IMG/VR virus record: IMGVR_UViG_3300049001_000044
Span: 1-64,000 of that record
Reading direction: 5' to 3' (one strand)
Length of the DNA: 64,000 nucleotides
In this document: in pieces, positions 1-64,000 of the stretch
How the letters are laid out: each line of letters starts with the position of its first letter
Numbering within the stretch: the stretch's first letter is position 1
Made by a program: the position numbers and the translations under genes
The notes under the pieces: model-generated
Told to the model about the DNA's origin: nothing
The model's input: only the letters and a program-made list of their open reading frames with translations
The model's database searches: none

Positions 1-2
1 AG

Positions 3-188
3 ATCCTTCGCGATTGGATGGAGTTAAAGAAAGCTGACTTCCATTTCACTGCAGCGAAAGACGAACCTTCCCGCGTAAAGTTGTACGATAGAATGGTAAA
101 GCGGCTGAAGTTGGTTGATGGTTGGAACGTGGAAAGAGTAGTTGGGGTCGTAGACATCATCTACCACTTCACTAAAACCAATAAGTAG
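3..188 (+). CDS. 3' end of hypothetical protein (truncated by window start), paralog of 23289..23774
   Basis: Frame 3 reads ILRDWMELKKADFHFTAAKDEPSRVKLYDRMVKRL...TKTNK*; shares FxFxAxxxEPSRVKLY with the 23289..23774 product. Confidence 0.7.
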   Translation: MLRDWMELKKADFHFTAAKDEPSRVKLYDRMVKRLKLVDGWNVERVVGVVDIIYHFTKTNK

Positions 189-274
189 AAGTATGCAACT
201 CAACCTGAGCCAATTGCCATTGCCCCAATAACGATAACAGCGACCTCTCACACAGCGACACTCGTGACGTACGG

Positions 275-400
275 GTCCCGGAGGCCCCCAGAACTAACCT
301 CTGCAGAATAGGCCTCCGGAGGCACTGTTCCATATCTATTGCAGAATAGGTGCTTCCTGGAAGCACTCCAGAGGCACCTGCCCAGAGGTGCTTCCAGACA
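275..400. repeat. Degenerate copy of the dispersed GAGG..CAGAG..ACCTC inverted-repeat module
   Basis: GGAGGCCCCCAGA, CCAGAGGCACC and CCCAGAGGTGCT resemble the module arms seen at six other loci. Confidence 0.5.
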
Positions 401-448
401 CCTATTCTAACAAACTAATTCTAACCTTCCTACTAAGGAGATATTCAT

Positions 449-1303
449 ATGGGTGGAATATACAAAATCTCTTGTGCAGCAAACAGGCACCTCTACATTG
501 GGTCGGCAAAGGACTTCAACAAGAGGTGGGCTGAGCATCGCCAACTCCTTACCAAGAATAAGCACTATAACAGCGCCATGCAAACGGCATGGAATAGGTT
601 TGGTGATAGGCAGTTTGCCTTTGCCATTGTAGAGAATATAGGTGATGAGGATGTTGAGTATTACCTAGCGAGGGAAGCAAGCTACATCCACTCCTTTCGA
701 AGTAAGGGTGTGCAACTCTTTAATACCAAAGCGATGGGACCTGGTGGTAGGGTGTTTAGCCAAGATAAGATTAGCGCAAAGATCAGCAACACGCTAAAGT
801 ATAAAGCCCTCGACATGAGTAGCGAGGAAAGGAAAGCGGTATGGGGTAAGGGTAGATTAGGAAAGAAGTTGAGTGAAGAGCATAAGAGAAAAATGTCAAC
901 GCAACTTTGTGGTCAGCGAAGAAGTGTGGAGGTGAGGAGAAGGATGTCAGTTGGACAGAAGGAATCTTTCGCGAATAACTTGGAAAGGAAGGAAGCAATT
1001 AGGGTGATGGGTAAGCGGAATGCGGGTAGGATTCCAGCCAATGCGATTAGGTATGTGGTTGATGGAGTGGAGTACCCATCAGGGTCGAGTGCGATGAAGG
1101 CGTTGGGTATTACGTCTCAGGAATTATTCAGGATGGTTAGGTTTGGCAGGGCGAGTAGGAAGTTGAAAGTCGAGGTTGCCTCGTGCGTGAGGAATCCTCC
1201 TAAAGATAATCCTAAGGGAGACCCCTCGTGTGTGCAAGTACAACCTCCTCTCTATAATAGGGAGGATGGGGTGTGTGAGGATGGATTTGGCTTCTATATA
1301 TAG
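449..1303 (+). CDS. GIY-YIG homing endonuclease with NUMOD3-like basic repeats
   Basis: GIYKI...LYIGSAKDFNKRWAEHR motif; GKKLSEEHKRKMS and RSVEVRRRMS repeats; RBS AAGGAG. Confidence 0.9.
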   Translation: MGGIYKISCAANRHLYIGSAKDFNKRWAEHRQLLTKNKHYNSAMQTAWNRFGDRQFAFAIVENIGDEDVEYYLAREASYIHSFRSKGVQLFNTKAMGPGGRVFSQDKISAKISNTLKYKALDMSSEERKAVWGKGRLGKKLSEEHKRKMSTQLCGQRRSVEVRRRMSVGQKESFANNLERKEAIRVMGKRNAGRIPANAIRYVVDGVEYPSGSSAMKALGITSQELFRMVRFGRASRKLKVEVASCVRNPPKDNPKGDPSCVQVQPPLYNREDGVCEDGFGFYI

Positions 1304-1347
1304 CGCAAGTTCCGTGTAGGTATGTTTCCCACCAGAACTATCCCATC

Positions 1348-1410
1348 GTTACAACTGGTTACACTTTAACCTGTGTACTTTTTCCCAGCCCATGGTATTA
1401 TAACAACATC
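1348..1410 (+). promoter_or_regulatory. Early promoter cassette (GTTACA boxes, TGTGTAC -35 region, TGG-TATTAT extended -10)
   Basis: GTTACAACTGGTTACAC...TGTGTAC...CATGGTATTAT; matches six minus-strand copies. Confidence 0.7.
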
Positions 1411-1466
1411 GGCAGAACAACTACCGAAAAAACGAAAACTGAAAAACTTCTTAAAGGAGAAACACC

Positions 1467-1907
1467 ATGGCTAAGAACCCTACCATCGCTCAACTGATCG
1501 CTAAAGCAATCGAACTGAACGCCAACCTGACCGAAGACCAGGCCAAGGAAATCATCAAGGCCGCTGGTGCAAAATCCTACAAGAAAGTTGCCGAGGCGGT
1601 CGAAGCTGCAGCCAAGGCCTCCAAGAAGAAGCCCGCCACCCCCAAGGAAAACAAAGAAGTGAAGATCGTCGAACCTGGTCCTCGCGGCTTCCAGTTCGGT
1701 GCAACCTACGTCCAGTCCGTAATCGAGGCCAGCCGGATCGCGATGAAGGAAGCCAACAAGATGAAGCTGGTCGCCTTCGCAACTACCCTCGGCCTGGAAG
1801 GAATCACGATGAAGTCGGACATCGCTGAAGCGATCAAGTCGATGAAGGCAGCAGCCAAGAAATACCTGAAGGAAAACTTCGAAGTCGCTGAAGAAGCCGC
1901 AGCCTAA
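1467..1907 (+). CDS. Early protein of the GxRGFxFG paralog family
   Basis: Strong RBS; GPRGFQFGATYVQSV...EANKMKLVAFA domain shared with 57146..57436, 4387..4962 and 2360..2887. Confidence 0.9.
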   Translation: MAKNPTIAQLIAKAIELNANLTEDQAKEIIKAAGAKSYKKVAEAVEAAAKASKKKPATPKENKEVKIVEPGPRGFQFGATYVQSVIEASRIAMKEANKMKLVAFATTLGLEGITMKSDIAEAIKSMKAAAKKYLKENFEVAEEAAA

Positions 1908-1958
1908 ATCAAGCTGGGAGGATCTTCGGATCCTCCCCCTCCCCAAGCAAAAGGATTA

Positions 1959-2168
1959 ATGATGAGCAGCAATGAACCCCAAGTTGGCGATGAGTGCAAG
2001 GCGGACTTCGAGGAAGAAGGGAAGTTCGAATTTGGCAAGATCACCAAGATCGAAGATGGACTCGCCTACACGGACATGGACCTTGGCCTGTCCTCCCGCT
2101 TCGAAGCATTCGTGGGTGACACGCCTACCCGCAAGGAAGACGGAGTCTGGGTGTTCGACGCCTTTTAA
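1959..2168 (+). CDS. Hypothetical protein
   Basis: RBS AAGGA; follows the previous gene; acidic 69 aa. Confidence 0.75.
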   Translation: MMSSNEPQVGDECKADFEEEGKFEFGKITKIEDGLAYTDMDLGLSSRFEAFVGDTPTRKEDGVWVFDAF

Positions 2169-2271
2169 ATCCCGCCTGTAGTACGCAGAAGCCGCCTCGT
2201 GCGGCTTTCGTGTGCGTAGCAATCGGGTAGATACAAGAAAGGGAACCAATTGGTTCCCTTTGACATACGAA

Positions 2272-2353
2272 CTTACCAGAGGTGCTCAGTGGTGTTCGAA
2301 CTTTTGCAATGTAGTTGCTAGCATCGCGTATCGTCGAGGTCTCTGAGCACCTC
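2272..2353. repeat. Dispersed inverted-repeat module
   Basis: CTTACCAGAGGTGCTCAG ... GAGGTCTCTGAGCACCTC; GAGGTGCTCAG and CTGAGCACCTC are perfect inverted arms. Confidence 0.8.
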
Positions 2354-2359
2354 CTACTT

Positions 2360-2887
2360 TTACTCGCCGCCTTCCTCGTTCGACTCTTCCGCCGCTGCGT
2401 CTTCGTCCATTTTCACGACGATTGCTGCAGCCAACTCCTTTGCCGTCATCTCTTCAGGGTTGGCAACTCCCATGTGGGTACCGTGCATGTTCAATTTCTC
2501 GCGATTGTTCACATTCACTGCGATGCCCTTGCCGTTGCGGACCGACAGGCACCAAACTTCGCCGAAGGAGAACCTCACTCCACTCGCGGAGATGGCTTCG
2601 ATGCGTTTGCCTTTCATCACCGGCTTGATCTTGTAAACGCGCTCTTTTGGCTGTTGGGCTTCGACGAAGCCAGCAAAGAGTTGGTTGAAGGCGGTGCGGC
2701 CGATGACACTGATCTCTTCCTCGGCTTGCTCGACTTGCGTGAGGAAATCCACATCGCCCGGATTCGCCTGCACTTTTTGCGAGATGCGTTGGGCACGTTC
2801 GATCATGATGTGATTGTCTGCGTCCATGCCCAGCTGGTTGATGATCGCGTTGACTTTCAGGGAGAGCGAGGTGTTCATGTTCAGCAT
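2360..2887 (-). CDS. GxRGFxFG-family paralog (GVRFSFGEVWCLSVRN)
   Basis: C-terminal domain aligns with the 4387..4962 product (GFRFGEVWCNSVRNAEG...KLxxHxxxxGVA); start moved to an ATG with an RBS. Confidence 0.85.
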   Translation of the reverse strand: MLNMNTSLSLKVNAIINQLGMDADNHIMIERAQRISQKVQANPGDVDFLTQVEQAEEEISVIGRTAFNQLFAGFVEAQQPKERVYKIKPVMKGKRIEAISASGVRFSFGEVWCLSVRNGKGIAVNVNNREKLNMHGTHMGVANPEEMTAKELAAAIVVKMDEDAAAEESNEEGGE

Positions 2888-3411
2888 TTCATTTTCCTTC
2901 AACAAGGTTAAACAAATTTTGGGCGTGTTCTAAACGCGCCCGGGTTCAGGGCAAAAAGAGGCCTATGGAGGGCCGAGTCCGGAGCATAAGCTAACGCTCT
3001 CAGTCCGACGCGGACTTACACGACTGCTCTAAATTGTCTGCTTTGGGGGAATACGGATCCCTAAGCCAATCATCCGACCGCCAGTTAAGCGGTAAAGCTT
3101 ACTACTTTTTCCAGTACCGTTGGAATGTTCTCCAACTTTTTGTTCGTGTTCTTAACTGTGGGTGGATGTCGCGCTTGTGAATCCTTTAAACGGAAATGTC
3201 TCTTAACCAAATCGACGCAGGAATGCCCACGTGAAATGCCCTAGTATCCCTCGCGCATCATAGTATGCGAGGTATTCACGCTCATCGTTATGTGTGCGTG
3301 TTTGTATTTGAATAGCATCATATCCTATAGGAAATCTTGTGTACAATATTTTTTTCATACATGACATTTTTGTTACTCTGAAGATACAGTTCCATATCAA
3401 CAAGCCCTGAG

Positions 3412-3500
3412 CTTACCAGAGGACCCCAGAGGTGTTCGTACTGCTCGATGATAATACTCACATCTACAGTTTATAAACACTACTGAGCACCTCTGGTAAG
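3412..3500. repeat. Dispersed inverted-repeat module
   Basis: CTTACCAGAGG..CCAGAGGTGTTC ... CTGAGCACCTCTGGTAAG. Confidence 0.75.
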
Positions 3501-3532
3501 TCCCAGAATTTATTCAAAGTGAATAATGTTTG

Positions 3533-3576
3533 CTGTGTAGTCCTAGGACTACACAGGTTCGTAATCCTAGGATTAC
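3533..3576. repeat. Two perfect CCTAGG-centred palindromes (24 bp and 16 bp)
   Basis: CTGTGTAGTCCTAGGACTACACAG and GTAATCCTAGGATTAC. Confidence 0.85.
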
Positions 3577-3695
3577 AAAGTGACAATTTGAACTGTTGTC
3601 AGAGTGACAACAAATTTGGTAGAAGAAAGGCCCGTCAAGGGCGCGCACGAAAGCCCCTAAAGGGCTTCGGATAGGTAGGGTGCTGCAGGTGGGGA

Positions 3696-4310
3696 TTAGG
3701 GGGTCTTCCCCTCGAGTTGCGCAATGCGAAGCTGCAGTTGGGCGATCTCTTCGCGGTCAACTTCCTTCATCCGCATTTCGGCGGCCACACGGAGAATCGC
3801 GAGGGCTTCGTCCTCCTCCTTCGCCCAGTACTTCATGATGACTTGCCCATCCTCGTACCGCTTCATCACCCGCTTCTGCTCGAAGTCCACGACGATCCCG
3901 CACCGCTTGATGAGGAGGTAGCGGTCGCCATCGTTCGAGATCGCGTCGTACACACTCCCATCGTGCTTGCGATAGTAGACGATTTCGGGGGCGGTATCAC
4001 TCAGCTGCTCGCCATGGTATTCCTCACCGATTTTGGCCGCGAGGCAGGCGAGGCGAAGGACATCCCGCATCTGCATCTCCTCCACAGTCTCGCGAGGACC
4101 TGAATTGAAGACCAGGTTGGTCAACTTCTCCATCGCCAGCACTTTGTTGCGGTGTACGCCGCGTTCGGATTCCTCGGTCACGGTGAGGCCGGTGGGGATG
4201 TGCGTGATGCGCACTGCCGTATCTGGCGCGTTCACCCAGCCACTGCCACCAGAAGGGCGGTAGGTGTCCATGCGCAGGTCTTTCGGGTCCAGGTGCTGCT
4301 CCATTCTCAT
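3696..4310 (-). CDS. Class I release-factor (RF-1/ArfB-like) domain with degenerate GGQ, fused to an unknown domain
   Basis: DLRMDTYRPSGGSGWVNAPDTAVRITHIPTGLTVTEESERGVHRNK aligns with the RF GGQ domain; GGQ is replaced. Confidence 0.8.
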   Translation of the reverse strand: MRMEQHLDPKDLRMDTYRPSGGSGWVNAPDTAVRITHIPTGLTVTEESERGVHRNKVLAMEKLTNLVFNSGPRETVEEMQMRDVLRLACLAAKIGEEYHGEQLSDTAPEIVYYRKHDGSVYDAISNDGDRYLLIKRCGIVVDFEQKRVMKRYEDGQVIMKYWAKEEDEALAILRVAAEMRMKEVDREEIAQLQLRIAQLEGKTP

Positions 4311-4386
4311 TTTCTCCCAGGTTTTGTTGAGGAGGATGAGCCGCTTTCGCGGCCCATCTCTCGAGGAGTTCATGCTACCGCCAGCA

Positions 4387-4962
4387 TTATGCCTGGGCGG
4401 ATTCAGCAGCTTCCTGCTTGTCCAGCTTCAGGGTCAGGGACTTGGCGATCTTGACCGGGTCGTTCGACTCGATGACGCTGGCCGCAACACCGAGGGTTTG
4501 TGCGTGCTTGATCAGTTTCGGGCGGTTCGACTCGAGCATTGCCACACCTTCGGCATTGCGGACCGAGTTGCACCAGACTTCGCCGAAGCGGAAGCCGCGG
4601 GTACCTTCGGTCACGATCTTCACTTCACGGGGTTCCTTGCCTTTGCGTTCGAACTTCTTCTCGGCGGGCTTCTTGCCGTCGGTGTTCTTGGCCGCAGGTT
4701 TCTGCTTCGGTGCCGGCTTTTCCTTGGCGACTTCGGCGACCTTGGCGTTCGGCTTGCGGGGTGCGCCTTCCGGTGCCTTGCAGATTTCCGCGATTTCTTC
4801 GGCGGTCTTGCCGGTCAGGTGCTCGGCCAGGAGGGTCTCGAGCTTGGAGTTGGAGCGGATGTTGTGCATGCGGATGAAGCTGCGGGCGGTTTCGTTGTTG
4901 AGCAGATCGTTGATCTGCATTGCTTTGTGGGCCAGGTCTGCGACGGTCGGTTGGGTGGACAT
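4387..4962 (-). CDS. GxRGFxFG-family paralog with Lys/Ala/Pro linker
   Basis: RBS AAGGAG before MSTQPTV; GTRGFRFGEVWCNSVRN. Confidence 0.88.
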   Translation of the reverse strand: MSTQPTVADLAHKAMQINDLLNNETARSFIRMHNIRSNSKLETLLAEHLTGKTAEEIAEICKAPEGAPRKPNAKVAEVAKEKPAPKQKPAAKNTDGKKPAEKKFERKGKEPREVKIVTEGTRGFRFGEVWCNSVRNAEGVAMLESNRPKLIKHAQTLGVAASVIESNDPVKIAKSLTLKLDKQEAAESAQA

Positions 4963-5030
4963 CGTATTTCTCCTTAGAGGTTTATCATCGGGTTTAACTT
5001 CCAGCTTTTCGTTTGTTTCTGTTTGATCAG

Positions 5031-5115
5031 CTGATAAGGCTATATTACCATGGTCTTGGAATATGTACACAACTTTTGCAGGCTAAATTGTAACAGGTTT
5101 GGAATCCTGTTACAA
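5031..5115 (-). promoter_or_regulatory. Early promoter cassette
   Basis: Plus strand GATAAGGCTATATTACCATGG...TGTACAC...TTGTAACAGG-N8-CCTGTTACAA (10-bp inverted repeat). Confidence 0.75.
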
Positions 5116-5147
5116 ATTGAGTTCAAGGGGAACTACTCTATTATAGA

Positions 5148-5222
5148 GTGAGGCCCAGAGGTGTTCTAATATGTAGCATGTGGTAGCATATACATGCGTA
5201 TGCTTGAGGTCTCTGAGCATCA
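5148..5222. repeat. Dispersed inverted-repeat module
   Basis: GTGAGGCCCAGAGGTGTTC ... GAGGTCTCTGAGCATC. Confidence 0.75.
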
Positions 5223-5274
5223 CTAGACCCCTCACAGAGGAAAAGGGAGCTAAGGCTCCCTGACGTTCCTACTA

Positions 5275-5847
5275 CTATTTGTGTCCCACACTTGCCACGT
5301 ATTCCTCCCAACTTTGCAAGTGCATCTCGGCATCGATGTTGTTAACCTCGGAAGCGTGTACGATCAGTTCCCTCTGGTACGTGTGTATGTCCAGCTGTTT
5401 GGCCATTTCCTCGATCGTGTGCAAGGCCTCGCTGATCTCCTCACCTGCTTCCCCATCCAAGGACATCACTTGCTTGTCCTGTCCTTCCACCCACTGATCT
5501 TGGTAAGCCAACACGATTGTTTGGACTGCATGATGAAGGTTCTCGGCGATTTGATCGTCGTCGAAGTGGAGGTGGGCAAGCCTGCGGCCGAACATGACGC
5601 GTGAATACATTAAGGACATGTCGTCTTCGTCGCCCGCATGGATCCTCAGCCTAGTCAGTGAGACGGCCATCTTGTTGAGGGCGTTGGGATTTTCCTGGTT
5701 CTGCCCGAAGGAACGAGCCAAGATGGATGGGTGGATCGAAGGCTGCCCTACTGGCATGATCACCTTGACCCCTTGCATCCGCTTGGCCTGTTTGGCCACG
5801 TCCTTAGCCTCCCTCTTCAGTTTGCCCTTGTTGCGTTTTTCCTGCAT
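5275..5847 (-). CDS. Hypothetical protein
   Basis: ORF in a co-oriented overlapping run; 190 aa. Confidence 0.8.
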   Translation of the reverse strand: MQEKRNKGKLKREAKDVAKQAKRMQGVKVIMPVGQPSIHPSILARSFGQNQENPNALNKMAVSLTRLRIHAGDEDDMSLMYSRVMFGRRLAHLHFDDDQIAENLHHAVQTIVLAYQDQWVEGQDKQVMSLDGEAGEEISEALHTIEEMAKQLDIHTYQRELIVHASEVNNIDAEMHLQSWEEYVASVGHK

Positions 5848-6313
5848 GTGTTCCTCCCTTGAGTACTACTTCAGCGATTTGGGCAGGAGTCCAGGCAGTC
5901 CTACGATACCTACTGATTTTGATATCGCACTGCTTACAGATCAAAACGTGCTCCTCATCTGCAGGAATGCCTTTCAACTCTGTGCCGAAGTCCATCTGTG
6001 TCTTGCAGAATGGACAAGGTATCTCGTCGTTGGGTTCCTTCAAGAACGATTCCAACAACTCTTGTTCTTCAGGCGTGGCATGGATCGGTAACCAAAATTG
6101 CCGATGATTGCCATACTTCAACACATAGCCATCCCCACGCCAACCATCAGCGCGCAGTGCATGAGGGTCCCAATGGCATATCTTGAGATAGGCAATGAGT
6201 CCTGTAACGGTGGGTGGCTGCACCTCAGGCATGTGTTCCCATGGGTGGACCATCGCATCGTTCACCACCTTGCGGAAGTTCACAATTTGGGGGTCGCGCT
6301 GTCCTGGTTTCAT
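5804..6313 (-). CDS. Hypothetical protein with CPFC...CKQC zinc ribbon
   Basis: Two CxxC pairs; RBS GGAGGAG. Confidence 0.8.
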   Translation of the reverse strand: MKPGQRDPQIVNFRKVVNDAMVHPWEHMPEVQPPTVTGLIAYLKICHWDPHALRADGWRGDGYVLKYGNHRQFWLPIHATPEEQELLESFLKEPNDEIPCPFCKTQMDFGTELKGIPADEEHVLICKQCDIKISRYRRTAWTPAQIAEVVLKGGTHAGKTQQGQTEEGG

Positions 6314-6807
6314 TTCTCCTCCTTCAGTCCGAATTGAGGGATATGGTAGATGTGCAGCATTTGTTCCACGGACTCGTAGCTGGAGTCGTCGTCTGCGAGC
6401 GGCTTAGCACGCAGCATTTCCACGCGCTCGTCTTTTGAATATTCCACAACGTTGAATTCGATCTGCCTCAGCTGCTCATTGGCGATGCGTATTGCCTCTG
6501 TGATATGGTCACGCAGCCGGTCCGCCATCAACTTCTTTTCGATAGTGAGGGGTCCGCGCAGCTCCAAGATCTTCAGTACGCGGTCGAGCTCGCCAAAGTT
6601 GGCAGTAACTGGGTTGTCCTCAGGCAACTCCTCACCGTCCATGGGCGTCAACCTGTTGCACCATCCGTAGATGAAGCCGCCCTGCATCACGGACTGCTTG
6701 CAGGCGAAATCGTAGTGGAGCTTTCCCATCTCGGTCAGAAGGCGCACCTCTTCCAAGGTGACGTTCAGGTAAAAGCGTGGGTCGCAGCGGATCGTGATCT
6801 TGTTCAT
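6310..6807 (-). CDS. Hypothetical protein
   Basis: ATGA-type overlap with neighbours. Confidence 0.8.
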   Translation of the reverse strand: MNKITIRCDPRFYLNVTLEEVRLLTEMGKLHYDFACKQSVMQGGFIYGWCNRLTPMDGEELPEDNPVTANFGELDRVLKILELRGPLTIEKKLMADRLRDHITEAIRIANEQLRQIEFNVVEYSKDERVEMLRAKPLADDDSSYESVEQMLHIYHIPQFGLKEEK

Positions 6808-7223
6808 TTGAGTTGTCCCCTTGCCTCGTCAATGTGCCTACATGGTTTCCTGTGCTGCCCCGCAGGGCAATTGCAGATCCACATCTTCCCATCGAAGGTC
6901 ACCGAGTACTGGGCTCCCTTGGACCCTTCGATGGTAAAGGTCTGCTTGGTAAACACCTTGCCTTGTTTGAGGGCCACTCCATCAATGGCCAACACGTTGC
7001 GAATGTCAATGACGCGCAGCGGAACCATACTGCCCATTACCAACACTGAGAAGTTATTGGGGTCACGATCCGTCCTTGGCTTAGCAGCTATCTTACCCAC
7101 CACGTCGAAGGTGTCTGGGGTGACCACTGCCAACGGCCCCGTCTTCATGGGACTCTTCATGTTGCTGAGGGTGATGATGACGTCCTCACCCGCTTGAGGA
7201 AGTTTGTTGATGTTGGAGTTCAT
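6804..7223 (-). CDS. SWIM zinc-finger protein
   Basis: YSVTFDGKMWICNCPAGQHRKPCRHI (CxC-x-CxH). Confidence 0.85.
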   Translation of the reverse strand: MNSNINKLPQAGEDVIITLSNMKSPMKTGPLAVVTPDTFDVVGKIAAKPRTDRDPNNFSVLVMGSMVPLRVIDIRNVLAIDGVALKQGKVFTKQTFTIEGSKGAQYSVTFDGKMWICNCPAGQHRKPCRHIDEARGQLK

Positions 7224-7528
7224 TTCTTTACCCAGGAAAGTTGATCTCGAAGGGATGGCAAGCTCACCGTCACGCTGTCAAACCCCTCACGCTTCGTGCC
7301 CACTATCACGGCCTTACCCATGAACAAGTGCCCAAAGAGATAGAACCCTACCTCACTCTCAGGCTGTTCCGCGAACAGTAGCACATGCCGGGAATCGCAC
7401 TGCAGGTGCTCAACATAGTCCGCCTTGACCAACTGGTAGACGTGCTCGAGACTTCCATTCGACTCCACCACCGCTGCGACTCGCGTGTCTGGATCGATGA
7501 GGATAATCTCGATCGTGGGTTTACTCAT
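7220..7528 (-). CDS. Hypothetical protein (DUF3846-like)
   Basis: IILIDP...LEHVYQLVKADYVE...GKAVIVG pattern; family call tentative. Confidence 0.65.
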   Translation of the reverse strand: MSKPTIEIILIDPDTRVAAVVESNGSLEHVYQLVKADYVEHLQCDSRHVLLFAEQPESEVGFYLFGHLFMGKAVIVGTKREGFDSVTVSLPSLRDQLSWVKK

Positions 7529-7537
7529 GTGCCTCCC

Positions 7538-8164
7538 TCAAAAACTGTAGTTGCGATGGGGGATCCGGACCTTGACCTGCCATGCATTGTTGCTGGTCTG
7601 CTTCAGGCAGGGGTCGAGCTTGGCATTCATCTGCTTGAAGACCAATCCCTCGTCCTCAGGTTTTAGCTTTTTCCAAAGCTCCCGGAACCCGCTAGTGAAG
7701 ACCTTGGCCACGCTCACGTACTTGTGTACCCTAATCTGGTCTCCCTCATCCACGCCGCCTTTCCAAAGTCCGTGCAAAATTGCCTGACGTTCTTCGAAAG
7801 TTTTACCGACTAGCTGTACACCCTCGTGGACGATGATGTCGAAGATGTAGAGCTGGTCCTTGATGTGCGGGGTCTTGGAGTGCACGAGCTCGGCCACGTA
7901 CACGTTCCATTCCTTGCCCTTCGTCTCGAAGAACTTCTTGTGCTCTGGTTTCGGTACCCAGGACCGGTGGTTGCCCTCGTTGATGTCCAGGTGCCGCGTT
8001 TTGAAAATGACTTCCTTACTGCGAGCGAAGATCACCGTGCAAGTTCCGTTTTTCTTGATCTGTGCACCGAATTTCTTGGTGCCTTCCAAGAAGGTGATCG
8101 CGCTTTCCGGCATTGCCTTTTCCGGGCGTGGAGGCCAGAGGTAAGTAAATTCCGAGTAGTTCAT
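7538..8164 (-). CDS. Minimal ATP-dependent ligase-type nucleotidyltransferase domain
   Basis: Motif I QIKKNGT, III VAEL, IIIa YIFDI, IV EGLVFK, V WQVKVR; no OB domain. Confidence 0.8.
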   Translation of the reverse strand: MNYSEFTYLWPPRPEKAMPESAITFLEGTKKFGAQIKKNGTCTVIFARSKEVIFKTRHLDINEGNHRSWVPKPEHKKFFETKGKEWNVYVAELVHSKTPHIKDQLYIFDIIVHEGVQLVGKTFEERQAILHGLWKGGVDEGDQIRVHKYVSVAKVFTSGFRELWKKLKPEDEGLVFKQMNAKLDPCLKQTSNNAWQVKVRIPHRNYSF

Positions 8165-8345
8165 TTAGAAGTCCCATGCTCCGCAAATAAATCCCATCAT
8201 CAAACCAGTATCGGGAGTAAAGATGAAATTCCCGAAGTCGTCCATGAACCAGCACCTACTCGTTGCTTCGGCGAAATGTTCTCTCGAGTAAAATTCCATG
8301 CATTCTCCTAGGAGAGGTGTTTAGCCTCTCCGTCCGGTATCGTGA

Positions 8346-9077
8346 TTAGGCTTTCTTGGCTGCAGCTTTGCGTGCCGGCTTCTTCACTTCCTTGACTTCG
8401 GCCGGAGCTTCCGGTGCCGGGGCTTCTTCTTCCTGGGCGGTACCGAGGATTTCTTCCATCGTCTTGGCGAGATCGCCAGGTACCACCTTCTCAAGGGTAG
8501 GCTTGAAGGCCAGGGTGGTGGAGAGGCGGATGACGTCCTTGTCTTGGGAGCGGAGCGCCTTGTCCAGGGTTTCGTCGTCAACCACGTACTTGACCTTTTC
8601 TTCCTGCATCACGATGAAGTCGGCCGGCAATCCCAACTTCGCGAGAGCTTTCTCCACCTGTCCCAGCATCTGCTCGTTCTCGGCATATTCCGGGTTGATC
8701 GCGAAGAGTTGCGGGGTGATCACCTCTTTCTTGAACTTGATCCCCTTGGTTTCGAAGATCGCGCGTTCCTCTTCGTTGAGGGCCGAGTTGGCACCGCGTT
8801 TGCGGAGTTGGCAGTTGATCACTGCTTCACCCTCACGGGCATCGAAGCTTTCCGGCTTCATCCCGCCGGTGCGTTCGATTTCCTTCTCGAACTCTTCCCG
8901 GACCTCGTCCTGCACGAGGCTCTCCATCACTGCTTTCGCGGAGGTTGCTGCCTTGATGATTGCATCGAGGTGGGCCAACTTGCGAACTCCGCTGAGCAAG
9001 ATTGAGCGGCGTTCTTTCTTTTTGCCCTTGGTTTCAGCTTTGGCTTCGATTGCTTTTGCGTTCTTAAACATACTCAT
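8346..9077 (-). CDS. Hypothetical early protein
   Basis: 243 aa directly behind an early promoter cassette; RBS GGAG. Confidence 0.85.
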   Translation of the reverse strand: MSMFKNAKAIEAKAETKGKKKERRSILLSGVRKLAHLDAIIKAATSAKAVMESLVQDEVREEFEKEIERTGGMKPESFDAREGEAVINCQLRKRGANSALNEEERAIFETKGIKFKKEVITPQLFAINPEYAENEQMLGQVEKALAKLGLPADFIVMQEEKVKYVVDDETLDKALRSQDKDVIRLSTTLAFKPTLEKVVPGDLAKTMEEILGTAQEEEAPAPEAPAEVKEVKKPARKAAAKKA

Positions 9078-9106
9078 CGTTTTCTCCAGCAGGTTGTTTT
9101 GTTGTT

Positions 9107-9179
9107 GATAAGGCTATATTACCATGGAACCAGGACATGTACACAGTTTTTGCAGGCGAAATTGTAACCAACGTTACAA
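9107..9179 (-). promoter_or_regulatory. Early promoter cassette
   Basis: GATAAGGCTATATTACCATGG...TGTACAC...TTGTAAC-CAAC-GTTACAA. Confidence 0.75.
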
Positions 9180-9410
9180 GTTCTTCAAGGAAATTTATTT
9201 CCTGAAAGAAACAACGAAGGACCCGAAGGCCCTTATATTAGAGTAGTTCGCGAGGTTTTTTCCCCTTGTATTGTTTAGTGTATTTTCCTCGGGGTAAAAC
9301 GAATGGCATTCGGGCGAGGAAGCTGGATGGTTTCTCTTTTCGCACCCTCTGTCGACGATGATAACCAAATCCCTTACCAACGTACCACCCTTCTTCTATA
9401 TTTCGGCTCA

Positions 9411-9956
9411 TCATTTTCCTCCCCTCAGTTTCTTTGCGTTTTTAAAGGACTTGAATTTTGGAGTGGTGTCGAGTTGCTCAACCACCTCTTTCAATTGGGA
9501 TTTCCAAGCGGGTACCTCGTCCTTCGGCTGCAATCCCCTCTTGATGGCGTCCAACGCTGCAACGCAATCCTCCATCTCGAACATCCCAAAGTGGCATGAG
9601 GAGACGTGGATGTTCATCGCAGCTGCCAAGGACTGATAGGCCAAAGTCCTGCTCATCTTCCCGCTTTGCCAGATCGGATTGAAGAGGTTCTTCACTTCCA
9701 TCCGCAACTTCCTGAGCTTGTTGTTCGCGAGGATTCCCAGAGGGATATTGGTTTCGGGATGCATCCCGATGCAGGCACTGCACTTGAGGCAGACGAAGAT
9801 CCATGGGTACCCACCGTACGAGGTGCCGTTATAGATGAAGGAGTTGTTAGCCATGATGACTTCACCTTCACAATACCTGCACTTCGTCGGCGCGGGCAGC
9901 TTGTCCTTCACCTTCTCAATTGCCTTGGGGTTGGGGTGCCATGGATCGTACGTCAT
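9411..9956 (-). CDS. DUF3268-like zinc-finger protein
   Basis: PTKCRYCEGEV...WIFVCLKCSACIGMHPETNIPLGILAN...LFNPIW. Confidence 0.8.
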   Translation of the reverse strand: MTYDPWHPNPKAIEKVKDKLPAPTKCRYCEGEVIMANNSFIYNGTSYGGYPWIFVCLKCSACIGMHPETNIPLGILANNKLRKLRMEVKNLFNPIWQSGKMSRTLAYQSLAAAMNIHVSSCHFGMFEMEDCVAALDAIKRGLQPKDEVPAWKSQLKEVVEQLDTTPKFKSFKNAKKLRGGK

Positions 9957-9961
9957 ATCTC

Positions 9962-10393
9962 TTAACCTTCCGTTTTCGGAGTACCGTAGTTGTGAGGGGC
10001 GTTCTGCGGGTTAAGCCTATCCAATACCTTGTCCATATCTGCCATGAAGGCGATCCCCACGTCCATGTTCCCTCGACCTTTGCTCATGTCCACGGCTGTG
10101 TTCAAGAGGTTGTTCAGATCAAGGTCGTAGATCGTGTACTCAGGGGTTCGTTTGACGTTGGGATTCTCGAAGCCGTGGCGTTCGAGATATTGGACGAAGT
10201 GTTTGCCACTTGCCATGCCCGTGTTCGGGAACCCAGTGCCGATCGTGATGTCGCGGAATTGCTCGCACAGCTCGTAGGACCGGCGTTTCTCGGCACGGAG
10301 TTTGTCGAAGATCATGATGATCGCCAGTGCCATGAAGATGATCGTGATCGTGAACAGCATCACCCACGAAAGCCAATGAGAGTTGAGTTGCAT
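9962..10393 (-). CDS. Membrane-anchored hypothetical protein
   Basis: N-terminal hydrophobic helix. Confidence 0.75.
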   Translation of the reverse strand: MQLNSHWLSWVMLFTITIIFMALAIIMIFDKLRAEKRRSYELCEQFRDITIGTGFPNTGMASGKHFVQYLERHGFENPNVKRTPEYTIYDLDLNNLLNTAVDMSKGRGNMDVGIAFMADMDKVLDRLNPQNAPHNYGTPKTEG

Positions 10394-10416
10394 GTTTGCA
10401 CCTTTCTGGTCATCTC

Positions 10417-10492
10417 AGTGAGGCCCAGAGACCTCACTGCTTGTTGTATGTAAGCTGCATCACACTGCAGTGTGGAGGTCTCTGAGCACCTC
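10417..10492. repeat. Dispersed inverted-repeat module
   Basis: GTGAGGCCCAGAGACCTCAC ... GTGGAGGTCTCTGAGCACCTCA. Confidence 0.8.
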
Positions 10493-10808
10493 AGGTTTTA
10501 GGCACCCACTGTTTCTTCTGGAACATTCCCAAAGTCGTGACCATCCAGACCAGGGCTTGCGCGCGATTCATGTCAGGATTCACCTTCAGGATTTCCTCGA
10601 CCGCGAGTTTCTCAAGGCGTTTCGCTTCCTCGTCCTGGTCATTGACCCACGCGTGAAGGGTTTGGGTGACAAGGTTGAGGAGGTTGGTATTGATCTCCTT
10701 CTTCAGCACCTTGTCCGCGTTCACGTGGTGGACCGTGATCCGCATGTTCTCGAAGTCCTTGATGTCCTTCAACTTGCCGGTGCCACTGCCTTTTTTGGTT
10801 GCCATCAC
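10491..10808 (-). CDS. Hypothetical protein
   Basis: RBS GAAGGAGAAGAG; overlap with upstream gene. Confidence 0.75.
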   Translation of the reverse strand: MMATKKGSGTGKLKDIKDFENMRITVHHVNADKVLKKEINTNLLNLVTQTLHAWVNDQDEEAKRLEKLAVEEILKVNPDMNRAQALVWMVTTLGMFQKKQWVPKT

Positions 10809-11110
10809 TCTTCTCCTTCCATGTATTCACCCTTGACCCACGATTTCGCGAACTCGAGAGCAGTGTTCGGATCTTCGAAGGGCTTGGTCAGGGCAGGTTT
10901 TTCGTCCATGCACTCGATCGACTGGAACTCGTAGCAGATGGCGTTCCACGGCGATTGGCTCTCGAGGGTGGAGGTGATCAGCACTTGCTTCAACTCGCAG
11001 GTGACGAGGAAACCACCCTCGATCTTGTGCGCGGTAACCACCTTCACATCGTCGACTTCCGGCCTGTCCACTCGAATGCGGACGGTGTAGTCCTCAGGCT
11101 TGATTCCCAT
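10805..11110 (-). CDS. Hypothetical protein
   Basis: Start reassigned to MGIKPED after RBS AAGGGAG. Confidence 0.75.
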   Translation of the reverse strand: MGIKPEDYTVRIRVDRPEVDDVKVVTAHKIEGGFLVTCELKQVLITSTLESQSPWNAICYEFQSIECMDEKPALTKPFEDPNTALEFAKSWVKGEYMEGEE

Positions 11111-11121
11111 TTTTGCTCCCT

Positions 11122-11409
11122 TTATTCCGCGTTGATGGTGCCAGTGGAGACGTAGCGTTCGGCCATCTCGAGGGCGAGTTCCTTGCTCGAGGCCGGCTGC
11201 ACTTGATCGTTGTCTTCGTTTGCGGGGCCGTAGATGACGTTCCACGGTGCACCAACCTCGCTCATGTCCGGGGTAACCAGGGCCGCGCGGTAGTGGTTGA
11301 AGACGTACACTCCGCCGTATTCGCGGTCCTCCTTCGAGATCGTGTTTCGTGCGGCTTCGAGAGCCTTGCGGTGATTTTCATCGCCGTCAACGAGTACAAA
11401 TCCGATCAT
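11122..11409 (-). CDS. Hypothetical protein
   Basis: RBS AAGGAG; 95 aa. Confidence 0.75.
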   Translation of the reverse strand: MIGFVLVDGDENHRKALEAARNTISKEDREYGGVYVFNHYRAALVTPDMSEVGAPWNVIYGPANEDNDQVQPASSKELALEMAERYVSTGTINAE

Positions 11410-11462
11410 GATGTTCTCCTTTGAGAGGAGAGCTAGGGTTTCCCCTAGCTCGTGGATTTGGA

Positions 11463-12461
11463 TTAGTTCGAGGAAGTCAGCAGGTATTCTGCAGGGCGCT
11501 TCCAGTCATCGCCTTCAGCAACCACCTTTGTGACCGAGATCAGGGTGCGGAAGGAGAGTTCCCTTGCGACATCCTTCATTTCGCCGAGGAACTCGAGAGC
11601 TGCTTTCTTGTGCTCCATCTCGTACTCAGGCAGGAATTTCTCGCTCTTGATGATTTCGCCCATCCGCTCGATCTTCTGCGAGGCGTTCATCGAGAGGTCC
11701 ACGGGGATGGAGCGGCTGCGAACTGCTTGGTCGACCTTGTGCATCGGCAGGTTCGAGATGAAGATCACTCCGCCCTTGAACTCGAAGCTGCGAGGGAGAT
11801 CGTCGTCGCCGAAGGATTCAGCATTCCACGAGATGATCCGGCGTTCGTAGGAATCCAACGCTCCCTTGAGGAGGTTGAGAGAGACAGGATCGCGGAGGAC
11901 CGAGTCGCAGTCATCGAAGACGATAATGCGGTTGCGGTTTTCGTAGAGGGTCCGGTAGAGGCCCTTGGCAGTGGAGTAACCCTTGACCACGGTGTAGAGC
12001 TTCCGCGATTCCGAGGGGGAGAGAACCGAGTCGCTGCCCGTTCCCACTTCCACGCTCCCCATGTAATCGGTGGTGTTGATCAAGCCAGCCGCCCCGAGTG
12101 CTTCCGTGACCGTGAAGGTTTTACCCAGACCACCTTCGCCGGTAACCACGAGGGAAGGAGCAGTCCGCCTGGCAACCATCGTCACGAACTTGGTGAGGAA
12201 GTCGAAGCGCTCGTTAATCGTGAAGCGTTCTTCCGGCATTTCCATCACCACTCCCGAGGAATTCTCCCCCACCGTCATCGTGCCTTCCGGCTCGTACACT
12301 TGGGAAACCCCAGCGTCGTTTGCTTTGTTGCAGCGGCCGGAGGTGATCATCTCGATCACGTAGGCTTTCGAACGGGAGGCCGCGAGAATTTGACCGTTGT
12401 ACTTGGCTTCCCACTTGCCGGTGCGTTCATTCAGTTTCAGTTCAGCGATTTTGTTGCTCAT
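11463..12461 (-). CDS. AAA+ ATPase
   Basis: Walker A GEGGLGKT, Walker B IIVFDDCD, sensor IFISN. Confidence 0.9.
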   Translation of the reverse strand: MSNKIAELKLNERTGKWEAKYNGQILAASRSKAYVIEMITSGRCNKANDAGVSQVYEPEGTMTVGENSSGVVMEMPEERFTINERFDFLTKFVTMVARRTAPSLVVTGEGGLGKTFTVTEALGAAGLINTTDYMGSVEVGTGSDSVLSPSESRKLYTVVKGYSTAKGLYRTLYENRNRIIVFDDCDSVLRDPVSLNLLKGALDSYERRIISWNAESFGDDDLPRSFEFKGGVIFISNLPMHKVDQAVRSRSIPVDLSMNASQKIERMGEIIKSEKFLPEYEMEHKKAALEFLGEMKDVARELSFRTLISVTKVVAEGDDWKRPAEYLLTSSN

Positions 12462-12510
12462 CGTGGTTTCCTTCAGCTAGTTAAAGTTGTTGTTGCGTTG
12501 TTGTTTTGTC

Positions 12511-12582
12511 GATAAGGCTATAGTACCATGGTCTGGAGAAATGTACACACTTCTGGAGAAGAAAAGTGTAACAAATGTAACC
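12511..12582 (-). promoter_or_regulatory. Early promoter cassette
   Basis: GATAAGGCTATAGTACCATGG...TGTACAC...GTGTAACAAATGTAAC. Confidence 0.75.
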
Positions 12583-12657
12583 GCGCACCCCCAAAAGGCG
12601 CTATATATAGCGCCTGTTCTAGGATGTTACTAGTAGGAAACTGTTACTAGCAGGAAA

Positions 12658-13218
12658 TTACTGCAGGGAAACTCCCAAGTCTCGATACTCCTTCCTCACC
12701 ATCCCCACTATTTCCCGGAGATTCGCTTTGCCTTTGGGCAACTCCTTGTAGATTTGGATGGGATTTTGGGTTGCAACCCACACCATCTCCGCCATCGTCA
12801 TGTCGTTGCCTCGCTTCTCGTTGCACTTGGAACACGCGCATCGCCCGTTGATGGGGTTGTTCGAACCATCGTAGGACTTAGGGAGGATGTGGTCCCACGT
12901 AAGCATGCGATTGTTGGCGTAGAGGTTCAGTTGGAAGGGCATCACCCTGTCGTTGCGATGCTTCTCAACTTGGAAGTGAGTGGCCTCAACACCGCAGCGA
13001 AAGCACTTCAACTGGACGGAGGTCAGCACCGCAAATCGATCGAAGTCGCGCTTGACGATTTGCTCCATAATCCGCAGCTTCTCTACACCGCGACCGTGGT
13101 TGAGGACGTGGTTGAGAAGATCCAAACCCTCTTGCACTTCCATCTGCGCCAAGTACATCATTTGGACTTTGCTCTTCTTCCCCTTGCGTTCGCGATTGGT
13201 GAGAGGACGTGGGTACAT
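12658..13218 (-). CDS. HNH endonuclease family protein (start uncertain)
   Basis: CFRCG...TWDHILPKSYDGSNNPINGRCACSKCNEKRG. Confidence 0.85.
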   Translation of the reverse strand: MYPRPLTNRERKGKKSKVQMMYLAQMEVQEGLDLLNHVLNHGRGVEKLRIMEQIVKRDFDRFAVLTSVQLKCFRCGVEATHFQVEKHRNDRVMPFQLNLYANNRMLTWDHILPKSYDGSNNPINGRCACSKCNEKRGNDMTMAEMVWVATQNPIQIYKELPKGKANLREIVGMVRKEYRDLGVSLQ

Positions 13219-13225
13219 CGAGTAA

Positions 13226-13408
13226 TCAGTAGTCGTCATCGTGCAGTGCTCCATAATCCGGGTCATGCAAGGCTTCAAAGCTGTCGTCGTACACAGGGCC
13301 GTCAGGGTCGAAGGGTGCGCCTTCAGCGTTGGTGGGTTCGCAGTCGCTGAGGGCGCCGATGTAGGCGGCAGTAATTGCGAGTCCTGCGAGGGCAATAACC
13401 CAAATCAT
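13226..13408 (-). CDS. Small membrane or exported protein
   Basis: Hydrophobic N-terminus, acidic tail; overlaps the NUDIX gene stop. Confidence 0.65.
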   Translation of the reverse strand: MIWVIALAGLAITAAYIGALSDCEPTNAEGAPFDPDGPVYDDSFEALHDPDYGALHDDDY

Positions 13409-13992
13409 AGCAGCACCTTCAACAGATGGGGGATGAGGTCGATGTTGAATTCGCCGAAGGTCTTCACCATCACTTCACGGTAGGGAACCAGCGTTACCAA
13501 AATGCCTGGCTCGATCTCACGAGGATCGCAGCGGAATTCGTCACAGATCATTTTGGCTTCCACGCGATCGGTTACGATGTAGACGTGGATATCCCAGTCC
13601 TCTTCATCCTTGAAGCAACCTACGTAGTCAGGGACAGCAATGAGAGCACGGCCCGTCTCTTCCTGGAACTCGCGGAGTGCAGCATCGAGTGGAGCTTCGC
13701 CATCAGTCTTGCCACCGATAAAGCCCCAATCATCAGTGGTACCGCGACGAGTGGCTGCGAGAACATGACCAGTGACGGGGTCGAACACGACGATCACCAC
13801 CGCAATCTTGATCATCTCTCCGTTGCCGGTCTTCAGGTACTGCTGGATGCAGTCACGAACGCCAGCCGAGTAGCTGTCCTTCAAGTCTGCGTGATGACGA
13901 TAGATGCTGTTTGGATCTTCCCCTTTGTCGAGGAGGTCCTTCGTTACTGCCCAACCCTTGTTGTATTTGATTGCGTGATCGACTGCGCTCAT
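13405..13992 (-). CDS. NUDIX hydrolase with N-terminal extension
   Basis: Nudix box GGKTDGEAPLDAALREFQEETG. Confidence 0.9.
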   Translation of the reverse strand: MSAVDHAIKYNKGWAVTKDLLDKGEDPNSIYRHHADLKDSYSAGVRDCIQQYLKTGNGEMIKIAVVIVVFDPVTGHVLAATRRGTTDDWGFIGGKTDGEAPLDAALREFQEETGRALIAVPDYVGCFKDEEDWDIHVYIVTDRVEAKMICDEFRCDPREIEPGILVTLVPYREVMVKTFGEFNIDLIPHLLKVLL

Positions 13993-14195
13993 ACTTTCTC
14001 CAGTGCTTTGCGTGCGCCTTCATCGAATGGGTTGCGCCCATCAAAGAATTCGCCATTCTCGATTTGTGCTTCGATTACTTCTACACGAGTTCCCCTGCGT
14101 AGCTCTCCTTGCGCCCATGCATAGCCGCGTTCTTCATCTCGCTTAGCTTGCAACTCTTTCCGAGCAGCAATCCATCCCTTAATGAGGGCGATCAT
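13989..14195 (-). CDS. Hypothetical protein
   Basis: Overlap-coupled 68-aa ORF. Confidence 0.7.
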   Translation of the reverse strand: MIALIKGWIAARKELQAKRDEERGYAWAQGELRRGTRVEVIEAQIENGEFFDGRNPFDEGARKALEKV

Positions 14196-14197
14196 GA

Positions 14198-14539
14198 TTA
14201 GCCTCGCAGAATGAGTTCGTCGGTGGAGGGATCGTAGCCGAAGATTTGCATCGCTGGCCCCTTGATACGCCCGATGTAGCTACGCATTACCCAGCAGCCT
14301 TCACGGAACCAGCGCACGCAGCTCTTCTTGTTCCAAATACCTGCGCGAGGCATGCGAGTCCTTCGTTGCTCACGGATTTTCCAATCGAGGTAAGCGAGGT
14401 AAGGGGTGTTGCCATAGCCAAAGATGTAGAGGTCGTCGTGGCAGCGCCAACCTCCGCCATGGGTCTTCTGAATCGTCGGTTTGGCTGGGAGCCTGCGTTG
14501 AGTGTAGTGCATCGTGTTCCTTTCATCTGATAGGTACAT
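14198..14539 (-). CDS. Hypothetical protein
   Basis: ORF behind a TACAAT promoter; Trp/Arg-rich. Confidence 0.65.
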   Translation of the reverse strand: MYLSDERNTMHYTQRRLPAKPTIQKTHGGGWRCHDDLYIFGYGNTPYLAYLDWKIREQRRTRMPRAGIWNKKSCVRWFREGCWVMRSYIGRIKGPAMQIFGYDPSTDELILRG

Positions 14540-14618
14540 TGTACTCTACAATCTGTGACTCAAAAACTAGCGCGCACTAAAAAGGAGCCCGAAGGCTCCT
14601 GAGAAGAGGGAGAGGAGG

Positions 14619-14846
14619 TTACTTGATGCGAGTAACTTTGAATGTGTGGTTGGGTTGACCCATGGTAGGTTCTTCACTTACACCCGGACCACGAGTGTAG
14701 GAGTGCTTGCCCAACGTAAGTTTGGAAATCATCTCCCGATCGAAGTCGTTGAAGCCATTCTCGGGGGAGAAGTATTCAATCCCAACATTTTCTTGGGTCT
14801 CGTTTTTGCCCTTGAACTGTTTGAAGGTGATGGTGAATTTGGCCAT
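14619..14846 (-). CDS. Hypothetical protein
   Basis: RBS GGAG; TGTGTAC...TACAAT promoter upstream. Confidence 0.7.
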   Translation of the reverse strand: MAKFTITFKQFKGKNETQENVGIEYFSPENGFNDFDREMISKLTLGKHSYTRGPGVSEEPTMGQPNHTFKVTRIK

Positions 14847-14908
14847 GGGATCTCCACGTAGTTATGGTATTTCTGATTGTACCATAAAACGCAGAGAATG
14901 TACACATG

Positions 14909-15502
14909 TTAGCAGCTACAAGAGAAGAACGAGCCTCGATGATTCTCGTCCACTTTTTCTCCCATGACGATCTCATACTGGTTCCAGAATTCGTCTGAGA
15001 CGTATTCACCTTCCAGGAGACCGCCAAGAACCAGGTAGTCACCCCACTGGCCGTTGCGTTGCGAGCGAACCCAATCTTCAGCGTATTCCATCAGCATGTC
15101 AACGCTGAGAGGGAAGCTCATTGCATACTCGTGGATCCACTGCTTGGCCTTCTCCACTTCAGTCAGTACCTTCGCATCCTCAGCGACTTCCGCAACAACA
15201 GGAAAATCAGGGTGGGTCCAGACGTGGCGAAGGCTGGTGATCATTCGAGGGTAGACGACGAGCCAGAACTTCTCTCCCTTCTTAACCTTGCCTTTCAGGA
15301 ACGGATCAACGATGCCAACCGGGTTCTTGCACTTGCCAACACCACCTTCGACGAAGCCAACATCTTCGCCAGGGAGCAGGCTTTGAGCAGCGATGACAGG
15401 CTCAACAGCCAGGTGGATTGCATCGCGACGTTCGTTATCACCGATGATGGTGCCCAGGGTATCCAGTGCGTCGGTGTGAGGGGTACGTTTATCAGCGCTC
15501 AT
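14909..15502 (-). CDS. Conserved phage hypothetical protein (C-terminal FFSCSC)
   Basis: RDAIHLAVEPV...GIVDPFL...WLVVYPRMITSLRHVWTHPDF. Confidence 0.85.
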   Translation of the reverse strand: MSADKRTPHTDALDTLGTIIGDNERRDAIHLAVEPVIAAQSLLPGEDVGFVEGGVGKCKNPVGIVDPFLKGKVKKGEKFWLVVYPRMITSLRHVWTHPDFPVVAEVAEDAKVLTEVEKAKQWIHEYAMSFPLSVDMLMEYAEDWVRSQRNGQWGDYLVLGGLLEGEYVSDEFWNQYEIVMGEKVDENHRGSFFSCSC

Positions 15503-15565
15503 TCAAATTCCTTTCGTTCAAAAAGAAAGGAGCCCGAAGGCTCCCTTGTACTGCATTGGTTGGTA

Positions 15566-16192
15566 TTACAGCTTGGCGAATTTCTCGTTCGACATCTTCT
15601 GGAAGTAGCCGCCGACTGCGTTATAGATCGCGGTGCCGATGTCCTTGCAGATGTCTGCGATCAGGTACCATACCAGGTAAACCGGCCAGTAACCGATCCA
15701 CATGACGATCGATGCTTTGTTGTCGCTGGCTTTCGGTGCGATTGCAGCGTTGATGCCTGCCACGCTCATCACCTTCGGATACACGCCGCGGCCTGTCTTG
15801 TTACCCAGATATTCGGCGTAGTCAGCCAGGATTTTCTCGTCGGGGGTTTCGTTCGACTTGAAGTAATCGTTCGGCAGCTTGCGCGAGATCAGGAAGCCGT
15901 CACGGATGTTCGACAGACGTTCGAACTGCGTGCCCAGGAATCGCGACCATTTGAAGCGACCGACGAACAGACCGCCGATGACGTAGGCCAGAGCGATGCC
16001 GATCAGGAAGGTGGGGTTAGTCGCCAGCTCAGGATTTTGCGAGCCGACCAGGTAAACTGCAGCTGCGGTTGCGATGAAGGACAGGAAGCCTTTCTCCAGC
16101 ACAGCGCAGATGAACAGAATCAGGCCAATGACGCTGAGCACGATGTAGAATGCCAGCGGTGCAGCCAGGAAAGTTGCGATTTCAGTGATCAT
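15566..16192 (-). CDS. Multi-pass membrane protein
   Basis: Several hydrophobic segments. Confidence 0.85.
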   Translation of the reverse strand: MITEIATFLAAPLAFYIVLSVIGLILFICAVLEKGFLSFIATAAAVYLVGSQNPELATNPTFLIGIALAYVIGGLFVGRFKWSRFLGTQFERLSNIRDGFLISRKLPNDYFKSNETPDEKILADYAEYLGNKTGRGVYPKVMSVAGINAAIAPKASDNKASIVMWIGYWPVYLVWYLIADICKDIGTAIYNAVGGYFQKMSNEKFAKL

Positions 16193-16220
16193 GAAGTTTT
16201 TCTTTCTATGTAGGGTTGAA

Positions 16221-16655
16221 TTACTTGGCCAGTTCTGCTTGCAGTTGGCGCAGCAGTTGGACGATGCGCTGATCGCCCTCCGTCAGTTGAGCGTTCGGTT
16301 CCACTGCCTTCTTCTCGATGACATCGATGCTGGTCAGGAAGTGGTTGCCTGAATCCGACCGGCACAGAGTTGCGAACTCCGAGCTGTACGTGATCTTGAC
16401 TTCCTTCTGACCTTCCATGGCTTCCTTAACCTTCTTCGCCATGTCTTCGCTTTCTACAGTGAAGTGGAAGGAAGCACCATTCACGCCTGAGCCACCATTC
16501 AGGCCGCCGCGAACGATTTCGCCTTCGTAAGTGGGGCACATGACACCTTGCTTTGCGAGCTTGGTGACCATGCCGATCTTTTCGCCATCACCAGTTTTGA
16601 GGCAGCCAGTCAGCGTGGTTGCTGCAACGATGGCTGCCAGAATCATCTTCTTCAT
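16221..16655 (-). CDS. Lipoprotein
   Basis: Signal peptide with LTGC lipobox. Confidence 0.85.
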   Translation of the reverse strand: MKKMILAAIVAATTLTGCLKTGDGEKIGMVTKLAKQGVMCPTYEGEIVRGGLNGGSGVNGASFHFTVESEDMAKKVKEAMEGQKEVKITYSSEFATLCRSDSGNHFLTSIDVIEKKAVEPNAQLTEGDQRIVQLLRQLQAELAK

Positions 16656-16715
16656 ATTGAAGTCTTTCGTTGTTGAGGTATATGCATTTTATGCTGTGTG
16701 CCTCATAATAAAAAC

Positions 16716-16958
16716 TCACTTCACGCATTGCTTTGAATCTACTTGCTCGCCCTCATCCATGCAGACGTTGTAACCGGTATCACAGACATCCACAGTCGTG
16801 GGCATCATGTACATCATCGTACCTCCACTTCCATTTGGCATGGTCATCGGAATGAATCCACTCTCCAGATGGGAGGAGGTACAGACGAATTCTACATGAG
16901 GACCTTTAGGGGCGCACGAACCTATTAGCAAGGCTAGGGGTAGGATGCACCACTTCAT
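16716..16958 (-). CDS. Small Cys-containing lipoprotein
   Basis: LLIGSC lipobox-like motif; RBS AAGGAG. Confidence 0.7.
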   Translation of the reverse strand: MKWCILPLALLIGSCAPKGPHVEFVCTSSHLESGFIPMTMPNGSGGTMMYMMPTTVDVCDTGYNVCMDEGEQVDSKQCVK

Positions 16959-16967
16959 GTTCTCTCC

Positions 16968-17615
16968 TTACGCTGCTCTTCGTAGCTTGTCAACATTGTG
17001 AAGGATCGCCTTGAGGTTCTCAGATGGATGCGCATCGCCATTCAGCACCACATCCCAATGACACAGTTGGAACCAGTTCTTCTCCACAGTCAACATCGTC
17101 TCCAGCCTACTCAGTGATGCGAACTGCGCTTTGAACGTTGCTGCCTTCAATGCAGCGTAGTCCTCATGGTTTTGGATCACTGCCTTTTCCAAATCTTTTG
17201 CAGCGCGATCCTTGAAGCGTTGCAGACGAAGAGCGGGATCGACGCTCACATACGTCTTCAGATGCAATGCACCCACCTCAATGGCTGGAGCGGCGTAGTG
17301 TTCGATGCCGGACGGCTCAACAATGAGGAAGGCCACACCTTGTGCGAGCTTAGTGTGGAACTCCTGCTTGGTCACGCCATACCTCGCACCGTTAAATTTG
17401 GCCAGCTCAGCGAATTCACCTGCCTCTTCCAGTCGCAGAGACTCTTCCTCGCTGATGAAGAAGTAATCCACACCATCAACTTCACCGGCGCGAGGTGCAC
17501 GGGTGGTAGTACTGATCAGGCAAGGTAGTTTGGCCTCGTCACGAATGAAGTTGAAGAGGTAGGATTTACCGGCGCAGCTCGGCGCGGTCAGAGTTACGAG
17601 GACTTGCTTTTCCAT
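16968..17615 (-). CDS. Guanylate kinase-like NMP kinase
   Basis: P-loop APSCAGKS; STTTRAPRAGEVDGVDYFF signature; start reassigned to MEKQV. Confidence 0.9.
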   Translation of the reverse strand: MEKQVLVTLTAPSCAGKSYLFNFIRDEAKLPCLISTTTRAPRAGEVDGVDYFFISEEESLRLEEAGEFAELAKFNGARYGVTKQEFHTKLAQGVAFLIVEPSGIEHYAAPAIEVGALHLKTYVSVDPALRLQRFKDRAAKDLEKAVIQNHEDYAALKAATFKAQFASLSRLETMLTVEKNWFQLCHWDVVLNGDAHPSENLKAILHNVDKLRRAA

Positions 17616-18367
17616 TTGTCGTTGATTTCCTGTTGAATTTCTTTGACCTCTTCCACGGTGTTGAATGAAAGAGTTGGGTAATTGGTCTCGTACACAGTTG
17701 CTGGTCGACGCCTGTTGTAGAGATAGTGGAAGGCAAAGAGTAGAGATAGCTCTCCGCCAGGGGTGATGTAGCGACCATTTTTCCACAGTGCATGGTGCAG
17801 ATCCCAAAGAGCATCACCTAGAGTGTAGCGATGGAACCTAAACACCGACTGATCGTGGAAACCGGTTGGGTGGCTCTCACCATACTTCGAGAAGTCCGCC
17901 GAGATGATGCGAAGCTTGTCGTCAGAAAGTAGCGTGACGTAGGGATTATCCTTCATCACTGCTGGGATAATGCCTACTCCATTCTGAGGTTGAGCAAGCA
18001 GCTCATCGATGATCTCGCCGTGTGGGAAGAAGACGTCGCCCCATGCAATAACGATCTCGTGATGGATATAGTCTCTGGTGGCCATGAGAGCCTGCAGTAC
18101 GGCATGGCCATCACCCAACCCACTTTCAATTGGGACGTTCACGACGTTCTTGCTCAGCTCTGGATCAAGTTGATCGAAGTACGTAGTCCATTGGTCTTGG
18201 ATGTTGACGTTGGTGACGACGAAGACAGTGCTGAATTTGCTACCCACTTGCTTCAACGTCGTCGTGAGGTTTGGTTCGTCAGTGATGGGGACAAGTGCTT
18301 TTGGCACGTTGCCACCCATCCTTGAACCTTTACCTGCTGCAATGATGTAAAGGTCTGCTTTTGACAT
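17594..18367 (-). CDS. Sugar-phosphate nucleotidyltransferase (GlmU/MobA-like)
   Basis: IIAAGKGSRMGGNVPKAL; LGDGHAV; AWGD. Confidence 0.9.
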   Translation of the reverse strand: MSKADLYIIAAGKGSRMGGNVPKALVPITDEPNLTTTLKQVGSKFSTVFVVTNVNIQDQWTTYFDQLDPELSKNVVNVPIESGLGDGHAVLQALMATRDYIHHEIVIAWGDVFFPHGEIIDELLAQPQNGVGIIPAVMKDNPYVTLLSDDKLRIISADFSKYGESHPTGFHDQSVFRFHRYTLGDALWDLHHALWKNGRYITPGGELSLLFAFHYLYNRRRPATVYETNYPTLSFNTVEEVKEIQQEINDKWKSKSS

Positions 18368-20244
18368 TAGATTGAGAAACTAGGATTGGAGAAAGAGAAG
18401 AGAGCCAGAAGCAGTAGAGCGGTGTCTGCAGGATTCTTGACTTCATGGCAGACGATACGAGGGTTCTGTTTTGCCAGCTCTGCGACTGGTGCATCGTTGC
18501 CACTCTTGAGTTCATCACCAATATACACCACTTTGGCAATTGGCGAAACTCGCTTCAGCACTTCCATCACTGCTACATCTTTGCTGACTTCCTTCTTGTT
18601 GATCTCAATCGTGGTGCGACCAGTAGCTTTCACTTCAAAGGCAGAACCGCAAACATGCTTGACGAGGTTGGTGATAGCAAGCCGATATTCCGGATCGATC
18701 GGCTTGATCGACACCATCACATCTCCGCGGTTTTCGAACTTTGCGGCGGGGATGCCAGCAGCGCACAGACTCGTGGTAACGTTCTCGATTGAGTACGGGC
18801 CTTTTGAATCGAAGCGCGCTGCTTCGTCAAGGCATCGGACAAAGTGGAAGCGGCGCTGGTCTTCAGCAGCAGTGCCGAGAGGGTCGTACGAGTATTCATT
18901 AATGCCTCCATCTGCAAATACAGTGATTGGTAAAGTATCTTCGCCCGTCAGCCAGCTATCAACTTGTGGAAGATGAATAGCCTTGATGGTGTTGCCGGTG
19001 CAAATCATGAATTTCTTGTTCTTCAGACCGTGCGCGATCCTCGATACATTGAAGTTCGACGCGTCCTTGAACGTGTTGCCACGACCAACGAGAGTATCGT
19101 CGTAATCGAAAACGTACGCTTCAGCGTCGAGGACGTCCTTGTAGATCGTCTTCAGCACTGCTGCTGCGAGGTTCTCGGGGATGTGCTTGCTGTCCAGCTT
19201 CTCGCCCGTCAGAGGAGTGCGACCCAGACGGAAGTAGTTGACGGACTGCAGCAGCGGTTCCGCTTTCTCATCGATCGTCTTCATCATGTCGTGACCAGTG
19301 TAGTCCACGATTACGTTGACACGCTTCTCTGGGAAGTATTTTGGAACGATAGTTTGAACAATGTCGCTTGCGGTTTGGTTTGGTGCGTCCTTGTCTGGAA
19401 CTCGATTCATCACCATCAGCACCTTCGCCTTCGATGCTTCGATTGCTTCACGGAAACCAACCGATGCGTAGGTAGGAATGAGCGAAGACCATTGAGTACC
19501 GCTCGACATGATCACCACATCAGCTTCTTCGATTGCCTTCTTGCTTTCTTGGTTGAGATGAGGAACTGCTTCTACACCGTTGGCATCGACGAAGAAGACA
19601 TCGATGATTGGATCATCTGGGTTGTTCCAGGAAACGATGTCGCCTTCGTCTGTGATGCGCTTACCACTCTTCGTGATCGCACCCAGGAACAGAGACTTGT
19701 CATCGTTCACCAGCACGTTGTCAGGGATGCCAAGGAAGTCTGCCATCACCGACGCTGCAATACGTAGTGAGTTATTGTACTTTGCAGCAAGCCCAGCGTA
19801 AACGACGTTCGCAATGCTGAAGTCATCGTAGTCGATCAATTGGGAGCCAGGAGAAGCGAAGAAGAAGTTGATGCCGTCTTGGATGATGTCCATGCGACGG
19901 TCGGCTCGAGGAGAGCAAACCTTCCACATCTCATTCATCTTTTCCCAGCAGTATTGACGGGCTTTGTTGGCCTCAACAGTGAAGCGGTGATCGAGGAAGT
20001 TGTTGATGCAACTCTCTGCTCCACCCGCCAGCTTGTAGAGAGTGGTTTGGTTTTTGCGGACGTCGGATGGACCGAGGATTTTTCCACCCAGCGCTTTGCG
20101 AACGGCACCAGTCGAGAGACCATTGTCGTATGCGTTGACGATGACCTTCACGTCCACACCGCGAAATTCCTTGGTGATCAGAGTGTTGAGGCCGGTTTGC
20201 AGTGCGATAGAGCCGGTGCCACCGGCCAGAATAACGATGTTCAT
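18367..20244 (-). CDS. YvcK/CofD-like domain fused to a HAD IIB (Cof/PMM-type) domain
   Basis: N-terminal VILAGGTGS, IVNAYDNGLSTG, PSDVRK; C-terminal FDYDDTL, TGRTTIEI..SK, YIGD...ND. Confidence 0.85.
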   Translation of the reverse strand: MNIVILAGGTGSIALQTGLNTLITKEFRGVDVKVIVNAYDNGLSTGAVRKALGGKILGPSDVRKNQTTLYKLAGGAESCINNFLDHRFTVEANKARQYCWEKMNEMWKVCSPRADRRMDIIQDGINFFFASPGSQLIDYDDFSIANVVYAGLAAKYNNSLRIAASVMADFLGIPDNVLVNDDKSLFLGAITKSGKRITDEGDIVSWNNPDDPIIDVFFVDANGVEAVPHLNQESKKAIEEADVVIMSSGTQWSSLIPTYASVGFREAIEASKAKVLMVMNRVPDKDAPNQTASDIVQTIVPKYFPEKRVNVIVDYTGHDMMKTIDEKAEPLLQSVNYFRLGRTPLTGEKLDSKHIPENLAAAVLKTIYKDVLDAEAYVFDYDDTLVGRGNTFKDASNFNVSRIAHGLKNKKFMICTGNTIKAIHLPQVDSWLTGEDTLPITVFADGGINEYSYDPLGTAAEDQRRFHFVRCLDEAARFDSKGPYSIENVTTSLCAAGIPAAKFENRGDVMVSIKPIDPEYRLAITNLVKHVCGSAFEVKATGRTTIEINKKEVSKDVAVMEVLKRVSPIAKVVYIGDELKSGNDAPVAELAKQNPRIVCHEVKNPADTALLLLALFSFSNPSFSI

Positions 20245-20312
20245 GTTTGCTCCTTTAAAGTGGTTGGCCCATCAGCTTAGCTTCCGGGCCCGTGCACTTA
20301 TTTACGCCAAGT

Positions 20313-20927
20313 TCAATCTGCTTTTTTCTGATCGAAGTCGAATTCAGTCGCCACGAAGTTGAAGTAGGCACACAGCTCGCAGCTTACTGGATCAGCAAGG
20401 TTCTTACCCGCGTTGACGCGAACTTGGGCGCCTTGCAGAGTGTTGAGGACTGCTGCGGCAACTGGGTTCTCACTGATGAGATCGGTGATTTGACCAACAC
20501 GGTGAGGGAAGTACGCGTCGAATTCCAGCTCGTGCTTCGATCCAAACGCAGCGTAATCCAGCTTGGCGTGCCCAAAGGACAGCAGTTTGGTACCTTGCAG
20601 ATAGGTAGTGCGAAGGATGGTGTCCGCTCCATCCAAGATGTCGATCGCAACGATGAACGACTCCATCTCCTGCAGTTTAAGCAGACCTTTGAAGGCCACG
20701 TTGGTGACATCATCTTGGAAGTCGATGATAGTGCTATTCAACATGCCCATGTCCACCCTACGTTGTTCAAGTCCATCAACGCGGATGGCCTGTGCGGACA
20801 GTTGATCGCTCACGTCCAGCTTCTGCTTCTCCTCGTTGAGGAAGCGAACACGAAAACGATTCTTCAGATTGGGAGCACGAATGCCAACACCACCTATTCC
20901 TGGGATTGGATTACCGATTGACGCCAT
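20313..20927 (-). CDS. Tail-tube (gp19)-like protein, tentative
   Basis: LKNRFRVRF...QAIRVD...TIIDFQDD...LQG..L..F...LDY pattern resembles tube-like proteins of large myoviruses; start uncertain. Confidence 0.5.
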   Translation of the reverse strand: MASIGNPIPGIGGVGIRAPNLKNRFRVRFLNEEKQKLDVSDQLSAQAIRVDGLEQRRVDMGMLNSTIIDFQDDVTNVAFKGLLKLQEMESFIVAIDILDGADTILRTTYLQGTKLLSFGHAKLDYAAFGSKHELEFDAYFPHRVGQITDLISENPVAAAVLNTLQGAQVRVNAGKNLADPVSCELCAYFNFVATEFDFDQKKAD

Positions 20928-22050
20928 AGTTGACAGTGTCCTTGATGAGGTTAACAAATTGCGAGCAGTAAGTGTTGGCATCGAAGTTAATGGCCTTCAG
21001 CTGCGCAGAGAGAATTTCGTTGCGTAGGTTTGGATCAGTCTTCAAGAGCATGATCTTCTCGCTGACTTCTTTCCGCTCGCCCACGTACAGGAAGTCAGCG
21101 AGTTCTTTGTCCACGCCATACACGCGGCGTAGCTGGTCCAGATCCTTATCGATGAAGGTGACGACGTTCGACCAAATCGACTCATACGCTCGTTGGGCCA
21201 TGTCGTTGATTTGCTCGTAGTAGGGGTCACCAATCACGATGTGAGCCATTGCCTTGTTCATCTTTGGCAGCATCTCATCGTACTTGATGGGGCCTGTGAA
21301 GGTTGGAGTACGAGTCACGCCAAGCAAATGCTTCTCTTCGAAGTCTTCCAACTTGATCTTGCCGAACATCTCCACCGAGATTTCTTCTGGATGGTTGAAG
21401 TAGAACTTCACCATCTTCTTCGAGCGCTTGCCACCACGCATGGTTCCACCATACGAGAGATCGACTTCAGGGGTCGGATTGATGGGCAGCTGTTCATTAA
21501 GGCAGGGGAACTGCTCGAACGGGAAGTGGATCGCAGTCGATGGGGTGACTTCGTTCTTGCTCAGTTTCTCCAGCACCTTGTTCACGTCGTAGGGCTGGCT
21601 GAGATAGATGATGTCGTTACGGGTAATGTTCAAATCTTTCTCTGACCAATTACCAGCCCATGGCTTCCTACTTACTGACGGCCACACTTGCTTGAGAGTC
21701 AGGGATGGATCACAGTAGACGTAGAAGACTGGTCCTTTGAACTCGTTGATGATGACATAGTTCAGGAGCTGCTCAGGGTCTTCTGCTCCACCGAAGAAGT
21801 TGACGTTGCCGTTCAGCACAATAAGGGCCTGAGCACGAAGACCATCTGCGAGAGTAGCCGGATCGCTAAGATCGAACCACTCGTATTCAGGGAGTAGGTT
21901 ATCCTTCTTCAGGATTTTGGTGTAGATTTGGACTTTCGCTCCACCGCCCTGCAGCATTTTGATGATGCTTCGCGCTTCACCATTGCCGCCTGACGTATCG
22001 TTCGCATTGAACGAGATGCGCGAGCCCAGTTTAATTACTGCTACCTGCAT
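20911..22050 (-). CDS. bgt: T4 DNA beta-glucosyltransferase-like glycosyltransferase
   Basis: LIVLNGNVNFFGG, QVWPSVSRKPW, YGGTMRGGKRSKKM, PTFTG and IVIGD match remembered T4 BGT motifs (NFFGG, WPNVKNRPW, YGGSFRSGQR). Confidence 0.85.
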   Translation of the reverse strand: MQVAVIKLGSRISFNANDTSGGNGEARSIIKMLQGGGAKVQIYTKILKKDNLLPEYEWFDLSDPATLADGLRAQALIVLNGNVNFFGGAEDPEQLLNYVIINEFKGPVFYVYCDPSLTLKQVWPSVSRKPWAGNWSEKDLNITRNDIIYLSQPYDVNKVLEKLSKNEVTPSTAIHFPFEQFPCLNEQLPINPTPEVDLSYGGTMRGGKRSKKMVKFYFNHPEEISVEMFGKIKLEDFEEKHLLGVTRTPTFTGPIKYDEMLPKMNKAMAHIVIGDPYYEQINDMAQRAYESIWSNVVTFIDKDLDQLRRVYGVDKELADFLYVGERKEVSEKIMLLKTDPNLRNEILSAQLKAINFDANTYCSQFVNLIKDTVNYGVNR

Positions 22051-22258
22051 AGTTGTTCCTTATGATGAGGGTGAGCATCAGGATGATCGTCACCAAGTGA
22101 AGGAATGGAACACTTAGCAAGATGATCAAACTGATCATGATTGGGTTTTTGAAGTTGTACCCGAATTTTGGGTGATGAGGTCCGCGTAAGTCCTCCTTAA
22201 CGGCCAACATTGTCAGGCCAAGAAAGATTGTACCACAAATGAAGAGATAAGCAACCAT
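22031..22258 (-). CDS. Small membrane protein
   Basis: Two hydrophobic helices. Confidence 0.7.
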   Translation of the reverse strand: MVAYLFICGTIFLGLTMLAVKEDLRGPHHPKFGYNFKNPIMISLIILLSVPFLHLVTIILMLTLIIRNNYAGSSN

Positions 22259-22263
22259 AAATA
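22256..22263 (+). promoter_or_regulatory. T4-type late promoter-like CATAAATA
   Basis: TAAATA core 26 nt upstream of the 22289 gene; same core at 32483, 49566 (+) and 32446, 56979, 60712, 62807 (-). Confidence 0.55.
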
Positions 22264-22288
22264 TGGGATCAATATCCTGGAGATCATC

Positions 22289-22675
22289 ATGAAACTTTCC
22301 GAACTACTTGAATCAGACGACGATAACCTGCGCAAATTCCACAAGAGCCTAGGTGACGAGATCAGAGCAGGGGCCGCAGCCAGAAAGGCGACGCACGATG
22401 CGATGTTCAAAGACCACAAATGGAGATACGACGAAGGCGACATGATCATGTCGAACAAGACGGGTAAGGTCTACAAAATCACAGCACGGATTTCGCAATA
22501 CTATACGCCTAGGGACGAGAAGTTTAAACCCACCGGTCCCAAGCAGCTTGTTCCTGCCTACCGCTACAAAGCTGGTGAAGAGGAAGGCACGCTGCTTGAG
22601 CCAAAAATTACCGATGGGATGTTCACCCTTATGACTAAGGGTAAGAACGTCAAGACATCTCCTGACGAGGATTAA
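22289..22675 (+). CDS. Hypothetical protein with capsid-targeting-like N-terminus (MKLSELLES)
   Basis: Late promoter, RBS GGAG, L-x-E site. Confidence 0.8.
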   Translation: MKLSELLESDDDNLRKFHKSLGDEIRAGAAARKATHDAMFKDHKWRYDEGDMIMSNKTGKVYKITARISQYYTPRDEKFKPTGPKQLVPAYRYKAGEEEGTLLEPKITDGMFTLMTKGKNVKTSPDED

Positions 22676-23247
22676 TCCGCTGTTGCCTCCGCGAGGATGT
22701 CTTCTTTCGAACGGAAGCTGCCGTCCTCAGCAGTGACGCAGATGATCTTCTTGTCGGGGAATGCGGAGCGGTTGAATGCATCGATGAAGAGCAGTTGTTC
22801 TTGAGCTCGCTTCTCAACACTGCCCAGGCTCAGGCCATCATCGACGAAGTGCTTGCTCTTGGAGAAATCTTCGACTAGGAGAATCAGGCGGGTGTCGATG
22901 TCTTCTTCCACCCCATAGATTTCTTCAAGACCGAAGACATAGCTGCCGTCATAGCCGCGGTACATGGGAGCGTACACGCATTCACCAAGGTGAGCGCGAT
23001 CAAAGATTAATGGGGTCTCCATCCCAGCACCAAGCAGTTCGAACATGGCGACAAAGCCATCATACTGGTACAGGAATTCTGGTGACTGCTCCAGGCCGTC
23101 TTCTTCCTTGATTTGCACATAGGAATCCAAACGCTTTGGCTTGGAGTAGTGGATGACGGTGTGGAAACCTTCCTTGTGTTGGATGCCCTCGATGAGGGAG
23201 GACTTGCCAAGGCGATCAAGTCCTTCGATGATGTAGTTAAATGGCAT
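22672..23247 (-). CDS. dNMP (thymidylate-type) kinase
   Basis: IIEGLDRLGKSS P-loop; IFDRAHLGECVY. Confidence 0.88.
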   Translation of the reverse strand: MPFNYIIEGLDRLGKSSLIEGIQHKEGFHTVIHYSKPKRLDSYVQIKEEDGLEQSPEFLYQYDGFVAMFELLGAGMETPLIFDRAHLGECVYAPMYRGYDGSYVFGLEEIYGVEEDIDTRLILLVEDFSKSKHFVDDGLSLGSVEKRAQEQLLFIDAFNRSAFPDKKIICVTAEDGSFRSKEDILAEATAD

Positions 23248-23288
23248 ATGAGTATTATATACGGGCGAGACGTAAAAGTAATCTCAAA

Positions 23289-23774
23289 TCAGTCAAAGCT
23301 GTCTTTGACACCGAAGATGCTCTTTGACAGCTCAGATGGCTCAGGGGTATCCTTGTTAAGGAATGTCCACCTTGTCGCTGTTCCATAGGGGTGCGTCAGC
23401 TGGCCACGGTAGTGTTCACCATATTTTGACAGCATTGCCTTCGCAATGCGCTTGTAGAGCTTGACACGAGACGGCTCCTGGTTAACCGCAAGGAACGTGA
23501 ACGATGGCCAATCACCTTTAGCAGTGACTAGATGATTGATGATAGCGACGACAGTAGAGAACACTTCGATTGAATCACCAGTACCAAGAATCTCTTCGCT
23601 CTTACCACCCCAACCTTGGGCAAATCGAATATCAAAGGGGTCTCTCTTCGAGTCACGATCGGCCTTGAACCGATACTGTTTTCCATTGATTTCGAAATTA
23701 GCAGCAAATTCGAAATCCGAATAGTAGCTAACGTCAAAGTGGGAAGGCTTGTCAAAAATTTCGTCTATTCGCAT
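23289..23774 (-). CDS. Hypothetical protein (EPSRVKLY family)
   Basis: Paralog of the partial ORF at 3..188. Confidence 0.8.
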   Translation of the reverse strand: MRIDEIFDKPSHFDVSYYSDFEFAANFEINGKQYRFKADRDSKRDPFDIRFAQGWGGKSEEILGTGDSIEVFSTVVAIINHLVTAKGDWPSFTFLAVNQEPSRVKLYKRIAKAMLSKYGEHYRGQLTHPYGTATRWTFLNKDTPEPSELSKSIFGVKDSFD

Positions 23775-23792
23775 GTTTAAAAAGTACCTTGC

Positions 23793-24041
23793 TTAAAAAT
23801 CCTGCTCCATCCAATCGAAAGCATCCATTGGGATAATCGCTGGGTGGTCAGTGGGTGGCTCACGTAGCGCTCGGCTTTTCGCCTGAATTTCTGCGAGCTT
23901 AGACCGCGTTGCGGTCGATGGAGTATGACACTCGACGTGCTCGACAACCCATGCGTTGCCCACCTTCTCGCACACTCCTTCGTAGGCTGGCACTGTCACG
24001 TTACACTTCGCGCACTGCTTTGCGTACTTATTCTGCATCAT
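23793..24041 (-). CDS. Hypothetical zinc-binding protein
   Basis: NKYAKQCAKC...WVVEHVEC; RBS AAGGAG. Confidence 0.75.
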   Translation of the reverse strand: MMQNKYAKQCAKCNVTVPAYEGVCEKVGNAWVVEHVECHTPSTATRSKLAEIQAKSRALREPPTDHPAIIPMDAFDWMEQDF

Positions 24042-24047
24042 CTCTCC

Positions 24048-24392
24048 TTAAAATGGAATGTCATTGTCGATCAAATCAGAGATGTCCACTCCATTATCCA
24101 CACATCTCTTTTCTAACTTCTCCACCCTACTCTCCAAACTTTCAATCACGTTGTGAAGGTGGTGCCGGTAGTTCTTGCCATCGTCTGCCGGATTGAAGAC
24201 CTTCTCCCAGAGATTGGCGCGATCATAGAAGATCTTTGCGAACTTCGAATCATTAGTGATGAGGTCAGCGGCGTGGCGAAGATCATAGGCGCATCTCCTG
24301 CCCGCCTTTACTAACAGTTCGACCTGTTCTCTCTGCGCCGCCTCAGGTGAGTAGTCCTCCGGCTTAAAAACTCTGTTGACGTACCAGTTCAT
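24048..24392 (-). CDS. Hypothetical protein
   Basis: Overlap-coupled; ends DIPF. Confidence 0.75.
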   Translation of the reverse strand: MNWYVNRVFKPEDYSPEAAQREQVELLVKAGRRCAYDLRHAADLITNDSKFAKIFYDRANLWEKVFNPADDGKNYRHHLHNVIESLESRVEKLEKRCVDNGVDISDLIDNDIPF

Positions 24393-24820
24393 TTCACCAG
24401 CAGTTGCAGTTGGTTGCTATACTTCTTCACACGATAGGCGGAGTCGGCCATAATCGATTCGGTCAAGTTACAGAGGGTGTCATGGATCTTCACCTCCTTT
24501 GAGTAGTGATACTCCTTGACACGGTAGATGTAGGCGTCGTAGGCTTCGCCTTCCACCTTTGTCAGAGCCACCACAAACTTCGTGATGTCCTTACCCACTG
24601 CCGCCTTCAGTTCTTCTTCGGTCAGATCGGTGTCTTCCAAGATGTCATGAAGGATTGCGACAGCGAGGAGGGCTCGGTTGCCATCACCCCACTTTCGACG
24701 AATGGAATCAACCACTGCGCTGAGGTGGTACATGTAGGGATGGTCGCCATACATCTGGCCGGCGTGCCACTTCTCTGCTAGCGCATAGGCGATGTCAAAT
24801 ACATCACGAGGTTTGGACAT
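24389..24820 (-). CDS. Small HD-domain hydrolase (Mesh1/SpoT-hydrolase-like)
   Basis: AYALAEKWHAGQ..PYMYHL..V; AILHDILEDT; VKIHDTLCN. Confidence 0.88.
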   Translation of the reverse strand: MSKPRDVFDIAYALAEKWHAGQMYGDHPYMYHLSAVVDSIRRKWGDGNRALLAVAILHDILEDTDLTEEELKAAVGKDITKFVVALTKVEGEAYDAYIYRVKEYHYSKEVKIHDTLCNLTESIMADSAYRVKKYSNQLQLLVK

Positions 24821-24836
24821 GGTATGACTCCTTAGG

Positions 24837-26573
24837 TTAGAGGAACTTGGTGAAGCGCAGATTGAACTCGTCTTTCCAAATGTTGGTGTTGGAGTTGAAG
24901 ATGCGTTGAGCATTCAAATCCAGCACGTAGGTGGTGGCGAAGTCTTCAGCCGATCGGACACTTCGCCCAGCGCCCTGAACCATCTTCATACAGGTGATGG
25001 TGTTGTACAGGTCTGGGTGGTGATCGAGGATGAACTTCATTCGCTTATCGCCAAGCGATGGGAACGGAGCCTTCACCAGAATTTGGAAGCGGGACAGATC
25101 ACCTGGTAAGTCGACACCTTCAAACATGGCCGGTGAAATCAGAACAGCAGGGCCGCCAGTGTAGGCCTTGAACGCAGTCAGAACGTGCTCCAGCTTCTCA
25201 CCTTGGCGATGGTCGAAGAGACGCATCTTACCAGCCTTGACGAGTGGTTCCAGCTCCTGTACGATTTCTTCCGTCAATTTGAAGGAAGGAGTCAAGATGA
25301 TGCCACGCTCACCGTCTTGGATGTGGTGCTTGACGATCTTGGCCGCATTCTTGCGCAGCTTGGCGACGGTTGCTGGGTCCTTCAATGAGGTGAAGTTCAA
25401 AGAGAGCGGATCGAAGAAGACCACTTCCTTGTTCTCTTTCGGGAAGGTAGGATCCAACTTGATGAACTTGGTCCGCTTAGGATCCAGATTCATAGTCTTG
25501 GTGATGAAGGCTTCGGAGATGGTTGCGGACATGAACAGATTGTGGGCTGCGCATTCCAACGCTTCCATCATAGTACCCACGAAGACAGGCTTCACAGTCA
25601 CCGCCTTGTCCTCTTCCTTGTACTCAAAGACGTGAGCATAGCCGTACTTCTCGAAGTCATCGATCTTGCAACCCAAGCCTTCGTACTTCTTCGTGAAGCG
25701 GGACAGCTTGGTGAACTGACCATGATTGCCACTGCGCAGAGCTTTCTCCTGCATCACAGAGCCGCGGGTCTTGGCGTAGGTGTAGACCGAATGCAACGCT
25801 TTCAGGTACGCCTGGTAGTTGGTGTCGTTGATCTTGCCCTTCACACCAACATCAGTCGACAGCTGCTTCAACGTCTTGATAATGGACATGTCGGTGATTT
25901 GGACCATGTCAGCAATCTCTTGCGCCATCTTCTGGATTCCCTTTTGGGAGAAGTGGATGGCGTTGTGCTCGCTAAACAGATCATTGACGAGGTGTGCTTC
26001 GTCCCACACGATCAGATCACGGTCTTCAAACTTGCCCGTGTACATGCGATCGATGAAGTAGTAGGAGTAGTTCGTCGCGAGGTGACGAGCCGCGTTGCGC
26101 TTATCCTTGATGTGCTTGTACTCGCACTTGGCGCACTCGCTATCCAGAATGGATTGGAACTCGGATGCGTGCTGGACCATGGTGTACCAGGCACAGGCAT
26201 CGGCAGTCTCGGTCTGTTCTTCAGTGCTAAGAGCGGAACACTCGTAGTTGTTCGCACCCTTGATCATGATGAAGTCGTTCTTCAACCCACCGAAAGTTCC
26301 CTCATACTGCTTGGCGAGGACGTTCGTTGCAGTGAGGGAGATGCTGGACTTGGACTGCTCCAGATTGTTCTTCAGGGCAGATAGGGTGTCTGCTGTGACC
26401 GCACCGATGATCGACTTACCAGTACCAGTCGATGCGTTCAAGATGACATTCACCATCTTTTCGTCGATGAAAGCAACCAACACTTCGTTCACTGCTTCGA
26501 CTTGGCCAGCGCGAGGAGTGAATTTCAATCGCTCGAATGCCGCCAAAATTTGCTTTTCGTATTTCATTGCCAC
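24837..26573 (-). CDS. DinG/YoaA-like SF2 helicase
   Basis: ASTGTGKS, DEAH, FEGVDLPGDLSRFQILVKAPFP, QGAGRSVRS. Confidence 0.92.
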   Translation of the reverse strand: MAMKYEKQILAAFERLKFTPRAGQVEAVNEVLVAFIDEKMVNVILNASTGTGKSIIGAVTADTLSALKNNLEQSKSSISLTATNVLAKQYEGTFGGLKNDFIMIKGANNYECSALSTEEQTETADACAWYTMVQHASEFQSILDSECAKCEYKHIKDKRNAARHLATNYSYYFIDRMYTGKFEDRDLIVWDEAHLVNDLFSEHNAIHFSQKGIQKMAQEIADMVQITDMSIIKTLKQLSTDVGVKGKINDTNYQAYLKALHSVYTYAKTRGSVMQEKALRSGNHGQFTKLSRFTKKYEGLGCKIDDFEKYGYAHVFEYKEEDKAVTVKPVFVGTMMEALECAAHNLFMSATISEAFITKTMNLDPKRTKFIKLDPTFPKENKEVVFFDPLSLNFTSLKDPATVAKLRKNAAKIVKHHIQDGERGIILTPSFKLTEEIVQELEPLVKAGKMRLFDHRQGEKLEHVLTAFKAYTGGPAVLISPAMFEGVDLPGDLSRFQILVKAPFPSLGDKRMKFILDHHPDLYNTITCMKMVQGAGRSVRSAEDFATTYVLDLNAQRIFNSNTNIWKDEFNLRFTKFL

Positions 26574-27205
26574 CTTAGGAAGTATGCGTCAACGTCTTCG
26601 AGATGGTCATGCATCTCTTTGGCCTTTCGCTCGGCCTCTGCTGAAGTTTCAGCGATGACTTCGATCTCTTGGCTGAAGAGGGCAGCTAAGAATTCTTCTT
26701 CGCTCACGTCAATCAACTCTTCAACACCCCTAGACCAGCCATCGACTTTGACGATTGCAGTGCGTTCGATTTTAGGGAGGGTTTGTAAGTCTATTGTACT
26801 ACCAAAGTGCTTCGCAACAAAACTGCGCATCGCCGCTTCAGGACCTGTGTTACCATCGCACTCATGCAGAACATCGTCCCCATCATCGTCAGGGTAGTAG
26901 GCCCACGAATAGGGTTCTTCGCCATTCGACTTGTCGCTGTACATGACACAGATCCGTTCCTTCTCGATGATAGGTCCAGCAAGTTCCCAATCCTTGGTAG
27001 GTTGGTAAAAGCGGAACATGCAGCTATGATCAGATGGGAAGACGTTCGCTGGACCTTCAGGGGAGAAGGGCAAGCGCTGAGCGACGAACTCTTGCCCATC
27101 CCTACTCTTGTAAATCTCCACCTCAACGCCCTCCAGCTTTGCAACCAGAAGATCGATGTTTTGGTTTGTGAGTCGCTGAGTTTGCGCTTTCAATTCGGCT
27201 CCCAT
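26564..27205 (-). CDS. Phage protein with NinX/DUF2591 (ABA-sandwich)-like domain
   Basis: YQPTKDWELAGPIIEKERI...GNTGPEAAMRSFVA. Confidence 0.75.
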   Translation of the reverse strand: MGAELKAQTQRLTNQNIDLLVAKLEGVEVEIYKSRDGQEFVAQRLPFSPEGPANVFPSDHSCMFRFYQPTKDWELAGPIIEKERICVMYSDKSNGEEPYSWAYYPDDDGDDVLHECDGNTGPEAAMRSFVAKHFGSTIDLQTLPKIERTAIVKVDGWSRGVEELIDVSEEEFLAALFSQEIEVIAETSAEAERKAKEMHDHLEDVDAYFLRWQ

Positions 27206-27402
27206 CCTCTTTCGTCGTAGTCGTAGGTCACTAGCTTCGAGTGACGTGTTAGTCGCCAATCATAAGTAAGCAACATTTGGACGGCCTCTTCTACATCTCC
27301 CTTGCTGATGTAGAGGGCCTTCTTGCATTCCATCATGGGAGCATCGGTCCTTTCGCGGACTTGCTTCACCACTTCTGGTGTTACGAAAGGACCCTTCTCC
27401 AT
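27190..27402 (-). CDS. Stand-alone EF-Ts N-terminal (UBA-like) domain protein
   Basis: VKQVRERTDAPMMECKKALYISKGDVEEAVQML versus EF-Ts VKELRERTGAGMMDCKKAL...GD.E.A. Confidence 0.85.
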   Translation of the reverse strand: MEKGPFVTPEVVKQVRERTDAPMMECKKALYISKGDVEEAVQMLLTYDWRLTRHSKLVTYDYDERGWEPN

Positions 27403-27602
27403 TAGACGAGTTCCTCGACGACGTTCAGGTACTGCATGATCTGTTCGTAGCCCGCTTCTGGGTCTTCCAGATTGTCGAGCACGTGAATGACATCGTCAGT
27501 GACGACATTGAGATAGCCCTTGTTATCGATGTAGACTTGGGTGATCGCATCGATGCGAACAAGTTGGGTAGGGCCGAGCTTGATGAAGTCTGGTTGTTCC
27601 AT
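27402..27602 (-). CDS. Hypothetical protein
   Basis: Start reassigned to MEQPDF. Confidence 0.7.
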   Translation of the reverse strand: MEQPDFIKLGPTQLVRIDAITQVYIDNKGYLNVVTDDVIHVLDNLEDPEAGYEQIMQYLNVVEELV

Positions 27603-27722
27603 TTTATGCCTTTGATTTGGGAATGTAGTAGATGACGAAGCCATGAGGATGAACGCATTTGCGAAAGTCGTCCAGGTTCGCTGGCTCTTTTCGTAGTTCT
27701 TCTGCAGGAGGAATCTTGATGT

Positions 27723-28475
27723 TCACTTTGCGTGGCCCACGGGATCAACGAGGTGGTAGTGACGAGCGTAAACGTGGAGAGAACCGACTTGCCAGATCAG
27801 ATCACCAACCTCGACGTTCAGTTCTGCTGCGAGCTTCTCTTGCACGTGGCGTTGCCATGCACGATCGTTCTTGTAGCCGAAGACTGCGTCATTCGAGCGC
27901 ATGTTCACGATCGATATCAGCTTACCACCACGAATGAGGTACTGAACTGTGTTGGTGCACATGAAGTCAGAGCGGCCGTTCAGGTTGTAGTCCAGCCACA
28001 TCGAAGGACGAGTGTAGATGGCGATGGCACGGCGTGACTCTGGATTTTTCTTCAGCTCTTGAACGACTTGTTCATACTGCGAAGGGGCCAGAGACAGGAG
28101 ACGAGTGGAAGCGCTGGTCTCACGTGCTTCATACTCATTCATCATGAAGCCGTTCTCATGCGAGTAGAGGGTCCAGCCGTAGTTGGAGTTGATGAAGCCA
28201 TCTTTGTCAGCGACGGCTTTCCAAATCTGTGGAGCACCACCAGGGATGTCATTGACGTTCAGCGACATGGAGTTGTACCACGCCTCTTCACGTGCGACAT
28301 AGTCCCAGTTCACTTCACCGAAGATCGCTTCCTCATCAGCGAGAAACGTTGCACCGACAATTTCGATGGTGGTGTTGCCAGTCAGGGAAGTCATGCTACC
28401 TTCTCTGTTGACAGATGTGAACTGACCTGCTGCGAGCAGGTCTTCAAATTGCTTGCGGATATCTTTGGTTTGCAT
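27723..28475 (-). CDS. dCMP hydroxymethylase (T4 gp42-like; thymidylate synthase fold)
   Basis: SNYG, SRRA, DFMCT, MRSNDAVFGYKND; final Asp indicates dCMP specificity as in gp42. Confidence 0.85.
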   Translation of the reverse strand: MQTKDIRKQFEDLLAAGQFTSVNREGSMTSLTGNTTIEIVGATFLADEEAIFGEVNWDYVAREEAWYNSMSLNVNDIPGGAPQIWKAVADKDGFINSNYGWTLYSHENGFMMNEYEARETSASTRLLSLAPSQYEQVVQELKKNPESRRAIAIYTRPSMWLDYNLNGRSDFMCTNTVQYLIRGGKLISIVNMRSNDAVFGYKNDRAWQRHVQEKLAAELNVEVGDLIWQVGSLHVYARHYHLVDPVGHAK

Positions 28476-28548
28476 TTTTGAGAATGGAATTGAAAGAGAT
28501 ACTTATGAAGCGTTCCATTCATCGTGGTGGCCCAGGACGGGCCAGTCA

Positions 28549-28767
28549 TCAGAGACGTTTGAGTTCGTCGGAGTGAACGCACCCCTGCACAATGACGGAG
28601 GGGTCAGTAGTGCATTTTAACTCGATGTGATCGTAGTGGTAAACTCCTACCACTTCAAAGTGATGACCCTTGTAGGCGTCGTAGTATGGAGTGTAGGGTG
28701 CTTCGAACACTTTGGATCGGAAGCACACATTCATCCCCACACCAATGTGTGGAGTAGCGGAGTTCAT
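28549..28767 (-). CDS. Hypothetical protein
   Basis: Overlap-coupled run. Confidence 0.65.
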   Translation of the reverse strand: MNSATPHIGVGMNVCFRSKVFEAPYTPYYDAYKGHHFEVVGVYHYDHIELKCTTDPSVIVQGCVHSDELKRL

Positions 28768-29003
28768 GAGTCTGGAGTTGTGTAGAAAGGAGGGACGAAG
28801 CGGGCGTTGAATGCTACGATTGCTGCATCAGCGACTTGGGTTGCGACATAGCTGTCCCGGCCGTGGTTGACCGCCGCGGTGAATGTGTTCGCCCACAAAT
28901 CCTGTTGCGTCTTCTGTAGCTCACTCATCGAGCGGGTCTGGCCATTGAAGTTGGGATGGCTGAGAAATTTTGCTTGATCAATCATCTTGTAATCCCATCC
29001 CAA
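28764..29003 (-). CDS. Hypothetical protein
   Basis: Overlap-coupled run. Confidence 0.65.
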   Translation of the reverse strand: MGWDYKMIDQAKFLSHPNFNGQTRSMSELQKTQQDLWANTFTAAVNHGRDSYVATQVADAAIVAFNARFVPPFYTTPDS

Positions 29004-29176
29004 TCATCGCCGTTCGGCGCGCGGCAAAGACTGTTGAAAACCCCATACATCACGAAGATAATCAGGGCGAGCAGGAGACCAACAGCGATGAACTTAATGG
29101 CCGTGAACCCAACCCAAGCAATGCAGATCAGGGCGAAGACGATCACGAGGGAAGCGATGATGGACTTTAGCCGCAC
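28982..29176 (-). CDS. Small membrane protein
   Basis: Two hydrophobic helices. Confidence 0.7.
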   Translation of the reverse strand: MRLKSIIASLVIVFALICIAWVGFTAIKFIAVGLLLALIIFVMYGVFNSLCRAPNGDDWDGITR

Positions 29177-29463
29177 TTCTTCACCTCTTTAACCTTCGTC
29201 ACCGACTTCTTCGTCGGATTGAAGCTGCCTTGGTAGAAGCGCGTGTTGGATTCCAGCACTTTGCCTTCTACCGCATCTTCCTTGGCGAGGATCTGGGTGG
29301 AGCAGGTTTCTCCCAGCTTGTCCTTGATATGGGACCACGGCGAGAGCGACCAGCGGGAGAGCTTGTTGCAGACCTTCACTTCGCAATAGCCAGGTGGCGG
29401 AGTTGCAGCGAAGGTCTGAGTGGAGATGAGAGTTGCGATCAGCAGCAGAATGGTCTTCTTCAT
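29167..29463 (-). CDS. Secreted Cys-containing protein
   Basis: Signal peptide MKKTILLLIATLISTQTFA; four Cys. Confidence 0.8.
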   Translation of the reverse strand: MKKTILLLIATLISTQTFAATPPPGYCEVKVCNKLSRWSLSPWSHIKDKLGETCSTQILAKEDAVEGKVLESNTRFYQGSFNPTKKSVTKVKEVKKCG

Positions 29464-29518
29464 AAGCACCTCAAGTTAGAGTAAGTATATTCTAACTTGA
29501 GGTGCATCTCAGTAAAAC

Positions 29519-30535
29519 TTAGACCTCTACTTTCTTGCTTAGCTCGTGGTCCTTCTGCACTTTGTCACGGAGGATGGTGAGGAACTTGACAAGCTTGTCC
29601 TCATTGAAGTCGAGAAGATCATAGCGCTTGATTGCGATGTATGGGCCTTCGAACCAAATTTCGTTGTTGCTATCTGCATCAGGATCAACGGGTAGGTTCT
29701 GAAGTGTATGAGCAGATGCTTCGAAGTCTGCAGGTTTGATGTCGTCGAGGAACTCTCCAACTAGTGAATAGCCTTGGCTTTCCACTTCCTCATAGAGTCG
29801 ATCAAACATCTGATGAACTGGCCAGCCGATATCACCAGCCTTCATGCCAATCTTATTCATTCGCTTTGCGAATGTGTCAGAAAAGCGGACAGCCATCTCG
29901 AAGGACCCACCATTCAATCTGTCCGTCACTGGCTCTTTGAGTAGAGCGAGCGTGTTGGTTTGAGTTGCGACTTCGATGAAAGTGTTGCGCAATTTACTGC
30001 TCTCGTTCCCATCTTGGTAGTGCTCGCGAGCATTCGAAATCGACGCATAAAGTAAGGTACCAACAGAGCGAAGATTCTGTTCGGTTCTAAATGCTTTCGA
30101 GCCAATGTCTGCTTCATTCACGTCGTAGGGCATGTAACCGAAAAGGTTAGGATGATCAGCCGGAATAATCAGAGCGGAGTCACTGCCGAATTTTCCAATG
30201 TGATTTCTACTTTGAGTGGCGAAGTAGCTTCGCTTGCGATTTGGGAAACCTTTCCACTTCGAGATGACATTCAGAATAGTGCTATCCCCCGTTACTGATT
30301 CACGGTCAGAAGTACGGCCAGCGAAATGATATAAGCCGACGTCATAGCGATCAGCGATGGTGAAGTCGTCCTCGTCGCTCTCAAATTCGACGAATGAATT
30401 TCCAAGCTTCTTGCCGTCTTGGAAGTACATGCCTCTCCACAGGAATAGCTTACGCTCAATCATAGTGTTTAAACTGTGGAGAAAACCGTCGAAGGTGATG
30501 CCGTTGTTCTCCATCAGGTATTGTTTAAATCTCAT
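29519..30535 (-). CDS. Putative internal virion protein, paralog of 30532..31536
   Basis: MRFKQYLME; LWRGM, FPNRKRSYFATQ, IIPAD, EIWFEG shared with the neighbour. Confidence 0.8.
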   Translation of the reverse strand: MRFKQYLMENNGITFDGFLHSLNTMIERKLFLWRGMYFQDGKKLGNSFVEFESDEDDFTIADRYDVGLYHFAGRTSDRESVTGDSTILNVISKWKGFPNRKRSYFATQSRNHIGKFGSDSALIIPADHPNLFGYMPYDVNEADIGSKAFRTEQNLRSVGTLLYASISNAREHYQDGNESSKLRNTFIEVATQTNTLALLKEPVTDRLNGGSFEMAVRFSDTFAKRMNKIGMKAGDIGWPVHQMFDRLYEEVESQGYSLVGEFLDDIKPADFEASAHTLQNLPVDPDADSNNEIWFEGPYIAIKRYDLLDFNEDKLVKFLTILRDKVQKDHELSKKVEV

Positions 30536-31536
30536 GCTTTGTTTCTCAATTCTTTCAATACCGTGACGACGTCTGCTCTATCAAAGTGACGACCGCTTAA
30601 AGGCATTTCCACGAAGAGGAAGTCGCCAACAAACCAAATCTCAGACGCAGTATCTTTCACAGGGATTTGTTCAAGCGAGGTGAAGGCCTTTGCCTTGTAC
30701 TTTTCAGGTGACACACTCTTGAAGACGTCTACGATACTGGCCAAACCTTCTGCCTCCATGTGCTCCTTCAGTGCTGCAATGCTATCAAGTAGTCGGTCAG
30801 AATAGATGGTATCTCTTTCCATCTTTTTCAGCTTGTCGTAATAGCGTATGGCCCAATCAACAAGTTCGGCCACGTTCATTACCTTCTTACCGAAGTTCAT
30901 TCGATAGACTGCAAGACTGTCAATCTCTTCTACACCATAATCCGTTTTGGCGTCGAGAAGGCGAAGCCTAAACTCATTGCTCTTCTCCATGTTAGCGATT
31001 GCCATTGTGAAGTCAGACAGAAGGTTCTGTACGCCTGCCATGACCTTTTCTACTTTGGCGCGATGCTGAGCGGGTGCGCTTTTTGCTTTGCTCTCGTTGA
31101 AGTCAGTGGGTGAGTAGCCGTACAAGTCTACATTGTCGGCGGGAATGACGGCACCGAACTTACCAAACATATCTGTATGGGCGGTCTTTTGGGTAGTAAA
31201 GGTTGACAGTCGTCTGTTTGGGAATCCCTCCCACATTGATCCCAAGTCCAAGAAGACGTTCGAACCGATCTTCGACATGCGAGGTTCTTTACGAGCAGGA
31301 TAATCAAAGACCGACACATCAAACGTCCAGCCCTTTTGTTCGATAGGGTTTCCAGTGGTGATATCGACTGGCCCGCCTGTAGTAGGGATGGTGACGCGAT
31401 AATCGCCAACCTTAAATTTGTCTTCTGTTCGCATACCCCTAAACAGGGCAAGATTGCGCTCGATCATAAGGTCGAGATTCTTGCGGTACTTGGCAAGAGG
31501 GTTGCTTGATTCCGTCAGATAGGTTTTGAATCTCAT
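30532..31536 (-). CDS. Putative internal virion protein, paralog of 29519..30535
   Basis: MRFKTYLTE; LFRGM, FPNRRLSTFTTQ, VIPAD, EIWFVG. Confidence 0.8.
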   Translation of the reverse strand: MRFKTYLTESSNPLAKYRKNLDLMIERNLALFRGMRTEDKFKVGDYRVTIPTTGGPVDITTGNPIEQKGWTFDVSVFDYPARKEPRMSKIGSNVFLDLGSMWEGFPNRRLSTFTTQKTAHTDMFGKFGAVIPADNVDLYGYSPTDFNESKAKSAPAQHRAKVEKVMAGVQNLLSDFTMAIANMEKSNEFRLRLLDAKTDYGVEEIDSLAVYRMNFGKKVMNVAELVDWAIRYYDKLKKMERDTIYSDRLLDSIAALKEHMEAEGLASIVDVFKSVSPEKYKAKAFTSLEQIPVKDTASEIWFVGDFLFVEMPLSGRHFDRADVVTVLKELRNKA

Positions 31537-32420
31537 AGCTCTGTTGGGATAGGAAGGTTGGAATTAGCGAGGTCTTCCTTCGCTGCCTTGATTACCTCAG
31601 CGGCGTTGGGTAGCTTCTTGATCTTTGCCGCGACTTGTTCGGCTGTCATGAGGTCGCTTGCTTTCGTACCTTTACCAAAGATGAAGCTTGCCACTTGATC
31701 AGGGTCGGAAATGATCTCTGCGTCGTGGGAGAACTGGACAGGTTTACCAACCAACTTATTAACTTCCTTTTGAAGGTGAGTGGGTGAAACTTTGTTGCTG
31801 GCTGTTCTACTCCATTCACCAGTCCTCTTGCTCTTACCAGCCATTTTGAAGAGACGTTCAAGTCCAACATCCAGCTTTAGTGCGCGAGATGCACGGGCGA
31901 TTACCTTGTCGCCATCTTTGACGATGAGGTCTTTACCTGCTTCCTGCTTGTAGCGAACTGCAGCCATCAGCATGATGTTACGAACAGCGCCAGGATATTT
32001 GCTACCCACACCTTGCGCAGAGTGGTAGATGAACTTGGCCCATTGCTTGTCTTGTACAAACATCAGGTCGACTTGGACCTTCTTACCGCCTACGTCCACC
32101 GCGTAGGAACCAATCTTCGTTCCCTTGTTCATGCTGCCCTCATTGTTGCAGAGAGCGAGCATCCGCTTGTCAGCTTCGTCAGGATCAATCTGCTCGGTAG
32201 ACATGGCAATGTCTATGTCGCCAGAATCTTTCTTCTTGCCAGCCAGCGTGACTTCGGTGGAGCCAAGAAGAGATGCTTGAATGGTTTGCTTGTCAATGCC
32301 GAGAGCTTTGGATACCAGCTCGATCGCTTTGACGATGTCTTGCTTCGTGGCTCTCTGCACGTTGTACTTTGCCGTTGCAGCACCACCTTCCATGAGGAGG
32401 AATGTTTTGAAATTTATCAT
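31533..32420 (-). CDS. Pol-beta-superfamily nucleotidyltransferase with capsid-targeting-like N-terminus
   Basis: LLGS...DSGDIDIA...VQVDLM catalytic pattern; MINFKTFLLME; late promoter upstream. Confidence 0.8.
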   Translation of the reverse strand: MINFKTFLLMEGGAATAKYNVQRATKQDIVKAIELVSKALGIDKQTIQASLLGSTEVTLAGKKKDSGDIDIAMSTEQIDPDEADKRMLALCNNEGSMNKGTKIGSYAVDVGGKKVQVDLMFVQDKQWAKFIYHSAQGVGSKYPGAVRNIMLMAAVRYKQEAGKDLIVKDGDKVIARASRALKLDVGLERLFKMAGKSKRTGEWSRTASNKVSPTHLQKEVNKLVGKPVQFSHDAEIISDPDQVASFIFGKGTKASDLMTAEQVAAKIKKLPNAAEVIKAAKEDLANSNLPIPTEL

Positions 32421-32482
32421 GATGCGATCATGTAGTAGGATCCACTATTTATGAATGTCAGTTCGATCATTCAGGAGAAGAG

Positions 32483-32490
32483 GATAAATA
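32483..32490 (+). promoter_or_regulatory. Late promoter-like GATAAATA, divergent from CATAAATA at 32446-32453 (-)
   Basis: Directly upstream of the tail-fibre gene. Confidence 0.6.
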
Positions 32491-32516
32491 TGGAGATCAC
32501 TTAAGGAGATTCCCAC

Positions 32517-35363
32517 ATGCTATTCCAAGGCATAACACTTGTTGAAGGTTCAGAGCGTCAAAACCTGACGGTAGACGCCGGCGCGACTCTGCCTTCTACA
32601 GCAATCAAAGGTCAGCTGTTCTATATGGTGAATGGCACGAGCACCGGTCTGTACTTCTACAGTGGTAGCGCGTGGATTCTTATCAAGGATCAGAACAACG
32701 ACCTAAAATATACCCCAGTGAACAAGGCCGGCGACACCATGTCCGGTAAGCTCACTCTTGCAGTCGACCCTGGCGCACCAATGGACGCAGTAACGAAGCG
32801 CTACGTCGACAACTATCAATTCACGTGGGACAACGTAGGGATGAAACCTACGACCATCGCAGGATTTGGCATCAAGGATGCTCAGCCACTGAATGGTAAT
32901 CTCACATCCATTTCTGCGGTGACTGGAACCGGCTTCCTCACTCGCACAGGTCTGAATACGTACGCTGTCCGTTCATTGACCGGAACAGCAAGTCGAATCA
33001 ACGTCACGAATGCAGATGGTTTGAATGGTGCACCTACGATCGACTTGGCACCGACCGGTCTGCCATCTGGCACCTATGTACGAGTAACCACCGATGAATT
33101 CGGTAGAGTGCTAAATGGCGTCAACACTCTTCCATGGGATTCGATCTCGTCTACCCCAACAACTCTCGCTGGTTATGGCATTGCTGATGCGCAGGCCAAG
33201 AGCATTGACTTGAATGCCATCGCTGCTCTTTCGTCAGGTTATGGTCTGTTGAAAAGAAACAGCGACGGTACATGGGCTCTTGACAGCACCAGCTACGCGC
33301 TGCTTAACTCGCCAGATTTCTTTGGAGTTCCTAAGGCTCCTACTGCACCTAATGGAACCAGCACGACTCAGATCGCAACCACTGCGTTCGTAATGAACAC
33401 AGCATCTGCTCTGCAATCTTCGGTGCAGGGCGGTTCAGTGGCGTCGGCAAACAAGTGGACAACCGCTAGAACCCTGTCACTGGGCGGTGATGGTACTATG
33501 TCGATGGTTGTGGATGGTTCAGGTGATGTCAACGCCACCCTCACCTTTGCGAACGTCAACGCTAACGTAGGTTCCTACGGCACTGCGTCAAGTGTTGCGA
33601 GCTTTACAGTTAATGCGAAAGGTCTTGTCACTGCAGCAAGCAACACTCCAATCGCAATCGCTACCTCACAAGTTACGTCGGGTACTTTAGCTGACGCACG
33701 CATTGCCCAAAGCAACGTTACCCAATATCAAGCAGCCCTGTCGATTGCTGAAAGCCAGATCCCTGATGCAGGCATTCTTGCTCGTGTTGCAAGCGCCGAG
33801 ACTGTTACTGGTGCATGGACCTTCACCACTCCTATCGTTGGTGTTGATCCTACCCTCGCAACGCATCTCGTTACGAAGCAGTATGTGGATAACATCACGA
33901 CTGGTCTGGATTTTAAAGCATCGGTAAAAGCAGCGACGACTGCGAATATTGCGGCTCTGTCCGGTGAGCAGACGATTGACGGCGTGGCGTTGGTTGCTGG
34001 TGACCGTGTCCTCGTCAAAGATCAATCCACTGCTTCCCAAAACGGTATCTACGTCGTGGCCGTTGGCGTATGGAGCAGATCGTCTGATGCTGACAATACT
34101 CCTGGTATTGAGATCACCGCAGGCATGTACTGCTTCGTGGAGCAGGGTACGACGAACGCTGATAGTGGATGGGTGCTCACTACTGACGGCCCAATCACGC
34201 TCGGTACTACCTCACTAGCCTTTGCGCAATTCACCGGTCTCGGTCAAGTAACTGCTGGCAGTGGCCTCACGAAGAATGGCTCAACCATCTCCGTAGCCAC
34301 TGCAGCAGCTTCACGCATTGCTGTTAGTTCTGGTGGTGTTGATTTGGCAACAGTCAGTGACAATGGTTCAGGCGCGTTCAAGAAGGTAAGCGTTGATGCG
34401 TACGGTAGAGTTGTCGGTACGACCCCAGTAGTGACATCTGATCTCTCCTCGCTTCTCACCTCTACGAACATCGCTGAAGGAACGAACCTCTACTACACTG
34501 ATACCCGTGCTCGCACCGCGCTCAGCGTCAGTGGTACCGGTCTTTCATACAACGCATCAACCGGTGTCATTTCATCAAATGCAACTAACGCGAATACCGC
34601 TTCAACACCGGTTGCGCGCGATGCATCTGGTAACTTTAGTGCCGGTACAATCACCGCAACTTTGTCAGGTAGCTTAACCGTTCAACAAACAAATGAAATG
34701 GACCTAGCTAATGGTTTTGCTGGTGGTACTTTGTGGTTGAACTATCGTGGCACCAGCGCGGCGATTACTCAGGTGAATATCGCCAACGGTTTGTCCACTG
34801 GTGCTCTTGCCGCAATCAACGCATCAAACATTAGCGCCGGTGGTAATGTAACTGGTACAGCGACTAACGTCACCGGTACTGTTGCCATTGCTAATGGCGG
34901 TACTGGCGCAACCACTGCCGCCCAAGCAGTTAAAAACCTTGGTGCTGTCGCTGTTGATGGTAGCACCGAAATGAGCGGCAAGCTAGCAATCCAAAAGAAC
35001 AACGCTGCCATTAGTAGCAACTCGTATTCCGGCGGTCATATCGAATTGCGTACCGTGGATGGTTCATACCCAGTGTTGGGCTTCCATCGTGCTGGCTCCA
35101 GCGCGGTAGCTTTGTACCACGATAGCATTAGTTCACTACGCTTGAAAGATGTAAATGGCGGCGATTTTCAAATGTTCCATAGCGGAAATTTGACAAATCT
35201 AAACCAGCTATCGAATGGTCCAGGATATGCAACAGCGGCAAGCGTCCCCGCAGTTAATCCAAGTACTCCAAAAGACGGCGACGTTCAAGTGGCGGCGGGC
35301 CCAACCATTTCAATCTACGCAGCAGGTGCGTGGAGGCAGATCTTCCCAGCGGTGTACTCGTAA
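32517..35363 (+). CDS. Long tail-fibre protein
   Basis: Thr/Ser/Ala/Gly-rich 948 aa; YTPVNKAGDTMSG, PTTLAGYGIAD, PKAPT...STTQIATTAFV repeats. Confidence 0.88.
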   Translation: MLFQGITLVEGSERQNLTVDAGATLPSTAIKGQLFYMVNGTSTGLYFYSGSAWILIKDQNNDLKYTPVNKAGDTMSGKLTLAVDPGAPMDAVTKRYVDNYQFTWDNVGMKPTTIAGFGIKDAQPLNGNLTSISAVTGTGFLTRTGLNTYAVRSLTGTASRINVTNADGLNGAPTIDLAPTGLPSGTYVRVTTDEFGRVLNGVNTLPWDSISSTPTTLAGYGIADAQAKSIDLNAIAALSSGYGLLKRNSDGTWALDSTSYALLNSPDFFGVPKAPTAPNGTSTTQIATTAFVMNTASALQSSVQGGSVASANKWTTARTLSLGGDGTMSMVVDGSGDVNATLTFANVNANVGSYGTASSVASFTVNAKGLVTAASNTPIAIATSQVTSGTLADARIAQSNVTQYQAALSIAESQIPDAGILARVASAETVTGAWTFTTPIVGVDPTLATHLVTKQYVDNITTGLDFKASVKAATTANIAALSGEQTIDGVALVAGDRVLVKDQSTASQNGIYVVAVGVWSRSSDADNTPGIEITAGMYCFVEQGTTNADSGWVLTTDGPITLGTTSLAFAQFTGLGQVTAGSGLTKNGSTISVATAAASRIAVSSGGVDLATVSDNGSGAFKKVSVDAYGRVVGTTPVVTSDLSSLLTSTNIAEGTNLYYTDTRARTALSVSGTGLSYNASTGVISSNATNANTASTPVARDASGNFSAGTITATLSGSLTVQQTNEMDLANGFAGGTLWLNYRGTSAAITQVNIANGLSTGALAAINASNISAGGNVTGTATNVTGTVAIANGGTGATTAAQAVKNLGAVAVDGSTEMSGKLAIQKNNAAISSNSYSGGHIELRTVDGSYPVLGFHRAGSSAVALYHDSISSLRLKDVNGGDFQMFHSGNLTNLNQLSNGPGYATAASVPAVNPSTPKDGDVQVAAGPTISIYAAGAWRQIFPAVYS

Positions 35364-35378
35364 TAGGAAACAATAATA

Positions 35379-37022
35379 ATGACATACGCAAAAGGCAACA
35401 GTATCCTAGCGACGGACTTTAACTCTCTTGCTGGTACGATTAATGCTTTCACGCCGTATGCTTCATCCGCTGCTGCGACTCAAAAGGTCGCAGCACTTTG
35501 GGGTGTAGGATATGGAGATCGAGGCTACGGGCAAACTTCACCTGCTTTGACTAAGAAGACAGTAGGGCGCACTAACGAACTACTGTGGCTGTGCTCTCCA
35601 TCTGGAGACGGTGATGGAGATGGCGGTTGGAACACGAACGCATTCCCAATTGATCGCACGAAGAAGTACCGTTCAACGGTATGGATCAAAGTACTGAATG
35701 GAAGTGGTAGTGCGTATCACGGTCCTGGTCCTTTCGGTGATACGCAGGTGTGCAACTTGGATGGATCCACCAATACGAACCCGTATTGGTTTTCTAATAG
35801 CGCAAGCATCATGCAACCGGGACAATGGTATCTGAGCGTGGGTATTCTTCATGAGTCCTCCTATGCTGGCGGCTACTCAGGAATCTCAGGACTGTACGAC
35901 ATTCATGGCAACAAGATTTTCCAGTACGTTGAGTACAAGAGTTCGCCGACTGCCACATACTGTGTTCATCGTGCATATCACTACTACGATAGTGACTCTA
36001 CCCAACGTCAGTGGTTTGCAAGACCTCGTTTTGAGGCAATCACCGGCTCTGAGCCTTCAGTTGCATCCCTAATTGCGGCAAGCGTCGATGCGTACCCTCT
36101 TGACACCCTCATTACTCCAAGCGCATGGACTGTTGGTAATGTTGGTTCTCAGGGTGGCATTGGAACGTTTGGCTTGAACCAAACCAACACCAATGAGAAC
36201 AGCATCGTGCTTGCGAATGGCGACGGCCCAACCGGATCGATGGTGAAAGCCCAAGACTTTCTGGACTTGAGAAGCGCCATCGCCAGCATTGCATCGTATC
36301 AAGGAACGGCAACCACGCTGCTTCCTCCAACGACGGAGTTTGCTGCAGGTGGATTGATTAAGGCGGAAGTTCCTGCTACGACCACCTACGATTTTCCTAC
36401 GATGATCGCTAACATCGACAACAACCGTCTAATTGCAGCTCCTGCGAATATGTCGGTTGTGGTTAACTCGTTGAACGTAACCAGATCGACTACATGGGGC
36501 GGTGCTAGTACGGGTATCGTTTGCGAAGTCACTGCTGCATTTGCCTCAGAAGATGCGGCTAGATACTTCTTCAATTCAGGTGGAACGATTAACTTGACGT
36601 TGTCTCACTCGACAACTACCACTCCACAGAACTCGAACTGGAACTCTATCCTCAGCGCGTTGGGTGTTATCAAGGTGGGTGCACGAGCAACGACAAGAAC
36701 CGGTTCAGGTGGAACTCCCGCAGCAATCGGTTACTACAACTTAACCACCGCATATCAGGCTGTCTTTAATGGAACGAACATCGGTGCTGGCGCGTATGTA
36801 GCGAATGACGTGCTAGTTGAAGCGATGGCAGTGTCGGTTGCTGGGGTGAATGGTGGTAATGGAACTACTGTCAAGATACGAATCACTCTATCTGACCAAC
36901 ACACCAACTCGTTCTCAGATATCGTGGCGGCTGGAACTGTTGCATCGTTCGGCTACACTAAGGCCGCACTAGTCCTAGCGGGAATTCCTTCACCCACATT
37001 CACAACGATCACCAACTTCTAA
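35379..37022 (+). CDS. Tail or fibre-associated structural protein with an inserted beta-sandwich domain
   Basis: Co-transcribed with the fibre gene; FASEDAARYFFNSGG motif; aromatic-rich internal domain. Confidence 0.75.
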   Translation: MTYAKGNSILATDFNSLAGTINAFTPYASSAAATQKVAALWGVGYGDRGYGQTSPALTKKTVGRTNELLWLCSPSGDGDGDGGWNTNAFPIDRTKKYRSTVWIKVLNGSGSAYHGPGPFGDTQVCNLDGSTNTNPYWFSNSASIMQPGQWYLSVGILHESSYAGGYSGISGLYDIHGNKIFQYVEYKSSPTATYCVHRAYHYYDSDSTQRQWFARPRFEAITGSEPSVASLIAASVDAYPLDTLITPSAWTVGNVGSQGGIGTFGLNQTNTNENSIVLANGDGPTGSMVKAQDFLDLRSAIASIASYQGTATTLLPPTTEFAAGGLIKAEVPATTTYDFPTMIANIDNNRLIAAPANMSVVVNSLNVTRSTTWGGASTGIVCEVTAAFASEDAARYFFNSGGTINLTLSHSTTTTPQNSNWNSILSALGVIKVGARATTRTGSGGTPAAIGYYNLTTAYQAVFNGTNIGAGAYVANDVLVEAMAVSVAGVNGGNGTTVKIRITLSDQHTNSFSDIVAAGTVASFGYTKAALVLAGIPSPTFTTITNF

Positions 37023-37030
37023 GCAAAAGA

Positions 37031-37052
37031 AAAGGGAGCCTAGGCTCCCTTT
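37031..37052. terminator. Bidirectional intrinsic terminator
   Basis: AAAGGGAGCC-TA-GGCTCCCTTT between convergent genes. Confidence 0.75.
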
Positions 37053-37068
37053 GTTATGTGCGGTCAAC

Positions 37069-37656
37069 TTACTTACCCGCTAATCCCTCTTCCACCACTT
37101 TCATCATCGCCTTGTAGCCGCGAAGGTTCGCTTTAGCATCGCTCAGTGCGTGATGTTGGATTTCACCGGTATCCTTGAAGTACTGGTAGAATTCTTCATC
37201 ATACATAAACTTTGCACGAGTTGCGATCTCACTGTAGATGACATCAGGTGGGTCGATGCGAAGTGCGGCCAGTCGCTGGTGATTTTGCAACAACAGAGCA
37301 GGCGGGGTTTCGATGTGGACTGGATGCTTCTCGATTTTGGGATGCTTCTCGTGGCCGAACAATTCACCCAGTAGTTCCCAGTCGCCGCGATAGTCGATAA
37401 TGATTTCAATCTTCTCATCGCCAGCAACTTCATTCAGCCATTCCCAAACATTCGCACCCAGCGCAGCTCGGGTGTACCCATGCTTGGCGAAGTTGCAAAG
37501 TGGTAGCACGACTTCCTTCACGAACTGTGAACAGGCTTTCTTGTCGTATTCGTAATTCTCGCCGTAAAACTCCCTGCCATCTTCAGTCACCAGACCGATG
37601 GAGATGAGATCACGGTCGCGAAAGTCGGTAAATTCAGTGTCAATGAATACTTTCAA
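37069..37656 (-). CDS. DEDDh 3'-5' exonuclease
   Basis: FIDTEFT (Exo I), HHALSDA (Exo III). Confidence 0.9.
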   Translation of the reverse strand: MKVFIDTEFTDFRDRDLISIGLVTEDGREFYGENYEYDKKACSQFVKEVVLPLCNFAKHGYTRAALGANVWEWLNEVAGDEKIEIIIDYRGDWELLGELFGHEKHPKIEKHPVHIETPPALLLQNHQRLAALRIDPPDVIYSEIATRAKFMYDEEFYQYFKDTGEIQHHALSDAKANLRGYKAMMKVVEEGLAGK

Positions 37657-37949
37657 TCGTTTCCTTTCTTGGCCATCGCAACGGCCAGTTTGAGTGTTTC
37701 AATACGCTGCGGATCGCCCTTTGGCCACCACTCCTGCAGGTTCTTCAGGTTCTCGCTGACATGACTGGGCTTGAACGTCATCCATACTTTCATGGCCTTG
37801 CTGACGACATTGTTCGCACCAGTATCCCAGCGGATTTGGGTCTCCACGTCTTGGATTGCAGCGCAGGCAAACTTCTGCTCGCCGCTCTCAATTAAGGCAA
37901 GTGCCTTGGTGAGAACTTCAGACGACTTTACCTTTAGCGTTCCGCTCAT
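37653..37949 (-). CDS. Hypothetical protein
   Basis: Overlap-coupled run. Confidence 0.7.
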   Translation of the reverse strand: MSGTLKVKSSEVLTKALALIESGEQKFACAAIQDVETQIRWDTGANNVVSKAMKVWMTFKPSHVSENLKNLQEWWPKGDPQRIETLKLAVAMAKKGND

Positions 37950-38238
37950 TATCAATCCTTTCATCTTCGGCTGTTCTACGCCATTTTTCGCTGTATTCCG
38001 CCTGCAACACCTTCATCGGTTTGGCCTTGGGATTTTTGCTCCCACCTGCCTTAACCCAGTGCGGCTCGAGGTCATTGGAGTAGGCCACGTACGCCTCGTC
38101 AATTAGCTCGCAATACTCAGAGTGCGTGATTTCTCCAGCGCAATACCGCTTCCAGTGTGGAGCCCTCGCCTCAGCATACACCTTAGAAAGGGCTTCCTTC
38201 GCGGCGAGATATTCAGGCGTTTGTTTGGGAAAAGTCAT
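37918..38238 (-). CDS. Hypothetical protein
   Basis: Overlap-coupled run. Confidence 0.7.
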   Translation of the reverse strand: MTFPKQTPEYLAAKEALSKVYAEARAPHWKRYCAGEITHSEYCELIDEAYVAYSNDLEPHWVKAGGSKNPKAKPMKVLQAEYSEKWRRTAEDERIDNERNAKGKVV

Positions 38239-38420
38239 TCAAACCTTTCATCGATTTTCGTGCTTATGAAGTTGTAGACATGCCACACGCAGTAGAGGCC
38301 GATGGCAGCCAACACATCATCGCCCAGACTGGGATGTGCAATGCGATTATAAGACGCTTCGATGATGGTGATTGGCAGGATGGCAAACATGAACATCATA
38401 AACTTTATCAGCGTTTTCAT
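38235..38420 (-). CDS. Small membrane protein
   Basis: Two hydrophobic segments. Confidence 0.65.
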   Translation of the reverse strand: MKTLIKFMMFMFAILPITIIEASYNRIAHPSLGDDVLAAIGLYCVWHVYNFISTKIDERFE

Positions 38421-38421
38421 C

Positions 38422-38946
38422 TCACGTCCTCACGAAGGTTTTCATGGTGGCTGAGTAGCCGTTTTCTTCCATCGAAGTTGCGTTGGTTGCGATGTAGGGG
38501 TGACCCTCGACGGAGATGACGTCGCTGTAGAGCATGTCTTCACCAGAGATTGGGAAGTGCACATCACCTTTCGGGTTGGTTTCGACGATGGTGATGTAGA
38601 GATGCTTGGGACGGAACGCCAGGCAGTCTTCGTAGATTTGCCCGCCACCGATCACCATCACATTGTCTTCCTTGCGAAGGGCTTCAATGAGGCTAGCGTA
38701 TTGGGCGTCAGCACCCATGAAGCCAGTCTCTTGGCGCGAGATGACGACGTTCCTTCGGCCTTTCAGGGGATGGACAGGTAGGGATGCCCAGGTACGGGAA
38801 CCCATGACGATGGTCTTGCCCAAGGTCATCTGCTTGAAGTGCTGCAGATCACGGGGGAGATACCAGGGAATGGAATTGTCGACGGAGTTACCGATGATGC
38901 CGTTCAAGCCCACGGCAACGATCAGATCGAAGTCTTTGTCGTGCAT
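38422..38946 (-). CDS. frd: Dihydrofolate reductase
   Basis: NGIIG...IPWYLPRDLQHFKQMTLGKTIVMGSRTW...PLKGRRNVVISR; VIGGGQIY. Confidence 0.95.
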   Translation of the reverse strand: MHDKDFDLIVAVGLNGIIGNSVDNSIPWYLPRDLQHFKQMTLGKTIVMGSRTWASLPVHPLKGRRNVVISRQETGFMGADAQYASLIEALRKEDNVMVIGGGQIYEDCLAFRPKHLYITIVETNPKGDVHFPISGEDMLYSDVISVEGHPYIATNATSMEENGYSATMKTFVRT

Positions 38947-39016
38947 AGAATCCTCTCATGTAAGGATTCTATTGTACTTTTTATTGCTTCGAAGTAAAAC
39001 TAAGCATATCCTGGAG

Positions 39017-39098
39017 CTTACCAGAGAGGCCCAGAGCACCTCAGCTTAGCATGACATAGACTTTTACATACAAACGATAGGAGGTCTCTGAGCACCTC
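39017..39098. repeat. Dispersed inverted-repeat module
   Basis: CTTACCAGAGAGGCCCAGAGCACCTCAG ... GAGGTCTCTGAGCACCTC. Confidence 0.8.
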
Positions 39099-39174
39099 TA
39101 AAGAAAAAGGAGGTCCAAAGACCTCCTCCTGTTATACAAGCACGCAACCTTTACAAGGTTGCGTGCTTACTGCA

Positions 39175-39519
39175 TTACCCGTACTTCTCCTCGAGTTCCT
39201 TGGCAAGTTTGCTGGCCTTTTCGAGCATGGGTTCGATGGCCGCATCGTTGTCGTGGATTACGGTCCAGCCTTCGTTGCCGTACGTGAATTCGACGATGCC
39301 CACGTACTTGCCGTTCTCGTCATAGACCTCAAAGCCGTCCATGTCCGTACTGCCCACGCCCTCGAGCAGCTTGGCTTTGTCCCGGGATTTCTTGATGGGC
39401 CTTGCTTCACCGTCGTTCAGGGTGATCGTGTAGCCCCCGCGCTCAAGGATGCCATCAATCACCGCGCCGATGATCTGCTTCTCCATGTCCTCGCGTTGTT
39501 CTTGTGTTGTTGCTGCCAT
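39175..39519 (-). CDS. Hypothetical protein
   Basis: RBS AGGAG. Confidence 0.8.
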   Translation of the reverse strand: MAATTQEQREDMEKQIIGAVIDGILERGGYTITLNDGEARPIKKSRDKAKLLEGVGSTDMDGFEVYDENGKYVGIVEFTYGNEGWTVIHDNDAAIEPMLEKASKLAKELEEKYG

Positions 39520-39520
39520 G

Positions 39521-39703
39521 TCAGTCTCCTATAGGTTGGTCTTTTTGGTCCTTGTAATACCCACGCATGCCGCCCTTGATCCGACGTTTCAACTTGCCGA
39601 TCTTCTTGCTAGGGCGCTCACGCATGGTCTTCTTGGTGGGGAACTTTCCTACCCATTGCTCGGGAATCTCCACCACCTTCCCACGTCGAACACGTGTAGC
39701 CAT
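39521..39703 (-). CDS. Small basic protein
   Basis: MATRVRRGKVVEIPEQW...; the longer ORF call overlaps other genes. Confidence 0.65.
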   Translation of the reverse strand: MATRVRRGKVVEIPEQWVGKFPTKKTMRERPSKKIGKLKRRIKGGMRGYYKDQKDQPIGD

Positions 39704-39813
39704 CAGTGGAAGAACTTCCAGATCAGGTGGATGTTCGGGATACCCCAGACCGCCAGCACGCAGACGGAGAGGAATGCGATGGTCGTGCCAACTTTTTGTG
39801 CGAGAGTTTCCAT
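39703..39813 (-). CDS. 36-aa membrane peptide
   Basis: METLAQKVGTTIAFLSVCVLAVWGIPNIHLIWKFFH*, coupled to both neighbours. Confidence 0.55.
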   Translation of the reverse strand: METLAQKVGTTIAFLSVCVLAVWGIPNIHLIWKFFH

Positions 39814-40184
39814 TAGTCGAAGAGCCTTCCCAGTTCGTATTGATCATAGTCCGGCAGGACAGTCGCCCACGCCGGGTTAACCACCCACTTGCCCGACCGT
39901 TTAATGGACGTGCACATGAGGAGGGTGGTAAAGGTTTCCGCGCCCACGAACTTGATGAAGGCCGGGGTTTCCAACATGATCCGCTGGCACACGGCCACGG
40001 CTTCGGGGATTTGGTAGATGCGGCGGGGATCGTCGTTGTACCCGTCGAACATGAGTTGATGACGGGGTTGCCCACCAGCCTGGATGATCAGCTCGATGCT
40101 CTTGAAAACATCCTGCATTTTCTCCTTGTTCCCCAGGTCCTGCTTGGGCAGGATGAGGAACACTGCGTCGTTGGGTTGAATCAT
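39813..40184 (-). CDS. Hypothetical protein
   Basis: Start MIQPND after GGAG; FDGYNDDPRRIYQIPE motif. Confidence 0.75.
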   Translation of the reverse strand: MIQPNDAVFLILPKQDLGNKEKMQDVFKSIELIIQAGGQPRHQLMFDGYNDDPRRIYQIPEAVAVCQRIMLETPAFIKFVGAETFTTLLMCTSIKRSGKWVVNPAWATVLPDYDQYELGRLFD

Positions 40185-40185
40185 G

Positions 40186-40683
40186 TTACGCTCCAATCGT
40201 GAGGTAGTAGCCGTTGGCCTTGACGTGGACTTTTCCTTCGCCGGCCTTCGTAATGGTGGGAACGCTGCCCGTGAAGTAGATGACCGCTTCACGCAAGCAC
40301 ACGAGATTTTCTGCGCCCGGATCGTCGATGATCTTGTCGATTGGGTTCTTCCAGTCGGTGGCGTCTTGCACGTTCTCGAACGCAACCTTCAGCTGTTCGT
40401 GGGTGAATTTGCCGAGTGCCATAAGTTTTTGCTCCACAATCTTCAGCATTCCCTGGTACTTGTCCCGCTGCTTGCAGGCATGCGCGTACGCCCAGGGGGT
40501 GGGCCGAGTCCAAACATTTTCCTTCTCATCCTTCCACGTCTCGGTGAGGACCTCGTGGTTGGTGCGAAGGGCCTTGATGATTCTGACAATTCCTTGTTCT
40601 GAGGGATCCTTCTCCAGGCGCTTCAGGAACCGCCCGAGTTCCTTGAGCTCGCTCTCCTCGATGTGGTGCTGAATTGCTGCCAT
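40186..40683 (-). CDS. Hypothetical protein
   Basis: RBS AAGGAG; 165 aa. Confidence 0.8.
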   Translation of the reverse strand: MAAIQHHIEESELKELGRFLKRLEKDPSEQGIVRIIKALRTNHEVLTETWKDEKENVWTRPTPWAYAHACKQRDKYQGMLKIVEQKLMALGKFTHEQLKVAFENVQDATDWKNPIDKIIDDPGAENLVCLREAVIYFTGSVPTITKAGEGKVHVKANGYYLTIGA

Positions 40684-40695
40684 GAAGATTCTCCT

Positions 40696-41004
40696 TTAGA
40701 TTTTTTCAAACCCCATCATCGCGACGACGTACAGCTCGCCGTCCTTTTCCATGATGTCGCCCATGGATGTGCTGCGGGCACCTTTGACCCCCTTGACCTC
40801 GACCAGGTTGAAGGTCTCCAGGATCATGGCATTTTTCACCCACAGATCTTCGATGTTGTTCGTCTGCTCGTAGGCGACGTTGAGGTCGTCAGTATTCACG
40901 ACCGCGATTTTCTGGTACGCACCGCCGGCATTCCACAGCTGGCGGGCCTTCACTGCATTCCCACTGAAGGTGGGATCGATTGCGTGGTGGACGATGATCG
41001 TCAT
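40696..41004 (-). CDS. Hypothetical protein
   Basis: RSTSMGDIM...YVVAMMGFEKI; RBS AAGGAG. Confidence 0.8.
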   Translation of the reverse strand: MTIIVHHAIDPTFSGNAVKARQLWNAGGAYQKIAVVNTDDLNVAYEQTNNIEDLWVKNAMILETFNLVEVKGVKGARSTSMGDIMEKDGELYVVAMMGFEKI

Positions 41005-41049
41005 TGCCTTCTCCTTTTCCAGTAAGGGAGGGGAAACCCTCCCATCCGA

Positions 41050-42642
41050 TTACTTCTTGTCTGCGTTGTAAGGTACGTCGATCATTTCCTCGATTGCGCG
41101 GGTGATTGCGACGTATTCAAGGTTGCGTTCCTGCTCCAGCTGCCAGTCTTTCTTGGCGTAGGGAGAAGGCATGAAGCGTTGGCGACCGAGGATGTAGACG
41201 CGCTTCCATTCGCGGCCTTTCGACTTATGGACTGTGGAGAGTACCAGCACTTCCGGCGGGGTACCTTCCTTCGTGTTACCGAACATCACGTTGATGTCGT
41301 TGACCATCTCGTCGATCGTGTACTTCTTCAGGGTGAGCTGGCGGTTGATGATAACCCGCAAGCATTCCACCTGATCAACCAGCTTGTCGACGAGGTCCTG
41401 CCGATTCTTGGACATGTGCTTCGCGGTTTCCCGCTCTTCGTAGTCCTGCAGTTTGTCCAGGAGGTCGCTCAACTGGGTCAACTTCCAGCGCCGAGCCAGC
41501 TTGATTAGCCCTTGGCCGATCTCACGACCTTCAACCCGGCATGGTACCCCTTTCGCCAACAGCATGTAGGCGGTTTGAACCAGGGGTGCAGTGTTCCGGC
41601 AGAGGATTGCATCCGTCTTGGTGAGTTTCTCCAGGTGCAGATTCTCGTATTCGAGGGTACGAACCTTGCCTTCGGGGTTGTCCTTGTATGCGACGAAGTC
41701 CGGTACCAGTTTCTTGGCTTCCTCGACCACCGCTTTCGGGCAGCGCCTGGTCACGTTCAGCACCAAGGTCTTCGCGTTCGTCTGCTTCTTGATCTGCTCC
41801 ATCGCGTCGTTGTCGGCACCTGCGAATCCGTTGATCGCCTGCTTGTCGTCGCCGACGAAGATGAGGCGGCCAGTGCGGGGCTTCAGCATCGCGAGGGCGA
41901 GAGCCCGGCGGGCGGGGTTGGTATCCTGCGATTCGTCGATGAGGATCCAATCCTTCGGCCAGAACTTCGCCCGGAAGTAGAGAGGAGCGAGGATCATGTC
42001 GTCGAAGTCGATCGTTTCCCGGCACTGATCGAGGGAGATTTTGTACACCTTCTTGGCGCACTGGATGATCTCGTCCGGGGAGTAATTCTCCGTGGTGTCG
42101 TTGTCGAGATCATGGTGGTCCCAGATGTCCATCCAGACGTTGGGATCCTCGAGGTGGCAGAGGTGGCCGATGGCACGTTGTTTCCCAAGGGAAACCAGCC
42201 GGTCAATTACACCCATGCAATCGACCCAGATGTTCGGGGATTTGTGGTGGGTATCTGCGAAGGAGCGGATAATCCGGATCACCTTGTCGTCCACCAGCTT
42301 CGCGTTGGGGGCGGCCTTGCGCCAGACGTTGAAGCCGAAGGAGTGAGAGGTTCCCGCCTGGGCGATCCGCCAGTCGTATTTCGCGGCCTCGAGTTTCGCC
42401 TTGATCTCACCGGCGATCGATTTGTTGAAGGCCATCAACGCGACATCACCGAGGTTGAATTCGACGATCGCCTCCACCACCTGCATGAGGGTGAACGTTT
42501 TTCCGCAACCTGCCCGAGCCATCAGCTCGAGGTTACCGGTATCGTCGAGAACCCACTTGATCACCGCTTGTTGCTGATCCGAGAGTTTCGACCAACGCTT
42601 CTTCGAGAAGCGGGATTTTGCTGCTGCGGGACGTTCTACCAT
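41050..42642 (-). CDS. UvrD/Rep-like SF1 helicase
   Basis: ARAGCGKT, IDESQD, VGDDKQAI, STVHKSKGREW, YVAITRA. Confidence 0.93.
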   Translation of the reverse strand: MVERPAAAKSRFSKKRWSKLSDQQQAVIKWVLDDTGNLELMARAGCGKTFTLMQVVEAIVEFNLGDVALMAFNKSIAGEIKAKLEAAKYDWRIAQAGTSHSFGFNVWRKAAPNAKLVDDKVIRIIRSFADTHHKSPNIWVDCMGVIDRLVSLGKQRAIGHLCHLEDPNVWMDIWDHHDLDNDTTENYSPDEIIQCAKKVYKISLDQCRETIDFDDMILAPLYFRAKFWPKDWILIDESQDTNPARRALALAMLKPRTGRLIFVGDDKQAINGFAGADNDAMEQIKKQTNAKTLVLNVTRRCPKAVVEEAKKLVPDFVAYKDNPEGKVRTLEYENLHLEKLTKTDAILCRNTAPLVQTAYMLLAKGVPCRVEGREIGQGLIKLARRWKLTQLSDLLDKLQDYEERETAKHMSKNRQDLVDKLVDQVECLRVIINRQLTLKKYTIDEMVNDINVMFGNTKEGTPPEVLVLSTVHKSKGREWKRVYILGRQRFMPSPYAKKDWQLEQERNLEYVAITRAIEEMIDVPYNADKK

Positions 42643-42669
42643 TTTTGCTACCTCCGCTGTTTTTCTGTT

Positions 42670-42744
42670 GATAAGGCTATAATATCATGATCCTGAAAAA
42701 AGTACACAGGCAAAATTGTAACAAGCCTACAGAAATTGTAACAG
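42670..42744 (-). promoter_or_regulatory. Early promoter cassette
   Basis: GATAAGGCTATAATATCATG...AGTACAC...TTGTAACA twice. Confidence 0.75.
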
Positions 42745-42807
42745 GGCCATGTTTCCTGAAAGAAACAATGGCCCCTGGGAGGCGCTATATAATAGCGCTA
42801 ACCCTGA

Positions 42808-43305
42808 TTACGAAGGTTGACCTTCCGAGGTACCAGGTTGGGCAGCGGCCGCGTCGGCTTCCATCTTGGCGAGGAGCTCGTCCTTCAGCTGCTGGGTGAT
42901 CGACTCAATCGTTGCCTGGACGGCGCCGATGCCGTGGACGTTGAAGGCCTTCTCTTCCTCCTTGCGGCTGTCCTTGACCACCAGGGTGAAGTCCTGGTCG
43001 CCCTCTTCTTCAGTGCCATAGGCGGAGAAGTTGATGAAGATGGGTTCACCCTTGTACATCATGATGCAGGAGTGGAGCTCGACCAACTGCTTGCCATCGC
43101 GGGTCGGGTTTTCCAGCAGCTTGATGCTCTGGTCCAGGGCGGTGCGTTCTGCGTAGGCCGTCTTCAGTGCCAGTGCGGTGGCATCTGCGAGGCTGGGCTT
43201 TTCGCCGTCAAGGCAGTGGCCGCAGAAGCATTCACCTGCACGACGTTGGCCGAGTGCGCCCATGAACAGAGCTGCGAGAGCTGCGACGGATGGATTGCGA
43301 ATCAT
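42808..43305 (-). CDS. Hypothetical protein
   Basis: Start MIRNP after GAAAGGA; CFCGHC. Confidence 0.75.
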   Translation of the reverse strand: MIRNPSVAALAALFMGALGQRRAGECFCGHCLDGEKPSLADATALALKTAYAERTALDQSIKLLENPTRDGKQLVELHSCIMMYKGEPIFINFSAYGTEEEGDQDFTLVVKDSRKEEEKAFNVHGIGAVQATIESITQQLKDELLAKMEADAAAAQPGTSEGQPS

Positions 43306-43364
43306 GGTGTTTCCTTTCATCTCTATATCATCGTAAAAGCCGGGTTTGCCCCTCGGCGATGGGC

Positions 43365-43790
43365 TCAAGTGGAGCTGCTCGCCCCATTGATCATTGCGGA
43401 CAGGCTGGATACTTTCAATCCACCCTGCACCTTTGCATCCTTGACGCGGACCACCGCACCTTCCTCGTGCTTGGCCTTCATGTGGGCTTTCAGGCCGGTG
43501 GTCTCACCTACTTTCTTGCCACACACCGGACACGGCACCTTGTTCTCCATGTTCTTGTAGTACCAGAACGTGGCCGGCTGGGGCGGCGGCTTCGGGTTGA
43601 AGGTCTCGTAAATCTCATCGAAGCGAGCACGATCCTTCTCAGTGCATTCCCGTTCCCAGGCATCGCCTTGGCAGTAGGACATCACACCGCTCGCGACCTC
43701 CAAACCTTCCTTCGCCAGCGCCAACTGTTCTTCCAAGTCGGCAACTTTCTTCTTCAACTCTTCCACTTCATCCATGGACTTTCTCCCCAT
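43365..43790 (-). CDS. C2H2 zinc-finger protein
   Basis: CPVCGKKVGETTGLKAHMKAKH. Confidence 0.8.
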   Translation of the reverse strand: MGRKSMDEVEELKKKVADLEEQLALAKEGLEVASGVMSYCQGDAWERECTEKDRARFDEIYETFNPKPPPQPATFWYYKNMENKVPCPVCGKKVGETTGLKAHMKAKHEEGAVVRVKDAKVQGGLKVSSLSAMINGASSST

Positions 43791-44286
43791 GCAATTGCGT
43801 GAACATCTTTTCCAGGTCTTTCGGCGAGGGGATGCGGAGGGTGGGCATGCTCACGAAGCGGTACTGCACGCCATCCTCGTCCTCGACAATCCGCTCCCCA
43901 TACCGTACTGGATTCAGGGTAGGCTCCCTTCCATTCTTGGCCCGCAGGTAATCATGAAGAGCGCCTGCAGTGCACGACTTGATCTCGTAGATCGGTTCCC
44001 ACTCGGAGTGGAGGGTCGGACTCAGCGAAATCCTGTTCTCCACATAATGCGTGGGAGTGGTTTGCTCTTCTCGCGGCCAACCACGGCAGATGGGAATCTG
44101 CGCCGTGTCGTGGATGAACCACGCCTTAGTCCACACCTCGATCGGGAGGAATCTGGAGAGCTTAGCCGACTCACGCTCTTTCCTATCTTCCAGCGCCATG
44201 CGCAGGGCGTGGGCACGTGCGATTGCTTGACGCGAGGCCTCGACATTCAAGACTGCTTCCAGGTATTCGAGCGGGTAGCGGATCAT
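43768..44286 (-). CDS. Hypothetical protein
   Basis: Co-oriented run. Confidence 0.75.
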   Translation of the reverse strand: MIRYPLEYLEAVLNVEASRQAIARAHALRMALEDRKERESAKLSRFLPIEVWTKAWFIHDTAQIPICRGWPREEQTTPTHYVENRISLSPTLHSEWEPIYEIKSCTAGALHDYLRAKNGREPTLNPVRYGERIVEDEDGVQYRFVSMPTLRIPSPKDLEKMFTQLHGEKVHG

Positions 44287-44289
44287 TTC

Positions 44290-44682
44290 TTATCCCTCGA
44301 TCTTGCCTTCGGTTTCGGCCCACGAGCCGAATTCGGTATTGCCGCACTCAGTGCACGCACCCTCAGGGGTCTGCGTGTGAGCATGGCACTTTGTGCAGTG
44401 GGGCAACCCCGTGGTATCGTAGGGATCGTAGGGATCGTACTTGCCCAGGAAGATGAACGGGTTCTTCAAACCGATGTTCACGATCTCCGCGATCCCCAAC
44501 TTCACCAGCTGCTCAGCAGTTCGAGGGTCGATCCCCGAGATGATGCGACTCACTTCGATGCCGCGATCGTCCCTGCTAAGCCGCTCGCCCTTGTCGTGGC
44601 GGGTTCTCCACCAGCGATCCACCTCGATGAGGCGCTTGAGAAGTTCCAACGCTTTCGGGGTCATATCATGTTCTCCCTGCAA
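44290..44682 (-). CDS. Hypothetical protein with C-terminal zinc ribbon
   Basis: CTKC...CTECG. Confidence 0.75.
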   Translation of the reverse strand: MQGEHDMTPKALELLKRLIEVDRWWRTRHDKGERLSRDDRGIEVSRIISGIDPRTAEQLVKLGIAEIVNIGLKNPFIFLGKYDPYDPYDTTGLPHCTKCHAHTQTPEGACTECGNTEFGSWAETEGKIEG

Positions 44683-44983
44683 AATAATCCAACATGAAGC
44701 GGATTATGGTCTGTGGTTTCTCGGAGTAGTGGAAGGTCTTCACCTCGTCACCACCCTCGTCTTTCAACGTCATGAACTCCTTGCTCCGTCCGTTGTGGTG
44801 GACGTAAGCCTTGAGCATCTTCCCCTGCGAGCGGATGTAGATCACTGACCTACCAACCTCGATGGTGCACGTCCGCTTGATCTCGCGATCGTCGAAGACC
44901 GTCTTGGCAGTCTCGAAGAACAGGTGGGAAGACCACCCTCTCGCCTCGAGATACTCGTCGATGGATTTCGTCAGCCTGCTCAC
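44666..44983 (-). CDS. Hypothetical protein
   Basis: GTG start after GGAGGTGA, overlapping the upstream stop. Confidence 0.7.
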   Translation of the reverse strand: MSRLTKSIDEYLEARGWSSHLFFETAKTVFDDREIKRTCTIEVGRSVIYIRSQGKMLKAYVHHNGRSKEFMTLKDEGGDEVKTFHYSEKPQTIIRFMLDYFAGRT

Positions 44984-45267
44984 AGCTTCACCTCCTTGGG
45001 GGTCCTGCTCGCGCCACCGGCTTTCACCCACGCCTCGATGACCACGTCTTTCACAAGCATGCCCGCTGCATTAGTTTCCGGCAGCGCCACATAGGTTTTG
45101 GCCTTCGTGGGATGAACGTAGAATCGGACGAAAGCACCGCTCTCCTTGTCCTCGTAGGAGTAGGCAACCACGTGTTTCAGGTTCTTGCCCCTGCCAACCG
45201 TGATATTTGCCTGCCCCTTCAATTTGAAGGTTGCATCGGTGATCAAATCTTTCATCTTGCTCATCAT
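44980..45267 (-). CDS. Hypothetical early protein
   Basis: First gene after a promoter cassette; RBS AGGAG. Confidence 0.8.
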   Translation of the reverse strand: MMSKMKDLITDATFKLKGQANITVGRGKNLKHVVAYSYEDKESGAFVRFYVHPTKAKTYVALPETNAAGMLVKDVVIEAWVKAGGASRTPKEVKL

Positions 45268-45291
45268 CTACTCCTGTGTGTTACTGCATTC

Positions 45292-45366
45292 GATAAGGCT
45301 ATATTAACACTGACTGGCCGAAAGTACACAGGCAAAATTGTAACGAACACACCTTTGCTGTTACAA
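45292..45366 (-). promoter_or_regulatory. Early promoter cassette
   Basis: GATAAGGCTATATTAACAC...AGTACAC...TTGTAAC...GTTACAA. Confidence 0.75.
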
Positions 45367-45427
45367 TTACTCCGAGGAAATAAAAAGGGACCCGAAGGCC
45401 CCTTTATATAGAGGAGGAAATTTCTCC

Positions 45428-46021
45428 TCAATCCTGCCGTATGAAAGTGATGTCGATATCGTTCCTGCACACGCGATCATTTTCCGGACGAACTGCGCCG
45501 CAAATAGGGGCAGTGAAGTCGTACTTACCTTCTGCTTCAATGTGCTTCACGATTTCCTTCGGCATATCCGCGCGACACCAGAAAGTCAACGCCACTTCCA
45601 CCTCGTACAATCCGTACTTGTCGTCGTAGAAGTCCTTCACCTCGTCAAACGCGTACACATCGAGGGAGATGAATTTCGACTTTAGGAAAGGCGTGTTCTC
45701 GAAGATGTAATTGAGCATTGCGTTGCCAATCCACTCTTTATTTTCTTCATCGATTTCGAAGTCGATGAATCCCACTTGCCGTTCCGGCCATGCGTTGAAG
45801 GAAAGGACGAGGGTTTCTTCCCGATATCCCATCAACTCCAAGATGACCAAGTCCAATTCGTCAGGCGTTACCTTCTCAATGTAAGTGGTACCGTTCTTGA
45901 GATGGACTTCCAACTCTTTATCGTTGAGTTGGCGGACCAGCTGTACTGGGTCTGTGTCCTTCACCGCGCTGATGATGAAGCGGTTACGGGACTTGCGTGC
46001 AACAATCGGTTCTTTCAGCAT
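45428..46021 (-). CDS. Hypothetical protein
   Basis: 197 aa; RBS GAGG. Confidence 0.8.
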   Translation of the reverse strand: MLKEPIVARKSRNRFIISAVKDTDPVQLVRQLNDKELEVHLKNGTTYIEKVTPDELDLVILELMGYREETLVLSFNAWPERQVGFIDFEIDEENKEWIGNAMLNYIFENTPFLKSKFISLDVYAFDEVKDFYDDKYGLYEVEVALTFWCRADMPKEIVKHIEAEGKYDFTAPICGAVRPENDRVCRNDIDITFIRQD

Positions 46022-46040
46022 GTTCCTCTTTCAGAAAAGA

Positions 46041-46061
46041 AAAGGGAGTCCGAAGACTCCC
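46041..46061 (-). terminator. Intrinsic terminator after the Ro60 gene
   Basis: GGGAGTC-TTCG-GACTCCC followed by TTTTCTTTT on the minus strand. Confidence 0.8.
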
Positions 46062-46069
46062 AAGTTCGA

Positions 46070-47680
46070 TTAGAACTCTTGGATCAGCTGCGGAGCCGAG
46101 CTGTCGAAGCCAACAATGTCCAGCATACCCGGATCTTTCGGATCCGCGATGGTGAAGTTGGTGACCGAAGTACCGCACACGATCAGCTTGGACTGACGGT
46201 TGTACTGCTGACGGTAGTCGCGCAGTGCCTGGACGGGCTGCTGACGACCAGCGTAGGTTTCGTTGTCAGTGATGACCACGAACTTGTCTACACCCGACAT
46301 CTTGTGCTCGATTGCGTGGCGCATCGGCAGGGAGCAGTCGGTGGAACCCCAGCTAAAGCGCTGCATGACAGCGAGGACTTGGTCCAGGCGCATGGACGGG
46401 GAAATCTTCAGTTCACCCATGCGGGAGTTGAAGCCACCGATCCAGTAGTTGGGCTCACGCTTTGCAACTGCCAAAGCCATGACTGCTGCAACTTCAGCAG
46501 CGGTGAGGTTAGGTGCGCCGGTGACGCGAGATCCCCACATCGAACCCGAGCAGTCAACGCCGATCAGGTGGCCCTGGCCGGTGGTGTCGACGTAGTTGAA
46601 CGATTCGTAGAACGCGTCGTTCAGTGCATCGAGGATTCGCTGGTCCGGACGCCAGCTCAGGCTACCTTTGTCGCCATGACCTTGCTTGTACTGGTTGAAG
46701 GCGTTGAGGATCGTGATCGGGTGAACACGTCCACGCTTGATCGCTTCCACGTCCGTCAGCTTGGCGATTGCCAGCTTCGAACCTTCCGACAGATTGCCGA
46801 TCACACCGACGTTGGTCAGTTGACCCAGCTTTCGGATCAGAGCGGTCATGCCCATGTTCGGAAGCAGAGCATTCCAAACGTCGACATCACGCTGCAGTTC
46901 GGTTGGGATCATCTCCCACGACAGATCACGGTTGGACTCGATCAGCTGGATGGCCAGCTTCTTGTCCGCGCCGGCACGCTTCAGGGTTTCGAAGTCGACC
47001 AGCAGTTGTGGTACTTGCGCACCAGCTGCGATCGCCTCTGCACCTTTCGTTGCGTAGCGGAACATTGCGTTCTGCAGCTCGTTCTGCGGCTTAGCGTGAG
47101 CCAGACGGAGAACGTCGCGGTGAGACCAGCCATCACGCTGTTGGTACTTCAGCATCTGCAGGGCCAGCTTGTCTTCACGGCGGTTGGTGTACCACGCAGA
47201 GATACCGCGCTTTGCAGCAGCGTTCCACTTGCCCATCGAGTCGATGGCGGAGACGAACTGGAACAGCATGGTGCCAGTACGAGCGACTTTCGGCAGAGCT
47301 GCGTAAGCAGCCGAGACAGTGTCAGGGTTGCCGTTGATAGCGGCGAGAGCCAGAGCGAAGACCGCAGGGTCATTCTTCGGCGCACGGCCTGCTTCGGAGA
47401 TTTCGACGATGCGATTGACGGTACGGATACCATCGTTCTTGATGCAGTCGATGACGTTCTTAGCCGCCTTAATGGTCAGCTCTTTCTTGCCCGCGTAGTA
47501 CGAAGGCGTGTCAGAACCCAGGATCAGAAAGCGATCGAGGTAGCCCCACATGTCCAGTTGGAACGTGAAGCCGCCTGCGCTGTTACGCACCATCTCACTC
47601 TCACGACCAGGGATCGGAGCAGTTTGTGGGGTTGCGCGGGTGTTAACCTTCGGTGCGAGGATATCAGTGTAAGACGACAT
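46070..47680 (-). CDS. rsr: Ro60 / TROVE-domain RNA-binding protein (Rsr ortholog)
   Basis: RNSAGGFTF...RFLILGS...YYA; KYQQRDGWSHRDVLRLAH; LPNMGMTALIRKLG; vWA MIDAS VDCSGSM; ITDNET; LDIVGFDS. Confidence 0.95.
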   Translation of the reverse strand: MSSYTDILAPKVNTRATPQTAPIPGRESEMVRNSAGGFTFQLDMWGYLDRFLILGSDTPSYYAGKKELTIKAAKNVIDCIKNDGIRTVNRIVEISEAGRAPKNDPAVFALALAAINGNPDTVSAAYAALPKVARTGTMLFQFVSAIDSMGKWNAAAKRGISAWYTNRREDKLALQMLKYQQRDGWSHRDVLRLAHAKPQNELQNAMFRYATKGAEAIAAGAQVPQLLVDFETLKRAGADKKLAIQLIESNRDLSWEMIPTELQRDVDVWNALLPNMGMTALIRKLGQLTNVGVIGNLSEGSKLAIAKLTDVEAIKRGRVHPITILNAFNQYKQGHGDKGSLSWRPDQRILDALNDAFYESFNYVDTTGQGHLIGVDCSGSMWGSRVTGAPNLTAAEVAAVMALAVAKREPNYWIGGFNSRMGELKISPSMRLDQVLAVMQRFSWGSTDCSLPMRHAIEHKMSGVDKFVVITDNETYAGRQQPVQALRDYRQQYNRQSKLIVCGTSVTNFTIADPKDPGMLDIVGFDSSAPQLIQEF

Positions 47681-47736
47681 TAGTAATTCTCCTTAAAAAG
47701 CGGCTGCGTCCGCAGCAAATGGCAACGAAAAAGAAA

Positions 47737-48089
47737 TTCAGTGAGGCTAGCAAAGGGTGTTGTCGGAGATTTCAGCTGCTCTTCATCTCTTTCGAGTCTT
47801 GCGAAGGGCAACCTACACTTCAAAATTCCGTTAAGATAGAGTTGAAGTTCTCACGGCCTGTTTCATGGCTTATTCAGTTTGACGACGCTGACAAACGCTC
47901 ATGGATAACGTTCACATGAGAGGACGACCACCGATTGGGCGAGGACAACGATGATAGCCTCCGACCATGCCTAACTTAGTGAGCTCGAACGGTGATAAGC
48001 ACCTTGCTCCTAAGGTTTACACAATCGAAACCGCTTACAGTTCACTTGGCTATTTTAGGTAACCAACAACTACGGCTAGCTCGACTGAA
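47737..48089 (-). ncRNA. ~350-nt Y-RNA-like element directly upstream of Ro60
   Basis: Ends pair as GCUAG[C]CGU-A-GUUGUUGG-UUACCU with CCGACAAC-ACCCU-UUG-CUAGC, extended by UUCAGU-GAG/CUC-ACUGAA; TACAAT -10 just upstream; U-rich 3' flank. Confidence 0.75.
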
Positions 48090-48177
48090 ATTAAATTGTA
48101 CAACAGGGGGAGTATTGAAAAAACTGCAACCAGAACAGTTGCAGTTTCAGAAGTAGAAAAGTATATATTGGTGGGCG

Positions 48178-48750
48178 TTAACCTGCCGCGTTCTCTTCTT
48201 TGACTTCCTCGTCTTCTGGGAACTCCAGACGGAAGAGGATGCCAGGCGGGATCAGCATGTGACCATCAGGAATTGCGTAGGTGGCCATCTGCTTGGGGTT
48301 GATCGTGTCTTCAAAGTAGGCAGTGACCAAGTTGCCTTGAGGACTGCGTACTTTGATCCATTCGTAAATCTCCGCATCGTAGTAATGGCCGATGGGAGCA
48401 GGTGGGAGTTCCTCGATAGTGAACTCCATCTGCATTGCGGGATTTTCAGTTGGCTCTGGCTCTTCGACTTTCGCCATCCTCTTCTGTTGCTGTGCGATGA
48501 CGTTTTGAGCATCATCGTACATGAGTTGCGGATTGAAGCCGTAGACGACCCAAACAATTGCAACCTCTAGCAACTTGAAGAGGAAGAAGACACCAAGAGC
48601 TGACACCACGGCGAGGATAATCCATTCAAAAGCGGTACCATGCGGAAGCCAGTTGTACACTCCGAAAGGAACACCGAAAAGAGTGAGAAGGGCTGCAAGT
48701 CTACGCAGTGCAACTACCTTCTTCAGGCGTGGAGTCAGTTCATATTCCAT
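48178..48750 (-). CDS. Membrane protein
   Basis: Two N-terminal hydrophobic helices. Confidence 0.8.
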   Translation of the reverse strand: MEYELTPRLKKVVALRRLAALLTLFGVPFGVYNWLPHGTAFEWIILAVVSALGVFFLFKLLEVAIVWVVYGFNPQLMYDDAQNVIAQQQKRMAKVEEPEPTENPAMQMEFTIEELPPAPIGHYYDAEIYEWIKVRSPQGNLVTAYFEDTINPKQMATYAIPDGHMLIPPGILFRLEFPEDEEVKEENAAG

Positions 48751-49322
48751 TAAGTGAGATCCTTTTTGATGCGGCTGTTGTCAGGGAGGAAGTCGATTAA
48801 GAAGTCCATCTGGTCTTTCAAGATGTTTCTGTTTGCCAAGATCAAGTGCTCTGCACGGGTAGGAACGTATGGCACGTAAAGCAGTTCCATCCGAGCTTCC
48901 TTCAAGGACTTGTCGTCCTTGTACTGGTTGCAACGACGGCAGCAGGTCACCACGTTCATCCAAGTATCCTTACCACCCTTCGATCTTGGAACGATGTGGT
49001 CACGGGTAAGGTTCGTATCGGTGAAGACACCACCGCAGTAACCACACAGATGGCGGTCACGACGGAACAACTCGCGGTTGCTCAGTGATGGTGGACGATT
49101 GCGACGCTTACCGGCTGCTCCCTTCAGAGCAATGATCGACGAAGTCTTGATGATCGACGTACGACCCGTGACCGCATTTTCGCCACCACGGAATTCGAAT
49201 TCAACTTCACCAAGTGACCATGCAATCAGATCCTTCGCCTGGTAGACGACGGCATCTTGCCATGTGATCCATTTGTTTGGTTGACCTTGTGAGTCAAGCT
49301 GCAGAATTTGTGGGTAGCTCAT
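48750..49322 (-). CDS. HNH endonuclease
   Basis: LFRRDRHLCGYCG...TRDHIVPRSKGGKDTWMNVVTCCRRCN. Confidence 0.92.
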   Translation of the reverse strand: MSYPQILQLDSQGQPNKWITWQDAVVYQAKDLIAWSLGEVEFEFRGGENAVTGRTSIIKTSSIIALKGAAGKRRNRPPSLSNRELFRRDRHLCGYCGGVFTDTNLTRDHIVPRSKGGKDTWMNVVTCCRRCNQYKDDKSLKEARMELLYVPYVPTRAEHLILANRNILKDQMDFLIDFLPDNSRIKKDLT

Positions 49323-49596
49323 TTTGTTTTCTCTTTATGGTAGGTTCGGTTGACCTCTAGAAGTGCACGACGAAGCGTAAGAATGCGAAGTCAACAACAA
49401 GGGCACGAGGGATATCCTCGTCGGGGAAAGGATGGATGTACTCCACCCCAAATGACAAACCTAGGATTAGATCGATTTCGAAGTCCATTGCGGTCCCAGA
49501 ATATTTGCGATCTACGTTTATTGTAAGTGTTGTAACACCTCACGAAAACTTCGACCACGAAAGTTGTAAATAGACAGACAACATACAAGGATCACC

Positions 49597-50283
49597 ATGA
49601 AGAAAATCATCCTAGGCTCTGCCGTCTTTCTATTTACTGCCTCATCGTTCGCAAAAAGTGGATGTGAGGACTTCACTTACAACGGGGTGTTTCCAACCAC
49701 TAGGGACAAGGTCACCATCCTTTGCAAGAACGGCTTCGCTGTTGGTTACTCCACCGAGAAGAAGACTCTGTTGTGGGTAGTAGAGAGGATTGACCCTAAC
49801 GCCAAGTACACCATCAAGCATCGCCCATCCTTCCACAAAGACGACGCGCTTCCTCATGACGTTCAATCCAGTAATCAGGACTTCGTCGGTACAGGTTACG
49901 ACAAGGGCCACATGGTTCCATTTGAGGACATGTCCTACAGCAGGGAGTCCGCTTACGATAGCATGAGCCTAACCAATATCGTGCCACAGAACTTTGCGAA
50001 CAATAGAGGCGGATGGAAATCGCTGGAAATGTACGCGCGAAAAAGTGCGAGCTATGGAGTTGTGTACGTGGTGAGTGGCCCTATCTTCGAAGGCAAAATG
50101 GACTATCTCAACAAGCGCGTCCCTATCCCTACCTCGCTCTTTAAGGTCATCATCAATCCCAAGACAAAAAAGACCGAGGCATGGGTCCTACCTAATACGC
50201 CAATCTCCAGCTACGAGGTAGACCACTTCAAAACTACCCCTCAAGCAATTGGGAAGCTAGGAGTGCAAATCACCACCCCATGA
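49597..50283 (+). CDS. Secreted DNA/RNA non-specific endonuclease (NucA family)
   Basis: Signal peptide; GYDKGHM, TNIVPQ...NNRGGW; late promoter GTAAATA upstream. Confidence 0.9.
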   Translation: MKKIILGSAVFLFTASSFAKSGCEDFTYNGVFPTTRDKVTILCKNGFAVGYSTEKKTLLWVVERIDPNAKYTIKHRPSFHKDDALPHDVQSSNQDFVGTGYDKGHMVPFEDMSYSRESAYDSMSLTNIVPQNFANNRGGWKSLEMYARKSASYGVVYVVSGPIFEGKMDYLNKRVPIPTSLFKVIINPKTKKTEAWVLPNTPISSYEVDHFKTTPQAIGKLGVQITTP

Positions 50284-50322
50284 GTTGACGCCCGTCATAG
50301 TTGACAGGTTTCAATGCTGCAG

Positions 50323-50351
50323 AAAAAGGGCTCCACGAGGGAGCCCTTTTT
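50323..50351. terminator. Bidirectional intrinsic terminator
   Basis: AAAAAGGGCTCC-ACGA-GGGAGCCCTTTTT. Confidence 0.75.
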
Positions 50352-50368
50352 CTTTCGAGTTACAGAGG

Positions 50369-51184
50369 TTACGGTGTTACCGGCAATGCACGCTTGTGGA
50401 TTGTCTTCGAGAACTGGTCGATGATGCGCTGCTCTGAGGTCGAGCTGATCTCCTTGCCCTCTAGGTAATCGTCGATCTCGTCGTATGTCACCCCATAGGC
50501 CACTTCGTCTGGCTTGCCTGGGTCCAGATTCTCTAGGTCAGCAGTTGGGGTCTTGTTCACCAACTTATCTGGTGCGCCCAGCGCTTTTCCAATGGCCTTC
50601 ACCTGTCGTTTCGTCAGGCCAGCCAGAGGCATGATGTCAGCAAACCCATCACCGCCTTTCGTGAAGAAGCCCATCACTGCTTCGGCCGCATGGTCAGTAC
50701 CAATCACCAAGCCACCAGTTGCCCCAGCGATTGCATACTGCATGATCATCCGCTGTCGAGCCTTGATATTGCCCATCACGAAGTCTTCATGCTCAATGCT
50801 GTTGAACTTGACTTCGTTGTGGACTTCAAACAGGACAGCTTCGCTTGCACGTCCGATGTTGCAGGTCAACGTGATATCTGGCTGGATGAAGTTGAGAGCT
50901 GCCTGCGCATCCGCTTCGTCACGTTGAGTATGGTAAGGCAGACGGACAGCGATGAACTCTGCATCGTAGCCTTCCGACTTTAGTTTATAGATGGCAAGTT
51001 GTGCGAGCTTACCAGCAGTTGTCGAGTCGACACCACCAGAAATGCCCAGCGTGTAGGTGCGCTGGCCAGATTTCCGCAGATAGTCGGCGAGGAAGTCAAC
51101 ACGACGGTTGATCTCTTGGTCAACATCAATAACTGGTTTAACGTTCAACTCACGAATGATTGCGTCTTGGACTACTTTAAACAT
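50369..51184 (-). CDS. nadE: NH3-dependent NAD+ synthetase
   Basis: LGISGGVDST, GNIKARQRM, IGTDHAAE, GFFTKGGDG, KTPTADLE. Confidence 0.95.
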   Translation of the reverse strand: MFKVVQDAIIRELNVKPVIDVDQEINRRVDFLADYLRKSGQRTYTLGISGGVDSTTAGKLAQLAIYKLKSEGYDAEFIAVRLPYHTQRDEADAQAALNFIQPDITLTCNIGRASEAVLFEVHNEVKFNSIEHEDFVMGNIKARQRMIMQYAIAGATGGLVIGTDHAAEAVMGFFTKGGDGFADIMPLAGLTKRQVKAIGKALGAPDKLVNKTPTADLENLDPGKPDEVAYGVTYDEIDDYLEGKEISSTSEQRIIDQFSKTIHKRALPVTP

Positions 51185-51470
51185 TCTCTTGTTCCTTTTC
51201 AATTTGATTGGCGCATTGACGCATCAGATAGATGGCGTCGACAAAATCCCATTTGTTCCTGGGTAGTCTTGGGAGGGTGAAGCGAACACTCAATGCCCAG
51301 CGGTCGAAGTCAGCGATTTTGGCACCGACTTGGAACTCGCCGTACATGTTCACTCTCCACCTTCGCCCTTTACCAACGAGGTAGAACCAACGGGACTGGC
51401 GCTGTCCACTGCTCTCAGGCTTGAGGCCCGCCTTCTTGCACCAATCTGCCCATTGCTTAGGTAGCTTCAT
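51177..51470 (-). CDS. Hypothetical protein
   Basis: Overlap-coupled to nadE. Confidence 0.7.
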   Translation of the reverse strand: MKLPKQWADWCKKAGLKPESSGQRQSRWFYLVGKGRRWRVNMYGEFQVGAKIADFDRWALSVRFTLPRLPRNKWDFVDAIYLMRQCANQIEKEQENV

Positions 51471-51633
51471 CTCGAATCAGCTCTTTCAGAAGATCCATCC
51501 CACTGTCGTAGTCGCCTTCGTTGAATTCGATGACTGCAGCGCGGATGATGTTGGTGGTTTGGGTGAGGGACATCGTCAGCAACTTCACCTGCTCTTCCAG
51601 TTGCTGGATTTTGAGTTGGTCACCGATGCTCAT
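51457..51633 (-). CDS. Small hypothetical protein (58 aa)
   Basis: MSIGDQLKIQQLEEQVKLL...; fills the gap and overlaps both neighbours. Confidence 0.55.
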   Translation of the reverse strand: MSIGDQLKIQQLEEQVKLLTMSLTQTTNIIRAAVIEFNEGDYDSGMDLLKELIRDEAT

Positions 51634-51800
51634 CGCTTTAGCTTCTCGTATGCTGCCATCGCTGCTTGGGCTTCTTCAACGATGTTCTTAGTCAGGGACG
51701 CCAGGCCCCATCCACCACTTCGTGAGATGTTGCCAGTGAGAGAGGCAGCAATGAACTGCGCAATCTTCTCATTGTACTCGCTAATTGGAATGTGGCTCAC
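51630..51800 (-). CDS. Small hypothetical protein (56 aa)
   Basis: GTG start overlapping the upstream stop. Confidence 0.5.
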   Translation of the reverse strand: MSHIPISEYNEKIAQFIAASLTGNISRSGGWGLASLTKNIVEEAQAAMAAYEKLKR

Positions 51801-52342
51801 GAAGTAAGTTCCTTCAGAATGCGGATGGTGCGTTCACCATCGTTCGTGTCGTGTAAGATGCCGATACCACCCGCAGCAATCCATTCCTGGATATTGTCGT
51901 GGCGGTCATCGATGAGGATGTCACCCTTGTTCTTCACGTGCTTCCACTTGTCACGAGAGTAGGGACCAATCACGACAGGAATTTCGATGTGTGGGAAGCG
52001 GTCTGCCATCCAGTCGATCTTGTCTTTCTCTGCTGAGGGGACAGACGCACGACGAGGAATTGCAGTCAGCATCCTACGTGCTTTAGCTGGGGTCGCCATC
52101 ACCGCCTGCAGCAAGTCTTCTGCATACGGGGTGGTTGGCAGTTCGAAATACAGGCGATCCCACTTTGACAGGAACGACCACATTTCTGCGTCAGCGCCTG
52201 GACCGGCTTGGTGGGAGAAGGTTCGACCCATGTGAATGAAGACGAACGCGTCGAAGTCGGCAACGACGCCGTCCATATCGACGTTGATCTCATTTACGTT
52301 GGGATCAAACGTGGTGATTACTTGGGTTAGTAGATGTTCCAT
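51797..52342 (-). CDS. 5'(3')-deoxyribonucleotidase-like HAD phosphatase
   Basis: VDMDGVVADF, LTA, K, ILIDD. Confidence 0.9.
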   Translation of the reverse strand: MEHLLTQVITTFDPNVNEINVDMDGVVADFDAFVFIHMGRTFSHQAGPGADAEMWSFLSKWDRLYFELPTTPYAEDLLQAVMATPAKARRMLTAIPRRASVPSAEKDKIDWMADRFPHIEIPVVIGPYSRDKWKHVKNKGDILIDDRHDNIQEWIAAGGIGILHDTNDGERTIRILKELTS

Positions 52343-52443
52343 AGGCTCCTCTTGTTATGAGTTATTGTACGTCGCCATCACTCAATAAAAATCTGCGACC
52401 AGATCCGGAGCAAAAGAAAGCCCGACGAATCGGGCTTGTGTCT

Positions 52444-52519
52444 TGGTGCTGTAGAAGGGAATCGAACCCATGACCTCTTCCTTACCAAGAAAGTGCTCTA
52501 CCGACTGAGCTACTACAGC
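52444..52519 (-). tRNA. tRNA-Thr(GGT)
   Basis: Canonical cloverleaf, CCA. Confidence 0.95.
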
Positions 52520-52525
52520 ATGAGA

Positions 52526-52906
52526 TTATTTATGGGCTTCCATCCGTTCCCGGATATCAGCAAACGCTACCTCGAATTCATGCTCCGCTTTGAAGTATTC
52601 ATCTGCATAGTCCGCATATCCCACGGCGATATTGCTCGTACTACTTAATACACCAAATCGGTTCTTCACGATGCGAGCGAGTTGGCAGAGACGGTCGAGG
52701 TCCTCCACCGTCACCTTTGTCAGGACACGCGGTGGTTGCTCATTGCTCAAGAAGGCGTGCTCGTATTTCCAAGTAGCACGCGGCCACGCCTTCGCCTGGT
52801 TAGGATGCAGGATCTTGGGACCGAACTCCACGTGCCCATCCTCGATGTGGTTGTGCTCGAAGACGCCCTTGTCGTTCTTGCGAGTCCAAATGGTAATGGG
52901 CGTCAT
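52526..52906 (-). CDS. Hypothetical protein
   Basis: Overlap-coupled. Confidence 0.75.
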   Translation of the reverse strand: MTPITIWTRKNDKGVFEHNHIEDGHVEFGPKILHPNQAKAWPRATWKYEHAFLSNEQPPRVLTKVTVEDLDRLCQLARIVKNRFGVLSSTSNIAVGYADYADEYFKAEHEFEVAFADIRERMEAHK

Positions 52907-53637
52907 TCCTCCACCTCTTGAAAATCGGAGAGGTCCACATCTACTGACTTCTCTTTGTAGCCCAGCACCTTCGCGATTTGGATGAAGGCCTGCTTCACCA
53001 GCTCTTTGTGCGCCTCACGGCCACCATTCATGAACTGCTCAGCAGTCATCCAAACCACAGCACCGGTTTCGAAGTGCGGTTGGTTGAAGTCGAACTCATC
53101 CTTCACCTCGACAGCATAAAGAGCGAAGGTGTATTCCTTCTCGTCTTGAATCGTACCCTTCAGCACGTTGTAGACGGATTGTTCCTGGTATGTGGTGTTG
53201 TCCAGCTTCAGACCCAGCTCTTCTTCACCCTCACGAATTGCTGCGTGCTTTGAGGATTTGTCGGTAGGATCAACATACCCCTTGCTGATTTGCGGAAGAG
53301 GACCACCATATTTCGGGTCAGACGAAATCATGAACATCATACGCAGCTCCCTGCCATCGTGACGGTAAGGGATGATGCCTGCCTTCTCGACAGGTGGATG
53401 CCAAGTCCAGCAGCCACAGTACTTGCAACCCACTGGGTCCCAGTTCTCGTATCCATCGAAGTGACGGTAGTATGCGTGACCACAGTCGCATTTCGCATCG
53501 TCAGGGAAGTCAGGATTCATGCGCAGCTCGGTGCGCTCTACCATCACCTTCGTGCGAAGATATGGACCCGTGGTGTCAGCATCCGGCTCGGACGACAACA
53601 CCTTGTCTTGGTTTATGCAGTTGAAAATTCTTGCCAT
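52903..53637 (-). CDS. NUDIX hydrolase with N-terminal Cys/His zinc-binding domain
   Basis: CDCGHAYYRHF...CKYCGC, then KAGIIPY...KGYVD...AAIREGEEELGL. Confidence 0.88.
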   Translation of the reverse strand: MARIFNCINQDKVLSSEPDADTTGPYLRTKVMVERTELRMNPDFPDDAKCDCGHAYYRHFDGYENWDPVGCKYCGCWTWHPPVEKAGIIPYRHDGRELRMMFMISSDPKYGGPLPQISKGYVDPTDKSSKHAAIREGEEELGLKLDNTTYQEQSVYNVLKGTIQDEKEYTFALYAVEVKDEFDFNQPHFETGAVVWMTAEQFMNGGREAHKELVKQAFIQIAKVLGYKEKSVDVDLSDFQEVEE

Positions 53638-53687
53638 CGTTCCTCCTTTGTACTTGTTATTGTACAACGATGGCGATCGTGTTGAAA

Positions 53688-54608
53688 CTAAGTCCTGGTC
53701 TCCAACACTTTGGGATGTAAGCTGATTACGTTATCGACGTATTTCACTTGTCTTGTAAATCGATATCGATGCAAGATGTCGAATACCCTCTTGCTGGGGT
53801 ATTTGCCAAACTCAAGTCTGTCTCTTTGCGTTACGAGCTCAGACTTCTCATCGTATATTTCCTTCACTCGTTCGAAGCCGGTCATCTTGAACTTTTGTGG
53901 GATGACGTCGAACCCCGCTCTAGAGTACAAGTCGCATTTATTGGCGTACCCAGTCGAGGAACATCGTGCCGTCCTGAAGAATCTACGGAATGAACCGACT
54001 AACTCAGGATCATGTATGAAGAAGAATGGGATGATACTTCTTTGGGTATTTGTCGCGTAGCGAAGTAAACCCAAAATCGTGTAATTGACATTTGGACCTT
54101 CTGAGTAACAGTTACCGCTAAAGATGACGGTACCCTCAGTTACCAGCTCACTCATCTTCATGTGCGTGCAGATTTGCGGACTAGTACAGCTATGCGTTAA
54201 GACGTAGGACTCAAGCTCCCGTTCTATGAAGTCAATGATCTTGAAGTCTTTGAACTCAACCGCCAATCCATTCATGTCTACGAAAGTCTTCAGCGTTTCC
54301 AAGTCTTCAACATTGAGTACCTCACCGTCATCAGTCACATACTGCACCGACATTAGCTTGAATGGAACACCTGACTTCATCCAAGCGCAAACCATCGCTT
54401 GACTATCGACCCCTCCTGATACCATTAGAGTGAATGGTGCGGGATACTTATCAGCGATCCTTCTTACAGAATTAACGGCAGCCGTCAGTGGTGGTAGATC
54501 ATTCTCATCTACCACACTAAAGTCCATCACGTATGGGATAGATCGACTGGGCGTCTGAGATAACTTAAGGCCCCATCCCTTTTTCACCCAATCCAAAATC
54601 ACCCCCAT
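53688..54608 (-). CDS. PP-loop (adenine-nucleotide alpha-hydrolase) protein, start uncertain
   Basis: LMVSGGVDSQ PP-loop. Confidence 0.75.
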   Translation of the reverse strand: MGVILDWVKKGWGLKLSQTPSRSIPYVMDFSVVDENDLPPLTAAVNSVRRIADKYPAPFTLMVSGGVDSQAMVCAWMKSGVPFKLMSVQYVTDDGEVLNVEDLETLKTFVDMNGLAVEFKDFKIIDFIERELESYVLTHSCTSPQICTHMKMSELVTEGTVIFSGNCYSEGPNVNYTILGLLRYATNTQRSIIPFFFIHDPELVGSFRRFFRTARCSSTGYANKCDLYSRAGFDVIPQKFKMTGFERVKEIYDEKSELVTQRDRLEFGKYPSKRVFDILHRYRFTRQVKYVDNVISLHPKVLETRT

Positions 54609-54612
54609 ATCG

Positions 54613-56208
54613 TTACATGCACGCAACACCGGTGCAATAGCAGTCCATCTGTTTTGCGCTACCACAGTTGTGGCAAGCGGTACAGCCGTTCGTTGCGCAT
54701 GTTGTGACATTACAAGTACCGCCGGTCGCGTAAGGCGTGATCTTCAACTGTGGATCAACAGTTGGGTCGCTCTCGTCTAGCGTATCAGCAACAACCCACA
54801 TTCTAACTTGGTAGGGGACTTCTCCGCCTTCACGAAGGGAGAGAGTGAAATTGATGTCGAAGTATTTCCAAGTCGAACCATCTGTGATGTCGATCTTACC
54901 AAGTAGCAGGCCGTTGTCAAATGTCATGCCTTCAGGCAAGCCGTCGCAAGTTGCACTTGACACCGTTAGTCTGTTGAAGAGGTCGAAGCCCCACTCTTGC
55001 CCACTCTTGACCTTTAGCTCAGCCAGGGCGCCAACACCGACATCATATGGCTTGGTCTTGAATGTAGTGACTAGGTTAACGGACGAGGAGTATTTTGGAT
55101 CATCCAGATGAATCAAATTTCTGCGGTAGAAGCCCACTGTGCCAACGAAGGTTTGCACAAACGTATCTTCACTGATCGATTTGATAGCAATTTGCCCGTC
55201 GCTAGTAACAGCAGTGGCGAGATTATACGCAGTTGCTGCAGTATGGATCGCAGCTGCGATAGATGTTCCGGATACCAATCCATATCCACCACCAACCAGC
55301 GCGACGTAGATGTCTTCACCTGGTGCCCAGCCATCTAGCTGTCCACCATTCGTAGCGCCAGTAGTCAAGCTGGTCGCTGACGAGTAATTGGAGAAATCTG
55401 ATGGCATGAAATCCTGGCTATAAGAGCCGATCGTGGTCACCATATCCATGCCAGCAGGGGTCACATCGCCGATCTCAACTCCACTGTTACCTGCAGCGGC
55501 GACAGCGTAGACGCCGGCTTCGATAAGCTTGGCGATTTTGGATTCGATGAATGTGTTCTTAGCAATACCCCAGCTCATGTTCACGACAGAGGCGGTCTTT
55601 CCATTTGCCACAAAGTCAGAGATGATGGCATCGAATGCGTCAAGCAAATCACTCTGCAGAGTCTCGACGGAATTGTCGAACACCTTAACCACCTTGACAC
55701 TTGCAGACGTCATGCCGCATGTCTTACCAGCGATGACGCTTGCGAGAGATGTGCCGTGACCAGTGGTGTCAGTGAAGTCACTCGTGAACGAGTGCATGGT
55801 TTGAATCTTCGCATCCGCAAATTCAGGGTGTGTCAAGTCAATACCACTGTCCATGATATAGATGGTGACATTATTACCCAAGATAGGGTAGGTCTCTACA
55901 TCGGTGGAAAAGTCTGGGGTCATGATACTAGCGACCTTCCACCAATCCTTCGAGTCGGTATTTGAGAACTGTCCGTATTGGAAATCTGTACCTAGATCGA
56001 AACTTACACCCATCAGATTGATTGGGTTCGATTCGTTCTTAATAGCTGTCTCCACGATGTCAGTGACAGGCGGCTCAATGTCGGTGTCTACCAGATAAAC
56101 TTCTTCATAGTTCTGGTACTGCTTCACCACATTGCAGTTGTTTGCCTGGAGGTAAGCTTGGATATCTGCAAGGGTAGCGTCTTGCTTAAAGTCGACTAGG
56201 AATTTCAT
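54613..56208 (-). CDS. Subtilisin-family (S8) protease with Cys-rich C-terminal tail
   Basis: IYIMDSGID, GHGT, AAGNSG, SGTSIAA; C-terminal segment with 8 Cys. Confidence 0.92.
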   Translation of the reverse strand: MKFLVDFKQDATLADIQAYLQANNCNVVKQYQNYEEVYLVDTDIEPPVTDIVETAIKNESNPINLMGVSFDLGTDFQYGQFSNTDSKDWWKVASIMTPDFSTDVETYPILGNNVTIYIMDSGIDLTHPEFADAKIQTMHSFTSDFTDTTGHGTSLASVIAGKTCGMTSASVKVVKVFDNSVETLQSDLLDAFDAIISDFVANGKTASVVNMSWGIAKNTFIESKIAKLIEAGVYAVAAAGNSGVEIGDVTPAGMDMVTTIGSYSQDFMPSDFSNYSSATSLTTGATNGGQLDGWAPGEDIYVALVGGGYGLVSGTSIAAAIHTAATAYNLATAVTSDGQIAIKSISEDTFVQTFVGTVGFYRRNLIHLDDPKYSSSVNLVTTFKTKPYDVGVGALAELKVKSGQEWGFDLFNRLTVSSATCDGLPEGMTFDNGLLLGKIDITDGSTWKYFDINFTLSLREGGEVPYQVRMWVVADTLDESDPTVDPQLKITPYATGGTCNVTTCATNGCTACHNCGSAKQMDCYCTGVACM

Positions 56209-56225
56209 GGTGTCCTTATTTTGGT

Positions 56226-56453
56226 TTACCACTTGTTAAGTGGGCACTCAACGTTCAATAGCTTTGTCTTTGCCGTCATAAAGCACCCGCACTCCTTGCA
56301 AGTCTTCGTGAGCTTGATAAGTGAGGGGCACTCGACACAAATCTCGATGCGCTTCTTCGCGACATCTGTTGGTGCAAGCTGGCCTTGGACGCGTTCAGCA
56401 ACTTCTTCAGCAACTTCCTGCACTCTAGCCTTTAGTTTGTCTGCGAATGACAT
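56226..56453 (-). CDS. Small Cys-rich protein (DUF6171-like)
   Basis: RIEICVEC...CKECGCFMTAKT...CPLNKW. Confidence 0.85.
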   Translation of the reverse strand: MSFADKLKARVQEVAEEVAERVQGQLAPTDVAKKRIEICVECPSLIKLTKTCKECGCFMTAKTKLLNVECPLNKW

Positions 56454-56481
56454 GTTAAGCCTTCTATGGTTGATGGGATAT

Positions 56482-56949
56482 TTATTGGGCTAGCTTTCGA
56501 ATCTTCTCCGCACACGCGGACACGATGTGACGTTGGGAACGTCGACCCTTCTTGTTGAATTCCGCTTCAGTGAACCAAACAACTTCCTTGGTCTCATAGT
56601 GCGGTTTGCCGAAGTCGCGAACGTCATCGACCCGGCAGATCATGACAGTAAAAGGATACTTGGCGTCTAGCCCTTCCAACTCGCCCGTCCATCCCGTGGT
56701 TAGGGTACCATCCACGATGTTCGAACGACGAAGTCCAAGTTCTTCTTCGGCTTCCCTAACACCTGCAACTTCCTCAGTCTCTCCTGGGTCAATGCCACCC
56801 TTAGCAATCATGGGGTCTGGACCACCATAGGCCGCGTCGGACGAGATCATGAAAGCCATGCGAGGTTCGCCATTGGCTTCCAATACGTAGGGAATGCATC
56901 CTGCTTTCCCACGCTTCTTGGGTGCTTCGAAAAGTTGATGTAGTTTCAT
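56482..56949 (-). CDS. NUDIX hydrolase with capsid-targeting-like N-terminus
   Basis: MKLHQLFEA; KGGIDPGETEEVAGVREAEEELGL; late promoter at 56979. Confidence 0.9.
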   Translation of the reverse strand: MKLHQLFEAPKKRGKAGCIPYVLEANGEPRMAFMISSDAAYGGPDPMIAKGGIDPGETEEVAGVREAEEELGLRRSNIVDGTLTTGWTGELEGLDAKYPFTVMICRVDDVRDFGKPHYETKEVVWFTEAEFNKKGRRSQRHIVSACAEKIRKLAQ

Positions 56950-57003
56950 GTTGGGATGAGTGTAAGTGATAGTGAAGCTATTTATCCAGCGCATAGCTCA
57001 GGA

Positions 57004-57083
57004 CTTACCAGTGAGGCCCAGAGACCTCCACCACGTCACGATGTAGAAGCCCATAGACAACGAAGGGACCTCTCTGGGCCCCT
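57004..57083. repeat. Dispersed inverted-repeat module
   Basis: CTTACCAGTGAGGCCCAGAGACCTCC ... GGACCTCTCTGGGCCCC. Confidence 0.7.
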
Positions 57084-57145
57084 TGGAAAATGCGAACGCA
57101 AAAAGGCCCCTCCTCGAGAGGGGCCGGCTGGAGAAGGCCGCCGGA

Positions 57146-57436
57146 TTAGTGGACGGTCGGGGCTTCCCAGTGGGTGTTGCGGAACTTCGTGGCCGCCTTC
57201 TTCATCGACTTCAGGGCCGTCTCGATGTCCGTTTTCATGGTGACACCCTCAACGCCGATTTCTTTTGCGAAGGCAACCAGCTTGGCCTTGTTCGCTTCCT
57301 TCGAGGCGATCGGGCCGGCGTCGATGACGGACTGAACGTAGGTGTAACCGAAGCGGAAACCGCGGGGACCCGGTTGGACGTGGTTCGCGGCGGCGTTTTT
57401 CTTGGTGTTCTTCGATGCGGTAGCTGCGTTTGCCAT
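57146..57436 (-). CDS. GxRGFxFG-family paralog (domain only)
   Basis: GPRGFRFGYTYVQSVIDAG...EANKAKLVAFA, close to the 1467..1907 C-terminus. Confidence 0.9.
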   Translation of the reverse strand: MANAATASKNTKKNAAANHVQPGPRGFRFGYTYVQSVIDAGPIASKEANKAKLVAFAKEIGVEGVTMKTDIETALKSMKKAATKFRNTHWEAPTVH

Positions 57437-57495
57437 GGTCGTTCTCCTTTGAAAATTTCAGTTTACTTTCGGGTTTTACTTCGTTTGTTTCTGTT

Positions 57496-57571
57496 GATGA
57501 GGCTATAGTACCACAACCTGGGTGGATGTACACAGTAATTTGTGTAAAAGTTGTAACAGGTAGTTGTTACC
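57496..57571 (-). promoter_or_regulatory. Early promoter cassette
   Basis: GATGAGGCTATAGTACCAC...TGTACAC...TTGTAACAGGTAGTTGTTAC. Confidence 0.75.
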
Positions 57572-57689
57572 GCTAGGAAACATACGAACCGAAACGACCT
57601 CTATTATAGAAGGGACCTCCTCTATATAAGGAGCGCAGAAACGACAAGAGGAACCCGAAGGTTCCTCTCATTGATATGAATCACAAAAC

Positions 57690-58022
57690 TTACGCAGCTT
57701 TGTCGGGATACTGAGCGTCCAGCATCTCGATATAGCCATGGGGAGAAGTTCCTGGCTCAAGGTTGTGGACCTTGTTGAAGCCATTCTCCAGAGAGATCAT
57801 GCTTTCTGCTGGGGTTATTCCACCGGTATACTTACCGTCCCCTTTCTTGTGCATGAGCTCCTTTTCGCCAGGGTTGATGGAACCCCAGTTACCGTCGCGA
57901 GGGGTTCCACGTTCCATCACTGGCTCAACGAAGTATCGTTTGCCAGTGCGAAGGGAGCTCACGATGAATCTGCCTGTCTCATCAGTATTGGTGAGGAACT
58001 TCTTGGTGAAGTCAGCGTCCAT
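57690..58022 (-). CDS. Hypothetical protein
   Basis: RBS AAGGAG; 110 aa. Confidence 0.8.
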   Translation of the reverse strand: MDADFTKKFLTNTDETGRFIVSSLRTGKRYFVEPVMERGTPRDGNWGSINPGEKELMHKKGDGKYTGGITPAESMISLENGFNKVHNLEPGTSPHGYIEMLDAQYPDKAA

Positions 58023-58038
58023 GTGGTGCTCCTTGTGT

Positions 58039-58112
58039 TGGTACTCCCTAGTGGAATCGAACCACTGTGTCTGTCGAGTCAGGACAGTGCTCTACCATTG
58101 AGCTAAGGGAGT
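58039..58112 (-). tRNA. tRNA-Val(GAC)-like, atypical (A1-U72, U37)
   Basis: Cloverleaf; anticodon loop CUGACUC. Confidence 0.75.
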
Positions 58113-58125
58113 AGGGTTGAGAAAA

Positions 58126-58323
58126 TTATTTGGACTTCCTTACGTGCTTCTTACAGGAAGTGCGGTCAACGCATTCTAACTTTGACGCGTTGTGATGAAT
58201 TACTGCTTCGATGTTGAGAACGCTTTCGCTGGGAGTGCGACCACATCGTACACACGATCTGTTTTTCCAGAGAGGTGATTTGCCGTTGTGGACATTCCAC
58301 GAAGTGTCGGTGTCATTGATCAT
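58126..58323 (-). CDS. Small Cys-containing hypothetical protein
   Basis: CVRC...C....C. Confidence 0.6.
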   Translation of the reverse strand: MINDTDTSWNVHNGKSPLWKNRSCVRCGRTPSESVLNIEAVIHHNASKLECVDRTSCKKHVRKSK

Positions 58324-58400
58324 GGTAGGCCAAGTCGGATTCGAACCGACGATCTCGCGATTATGAGTCGCTTGCTTTAGGCCATCTAAGCTATTGGCCC
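58323..58400 (-). tRNA. tRNA-Ile2(CAT)
   Basis: GCGACUCAUAAUCGC anticodon arm as in bacterial Ile2. Confidence 0.85.
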
Positions 58401-58407
58401 CGTTGTT

Positions 58408-58590
58408 TGGTGTCTCCTGTGGGAATTGAACCCACTCTATTCATTCTTAGTAAATGACAGTGCCCTAAACCATCTCCACTCCACCCTCGCGGATGAGTAT
58501 CGGCCGATTCCAACAACCGAAATGATGAAGCTTTGAAAGGTTTAGTCCCGCTCTGCTCTAGAATCAGAGCAAGCCTTACACTAAGGAGAC
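58408..58590 (-). ncRNA. tRNA-like RNA with a 114-nt structured D-loop
   Basis: GUCUCCU/AGGAGAC acceptor plus ACCA, GUGU/GCAC D stem, UUCAAUU T loop; insertion 58464-58577. Confidence 0.75.
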
Positions 58591-58598
58591 GATGTTCT

Positions 58599-58728
58599 TG
58601 GCGCCGATGGATAGGATTCGAACCTACCGACCACCCTCGAGATAGGAGATAACCATCCACGGGCGGTTGCAATACAACAAAGATTGCGGACGATGTTTTA
58701 GGTGCTCTAACCACTGAGCTACATCGGC
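58599..58728 (-). ncRNA. tRNA-Y RNA chimera: tRNA acceptor, D and T arms with a permuted Y module replacing the anticodon arm
   Basis: GCCGAUG/CAUCGGC-G-CCA; insert AUCGUCCGC-AAUCU-UUG-UUGU-AUU-GCAA[C]CGC-CC-GUGGAUGGU-UAUCU. Confidence 0.75.
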
Positions 58729-58779
58729 ATTTTGGAAGTGATGAGTAATTATACTCTGTAGTGCATGCTACTAAAACTG

Positions 58780-58855
58780 TGGTGGTGAGAGTGGGAATCG
58801 AACCCACCTGTTCTTCCTTATGAGGGAAGTGCATAAACCTCTCTGCCATCTCACC
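58780..58855 (-). tRNA. tRNA-Met(CAT)
   Basis: Cloverleaf, loop CUCAUAA; Met versus Ile2 not certain. Confidence 0.8.
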
Positions 58856-58860
58856 ATGCT

Positions 58861-58935
58861 TGGACCCTCCGATTGGATTCGAACCAACGTCTGTCGCTTT
58901 AGAAGAGCGATGCATTTCCGCTATGCTACAGAGGG
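58861..58935 (-). tRNA. tRNA-Arg(TCT)
   Basis: Cloverleaf, loop CUUCUAA. Confidence 0.9.
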
Positions 58936-58941
58936 ATTGTT

Positions 58942-59013
58942 TGGAGCCTCGAACTGGAGTCGAACCAGTCATTTGACCTTCGGACGGTCAATGCTAAGTC
59001 CCTTAGTCGAGAC
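58942..59013 (-). tRNA. Compact atypical tRNA, anticodon CCG (Arg)
   Basis: 7-bp acceptor, no 8/9 linker, 4-bp D stem with 5-nt loop, 6-bp anticodon stem, 3-nt variable loop. Confidence 0.6.
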
Positions 59014-59173
59014 AAACTTCTTCGAACTTACCTGCCTCGATGGCGTCAAGCGCGCGGTTAATCGCGGCGGCTATCTGTTCAGGGGTTGCGTTTGGATTGG
59101 TGCCAGGAAAGATGTTGAATTTCCTAACGTCCATCTCAACCAAACGCGCATGCAGTTTAGTAAGTTCGGTCAT
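59003..59173 (-). CDS. Small hypothetical protein (56 aa)
   Basis: MTELTKLHARLVEMDVRKFNIFPG...; stop lies inside the 5' end of the compact tRNA. Confidence 0.55.
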   Translation of the reverse strand: MTELTKLHARLVEMDVRKFNIFPGTNPNATPEQIAAAINRALDAIEAGKFEEVCLD

Positions 59174-59199
59174 TTAAAGTTCCAAAGTAAGAAAGGAGA

Positions 59200-59272
59200 G
59201 CCAACAAAAGAGTGGTAGACGGGATTGGGTTTGAGTAAAAGTCAAAGATAACCATCGTACCTGTCGGTTGGC
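59200..59272 (-). ncRNA. Minimal 73-nt Y RNA
   Basis: GCCAA[C]CGA-CA-GGUA-C-GAUGG-UUAUCU, pyrimidine-rich loop, then CCGUC-UACC-ACUCUU-UUG-UUGGC. Confidence 0.78.
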
Positions 59273-59277
59273 AAACT

Positions 59278-59351
59278 TGGTGCCCAATGTAGGAATCGAA
59301 CCTACGCCTGTTGATTACGAAACAACTAGACTACCACTATCCTAAGTGGGC
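59278..59351 (-). tRNA. tRNA-Thr(CGT)
   Basis: Cloverleaf, loop UUCGUAA. Confidence 0.85.
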
Positions 59352-59356
59352 AAATC

Positions 59357-59429
59357 TGGTACCGCGTGAAGGAGTCGAACCTTCTTAATCGGGCTTCGTA
59401 GACCCAACACCGGTTCCGCCGGCCGCGGT
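59357..59429 (-). tRNA. Compact atypical tRNA, anticodon ACG (Arg)
   Basis: Same architecture as 58942..59013: CCGG/CCGG D stem with 5-nt loop, 6-bp anticodon stem. Confidence 0.6.
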
Positions 59430-59612
59430 ATTGTCTTGTGTATCCAGTTCATCCACACCGTTAAAGAGCCACTCACTGCAGTCTTCGCTTAAGTGCATGC
59501 CTGGGATTTCTACTGCTGTTCTGTTGTCGTCATCATCTACGTGAATGATGACGATTGGTCCTGCAATTCCTACGATACCTAGTTCGAACATTCTAGTCAT
59601 GCCACTCACCAT
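59385..59612 (-). CDS. Hypothetical protein (3' end overlaps the compact tRNA)
   Basis: Acidic ORF filling the gap; start uncertain. Confidence 0.45.
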   Translation of the reverse strand: MVSGMTRMFELGIVGIAGPIVIIHVDDDDNRTAVEIPGMHLSEDCSEWLFNGVDELDTQDNTAAGGTGVGSTKPD

Positions 59613-59904
59613 AACGGCAGTGCCACAGTTCGTGACCTATAATCGAAAGGCGTTGTTCATCGTACATGAAGCGTTGTGGCATAACGTAGATAACGCACTT
59701 CTTCTCAACTGGATAGAAGGCGTTGCAGCCATTTGCTTCGTACTGTACACCAAGCTTGTTGCATGTCTCGGTGATTTTGTTGTCAGGAACGATCACGATC
59801 TCAGTCGTGAAGTTAGGATCATCCCTCGTATGCATCAGTGGCTTTGGCGAATTGTCGCAAGCGGACAGTGCTAGGAAGGAGAGAAGAATTGCAAGTCGTT
59901 TCAT
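59593..59904 (-). CDS. Lipoprotein
   Basis: LSAC lipobox; HELWHC motif. Confidence 0.85.
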   Translation of the reverse strand: MKRLAILLSFLALSACDNSPKPLMHTRDDPNFTTEIVIVPDNKITETCNKLGVQYEANGCNAFYPVEKKCVIYVMPQRFMYDEQRLSIIGHELWHCRYGEWHD

Positions 59905-59949
59905 GATGACCTCCAGGTTTGTGAAGGTATTTATCAGGCCGACTGATTG

Positions 59950-60023
59950 TGGAGTCCCAGGCAGGAATCGAACCCGCGTCTGTGAGGTTGCAGCTCACCG
60001 TCTTACCATTGGACCACTGGGAC
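59950..60023 (-). tRNA. tRNA-Cys(GCA)
   Basis: Cloverleaf, U73. Confidence 0.92.
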
Positions 60024-60029
60024 ATTGTT

Positions 60030-60105
60030 TGGTACACGAGGTCGGACTCGAACCGACGATAGCCCACTTGTAAGGAGGGTGATTTAGCCGCTAATCTACT
60101 CGTGC
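60030..60105 (-). tRNA. tRNA-Val(TAC)
   Basis: Cloverleaf, loop CUUACAA. Confidence 0.9.
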
Positions 60106-60113
60106 ATTGTGAT

Positions 60114-60189
60114 TGGACCCGCGGAGAGGGTTCGAACCTCCGACCTCTACGTTCGTAGCGTAGTGCTCTTCCAACTGAGCTACCGCGAG
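60114..60189 (-). tRNA. tRNA-Arg(ACG), canonical
   Basis: Cloverleaf, loop CUACGAA. Confidence 0.92.
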
Positions 60190-60195
60190 TTAGTT

Positions 60196-60268
60196 TGGCA
60201 ACGGTGTAGAGAGTCGAACTCTATCCGATCTGGGTCAGAGCCAGACGTGCATTCCAATGCTCACCGCA
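60196..60268 (-). tRNA. tRNA-Gln(CTG)
   Basis: Cloverleaf, loop CUCUGAC. Confidence 0.88.
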
Positions 60269-60275
60269 ATTGTTC

Positions 60276-60686
60276 TTAAATTATCTTTTTCCATTCATCA
60301 TCGAAATCTCCGACTTCGATAATTCGTGGATTTGGAAATGATTTATCAAATTGACGCGCTGTAAAGTCCACAACATACATGCCAACTTGAACAGCTGTAT
60401 GGCCATCACCTTCGCCATACTCTTTAGGAATGTCATTCCATTTTCTATTTGTTGCTGCTTCACCAGTGATAAACGTCGAGTGAATGCCTCTGTCATTTAA
60501 CCAATCAATGAAAGTATTCGACACCATCGAGCATGTTCCATTTTCATCTTCTAGCTCTCTTAAAGGAGCGCCCCATTCTTTACGGCCTTTCTCACCATCA
60601 AATTCTTTTTTGAATTCATTGGCAAGTTTTACTAACTCTTGGTAAGTCGGACTATGAGAAGATTCAAAGAGCTCTCTAATTTTCAT
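60276..60686 (-). CDS. AT-rich hypothetical protein with capsid-targeting-like N-terminus
   Basis: MKIRELFES; GTCSMVS...GDGHTAV...VVDFTARQF; late promoter at 60712. Confidence 0.85.
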   Translation of the reverse strand: MKIRELFESSHSPTYQELVKLANEFKKEFDGEKGRKEWGAPLRELEDENGTCSMVSNTFIDWLNDRGIHSTFITGEAATNRKWNDIPKEYGEGDGHTAVQVGMYVVDFTARQFDKSFPNPRIIEVGDFDDEWKKII

Positions 60687-60720
60687 GCTTATACTCCTAA
60701 TTTTGATGGAGTATTTATGT

Positions 60721-60793
60721 TGGCAACGGTGTAGAGAATCGAACTCTATCCAGTCTGGTTCAAAGCCAGATGTACCTACCTAGGTTCACCGCA
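60721..60793 (-). tRNA. tRNA-Gln(TTG)
   Basis: Near-duplicate of 60196..60268; loop CUUUGAA. Confidence 0.88.
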
Positions 60794-60922
60794 ATTGTTC
60801 TTTTAAGAAATTTACTTTCAGAAACTGTATTGAATGCTGTCAAGCCGCGGGTTCCTATTAACGAGGATCAAACGACGTGAATTTTTTAAGCATACAATTG
60901 AACTTATCTACAGGACGATGCT

Positions 60923-61084
60923 ATGAACAAACCCTTGACCGATGAGCTTCTAGATGAGCTGGAAAGCAAACTCACCGAGCTTCTTACGGCGGAACTCGAT
61001 CATTTTGAGCTGATACCCATCGATGAATTCTCAAACGAGTTCATCATGTCACATGACACCGATTATAGATGTAAGGAGGAGTAA
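60923..61084 (+). CDS. Small acidic protein antisense to the tRNA array
   Basis: MNKPLTDELLDELESKL...; AGGA RBS and TACAAT upstream. Confidence 0.5.
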   Translation: MNKPLTDELLDELESKLTELLTAELDHFELIPIDEFSNEFIMSHDTDYRCKEE

Positions 61085-61085
61085 A

Positions 61086-61161
61086 TGGTGGATCCTCAGG
61101 GAATCGAACCCTGCAATGTCTGGTTAAAAGCCAGGTGCCTAAACCGATCGGCCTAAGATCC
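61086..61161 (-). tRNA. tRNA-Lys(TTT)
   Basis: Cloverleaf, loop CUUUUAA. Confidence 0.9.
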
Positions 61162-61166
61162 ATGTT

Positions 61167-61245
61167 TGGTAGAGGGTCTCGGAATCGAACCGAGTTCTTA
61201 TGCTCTTCAGGCATACGCTGGAATGACCACACTAGCTCACCCTCC
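61167..61245 (-). tRNA. tRNA-Phe(GAA)
   Basis: Cloverleaf, loop CUGAAGA. Confidence 0.85.
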
Positions 61246-61254
61246 ATTGAATTT

Positions 61255-61330
61255 TGGTGCCGCCAACTGGTAACGATCCAGTCTCTCCTGTTTTTCAGAC
61301 AAGCGCTTTCACCTGATTAGCTTTAGCGGC
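61255..61330 (-). tRNA. tRNA-Phe(GAA), second copy with atypical T loop
   Basis: Loop CUGAAAA; T loop AUCGUUA. Confidence 0.85.
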
Positions 61331-61332
61331 AT

Positions 61333-61415
61333 TGGTCCTTGAGGTAGGAATTGAACCTACGTTGTCTTTCGACCCGCCTTATCAAGACGGTGCCTAACCA
61401 TTCGGCCACCCAAGG
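61333..61415 (-). tRNA. Long-variable-arm tRNA with anticodon GAT
   Basis: 3-bp D stem, GUC-GAAA-GAC variable hairpin, loop UUGAUAA. Confidence 0.8.
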
Positions 61416-61424
61416 AATGAAATC

Positions 61425-61500
61425 TGGCGGAACTGACGGGTTTCGATCCCGCTTCCTCACCCGTGACAGGGGTGCGCTCTCCCGATTGAGCTACAGCTCC
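61425..61500 (-). tRNA. tRNA-Asp(GTC)
   Basis: Cloverleaf, G73. Confidence 0.92.
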
Positions 61501-61501
61501 A

Positions 61502-61577
61502 TGGTCCCTGCAGCTGGATTCGAACCAACGACCTAAGCGTTATCAACACTTTGCTCTACCGACTGAGCTATGCAGGG
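61502..61577 (-). tRNA. tRNA-Ile(GAT), canonical
   Basis: Cloverleaf, loop UUGAUAA. Confidence 0.92.
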
Positions 61578-61584
61578 AATGTTT

Positions 61585-61659
61585 TGGCGATCCATACGAG
61601 AATCGAACTCGTTTCTCCGGTTAGACAGACCAGAATAATAACCAATATAAGAATGGACC
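61585..61659 (-). tRNA. tRNA-Asp(GTC)-like, atypical (U37, AU-rich D arm)
   Basis: Loop CUGUCUA; G73. Confidence 0.75.
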
Positions 61660-61665
61660 AATGTT

Positions 61666-61740
61666 TGGCATCGCGTACGGGAGTCGAACCCGTCTGAACT
61701 GGTTGAAAGCCAGGTGACCTCACCCGAAGTCGAACGCGAT
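61666..61740 (-). tRNA. tRNA-Glu(TTC)
   Basis: Loop CUUUCAA. Confidence 0.88.
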
Positions 61741-61746
61741 AATGTT

Positions 61747-61822
61747 TGGCGGTGCCGTGAAGGAATCGAACCCTCGATTTGAAGTTTGGAGCTTCATGTG
61801 TTACCAACTACACTAACGACCC
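61747..61822 (-). tRNA. tRNA-Trp(CCA)
   Basis: Loop CUCCAAA; one bulged A in the acceptor stem. Confidence 0.85.
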
Positions 61823-61829
61823 GTTGATT

Positions 61830-61905
61830 TGGTGCTGACGACAGGATTCGAACCTGCAACCTATTCCATACCAAGGAATTGCACAGCCAGTTGTGCTACG
61901 TCAGC
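61830..61905 (-). tRNA. tRNA-Thr(GGT), second copy
   Basis: Loop UUGGUAU. Confidence 0.88.
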
Positions 61906-61912
61906 AATGTTT

Positions 61913-61988
61913 TGGCTCCCCAGGCTGGACTCGAACCAACGACCATCTGATTAACAGTCAGACACTCTACCAACTGAGCTACTGGGGA
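61913..61988 (-). tRNA. tRNA-Asn(GTT)
   Basis: Canonical cloverleaf. Confidence 0.93.
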
Positions 61989-61995
61989 ATTGTTT

Positions 61996-62073
61996 TGGCT
62001 CCGTACCCTGGAGTCGAACCAGGCTCTATACTGATTAACAGTCAGTCGCATACACCACGCTTGCTCGTACGGA
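61996..62073 (-). tRNA. tRNA-Asn(GTT), second divergent copy
   Basis: Loop CUGUUAA. Confidence 0.88.
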
Positions 62074-62080
62074 ATTGATT

Positions 62081-62155
62081 TGGTGGGGGCAGTGAGAATC
62101 GAACTCACCTCTCTCCGGTTAAGAGCCGGGACTTCGCCAGCAAAGTTTCACCCCC
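62081..62155 (-). tRNA. tRNA-Lys(CTT)
   Basis: Loop CUCUUAA. Confidence 0.88.
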
Positions 62156-62162
62156 AATGTTT

Positions 62163-62237
62163 TGGCATCGCCGAGGAGAGTCGAACTCCCGTCTCCAGAT
62201 TGAAAGTCTAGCGTCCTAACCATTAGACGACGGCGAT
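62163..62237 (-). tRNA. tRNA-Glu(TTC), second copy
   Basis: Canonical cloverleaf. Confidence 0.9.
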
Positions 62238-62246
62238 ATTGAATTT

Positions 62247-62320
62247 TGGTGTGACGTCGGGTTTCGATCCCTATCTCCAAGTTTCACAGACTTGAGTGCT
62301 CCCATTACACTATCGTCACC
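62247..62320 (-). tRNA. tRNA-His(GTG)
   Basis: Loop CUGUGAA; acceptor/T junction slightly irregular. Confidence 0.82.
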
Positions 62321-62324
62321 ACTG

Positions 62325-62800
62325 AATTTTTCCATTTGTAAGAGCACTAACGTTTCAACCATTCTTAGAAGACGGGGTATTGCAACCGTTCTCATTAGAA
62401 CTCTAACAAATGGAAGCTGCGCGATTTCTCTAGCAGCATACTTCCATTGCCAAATTCATTTTGCCTTTGTCGCACTCGTCTATCTGAAGGCTACTCGATA
62501 GGTTCATCGCGGTCCGGGTTTGTTAGCTCGGATACCCTGTCCGAGGATCGCTGTTTCCCAACAGCTAAAAACAAAGAAGGGATAATCTTTCGATTATCCC
62601 TTAGTGTTTGCTTGGATTTAGTCTTCGACTTAACAGTCTGGACGTTTATCCCCTACACTAAGGGTGGTGCTAATATTCTCGACGCGTTCAAAGCGCACGG
62701 TATCGCGTTGGCAATCATGCTGCCAATTTTGATTCGTGTGTTTAAACATTGCGTTGATCATATCAAGCTCCAGAATTTTCCAATGCAACAATTTGCATTG
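62325..62800 (-). ncRNA. Candidate structured ncRNA, unidentified
   Basis: No convincing ORF; perfect TATAAATA at 62807-62814; several strong hairpins with GNRA loops. Confidence 0.4.
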
Positions 62801-62897
62801 TGAAGTTATTTATAGGGATGCCGAAAAATTCAGCAACCTGAAGAACGAAGATGTTGTTGCATCGTCGTTGTGAAGTTATTTACGTGGGGTTTTAACC

Positions 62898-63027
62898 TGG
62901 TCGGGAATGATGGAATCGAACCATGGTTTCTTCTGTCCAACCGAAGAGTCCTAACACAAGTCGGTGTGTTACTAACTTGCTGAAAGTATCTTCGGCCAGG
63001 AGCGTTCTGCCATTGAACTAATTCCCG
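62898..63027 (-). tRNA. tRNA-Pro(TGG) with a ~56-nt hairpin insertion in the anticodon loop
   Basis: CGGGAAU/AUUCCCG-A-CCA (C1-G72, A73); insert closed by CCGAAGA/UCUUCGG, followed by U-UGG-AC. Confidence 0.75.
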
Positions 63028-63158
63028 ATAACTCGTAGTAGAGTTGATGGAGTAATTATAGCTTATTTTGTAAGCAACAAAAACTGCATTTTGGTTTGTT
63101 GCAACTGCAAGAGCAGCAGCGACAATGAAATTATAGCTTAAGGGCACGCCAACAAAAA

Positions 63159-63437
63159 CTACTTTTGTGCGCCAACGTATTTGTCGTAGAGTAGATCGAA
63201 CCCTTTCAATCTACCTCGTGGCACGTTCAGCGCCAACTCAAACTGGCTAACAGCACGAGAGCCGTTCCCCGCCATCCTCTTCAATGTCCTACTGTAGCGA
63301 AGGAGCAAGTCACCGCTAGAAATCTTCAGCTCGCCAGCAATGCGAACAATCTCCCGCCTCGCTCTCGCTGCTTCTAGTCCAGGCGTCTCTATCTTCTCAA
63401 CCAAATCCATCTCTTTGAGGTACTCTTTCAGTCTCAT
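63159..63437 (-). CDS. Hypothetical protein with capsid-targeting-like N-terminus
   Basis: MRLKEYLKE. Confidence 0.8.
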   Translation of the reverse strand: MRLKEYLKEMDLVEKIETPGLEAARARREIVRIAGELKISSGDLLLRYSRTLKRMAGNGSRAVSQFELALNVPRGRLKGFDLLYDKYVGAQK

Positions 63438-64000
63438 GATACCACCGCCGGAATTGTCTTGTACCCTGCTTGATCGAGGAGGAAGATGCGGTGGTGACCG
63501 TCCTGTAGATGGTAGGAGTCGTCGGGTAGCTTGATCACTTTCGCAGGATGCTTCTTCATGAAGGCTAGCAGGTTAGCTTGAGCCGACTTATCTCTCTTGA
63601 ACTCATCGACGAGGGTGCGCATATCCGCTTTAGGATCCACGCCCATCTTGCAGACGTTGATAAGAACGCCGGCGACTTGCGTGCTAGATACTCCCTGTGT
63701 TCCAATGGCGCCATTCTTTCTCTTGACGTTAGCGATTGGGAAGTCAACGATACCGGCGTCCTCATCCAACTTTGGCTTGCGGAATTTGTTCAGTACTTGA
63801 CCCGCCGCAGCGTGAGACTTACTAAAATCGCGTGTAGCCTTCTTCGCCCCTTGATGCGTTACCGTGAAGACTGCTTTGCTGTCAAGCATGACGTTGATTT
63901 GGACTTGTCTGAACTTGCAGTCGATAATGTCTTGGTTGTCGTGGATTAGTCCAACGTACTTACCGTTCTCAGCGCGTGAGAAGGTGACTGCGATATTCCT
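63434..64000 (-). CDS. ParB/Srx-like N-terminal-domain protein (5' end outside the window)
   Basis: VIKLPDDSYHLQDGHHRIFLL; frame stays open to the window end. Confidence 0.8.
   Translation of the reverse strand, partial: RNIAVTFSRAENGKYVGLIHDNQDIIDCKFRQVQINVMLDSKAVFTVTHQGAKKATRDFSKSHAAAGQVLNKFRKPKLDEDAGIVDFPIANVKRKNGAIGTQGVSSTQVAGVLINVCKMGVDPKADMRTLVDEFKRDKSAQANLLAFMKKHPAKVIKLPDDSYHLQDGHHRIFLLDQAGYKTIPAVVS

What the first reader, a model, noticed from the sequence alone, without database searches (positions are those of the whole stretch)
16968..23247. Cytosine hypermodification cluster that may attach a phage-made sugar
A T4 BGT-like glycosyltransferase shares a minus-strand run with a sugar-1-P nucleotidyltransferase, a YvcK/CofD-HAD fusion and a guanylate kinase-like enzyme. 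A dNMP kinase is 0.6 kb away and a gp42-like hydroxymethylase is at 27723. T4 BGT uses host UDP-glucose and needs no such helpers, so the phage may build its own NDP-sugar. The RB69-type arabinosylation loci are a known analogy, but this enzyme set differs.
Basis: partly seen in the sequence, partly recalled or inferred. Interest (0 to 1): 0.7.

Follow-up and report, generated by a model that had tools for sequence, protein, structure and literature searches.

The report
Phage hmC glycosylation with sugar-activation cassette
A 343-kb soil jumbo phage carries a T4-like set of genes for making and glycosylating 5-hydroxymethylcytosine, and a previously undescribed two-gene sugar-nucleotide cassette sits beside the transferase, so its DNA may carry a sugar or sugar-phosphate the phage activates itself.

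Summary
On the minus strand lie a guanylate-kinase-like gene, a GlmU-N-like sugar-1-phosphate nucleotidyltransferase (NT), a YvcK/GlmR-like plus HAD-IIB fusion, a T4 BGT-family glycosyltransferase and a TMK-like kinase. A genuine gp42-type dCMP hydroxymethylase lies 4.5 kb further on.

New here:
- The HAD domain is closest to PMM/alpha-PGM-type phosphohexomutases.
- The other domain is YvcK/GlmR-type, not CofD-type.
- The order BGT / YvcK-HAD / NT holds in about 30 viral contigs and in Ralstonia phage RsoM2USA.
- The YvcK-HAD + NT pair is a mobile cassette. It also sits in bacterial polysaccharide loci, always beside a glycosyltransferase and sometimes fused to one.
- Related jumbo phages keep gp42 / kinase / BGT / GK but lack the cassette, so GK belongs to nucleotide supply, not to sugar chemistry.

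Best reading (about 0.5): hexose-6-P is converted to hexose-1-P and then to an NDP-hexose, which the BGT-like enzyme puts on 5hmC. The sugar is unknown and could be plain glucose. A CofC/CofD-style phospho-sugar transfer is a live rival. The RB69-type arabinose and 5-hydroxycytosine chemistry is excluded. I found no literature on this cassette. I rate it a new variant of a known kind.

The parts
16968..17615 (-). Guanylate-kinase-like P-loop kinase (about 215 aa). It is the only PF00625 gene in the genome and probably serves (d)GMP phosphorylation for nucleotide supply rather than the sugar cassette.
   Evidence: PF00625 59.6 bits, TIGR03263 76 bits (below the 160 cut-off), and the GMP-binding half aligns with solved guanylate kinases. 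It is the only copy in the genome. It is retained next to BGT in phages that lack the cassette.
17594..18367 (-). Sugar-1-phosphate nucleotidyltransferase (257 aa, GlmU-N-terminal-like). Its base and sugar specificity are unknown.
   Evidence: PF12804 47.5 bits. GlmU models are the best NCBIfam and PDB hits. The AF2 model has pLDDT 95, and Foldseek gives TM 0.76-0.81 to GlmU uridyltransferase domains, RmlA, GalU and HddC. K23 and the WGD motif are invariant in the family.
19138..20244 (-). N-terminal YvcK/GlmR (UPF0052)-type domain of the 625-aa fusion (aa 1 to about 369).
   Evidence: PF01933 88 bits. Sequence and profile searches of PDB hit only YvcK-type structures. Fold TM is 0.80 to 2hzb/2o2z against 0.56-0.64 to FbiA/CofD. 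Many polar residues are invariant, including the GGTG loop, D40, STG and GPSDxRKN.
18367..19137 (-). C-terminal HAD-IIB domain of the fusion (aa about 370-625). It is nearest PMM/alpha-phosphoglucomutase-type mutases, and the catalytic motifs are intact.
   Evidence: DxDxT (D380, D382, T384), K555 and GDE..GND (576-584) are invariant. Profile against PDB: alpha-PGM 4bnd 2.9e-6, PMM 7myv 4.5e-3, T6PP 8e-3. Foldseek ranks 4bnd first, then PMM1/2 and T6PP.
20313..20981 (-). 222-aa ORF of unknown function between the BGT-like gene and the fusion. It is not conserved in relatives and is probably not part of the system.
   Evidence: No Pfam, PHROG or NCBIfam hit. No fold or feature lead. Absent from all but one related locus.
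20911..22050 (-). T4 beta-glucosyltransferase-family (GT63) glycosyltransferase, 379 aa.
   Evidence: PF09198 62 bits, phrog_7922 2e-50, PDB 1bgt 3.5e-34. The T4 residues E22, D100, R191, R195 and R269 are invariant across the clade, E272 is nearly so, and S189 is replaced by T.
22031..22258 (-). 75-aa predicted membrane protein that overlaps the start of the BGT-like gene. Its role is unknown.
   Evidence: Hydrophobic sequence. Weak phrog_18969 'membrane protein' hit. Found only in the closest relative.
22672..23247 (-). TMK-like P-loop nucleotide kinase (191 aa), a candidate hm-dCMP/dNMP kinase.
   Evidence: Walker A motif with the EGxDxxGKS pattern. phrog_761 1.6e-4 and PF02223 0.01. Conserved just upstream of BGT in most related phages. 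40% identical to RsoM2USA ORF6.
27723..28475 (-). gp42-type dCMP hydroxymethylase, the source of 5hm-dCMP.
   Evidence: PDB 1b49 E=7e-68. The alignment with T4 gp42 and the phage's own ThyA shows the catalytic Cys, Asp at the ThyA-N177 position and Asp at the ThyA-D169 position. A canonical ThyA lies elsewhere in the genome.

Best explanation
The window carries a T4-like cytosine replacement pathway. It consists of a gp42-type dCMP hydroxymethylase, a TMK-like kinase and a BGT-family glycosyltransferase, with a dCTPase-family gene, a dCMP deaminase and ThyA elsewhere in the genome. A two-gene accessory cassette sits between the transferase and a guanylate kinase.

The cassette is a YvcK/GlmR-like plus PMM-like HAD fusion, followed by a GlmU-N-like nucleotidyltransferase. 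It most likely turns a hexose-6-phosphate from host central metabolism into hexose-1-phosphate (HAD domain) and then into an NDP-hexose (NT). The YvcK/GlmR-like domain would act as a second nucleotidyltransferase or as a product sensor. The BGT-like enzyme would then transfer that sugar to 5hmC in phage DNA.

Shown: the domain identities, the intact catalytic motifs, the conserved synteny, and the occurrence of the same pair beside glycosyltransferases in bacteria.

Inferred: the order of the reactions, that DNA-borne 5hmC is the acceptor, and that the cassette feeds this particular transferase. The sugar is not identified. Glucose, GlcNAc and mannose are the obvious candidates.
For: - gp42-type enzyme with dCMP and hydroxymethyl signatures.
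- BGT-family membership with catalytic and UDP-binding residues conserved.
- The NT has the full sugar-1-P nucleotidyltransferase fold.
- The HAD-IIB motifs are intact, and the nearest relatives are alpha-PGM and PMM mutases.
- YvcK/GlmR relatives are reported as sugar-1-P uridylyltransferases that bind UDP-GlcNAc (PMC10128056, PMC13046274).
- BGT sits immediately upstream and NT immediately downstream of the fusion in 33 of 34 viral loci, down to 30% identity, with gp42-like nearby in 23. The isolate RsoM2USA has the same layout.
- The same NT + YvcK-HAD pair lies in bacterial Wzx/Wzy polysaccharide loci directly after a GT2. It lies beside a GT1 in a Steroidobacteraceae MAG and is fused to a GT2 in SAR86.
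- One contig has a YvcK-HAD-NT triple fusion.
- Cassette-linked BGTs form one clade apart from T4-type BGTs.
- Supporting genes for dCTP exclusion lie elsewhere in the genome.
Against: - If the separate NT makes the NDP-sugar, the YvcK-like domain has no necessary role. Yet it, not the HAD domain, is the constant partner of the NT and a glycosyltransferase.
- Two near-complete related genomes have the BGT-like gene but no cassette anywhere, so the transferase can work without it.
- HAD-IIB mutases and phosphatases cannot be told apart from sequence or fold here.
- The window's BGT-like protein is acidic (pI 5.6, against 9.05 for T4 BGT), which is unusual for a non-specific DNA-binding enzyme.
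- No chemical data exist for this phage or for RsoM2USA. Only assembled contigs are held for the source sample.
Confidence: 0.5

Rival explanations
1. Phosphodiester decoration by CofC/CofD logic. The NT activates a sugar-1-phosphate (supplied by the HAD mutase) as an NDP-sugar. The CofD-superfamily YvcK-like domain then transfers the sugar-1-phosphate to a hydroxyl and releases NMP. The acceptor would be the glucose that the BGT-like enzyme puts on 5hmC from host UDP-glucose, or 5hmC itself. The product would be a phospho-sugar-bearing cytosine.
For: - The domain belongs to the CofD/YvcK superfamily (PF01933; fold TM about 0.6 to FbiA/CofD).
- NT and the CofD-like gene are always adjacent, once fused, as cofC/cofD-type partners would be.
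- The constant triad is glycosyltransferase + YvcK-like + NT, with the HAD domain dispensable. Under this model each of the three has its own role.
- The cassette is optional on top of a working gp42/BGT set, as expected for an extra decoration.
- From my own knowledge, not tested here: Bacillus phage SP-15 DNA carries a phosphate-linked sugar acid, which is a precedent.
Against: - By sequence and profile the domain matches only YvcK-type structures, never CofD/FbiA, and its fold is closer to YvcK (0.80 against about 0.6).
- Characterised YvcK/GlmR proteins are reported as uridylyltransferases, not phospho-alcohol transferases (PMC10128056).
- The fusion is acidic, with no sign of a DNA-binding surface.
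- The guanylate kinase that would recycle GMP is not linked to the cassette.
Confidence: 0.2
2. Ordinary outcome. The cassette is an auxiliary metabolic module that only boosts UDP-glucose (Glc-6-P to Glc-1-P to UDP-Glc), so that a 343-kb genome with about 51% G+C can be fully glucosylated independently of host pgm/galU. Virion DNA would then carry plain beta-glucosyl-hmC, as in T4. This is a sub-case of the best explanation. Its 0.25 overlaps that explanation's 0.5 and is not to be added to it.
For: - The transferase keeps every T4 BGT catalytic and UDP-contact residue examined.
- The nearest solved relative of the HAD domain is an alpha-phosphoglucomutase.
- GalU-type UDP-glucose pyrophosphorylases are among the top structural matches of the NT.
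- Sister phages manage without the cassette.
- No tailoring enzyme (epimerase, dehydratase or aminotransferase) is linked to the cassette in phages.
Against: - The pair is a distinct family far from GalU and Pgm. In bacteria it is tied to one dedicated glycosyltransferase inside polysaccharide loci, which is unexpected for a housekeeping donor.
- Cassette-linked BGTs form their own clade, and the lineage that lost the cassette sits on a long BGT branch, which hints at a change of donor.
- The known ligand of YvcK/GlmR relatives is UDP-GlcNAc, not UDP-glucose (PMC10128056).
Confidence: 0.25
3. The cassette is unrelated to DNA. As in bacteria, it would feed glycosylation of a surface polymer, or of phage or host proteins, and its position beside the BGT-like gene would be incidental or reflect shared regulation.
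For: - Every cellular homologue sits in envelope polysaccharide or glycolipid loci.
- One viral contig (L058) has the pair with no BGT-like gene within 10 kb.
- The cassette is dispensable in sister phages.
Against: - Adjacency to the BGT-like gene holds in 33 of 34 viral loci across 30-77% identity, and the cassette co-distributes with one BGT clade.
- The surrounding genes are nucleotide and DNA metabolism genes, not envelope genes.
- Even in L058 the neighbour is a DNA C5-methyltransferase.
Confidence: 0.08

Closest known systems
T4 gp42 / beta-glucosyltransferase system (glucosyl-5hmC)
   Same: Homologous dCMP hydroxymethylase (E=7e-68) and a GT63-family transferase with the T4 catalytic set. 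Gene 42 and b-gt are neighbours in T4 too. A dCTPase-family gene, a dCMP deaminase and ThyA are also present.
   Different: T4 relies on host UDP-glucose and has no sugar-activation genes. Here a YvcK-HAD fusion and an NT follow the transferase. The transferase is only 28% identical to T4 BGT, is acidic, and belongs to a separate clade. No alpha-GT was detected, although that search had no positive control.
RB69 / DLP3 / HY126 arabinosyl-5-hydroxycytosine clusters (PMC13326640)
   Same: The logic is the same: a TS homologue, a TMK-like nucleotide kinase, DNA glycosyltransferase(s), and a phage-encoded route from a sugar phosphate to an NDP-sugar that includes a HAD-family enzyme and a nucleotidyltransferase.
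   Different: Those phages make 5hoC with a D169N TS homologue. They use arabinose-5-P isomerase, a kinase-NT fusion, a HAD phosphatase and GT4-type transferases. Here the TS homologue keeps Asp169, there is no SIS isomerase in the genome, the transferase is BGT-type, and the HAD domain is PMM-like and fused to a YvcK domain.
GlmR/YvcK accessory uridylyltransferase (PMC10128056, PMC13046274)
   Same: Same fold (TM 0.80) and the same N-terminal GGTG and D-x-G-S-S/T-G motifs. The first catalytic Asp is invariant.
   Different: It is fused to a HAD-IIB domain, or to a GT2 in other lineages. It is always paired with a separate NT. The second catalytic Asp is Asn. It scores far below the TIGR01826 cut-off. 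It sits in glycan or DNA-modification contexts, not in the yvcJ-glmR-yvcL operon.
CofC/CofD (FbiD/FbiA) of F420 biosynthesis
   Same: An adjacent pair of a nucleotidyltransferase and a CofD-superfamily protein. This offers a mechanistic template: NDP-X plus a hydroxyl gives a phosphodiester plus NMP.
   Different: There is no sequence-level match to CofD/FbiA, and the fold similarity is lower than to YvcK. The NT is a sugar-1-P type, not a CofC type. There is no F420 context.
HAD-type alpha-phosphoglucomutase (PDB 4bnd) and eukaryotic phosphomannomutases
   Same: Nearest solved relatives of the C-terminal domain by both profile and fold, with shared HAD-IIB motifs.
   Different: About 16-18% identity. 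It is fused to a YvcK-like domain. Mutase and phosphatase activity could not be distinguished.

Membership tests
T4 beta-glucosyltransferase family (GT63, PF09198) | Sequence membership above the curated cut-off | tested here: met
   PF09198 62.2 bits against a cut-off of 27. phrog_7922 2e-50. PDB 1bgt 3.5e-34 over residues 74-355.
T4 beta-glucosyltransferase family (GT63, PF09198) | Catalytic base Asp100, Glu22, and UDP contacts Arg191, Arg195, Arg269 and Glu272 | tested here: met
   The alignment with T4 b-gt shows E25, D114, R205, R209 and R287 invariant and E290 nearly invariant. S189 is replaced by T.
T4 beta-glucosyltransferase family (GT63, PF09198) | Transfers glucose from UDP-glucose to 5hmC in duplex DNA | not testable with these tools
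   Needs an enzyme assay. The acidic pI (5.6 against 9.05 for T4) is noted.
gp42-type dCMP hydroxymethylase | Catalytic Cys (T4 C148) and Asp at T4 D179 (ThyA N177), which selects dCMP | tested here: met
   Both are present in the phmmer alignment to 1b49 and in alignment A6 with T4 gp42 and the phage's own ThyA.
5-hydroxy-dCMP synthase (RB69 gp48 type, PMC13326640) | Asn at the position of E. coli ThyA Asp169 (D169N signature) | tested here: not met
   The window protein and all aligned relatives keep Asp in the RSxD motif.
RB69-type arabinose pathway | Arabinose-5-phosphate isomerase (SIS domain) encoded by the phage | tested here: not met
   No PF01380 match in the complete 343-kb record, while all 14 control genomes gave a match.
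YvcK/GlmR (UPF0052) | Fold and N-terminal nucleotide-binding and catalytic motifs | tested here: met
   Foldseek TM 0.80 to 2hzb/2o2z. Profile E=5e-20 to 2ppv. The GGTG loop and D40 are invariant.
YvcK/GlmR (UPF0052) | Equivalog-level membership (TIGR01826) and the paired catalytic Asp-Asp | tested here: not met
   69 bits against a cut-off of 196. The second Asp is Asn41 in at least 90% of members. It is a distinct subfamily.
CofD / FbiA (2-phospho-L-lactate transferase) | Sequence relationship to characterised CofD/FbiA | tested here: not met
   Single-sequence and profile searches of PDB return only YvcK-type chains. The fold TM to 3c3d and 6uw7 is 0.56-0.64.
HAD superfamily, subfamily IIB | Motifs I-IV (DxDxT, S/T, K, GDxxxxD/ND) and the IIB cap | tested here: met
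   D380, D382, T384, K555 and G576-D577-E578...N583-D584 are invariant. TIGR01484 hit. Fold matches to IIB members.
PMM/alpha-PGM-type HAD phosphomutase | Mutase rather than phosphatase chemistry | tested here: inconclusive
   Mutases rank first by profile (4bnd 2.9e-6) and by fold, but trehalose-6-P phosphatases follow closely.
Sugar-1-phosphate nucleotidyltransferase (GlmU-N / RmlA / GalU type) | G-x-G-[ST]-R loop, catalytic Lys, and a full fold that includes the sugar-binding subdomain | tested here: met
   AAGKGSRM loop, invariant K23, and TM 0.76-0.81 over all 257 residues to GlmU uridyltransferase domains.
Sugar-1-phosphate nucleotidyltransferase (GlmU-N / RmlA / GalU type) | Base and sugar specificity | tested here: inconclusive
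   The residue aligned with GlmU Gln76 (my memory of its role in uracil recognition) varies across the family. No specificity could be read.
Guanylate kinase | P-loop and GMP-binding motifs; equivalog score | tested here: inconclusive
   PF00625 59.6 bits, with the N-terminal half aligning to many solved guanylate kinases. TIGR03263 gives only 76 bits against a cut-off of 160, and the C-terminal half is divergent.

The most novel reading that the evidence does not exclude
The YvcK/CofD-superfamily domain is itself a transferase. It would move a phage-activated sugar-1-phosphate onto glucosyl-hmC (or onto hmC) and release NMP, giving phage DNA a phosphodiester-linked sugar on cytosine. The same uncharacterised NT + YvcK-like pair would then be a widespread sugar-phosphate decorating system of bacterial surface glycans.
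Probability: 0.17. Interest if true: 0.9.

Novelty: new variant of a known kind. Interest (0 to 1): 0.64.

Why it matters
Phage DNA hypermodifications decide which restriction, CRISPR and glycosylase defences can act, and they supply enzymes for epigenomic tools. Only a few phage-encoded sugar-activation routes for DNA glycosylation are known: arabinose in RB69-like phages and a UDP-galactose mutase in RL38J1.

This cassette would add another route, built from an enzyme pair that nobody appears to have characterised. That pair is also common in bacterial polysaccharide loci, including those of many gut Firmicutes. Working it out in the phage would therefore also annotate hundreds of bacterial glycan clusters and give the YvcK/GlmR superfamily a second biochemical context.

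Two things make the question directly testable. One cultured phage, Ralstonia phage RsoM2USA, has the whole set. Near-complete sister genomes lack the cassette and can serve as natural controls.

Tried and rejected
- **CofC/CofD with GMP recycling.** My first idea was that the guanylate kinase recycles GMP released by a CofD-like transfer. I dropped that link. GK stays next to BGT in phages with no cassette and is missing from many phages that have it.
- **Guanine-specific NT.** I inferred this from a Glu at the GlmU Gln76 position. I rejected it because the residue varies across the family.
- **BGT fused to YvcK-HAD in L047.** This was a bug in my ORF script. The ORF listing shows two separate ORFs.
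- **Complex prediction of YvcK-HAD with NT.** It gave no answer, with a score of 0.00, and counts neither for nor against binding.
- **Sequencing runs.** Only the source soil metagenome holds the sequence, and only as contigs. No read-level signal of modification can be had.
- **Promoter and terminator scan of 16000-24500.** The counts were no higher than in shuffled sequence.
- **The 222-aa ORF.** No family, fold or feature lead, and it is not conserved.
- **Literature searches.** Searches for CofD/YvcK with phage DNA modification, with polysaccharide loci and with jumbo phages found nothing on this cassette. I wondered whether pneumococcal Gtp3 (CDP-2-glycerol pathway) belongs to this family, but could not check it from the held papers.
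- **Megablast of the region against phage records.** No match.

Full report
**Setting.** The window is the first 64 kb of a 343,229-bp IMG/VR virus record with direct terminal repeats, estimated complete. It was assembled from a soil metagenome. There is no nucleotide-level match among deposited phages. At protein level the nearest are Ralstonia jumbo phage RsoM2USA (343.8 kb) and an uncultured 462-kb phage.

**Observation.** The minus-strand run 16968-23247 holds the following genes.

| Coordinates | Gene | Key evidence |
|---|---|---|
| 16968-17615 | guanylate-kinase-like | PF00625 4e-16; likely start is the ATG at 17615 |
| 17594-18367 | NTP_transf_3 / GlmU-like nucleotidyltransferase (NT) | PF12804 3e-12 |
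| 18367-20244 | 625-aa CofD/YvcK + HAD-IIB fusion | PF01933 6e-25 |
| 20313-20981 | unconserved 222-aa ORF | no family hit |
| 20911-22050 | T4 BGT-family transferase | phrog_7922 2e-50 |
| 22031-22258 | 75-aa membrane ORF | weak phrog_18969 hit |
| 22672-23247 | TMK-like P-loop kinase | weak phrog_761 hit |

Further along the same strand are an HD phosphohydrolase, a helicase, a NinX-like gene and the TS homologue at 27723-28475.

**Which base.** The TS homologue matches T4 dCMP hydroxymethylase at E=7e-68. I aligned it with T4 gp42 and the phage's own canonical ThyA. It keeps the catalytic Cys, Asp at the ThyA-N177 position (dCMP specificity) and Asp at the ThyA-D169 position.
- A 2026 study showed that RB69-type homologues with Asn at position 169 make 5-hydroxy-dCMP, the base that is arabinosylated (PMC13326640).
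- That signature is absent here, and the genome has no SIS-type arabinose-5-P isomerase. The chemistry is the 5hmC type, not the RB69 type.
- The rest of the genome supplies a canonical ThyA, a PF08761-family NTP pyrophosphatase (the family I recall as holding T4 gp56), and a dCMP deaminase.

**The transferase.** It aligns with T4 BGT at 3.5e-34. T4 residues E22, D100, R191, R195 and R269 are invariant across 18 family members, and E272 is nearly so. It is a member of the family. Its donor sugar and its DNA substrate cannot be read from sequence. It is acidic (pI 5.6, against 9.05 for T4 BGT).

**The helpers.**
- An AF2 model of the fusion (pLDDT 89.5) shows two domains.
- The N-terminal domain matches YvcK/GlmR structures (TM 0.80) better than FbiA/CofD (0.56-0.64). 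Sequence and profile searches of PDB find only YvcK-type chains.
- The C-terminal domain has all the HAD-IIB motifs invariant. Its nearest relative is the HAD-type alpha-phosphoglucomutase 4bnd, followed by phosphomannomutases and then trehalose-6-P phosphatases.
- The NT model (pLDDT 95) superposes over its whole length on sugar-1-P nucleotidyltransferases such as GlmU-N, RmlA, GalU and HddC.
- YvcK/GlmR proteins are currently described as accessory GlcNAc-1-P uridylyltransferases that bind UDP-GlcNAc (PMC10128056, PMC13046274).
- All three elements therefore point to sugar-nucleotide metabolism.

**Comparative genomics.**
- The fusion has more than 400 full-length homologues, many on contigs of 330-370 kb.
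- In 34 viral loci with 77-30% identity, the BGT-like gene lies within the flank in 33, almost always immediately upstream. The NT follows in all loci not cut by a contig end. The gp42-like gene lies within 10 kb in 23, and GK in 18.
- RsoM2USA has the NT (ORF486), the fusion (ORF1), BGT (ORF2), the kinase (ORF6) and a TS homologue with the same signatures (ORF10).
- The NT + fusion pair also occurs in bacteria. In a Steroidobacteraceae MAG it sits next to a GT1 and sulfotransferases, with the NT 65% identical to the phage NT. In many Lachnospiraceae and Oscillospiraceae it sits inside Wzx/Wzy polysaccharide loci directly after a GT2.
- In SAR86 and other lineages the YvcK-like domain is fused to a GT2, without a HAD domain and with the NT next door.
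- One contig has a YvcK-HAD-NT triple fusion.
- The constant unit is therefore glycosyltransferase + YvcK-like domain + NT. The HAD domain is an optional addition.

**The cassette is accessory.**
- A BGT-centred scan found related jumbo phages with gp42-like / helicase / kinase / BGT / GK but no fusion or NT.
- Whole-record searches of two of them, 100% and 94% complete, found none anywhere.
- GK therefore belongs to the nucleotide cassette. It is the only guanylate-kinase gene in the genome. I do not count it as part of the sugar chemistry.
- On a quick maximum-likelihood tree, cassette-linked BGTs fall in one 38-member clade (SH-aLRT 92) that excludes T4-type and other cassette-less BGTs. 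The cassette-less jumbo lineage is nested inside that clade on a long stem, which suggests a loss. This is a quick tree, some of the rows scored as cassette-less rest on flanks of only 8 kb, and the result is suggestive only.

**Mechanism.**
- The best-supported reading is donor supply: hexose-6-P to hexose-1-P to NDP-hexose, then BGT-like transfer to 5hmC.
- Its weak point is that the YvcK-like domain has no necessary role, although it is the most constant element.
- The main rival borrows CofC/CofD logic and gives each protein a role, with a phospho-sugar transferred to the glycosylated base. But the domain is YvcK-type, not CofD-type.
- A plain UDP-glucose booster that ends in ordinary glucosyl-hmC remains quite possible.
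- A role unrelated to DNA is unlikely given the synteny.

**Novelty.** I found no paper that describes this cassette in phages or bacteria. Phage-encoded sugar activation for DNA glycosylation is a known kind of system, and this would be a new variant with a new enzyme set. RsoM2USA and the natural cassette-less relatives offer a direct experimental route.

Noticed in passing
window 22289-22675 (+): A 128-aa ORF on the opposite strand fills the 0.4-kb gap between the 75-aa membrane gene and the TMK-like kinase. It has no family match, so it is unclear whether it is a real gene.
   Followed up: partly
window 27723-28475: The gp42-like enzyme has an insertion of about 24 residues (aa about 108-131) that T4 gp42 lacks. 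A relative (L039) has a longer one at the same place.
   Followed up: no
window 12658-13992: An HNH endonuclease (12658-13395) and a NUDIX hydrolase (13405-13992) lie about 3 kb beyond the GK-like gene. A NUDIX enzyme could act on nucleotide sugars or dNTPs.
   Followed up: no
window 29519-31536: Two adjacent paralogous genes (338 and 334 aa) both hit phrog_12810, a family of unknown function.
   Followed up: no
window 32517-35363 (+): A 948-aa virion-structural-type protein whose middle domain matches tail-fibre and head-decoration PHROGs. It marks the switch to the plus strand.
   Followed up: no
window 20911-22050: The BGT-like protein is acidic (pI 5.6), while T4 BGT is basic (9.05). The family median is 6.8.
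   Followed up: partly
L058 5768-11773 (IMGVR_UViG_3300032007_000006, 352 kb): A jumbo-phage contig carries NT + YvcK-HAD beside a Dcm-type C5 DNA methyltransferase, an RNA ligase 2 and Lar. There is no BGT-like gene within 10 kb. This is a different DNA-modification context for the same cassette.
   Followed up: partly
L006/L007 (Steroidobacteraceae MAG JBJMWM010000041.1) 10001-12674: The closest cellular copy of the cassette. The NT is 65% and the fusion 46% identical to the phage's. It sits beside a GT1 (EryCIII-like), sulfotransferases and transposases, which suggests recent exchange between these phages and soil Gammaproteobacteria.
   Followed up: partly
L025 9044-11955 (SAR86 MAG): A 730-aa protein fuses a GT2 glycosyltransferase to the YvcK/CofD-like domain, with the NT immediately downstream. 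Such fusions are common in marine metagenomes; one cluster has 453 member sequences.
   Followed up: partly
L085, L089, L092, L093, L101: Sister jumbo phages keep gp42-like / helicase / kinase / BGT / GK but lack the cassette. A metallophosphatase and a 159-aa ORF flank BGT instead, and their BGT sits on a long branch.
   Followed up: partly
G000 184536-185177 (outside the window): An SDR-type NDP-sugar dehydratase/epimerase-like gene (PF16363, 83 bits, partial) lies elsewhere in the same phage genome. RsoM2USA is annotated with a GDP-mannose 4,6-dehydratase. A link to the cassette was not examined.
   Followed up: no

What the first reader, a model, noticed from the sequence alone, without database searches (positions are those of the whole stretch)
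46070..59272. Phage Ro60 with a multi-architecture set of Y RNAs
Seen: a full Ro60/TROVE gene and three RNAs with the same helix, 5' N4-5[bulged C]CG(A/U/C)...GG-UUA(U/C)CU paired to A-N-(C/U)-C-U-UUG-N4-5. The terminal helix differs in each with compensatory pairing (GCUAG/CUAGC, GCCAA/UUGGC, GCAA/UUGU), which argues against chance. Established: Ro60 binds a bulged-C helix (human Y1 begins GGCUGGUCCGAAGGUAGUGAGUUAUCU, from memory), bacterial Rsr uses Y RNAs as tethers (e.g. to PNPase), and Ro with YrlA occurs in some phages. Inference: this phage places one Ro-docking module on interchangeable payloads (a ~270-nt domain, a short loop, a CCA-ended tRNA). I am not aware of this combination being described.
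Basis: partly seen in the sequence, partly recalled or inferred. Interest (0 to 1): 0.9.

Follow-up and report, generated by a model that had tools for sequence, protein, structure and literature searches.

The report
Phage Ro60 with tRNA-shaped Y RNAs
A giant phage carries its own Ro60 RNA-binding ring and several small RNAs with one Ro60-docking helix, one of them built into a complete tRNA shape with a free CCA end, a Y RNA design I found no description of in the searched literature.

Summary
Window 46070-47680 (-) encodes a full-length Ro60. Three RNAs on the same strand carry one helix module: a 4-5 bp stem, a bulged C, C-G and G.U pairs, an internal loop, an 8-9 bp stem ending in GG, then UUAYC. 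The window holds three complete modules; 200 shuffles gave a mean of 0.04.

Related jumbo-phage contigs hold at least 69 non-identical copies with heavy compensatory change. The 5' strand has the same spacing as human Y4 and mouse Y1.

- RNA1 (48080->47746) is a long Y RNA directly upstream of Ro60, and that position is syntenic in relatives.
- RNA3 (59272->59200) is a short Y RNA.
- RNA2 (58728->58599) is a cloverleaf tRNA with an encoded CCA. The loop-capped module sits in the 5' strand of its anticodon stem.

A covariance model found 32 such tRNA-shaped RNAs on viral contigs. With a strict pattern, all 21 viral hits were of this kind and none of 17 hits in 185,579 prokaryotic species genomes was. 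Ten of the contigs also encode Ro60.

The closest known RNA, YrlA, has the opposite connectivity and lacks a CCA end. Ro60 binding, expression and function are inferred, not shown.

The parts
46070..47680 (-). Ro60 (TROVE + vWA) gene, 536 aa, with RBS AAGGAG upstream
   Evidence: Pfam TROVE 1e-34 and vWA_Ro60 5.6e-55. PHROG 850 'RNA-binding protein' 7e-72. PDB 2nvo Rsr E 9e-104 over residues 12-534. 23 relatives at 54-91% identity on IMG/VR contigs.
47746..48080 (-). RNA1: long Y RNA (335 nt). Terminal Ro-type module (5' strand 48080-48057, 3' strand 47766-47746) encloses an interior of about 290 nt.
   Evidence: Sequence. Lower stem 5/5 and upper stem 8/8 paired. A long Y RNA with the same module lies in the same place, just upstream of Ro60, in at least 9 related loci. 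RNAalifold on six of them recovers the terminal module plus interior hairpins, with 16 of 42 pairs compensatory.
47703..47716 (-). Terminator-like hairpin and U-run between RNA1 and the Ro60 start
   Evidence: Consensus scan. Function not shown.
58599..58728 (-). RNA2: tRNA-shaped Y RNA (130 nt). It has a 7-bp acceptor stem, D arm, T arm, discriminator G and an encoded CCA.
   Evidence: Sequence. The fold gives acceptor, D and T arms. Covariance model R1 scores it 121.6 bits, E 1.4e-28, against 48 bits or less for ordinary tRNAs. On the 32-member alignment 90.9% of cells are paired against 68.2% in shuffles, and 27 of 34 pairs show changes on both sides. Not called by ARAGORN, even with introns allowed, nor by Rfam tRNA.
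58649..58700 (-). The Ro-type module inside RNA2 (nt 29-80). It is inserted in the 5' strand of the anticodon stem between about nt 28 and 29, and its lower stem is capped by an AUU loop.
   Evidence: Upper stem 8/8 and lower stem 4/4 paired. In the family these helices are 97.3% and 98.1% paired, and 7 of the 8 upper-stem pairs change on both sides.
59200..59272 (-). RNA3: short Y RNA (73 nt). It starts 5 nt after tRNA-Thr(cgt) and has the Ro-type module plus an apical 5-bp hairpin with loop CUUUUAC.
   Evidence: Sequence. The fold has z -3.4. A relative at L069 7892-7966 has the same layout with all five apical pairs flipped. 19 short relatives were aligned with it.
58743..58753 (-). Promoter-like TATAATTACTC, 15 nt upstream of RNA2
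   Evidence: Two exact copies on the - strand, the other before the tRNA-like RNA at 63027 with similar spacing. Allowing one mismatch there are 4 matches against 0.28 expected by chance. Function not shown.
48750..49322 (-). HNH_5 nuclease gene (190 aa), a syntenic neighbour upstream of the Y RNA(s) and Ro60. Its membership in the system is uncertain.
   Evidence: Pfam HNH_5 3e-18. Present upstream of Ro60, on the same strand, in 16 of 23 related loci at 52-70% identity.

Best explanation
This jumbo phage encodes its own Ro60 ribonucleoprotein system.

Inferred: the Ro60 ring binds one conserved RNA module, read here from the end of the helix toward the payload. The module consists of a 4-6 bp lower stem, a bulged C, a C-G pair and a G.U pair, an asymmetric internal loop, and an 8-bp upper stem ending in GG, followed by UUAYC.

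Shown from sequence and covariation: the phage places this module on different RNA bodies.
- RNA1 is a long multi-hairpin RNA transcribed just upstream of Ro60.
- RNA3 is a minimal hairpin released from a tRNA transcript.
- RNA2 is a whole tRNA, with acceptor stem, D arm, T arm and encoded CCA. The module projects as an extra, loop-capped arm from the 5' strand of its anticodon stem.

Inferred by analogy with bacterial Y RNAs (RYPER, YrlA): the bodies act as adaptors. They decide what the Ro60 particle docks to or how access to its cavity is gated. The tRNA body would give processing by RNase P, stability, and access to tRNA-binding proteins. The long body would bind a nuclease or another effector.
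For: - Full-length Ro60.
- Three complete modules in the window against 0.04 expected.
- 69 non-identical modules in 28 related loci. The upper stem is 7.39/8 paired with its own partner against 5.02 with swapped partners. The lower stem is 3.99/4 against 2.55. Each position shows up to five pair types.
- The core (bulged C, C-G, G.U) and the spacing CCG + 11 nt + UUAUC match published human Y4 and mouse Y1 5' ends. One paper labels this the 'Ro60 binding region'.
- RNA1-type and short Y RNAs lie directly upstream of Ro60 in most of the 23 relatives.
- The tRNA-shaped class has 32 members at 60 bits or more, while ordinary tRNAs score 48 or less. 90.9% of cells are paired, against 68.2% in shuffles and 51% or less when partners are slid. 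27 of 34 pairs are compensatory.
- Ten of the contigs carrying this class also encode Ro60, including all five of 343-368 kb.
- The strict pattern gave 21 true members out of 21 viral hits and 0 out of 17 hits in genome contigs.
- Standard-connectivity relatives in the same arrays give sub-threshold YrlA hits, for example 44.9 bits, E 9e-7.
Against: - There is no experimental evidence of expression or of Ro60 binding.
- Rfam Y_RNA and YrlA models do not hit any of the three window RNAs, even at E up to 10.
- The Ro-type helix of RNA2 is not its minimum-free-energy fold (-37.4 against -47.5 kcal/mol).
- My instance list used pairing as a selection criterion, and alignment A5 was fitted to the model. 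Both lean towards the structure.
- About half of the contigs with tRNA-shaped members have no Ro60 on the stretch available.
- No PNPase, RtcB or RNA ligase was seen in the window, so the effector is unknown.
Confidence: 0.8

Rival explanations
1. RNA2 and its relatives are working tRNAs. Either they decode with an extra arm tolerated by the ribosome, or the 52-nt insert is an intron-like element removed before use. The Ro60 link would then be secondary.
For: - They have a complete cloverleaf, an encoded CCA, and a location in tRNA arrays.
- Many members keep a 7-nt loop with U33 and a purine at position 37.
- Subgroups keep CAU, or GUA together with a long variable arm and A73. These are the identity features of bacterial tRNA-Met and tRNA-Tyr, on my own knowledge.
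Against: - The insert is conserved and covaries like a functional part of the mature RNA.
- No bacterial splicing system acting at position 28/29 is known to me.
- Ordinary isoacceptors (Tyr, Met, Asn, Val, Pro) coexist in the same arrays.
- Within the RNA2 orthologue group the loop triplet drifts (CUU, CUU, ACU, GCU, ACG). The window copy has CUAUCUC, without a purine at 37.
- Several members have no anticodon hairpin at all: L092, L089, L087 and L039c.
- A roughly 50-nt helix on the anticodon stem should clash with the ribosomal decoding sites. This point is inference.
Confidence: 0.1
2. The shared helix is not a Ro60 site. It is the binding site of another factor, for example the syntenic HNH protein, or a mobile or selfish RNA or DNA element that spreads among tRNA arrays.
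For: - The module occurs many times per contig (10 in L069, 7 each in L039 and L113) and in different RNA contexts, as a mobile element might.
- An HNH gene is syntenic with it.
- Rfam Y RNA models do not recognise it.
Against: - The core and spacing are those of vertebrate Y RNA Ro60 sites.
- The module's most constant position is immediately upstream of Ro60.
- It co-occurs with Ro60 on the same contigs, although Ro60 is rare in phages: 372 of 50,697 records.
- The copies differ by compensatory changes rather than being near-identical repeats.
Confidence: 0.07
3. The three helices are chance similarities or decayed tRNA pseudogenes with no function.
For: The 8-mer GGTTAYCT alone is not enriched.
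Against: - Full modules: 3 observed against 0.04 expected.
- Family-wide covariation is strong.
- Orthologues are retained at Ro60 identities down to 54%.
Confidence: 0.02

Closest known systems
YrlA (Y RNA-like A; Rfam RF02553) of Salmonella, M. smegmatis and many bacteria and phages
   Same: It is a Ro60/Rsr partner RNA that joins a Ro60-binding stem to a tRNA-like body with D and T arms and an acceptor-like stem. It is encoded near Ro60 (PMC4201824; 10.1101/312249). Standard-connectivity relatives in these phage arrays give weak YrlA hits.
   Different: - YrlA is a circularly permuted tRNA. Its ends lie in the Ro60 stem, its acceptor stem is closed by a loop, and it lacks a free CCA (10.1101/312249).
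- RNA2 has the opposite connectivity: ends at a 7-bp acceptor stem with encoded CCA, and a Ro module closed by a loop.
- In RNA2 the module branches off the anticodon stem rather than replacing it, so many members keep an anticodon hairpin.
- The YrlA motif GNCGAAN0-1G is not present; here the strand reads AACCG.
- No Rfam hit at gathering score.
[quoted passage not shown]
   Same: It yields a Ro60-bound tRNA-like particle with an open acceptor stem and a CCA end (PMC4201824).
   Different: That product is a two-piece RNA made by processing. RNA2-type RNAs are one covalent chain, encoded in that form.
Vertebrate Y RNAs (Y1, Y4)
   Same: They share the bulged C followed by C-G and G.U pairs, both helix strands conserved, and the spacing CCG + 11 nt + UUAUC on the 5' strand.
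   Different: Vertebrate Y RNAs have no tRNA-like domain (PMC4201824) and are about 84-112 nt. The lower stem sequence differs (GGU/ACC type against AA/UU here). The Rfam Y_RNA model does not score the phage RNAs.
D. radiodurans Yrn1/Yrn2 with Rsr and PNPase (RYPER)
   Same: There are several Y RNAs per Ro60, both helix strands are retained, and the Y RNA acts as a tether to an exoribonuclease (PMC4201824). This is the functional model used here.
   Different: No PNPase or other effector is identified for the phage system. The RNA bodies are unrelated in sequence.
Thermus phage phiLo Ro60 with Yrl1 and Yrl2
   Same: It is a phage-encoded Ro60 with two Y-like RNAs just upstream. Binding and a PNPase ternary complex were shown in vitro (PMC12135203).
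   Different: The phiLo protein is very distant (E 3e-10 against 9kop). Its RNAs are simple stem-bulge-stem molecules with a CGAA motif. No tRNA-shaped or long form was reported.
tmRNA and plant-virus tRNA-like structures
   Same: They are tRNA mimics that keep a free CCA end and can be charged (10.1101/312249, introduction).
   Different: They are not Ro60 partners. They have no bulged-C helix and differ in architecture.

Membership tests
Ro60 / TROVE protein | TROVE (HEAT-repeat ring) domain followed by a vWA domain, full length | tested here: met
   Pfam TROVE 1e-34 and vWA_Ro60 5.6e-55. End-to-end alignment with Rsr 2nvo, RO60 9nen and 60-kDa SS-A/Ro 1yvp.
Y RNA (in the broad sense: Ro60-partner ncRNA) | Encoded with or near a Ro60 orthologue | tested here: met
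   RNA1 ends 65 nt upstream of the Ro60 start. RNA2 and RNA3 lie 11 kb away on the same strand. The module co-occurs with Ro60 on the same contigs.
Y RNA (in the broad sense: Ro60-partner ncRNA) | Helix with a bulged C followed by C-G and G.U pairs, conserved on both strands | tested here: met
   Present in all three RNAs. 69 related copies show covarying flanking stems. Same spacing as Y1/Y4.
Y RNA (in the broad sense: Ro60-partner ncRNA) | That helix is formed by the 5' and 3' ends of the RNA | tested here: not met
   Met for RNA1 and RNA3. Not met for RNA2, where the helix is internal and closed by a 3-nt loop.
Y RNA (in the broad sense: Ro60-partner ncRNA) | Physically bound by Ro60 | not testable with these tools
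   Needs RIP or EMSA.
Rfam Y_RNA (RF00019) | Score at or above the family's gathering threshold | tested here: not met
   No Y_RNA match anywhere in the window at the gathering score, nor at E up to 10 over 45000-60500 or up to 5 over 57000-64000.
YrlA (Rfam RF02553) | Score at or above the gathering threshold (69 bits) | tested here: not met
   None of the three RNAs is hit. The only window hit is 22.2 bits, on ordinary tRNAs. The best relative is L113 3192-3305 at 44.9 bits.
YrlA (Rfam RF02553) | tRNA-like D arm and T arm | tested here: met
   In RNA2 the D stem GCUC/GAGC and T stem with loop UUCGAAU are present. In the family the D stem is 90.3% and the T stem 96.8% paired. RNA1 and RNA3 have none.
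YrlA (Rfam RF02553) | Ends in the Ro60 stem, acceptor-like stem closed by a loop, no free CCA (circularly permuted tRNA) | tested here: not met
   RNA2 has the reverse arrangement: an open 7-bp acceptor stem, discriminator and encoded CCA, and a capped Ro stem.
YrlA (Rfam RF02553) | 5'-strand motif GNCGAAN0-1G | tested here: not met
   The window RNAs read AGCCGUAG, AACCGCCC and AACCGACA.
tRNA | Cloverleaf with a 7-bp acceptor stem, D arm, T arm with UUCRA loop, discriminator and CCA | tested here: met
   RNA2. Acceptor pairs covary across the 32 members. Relatives score 40-51 bits on Rfam tRNA.
tRNA | Continuous 5-bp anticodon stem with a 7-nt loop (U33, purine 37) | tested here: not met
   In RNA2 the stem is split by a 52-nt insert and the loop CUAUCUC lacks a purine at 37. 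It is not called by ARAGORN, with or without introns, nor by Rfam tRNA.
tRNA | Aminoacylation and decoding | not testable with these tools
   Needs charging assays.

The most novel reading that the evidence does not exclude
The tRNA-shaped Y RNAs are identity-bearing tRNA mimics. They keep Met-like CAU loops, Tyr-like GUA loops with a long variable arm, and a CCA end. They could be charged, or recognised by proteins that read specific tRNAs. The phage would use them to bring Ro60, and whatever nuclease it recruits, to those proteins. One possibility is that they act as decoys or adaptors against host tRNA-cleaving defence nucleases. Another is that they couple RNA surveillance to particular tRNA pools. 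On this reading a jumbo phage's tRNA array is partly a Ro60 RNP toolkit rather than a codon-usage supplement.
Probability: 0.2. Interest if true: 0.9.

Novelty: new variant of a known kind. Interest (0 to 1): 0.75.

Why it matters
Ro60 and Y RNAs are conserved from bacteria to humans, yet what the variable part of a Y RNA does is still largely open. The purpose of the tRNA-like domain of bacterial YrlA is also unknown.

This phage lineage offers a natural experiment. One docking helix sits on at least three kinds of body. [quoted passage not shown] That makes several questions directly testable:
- Does the tRNA shape serve processing and stability, or charging, or recognition by tRNA-binding proteins?
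- Do phage Ro60 particles take part in the conflict over host and phage tRNAs?

It also shows that some entries in phage tRNA arrays, and some ORFs annotated in published genomes, are Y RNAs. An example is the annotated CDS XYS97552.1 (listed as 395) in Sinorhizobium phage Phosso. Finally, the vertebrate-type Ro60 site, with identical spacing, exists in phages, which bears on the origin of Y RNAs.

Tried and rejected
- Rfam at gathering and at permissive E-values found only tRNAs. No Y_RNA or YrlA model hit the three RNAs.
- Megablast and blastn of the Ro60 region, of the RNA regions and of the best-scoring tRNA-shaped member found nothing in 50,697 phage records.
- The subtilase-like neighbour, used as a synteny anchor for the RNA2/RNA3 region, found only the window's own contig.
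- Unconstrained folding does not give the Ro-type helix in RNA2. I relied on covariation instead.
- The first MAFFT alignment of 13 tRNA-shaped members was too poorly aligned for pair counts. I replaced it with a 22-member alignment and a model-based realignment.
- I looked for rtcB, RNA ligase, PNPase and CCA-adding enzyme among 34 window ORFs and found none. The rest of the 343-kb contig was not available.
- I tested whether the tRNA bodies are recent copies of co-resident tRNAs with the same anticodon. Only the Tyr-like one matches best (72%). RNA2 matches none above 71%. I therefore dropped the idea of recent insertion into isoacceptor duplicates.
- RNA3's apical hairpin resembles a tRNA-Lys(UUU) anticodon arm in its loop only. 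The window's own tRNA-Lys has a different stem, so I make no claim.
- A relaxed scan allowing GATTAYC variants found no further convincing Y RNA in the window.
- All 17 genome contigs pattern hits look like chance matches in unrelated sequence, with no tRNA features.

Full report
**Source and setting**

The window is the first 64 kb of IMG/VR contig IMGVR_UViG_3300049001_000044, which is 343 kb long. It is a phage. It carries a tail-fibre-like protein, a T4-type glucosyltransferase, thymidylate synthase, helicases, homing-type nucleases and NAD-salvage genes. It also has 26 tRNA genes on the minus strand. It has no close relative among 50,697 deposited phage genomes.

**Check of the observation**

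The ORF at 46070-47680 (-) is a complete Ro60. It matches Pfam TROVE and the Ro60 vWA domain and aligns end to end with D. radiodurans Rsr, E 9e-104. Ro60 is known in phages: tblastn finds it in 372 deposited phage records, the best at 42% identity.

GGTTAYCT occurs three times in the window, all on the minus strand. The 8-mer alone is not significant. The whole module is: I counted three complete modules in the window. In 200 dinucleotide-preserving shuffles the mean was 0.04 and no shuffle had more than one.

**The module**

Read from the end of the helix toward the payload, the module is:
- a lower stem of 4-6 bp;
- a bulged C;
- a C-G pair and a G.U pair;
- an internal loop of 2-5 nt on the 5' strand and 4-8 nt on the 3' strand, the latter ending YUU before the UG;
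- an 8-bp upper stem ending in GG;
- then UUAYC on the 5' side.

Upstream of Ro60 in most of the 23 related IMG/VR loci there are one or two RNAs with this module. One is short to medium (55-145 nt) and one is long (about 200-340 nt). Across all loci fetched I collected 69 non-identical modules from 28 loci.
- The upper stem is 7.39 of 8 paired with its own partner, against 5.02 with partners swapped between copies.
- The lower stem is 3.99 of 4 paired, against 2.55.
- Single positions show up to five different standard pairs.

My selection of copies required some pairing, so these numbers lean towards the structure. The swapped-partner control shows that the pairing comes from co-variation and not from sequence conservation.

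The core is that of vertebrate Y RNAs. Published 5' ends of mouse Y1 and human Y4 read CCG, 11 nt, then UUAUC. One paper labels this stretch the Ro60-binding region. RNA2 has exactly that spacing. RNA1 has 10 nt, a difference of 1 nt, and RNA3 has 13 nt, a difference of 2 nt.

**RNA1 (48080->47746)**

RNA1 has the module at its ends and about 290 nt inside. A TACAAT element lies 14 nt upstream of the helix. A terminator-like hairpin and the Ro60 ribosome-binding site follow it.

A long Y RNA with the same module occupies the same position in at least nine relatives. RNAalifold on six of them recovers the terminal module by itself, together with interior hairpins, and 16 of 42 pairs are compensatory. 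The interior of RNA1 has diverged from those six.

A member of this long class also exists in a cultured phage, Sinorhizobium phage Phosso. There it is unannotated and overlaps a predicted CDS.

**RNA3 (59272->59200)**

RNA3 begins 5 nt after tRNA-Thr(cgt), so tRNA 3' processing would release it. This step is inferred. It consists of the module and an apical 5-bp hairpin with a 7-nt loop. A relative on a 359-kb contig has the same layout with all five apical pairs flipped.

**RNA2 (58728->58599)**

This is the notable one. It is a cloverleaf:
- a 7-bp acceptor stem, GCCGAUG/CAUCGGC;
- a D arm and a T arm with loop UUCGAAU;
- discriminator G and an encoded CCA.

The module is an insert of 52 nt between about positions 28 and 29, in the 5' strand of the anticodon stem. 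Its lower stem is closed by a 3-nt loop. Two proximal pairs and three distal pairs of the anticodon stem remain, with a 7-nt loop CUAUCUC.

A pattern scan of IMG/VR and a covariance model built from 22 members give 32 such RNAs scoring 60-130 bits. Ordinary tRNAs score 48 bits or less. On the model-based alignment:
- 90.9% of cells form standard pairs, against 68.2% in column shuffles and 51% or less when partners are slid by 1-3 columns;
- 27 of 34 pairs change on both sides;
- paired fractions per helix are: Ro-type upper stem 97.3%, lower stem with the C-G/G.U pairs 98.1%, T stem 96.8%, acceptor 90.9%, D stem 90.3%.

That alignment was fitted to the model, which favours the structure. The margin over both controls is nevertheless large.

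The distal anticodon stem is only 64.8% paired because members differ.
- Some have no anticodon hairpin.
- Many keep a canonical-looking loop.
- One subgroup keeps CAU.
- Another subgroup keeps GUA with a long variable arm and A73.
- In RNA2's own subgroup the triplet drifts.

Ordinary isoacceptor tRNAs coexist in the same arrays. The tRNA bodies are not close copies of those tRNAs.

**Distribution**

The strict pattern AAACATCG-gap-AACCG-gap-TGGTTATC gave 21 viral stretches, all of them true tRNA-shaped members. It gave 17 stretches in one genome each of 185,579 bacterial and archaeal species, and none of those had tRNA features. That pattern catches only about half of the known members. The negative result therefore means rare or absent, not strictly absent.

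Ro60 lies on the same contig as a tRNA-shaped member in ten contigs, including all five of 343-368 kb. Several other member-bearing contigs come from samples in which another contig carries Ro60.

Arrays can be large. Ten modules lie within 13.6 kb in L069, and seven each in L039 and L113. The window's own contig has three more Y RNAs near 211 kb: a Tyr-like and a Met-like tRNA-shaped RNA, and one with YrlA-like connectivity.

**How it most likely works**

Shown:
- a complete Ro60 gene;
- a conserved, covarying helix of the Y RNA type on three kinds of RNA body;
- genomic linkage of that helix with Ro60.

Inferred from established knowledge of Ro60 (Xenopus Ro-Y RNA structure; D. radiodurans RYPER; Salmonella and M. 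smegmatis YrlA, PMC4201824; phage phiLo, PMC12135203):
- Ro60 binds the bulged-C helix on its outer surface.
- The rest of each RNA acts as a tether or a gate.

For RNA2 the tRNA body would provide RNase P processing, CCA-end protection and access to tRNA-binding proteins. I hold the statement 'these are Ro60-partner Y RNAs in three architectures' at 0.8. What each body recruits is unknown.

The HNH_5 gene that sits upstream of the Y RNAs and Ro60 in 16 of 23 loci is a candidate partner, but that is only a lead.

**Comparison with what is known**

YrlA is the nearest relative in concept. The YrlA structure paper describes it as a circularly permuted tRNA with a closed acceptor stem and no free CCA (10.1101/312249). 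RNA2 has the native tRNA connectivity and a closed Ro stem. In addition its Ro arm branches from the anticodon stem instead of replacing it.

[quoted passage not shown] A 2024 preprint speculated that some tRNA genes next to a phage Ro60-like gene might be Y RNAs (PMC11482910), but it described no such RNA.

Three full-text searches found no description of a Y RNA with tRNA connectivity. The two main reviews were not held in the library, so I cannot exclude a mention there.

I therefore do not file RNA2 as a YrlA member. The defining features I tested (connectivity, motif, Rfam score) are not met. It probably works like one.

**Verdict**

Phage Ro60 with Y RNAs is known. The tRNA-connectivity form with a free CCA, the long form, and the arrays embedded among tRNA genes are new variants. 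Interest 0.75.

Noticed in passing
window 58408-58590 (-): A tRNA-like gene with a roughly 105-nt insert. Its acceptor stem is GTCTCCT/AGGAGAC followed by ACCA. It has no Ro-type module.
   Followed up: partly
window 62898-63027 (-), and 63050-63060: A 127-130-nt tRNA-like RNA (Rfam tRNA 36.3 bits) whose anticodon region carries a long extra hairpin that is not of the Ro type. It is preceded by TATAATTACTC, the same 11-mer that precedes RNA2, at a similar distance.
   Followed up: partly
window 48750-49322 (-): An HNH_5 nuclease gene is conserved in the same position and orientation upstream of the Y RNAs and Ro60 in 16 of 23 related loci, at 52-70% identity. This is unlike a sporadic homing endonuclease.
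   Followed up: partly
L151 (same contig, 211339-212445): The window's phage has more Y RNAs outside the window. There is a Tyr-like (GUA, long variable arm) and a Met-like (CAU) tRNA-shaped Y RNA, and directly downstream one with YrlA-like connectivity.
   Followed up: partly
L173 about 18406-18700 (Sinorhizobium phage Phosso, PV764938.1): A long Y RNA with the same module lies 1.3 kb upstream of the annotated Ro-like gene of a cultured 469-kb phage. It is not annotated and overlaps the predicted CDS XYS97552.1.
   Followed up: partly
L039 11801-12142; L092 3093-3179: There is a sub-threshold bacterial RNase P RNA hit (48.6 bits, E 6e-12) on a phage contig rich in Y RNAs, and a weak tmRNA-like hit on the 358-kb relative.
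   Followed up: no
window 59360-59430 (-) and about 58940-58995 (-): Two further tRNA-like stretches ending in CCA that ARAGORN does not call. The first gives a weak tRNA-Sec hit of 26 bits. The second I judged by eye only, and no tool call examined it.
   Followed up: no
window 45776-47683 (+): A 635-aa ORF lies antisense to Ro60 and is longer than Ro60 itself. It is an artefact of ORF listing and would mislead a longest-ORF gene caller.
   Followed up: no
L069 949-1073 and 3336-3474 (-): Other tRNAs with 50-65-nt inserts of unrelated sequence occur in the same arrays (Rfam tRNA 43.6 and 38.3 bits). Insert-bearing tRNA-like RNAs are therefore a general habit of these phages.
   Followed up: no
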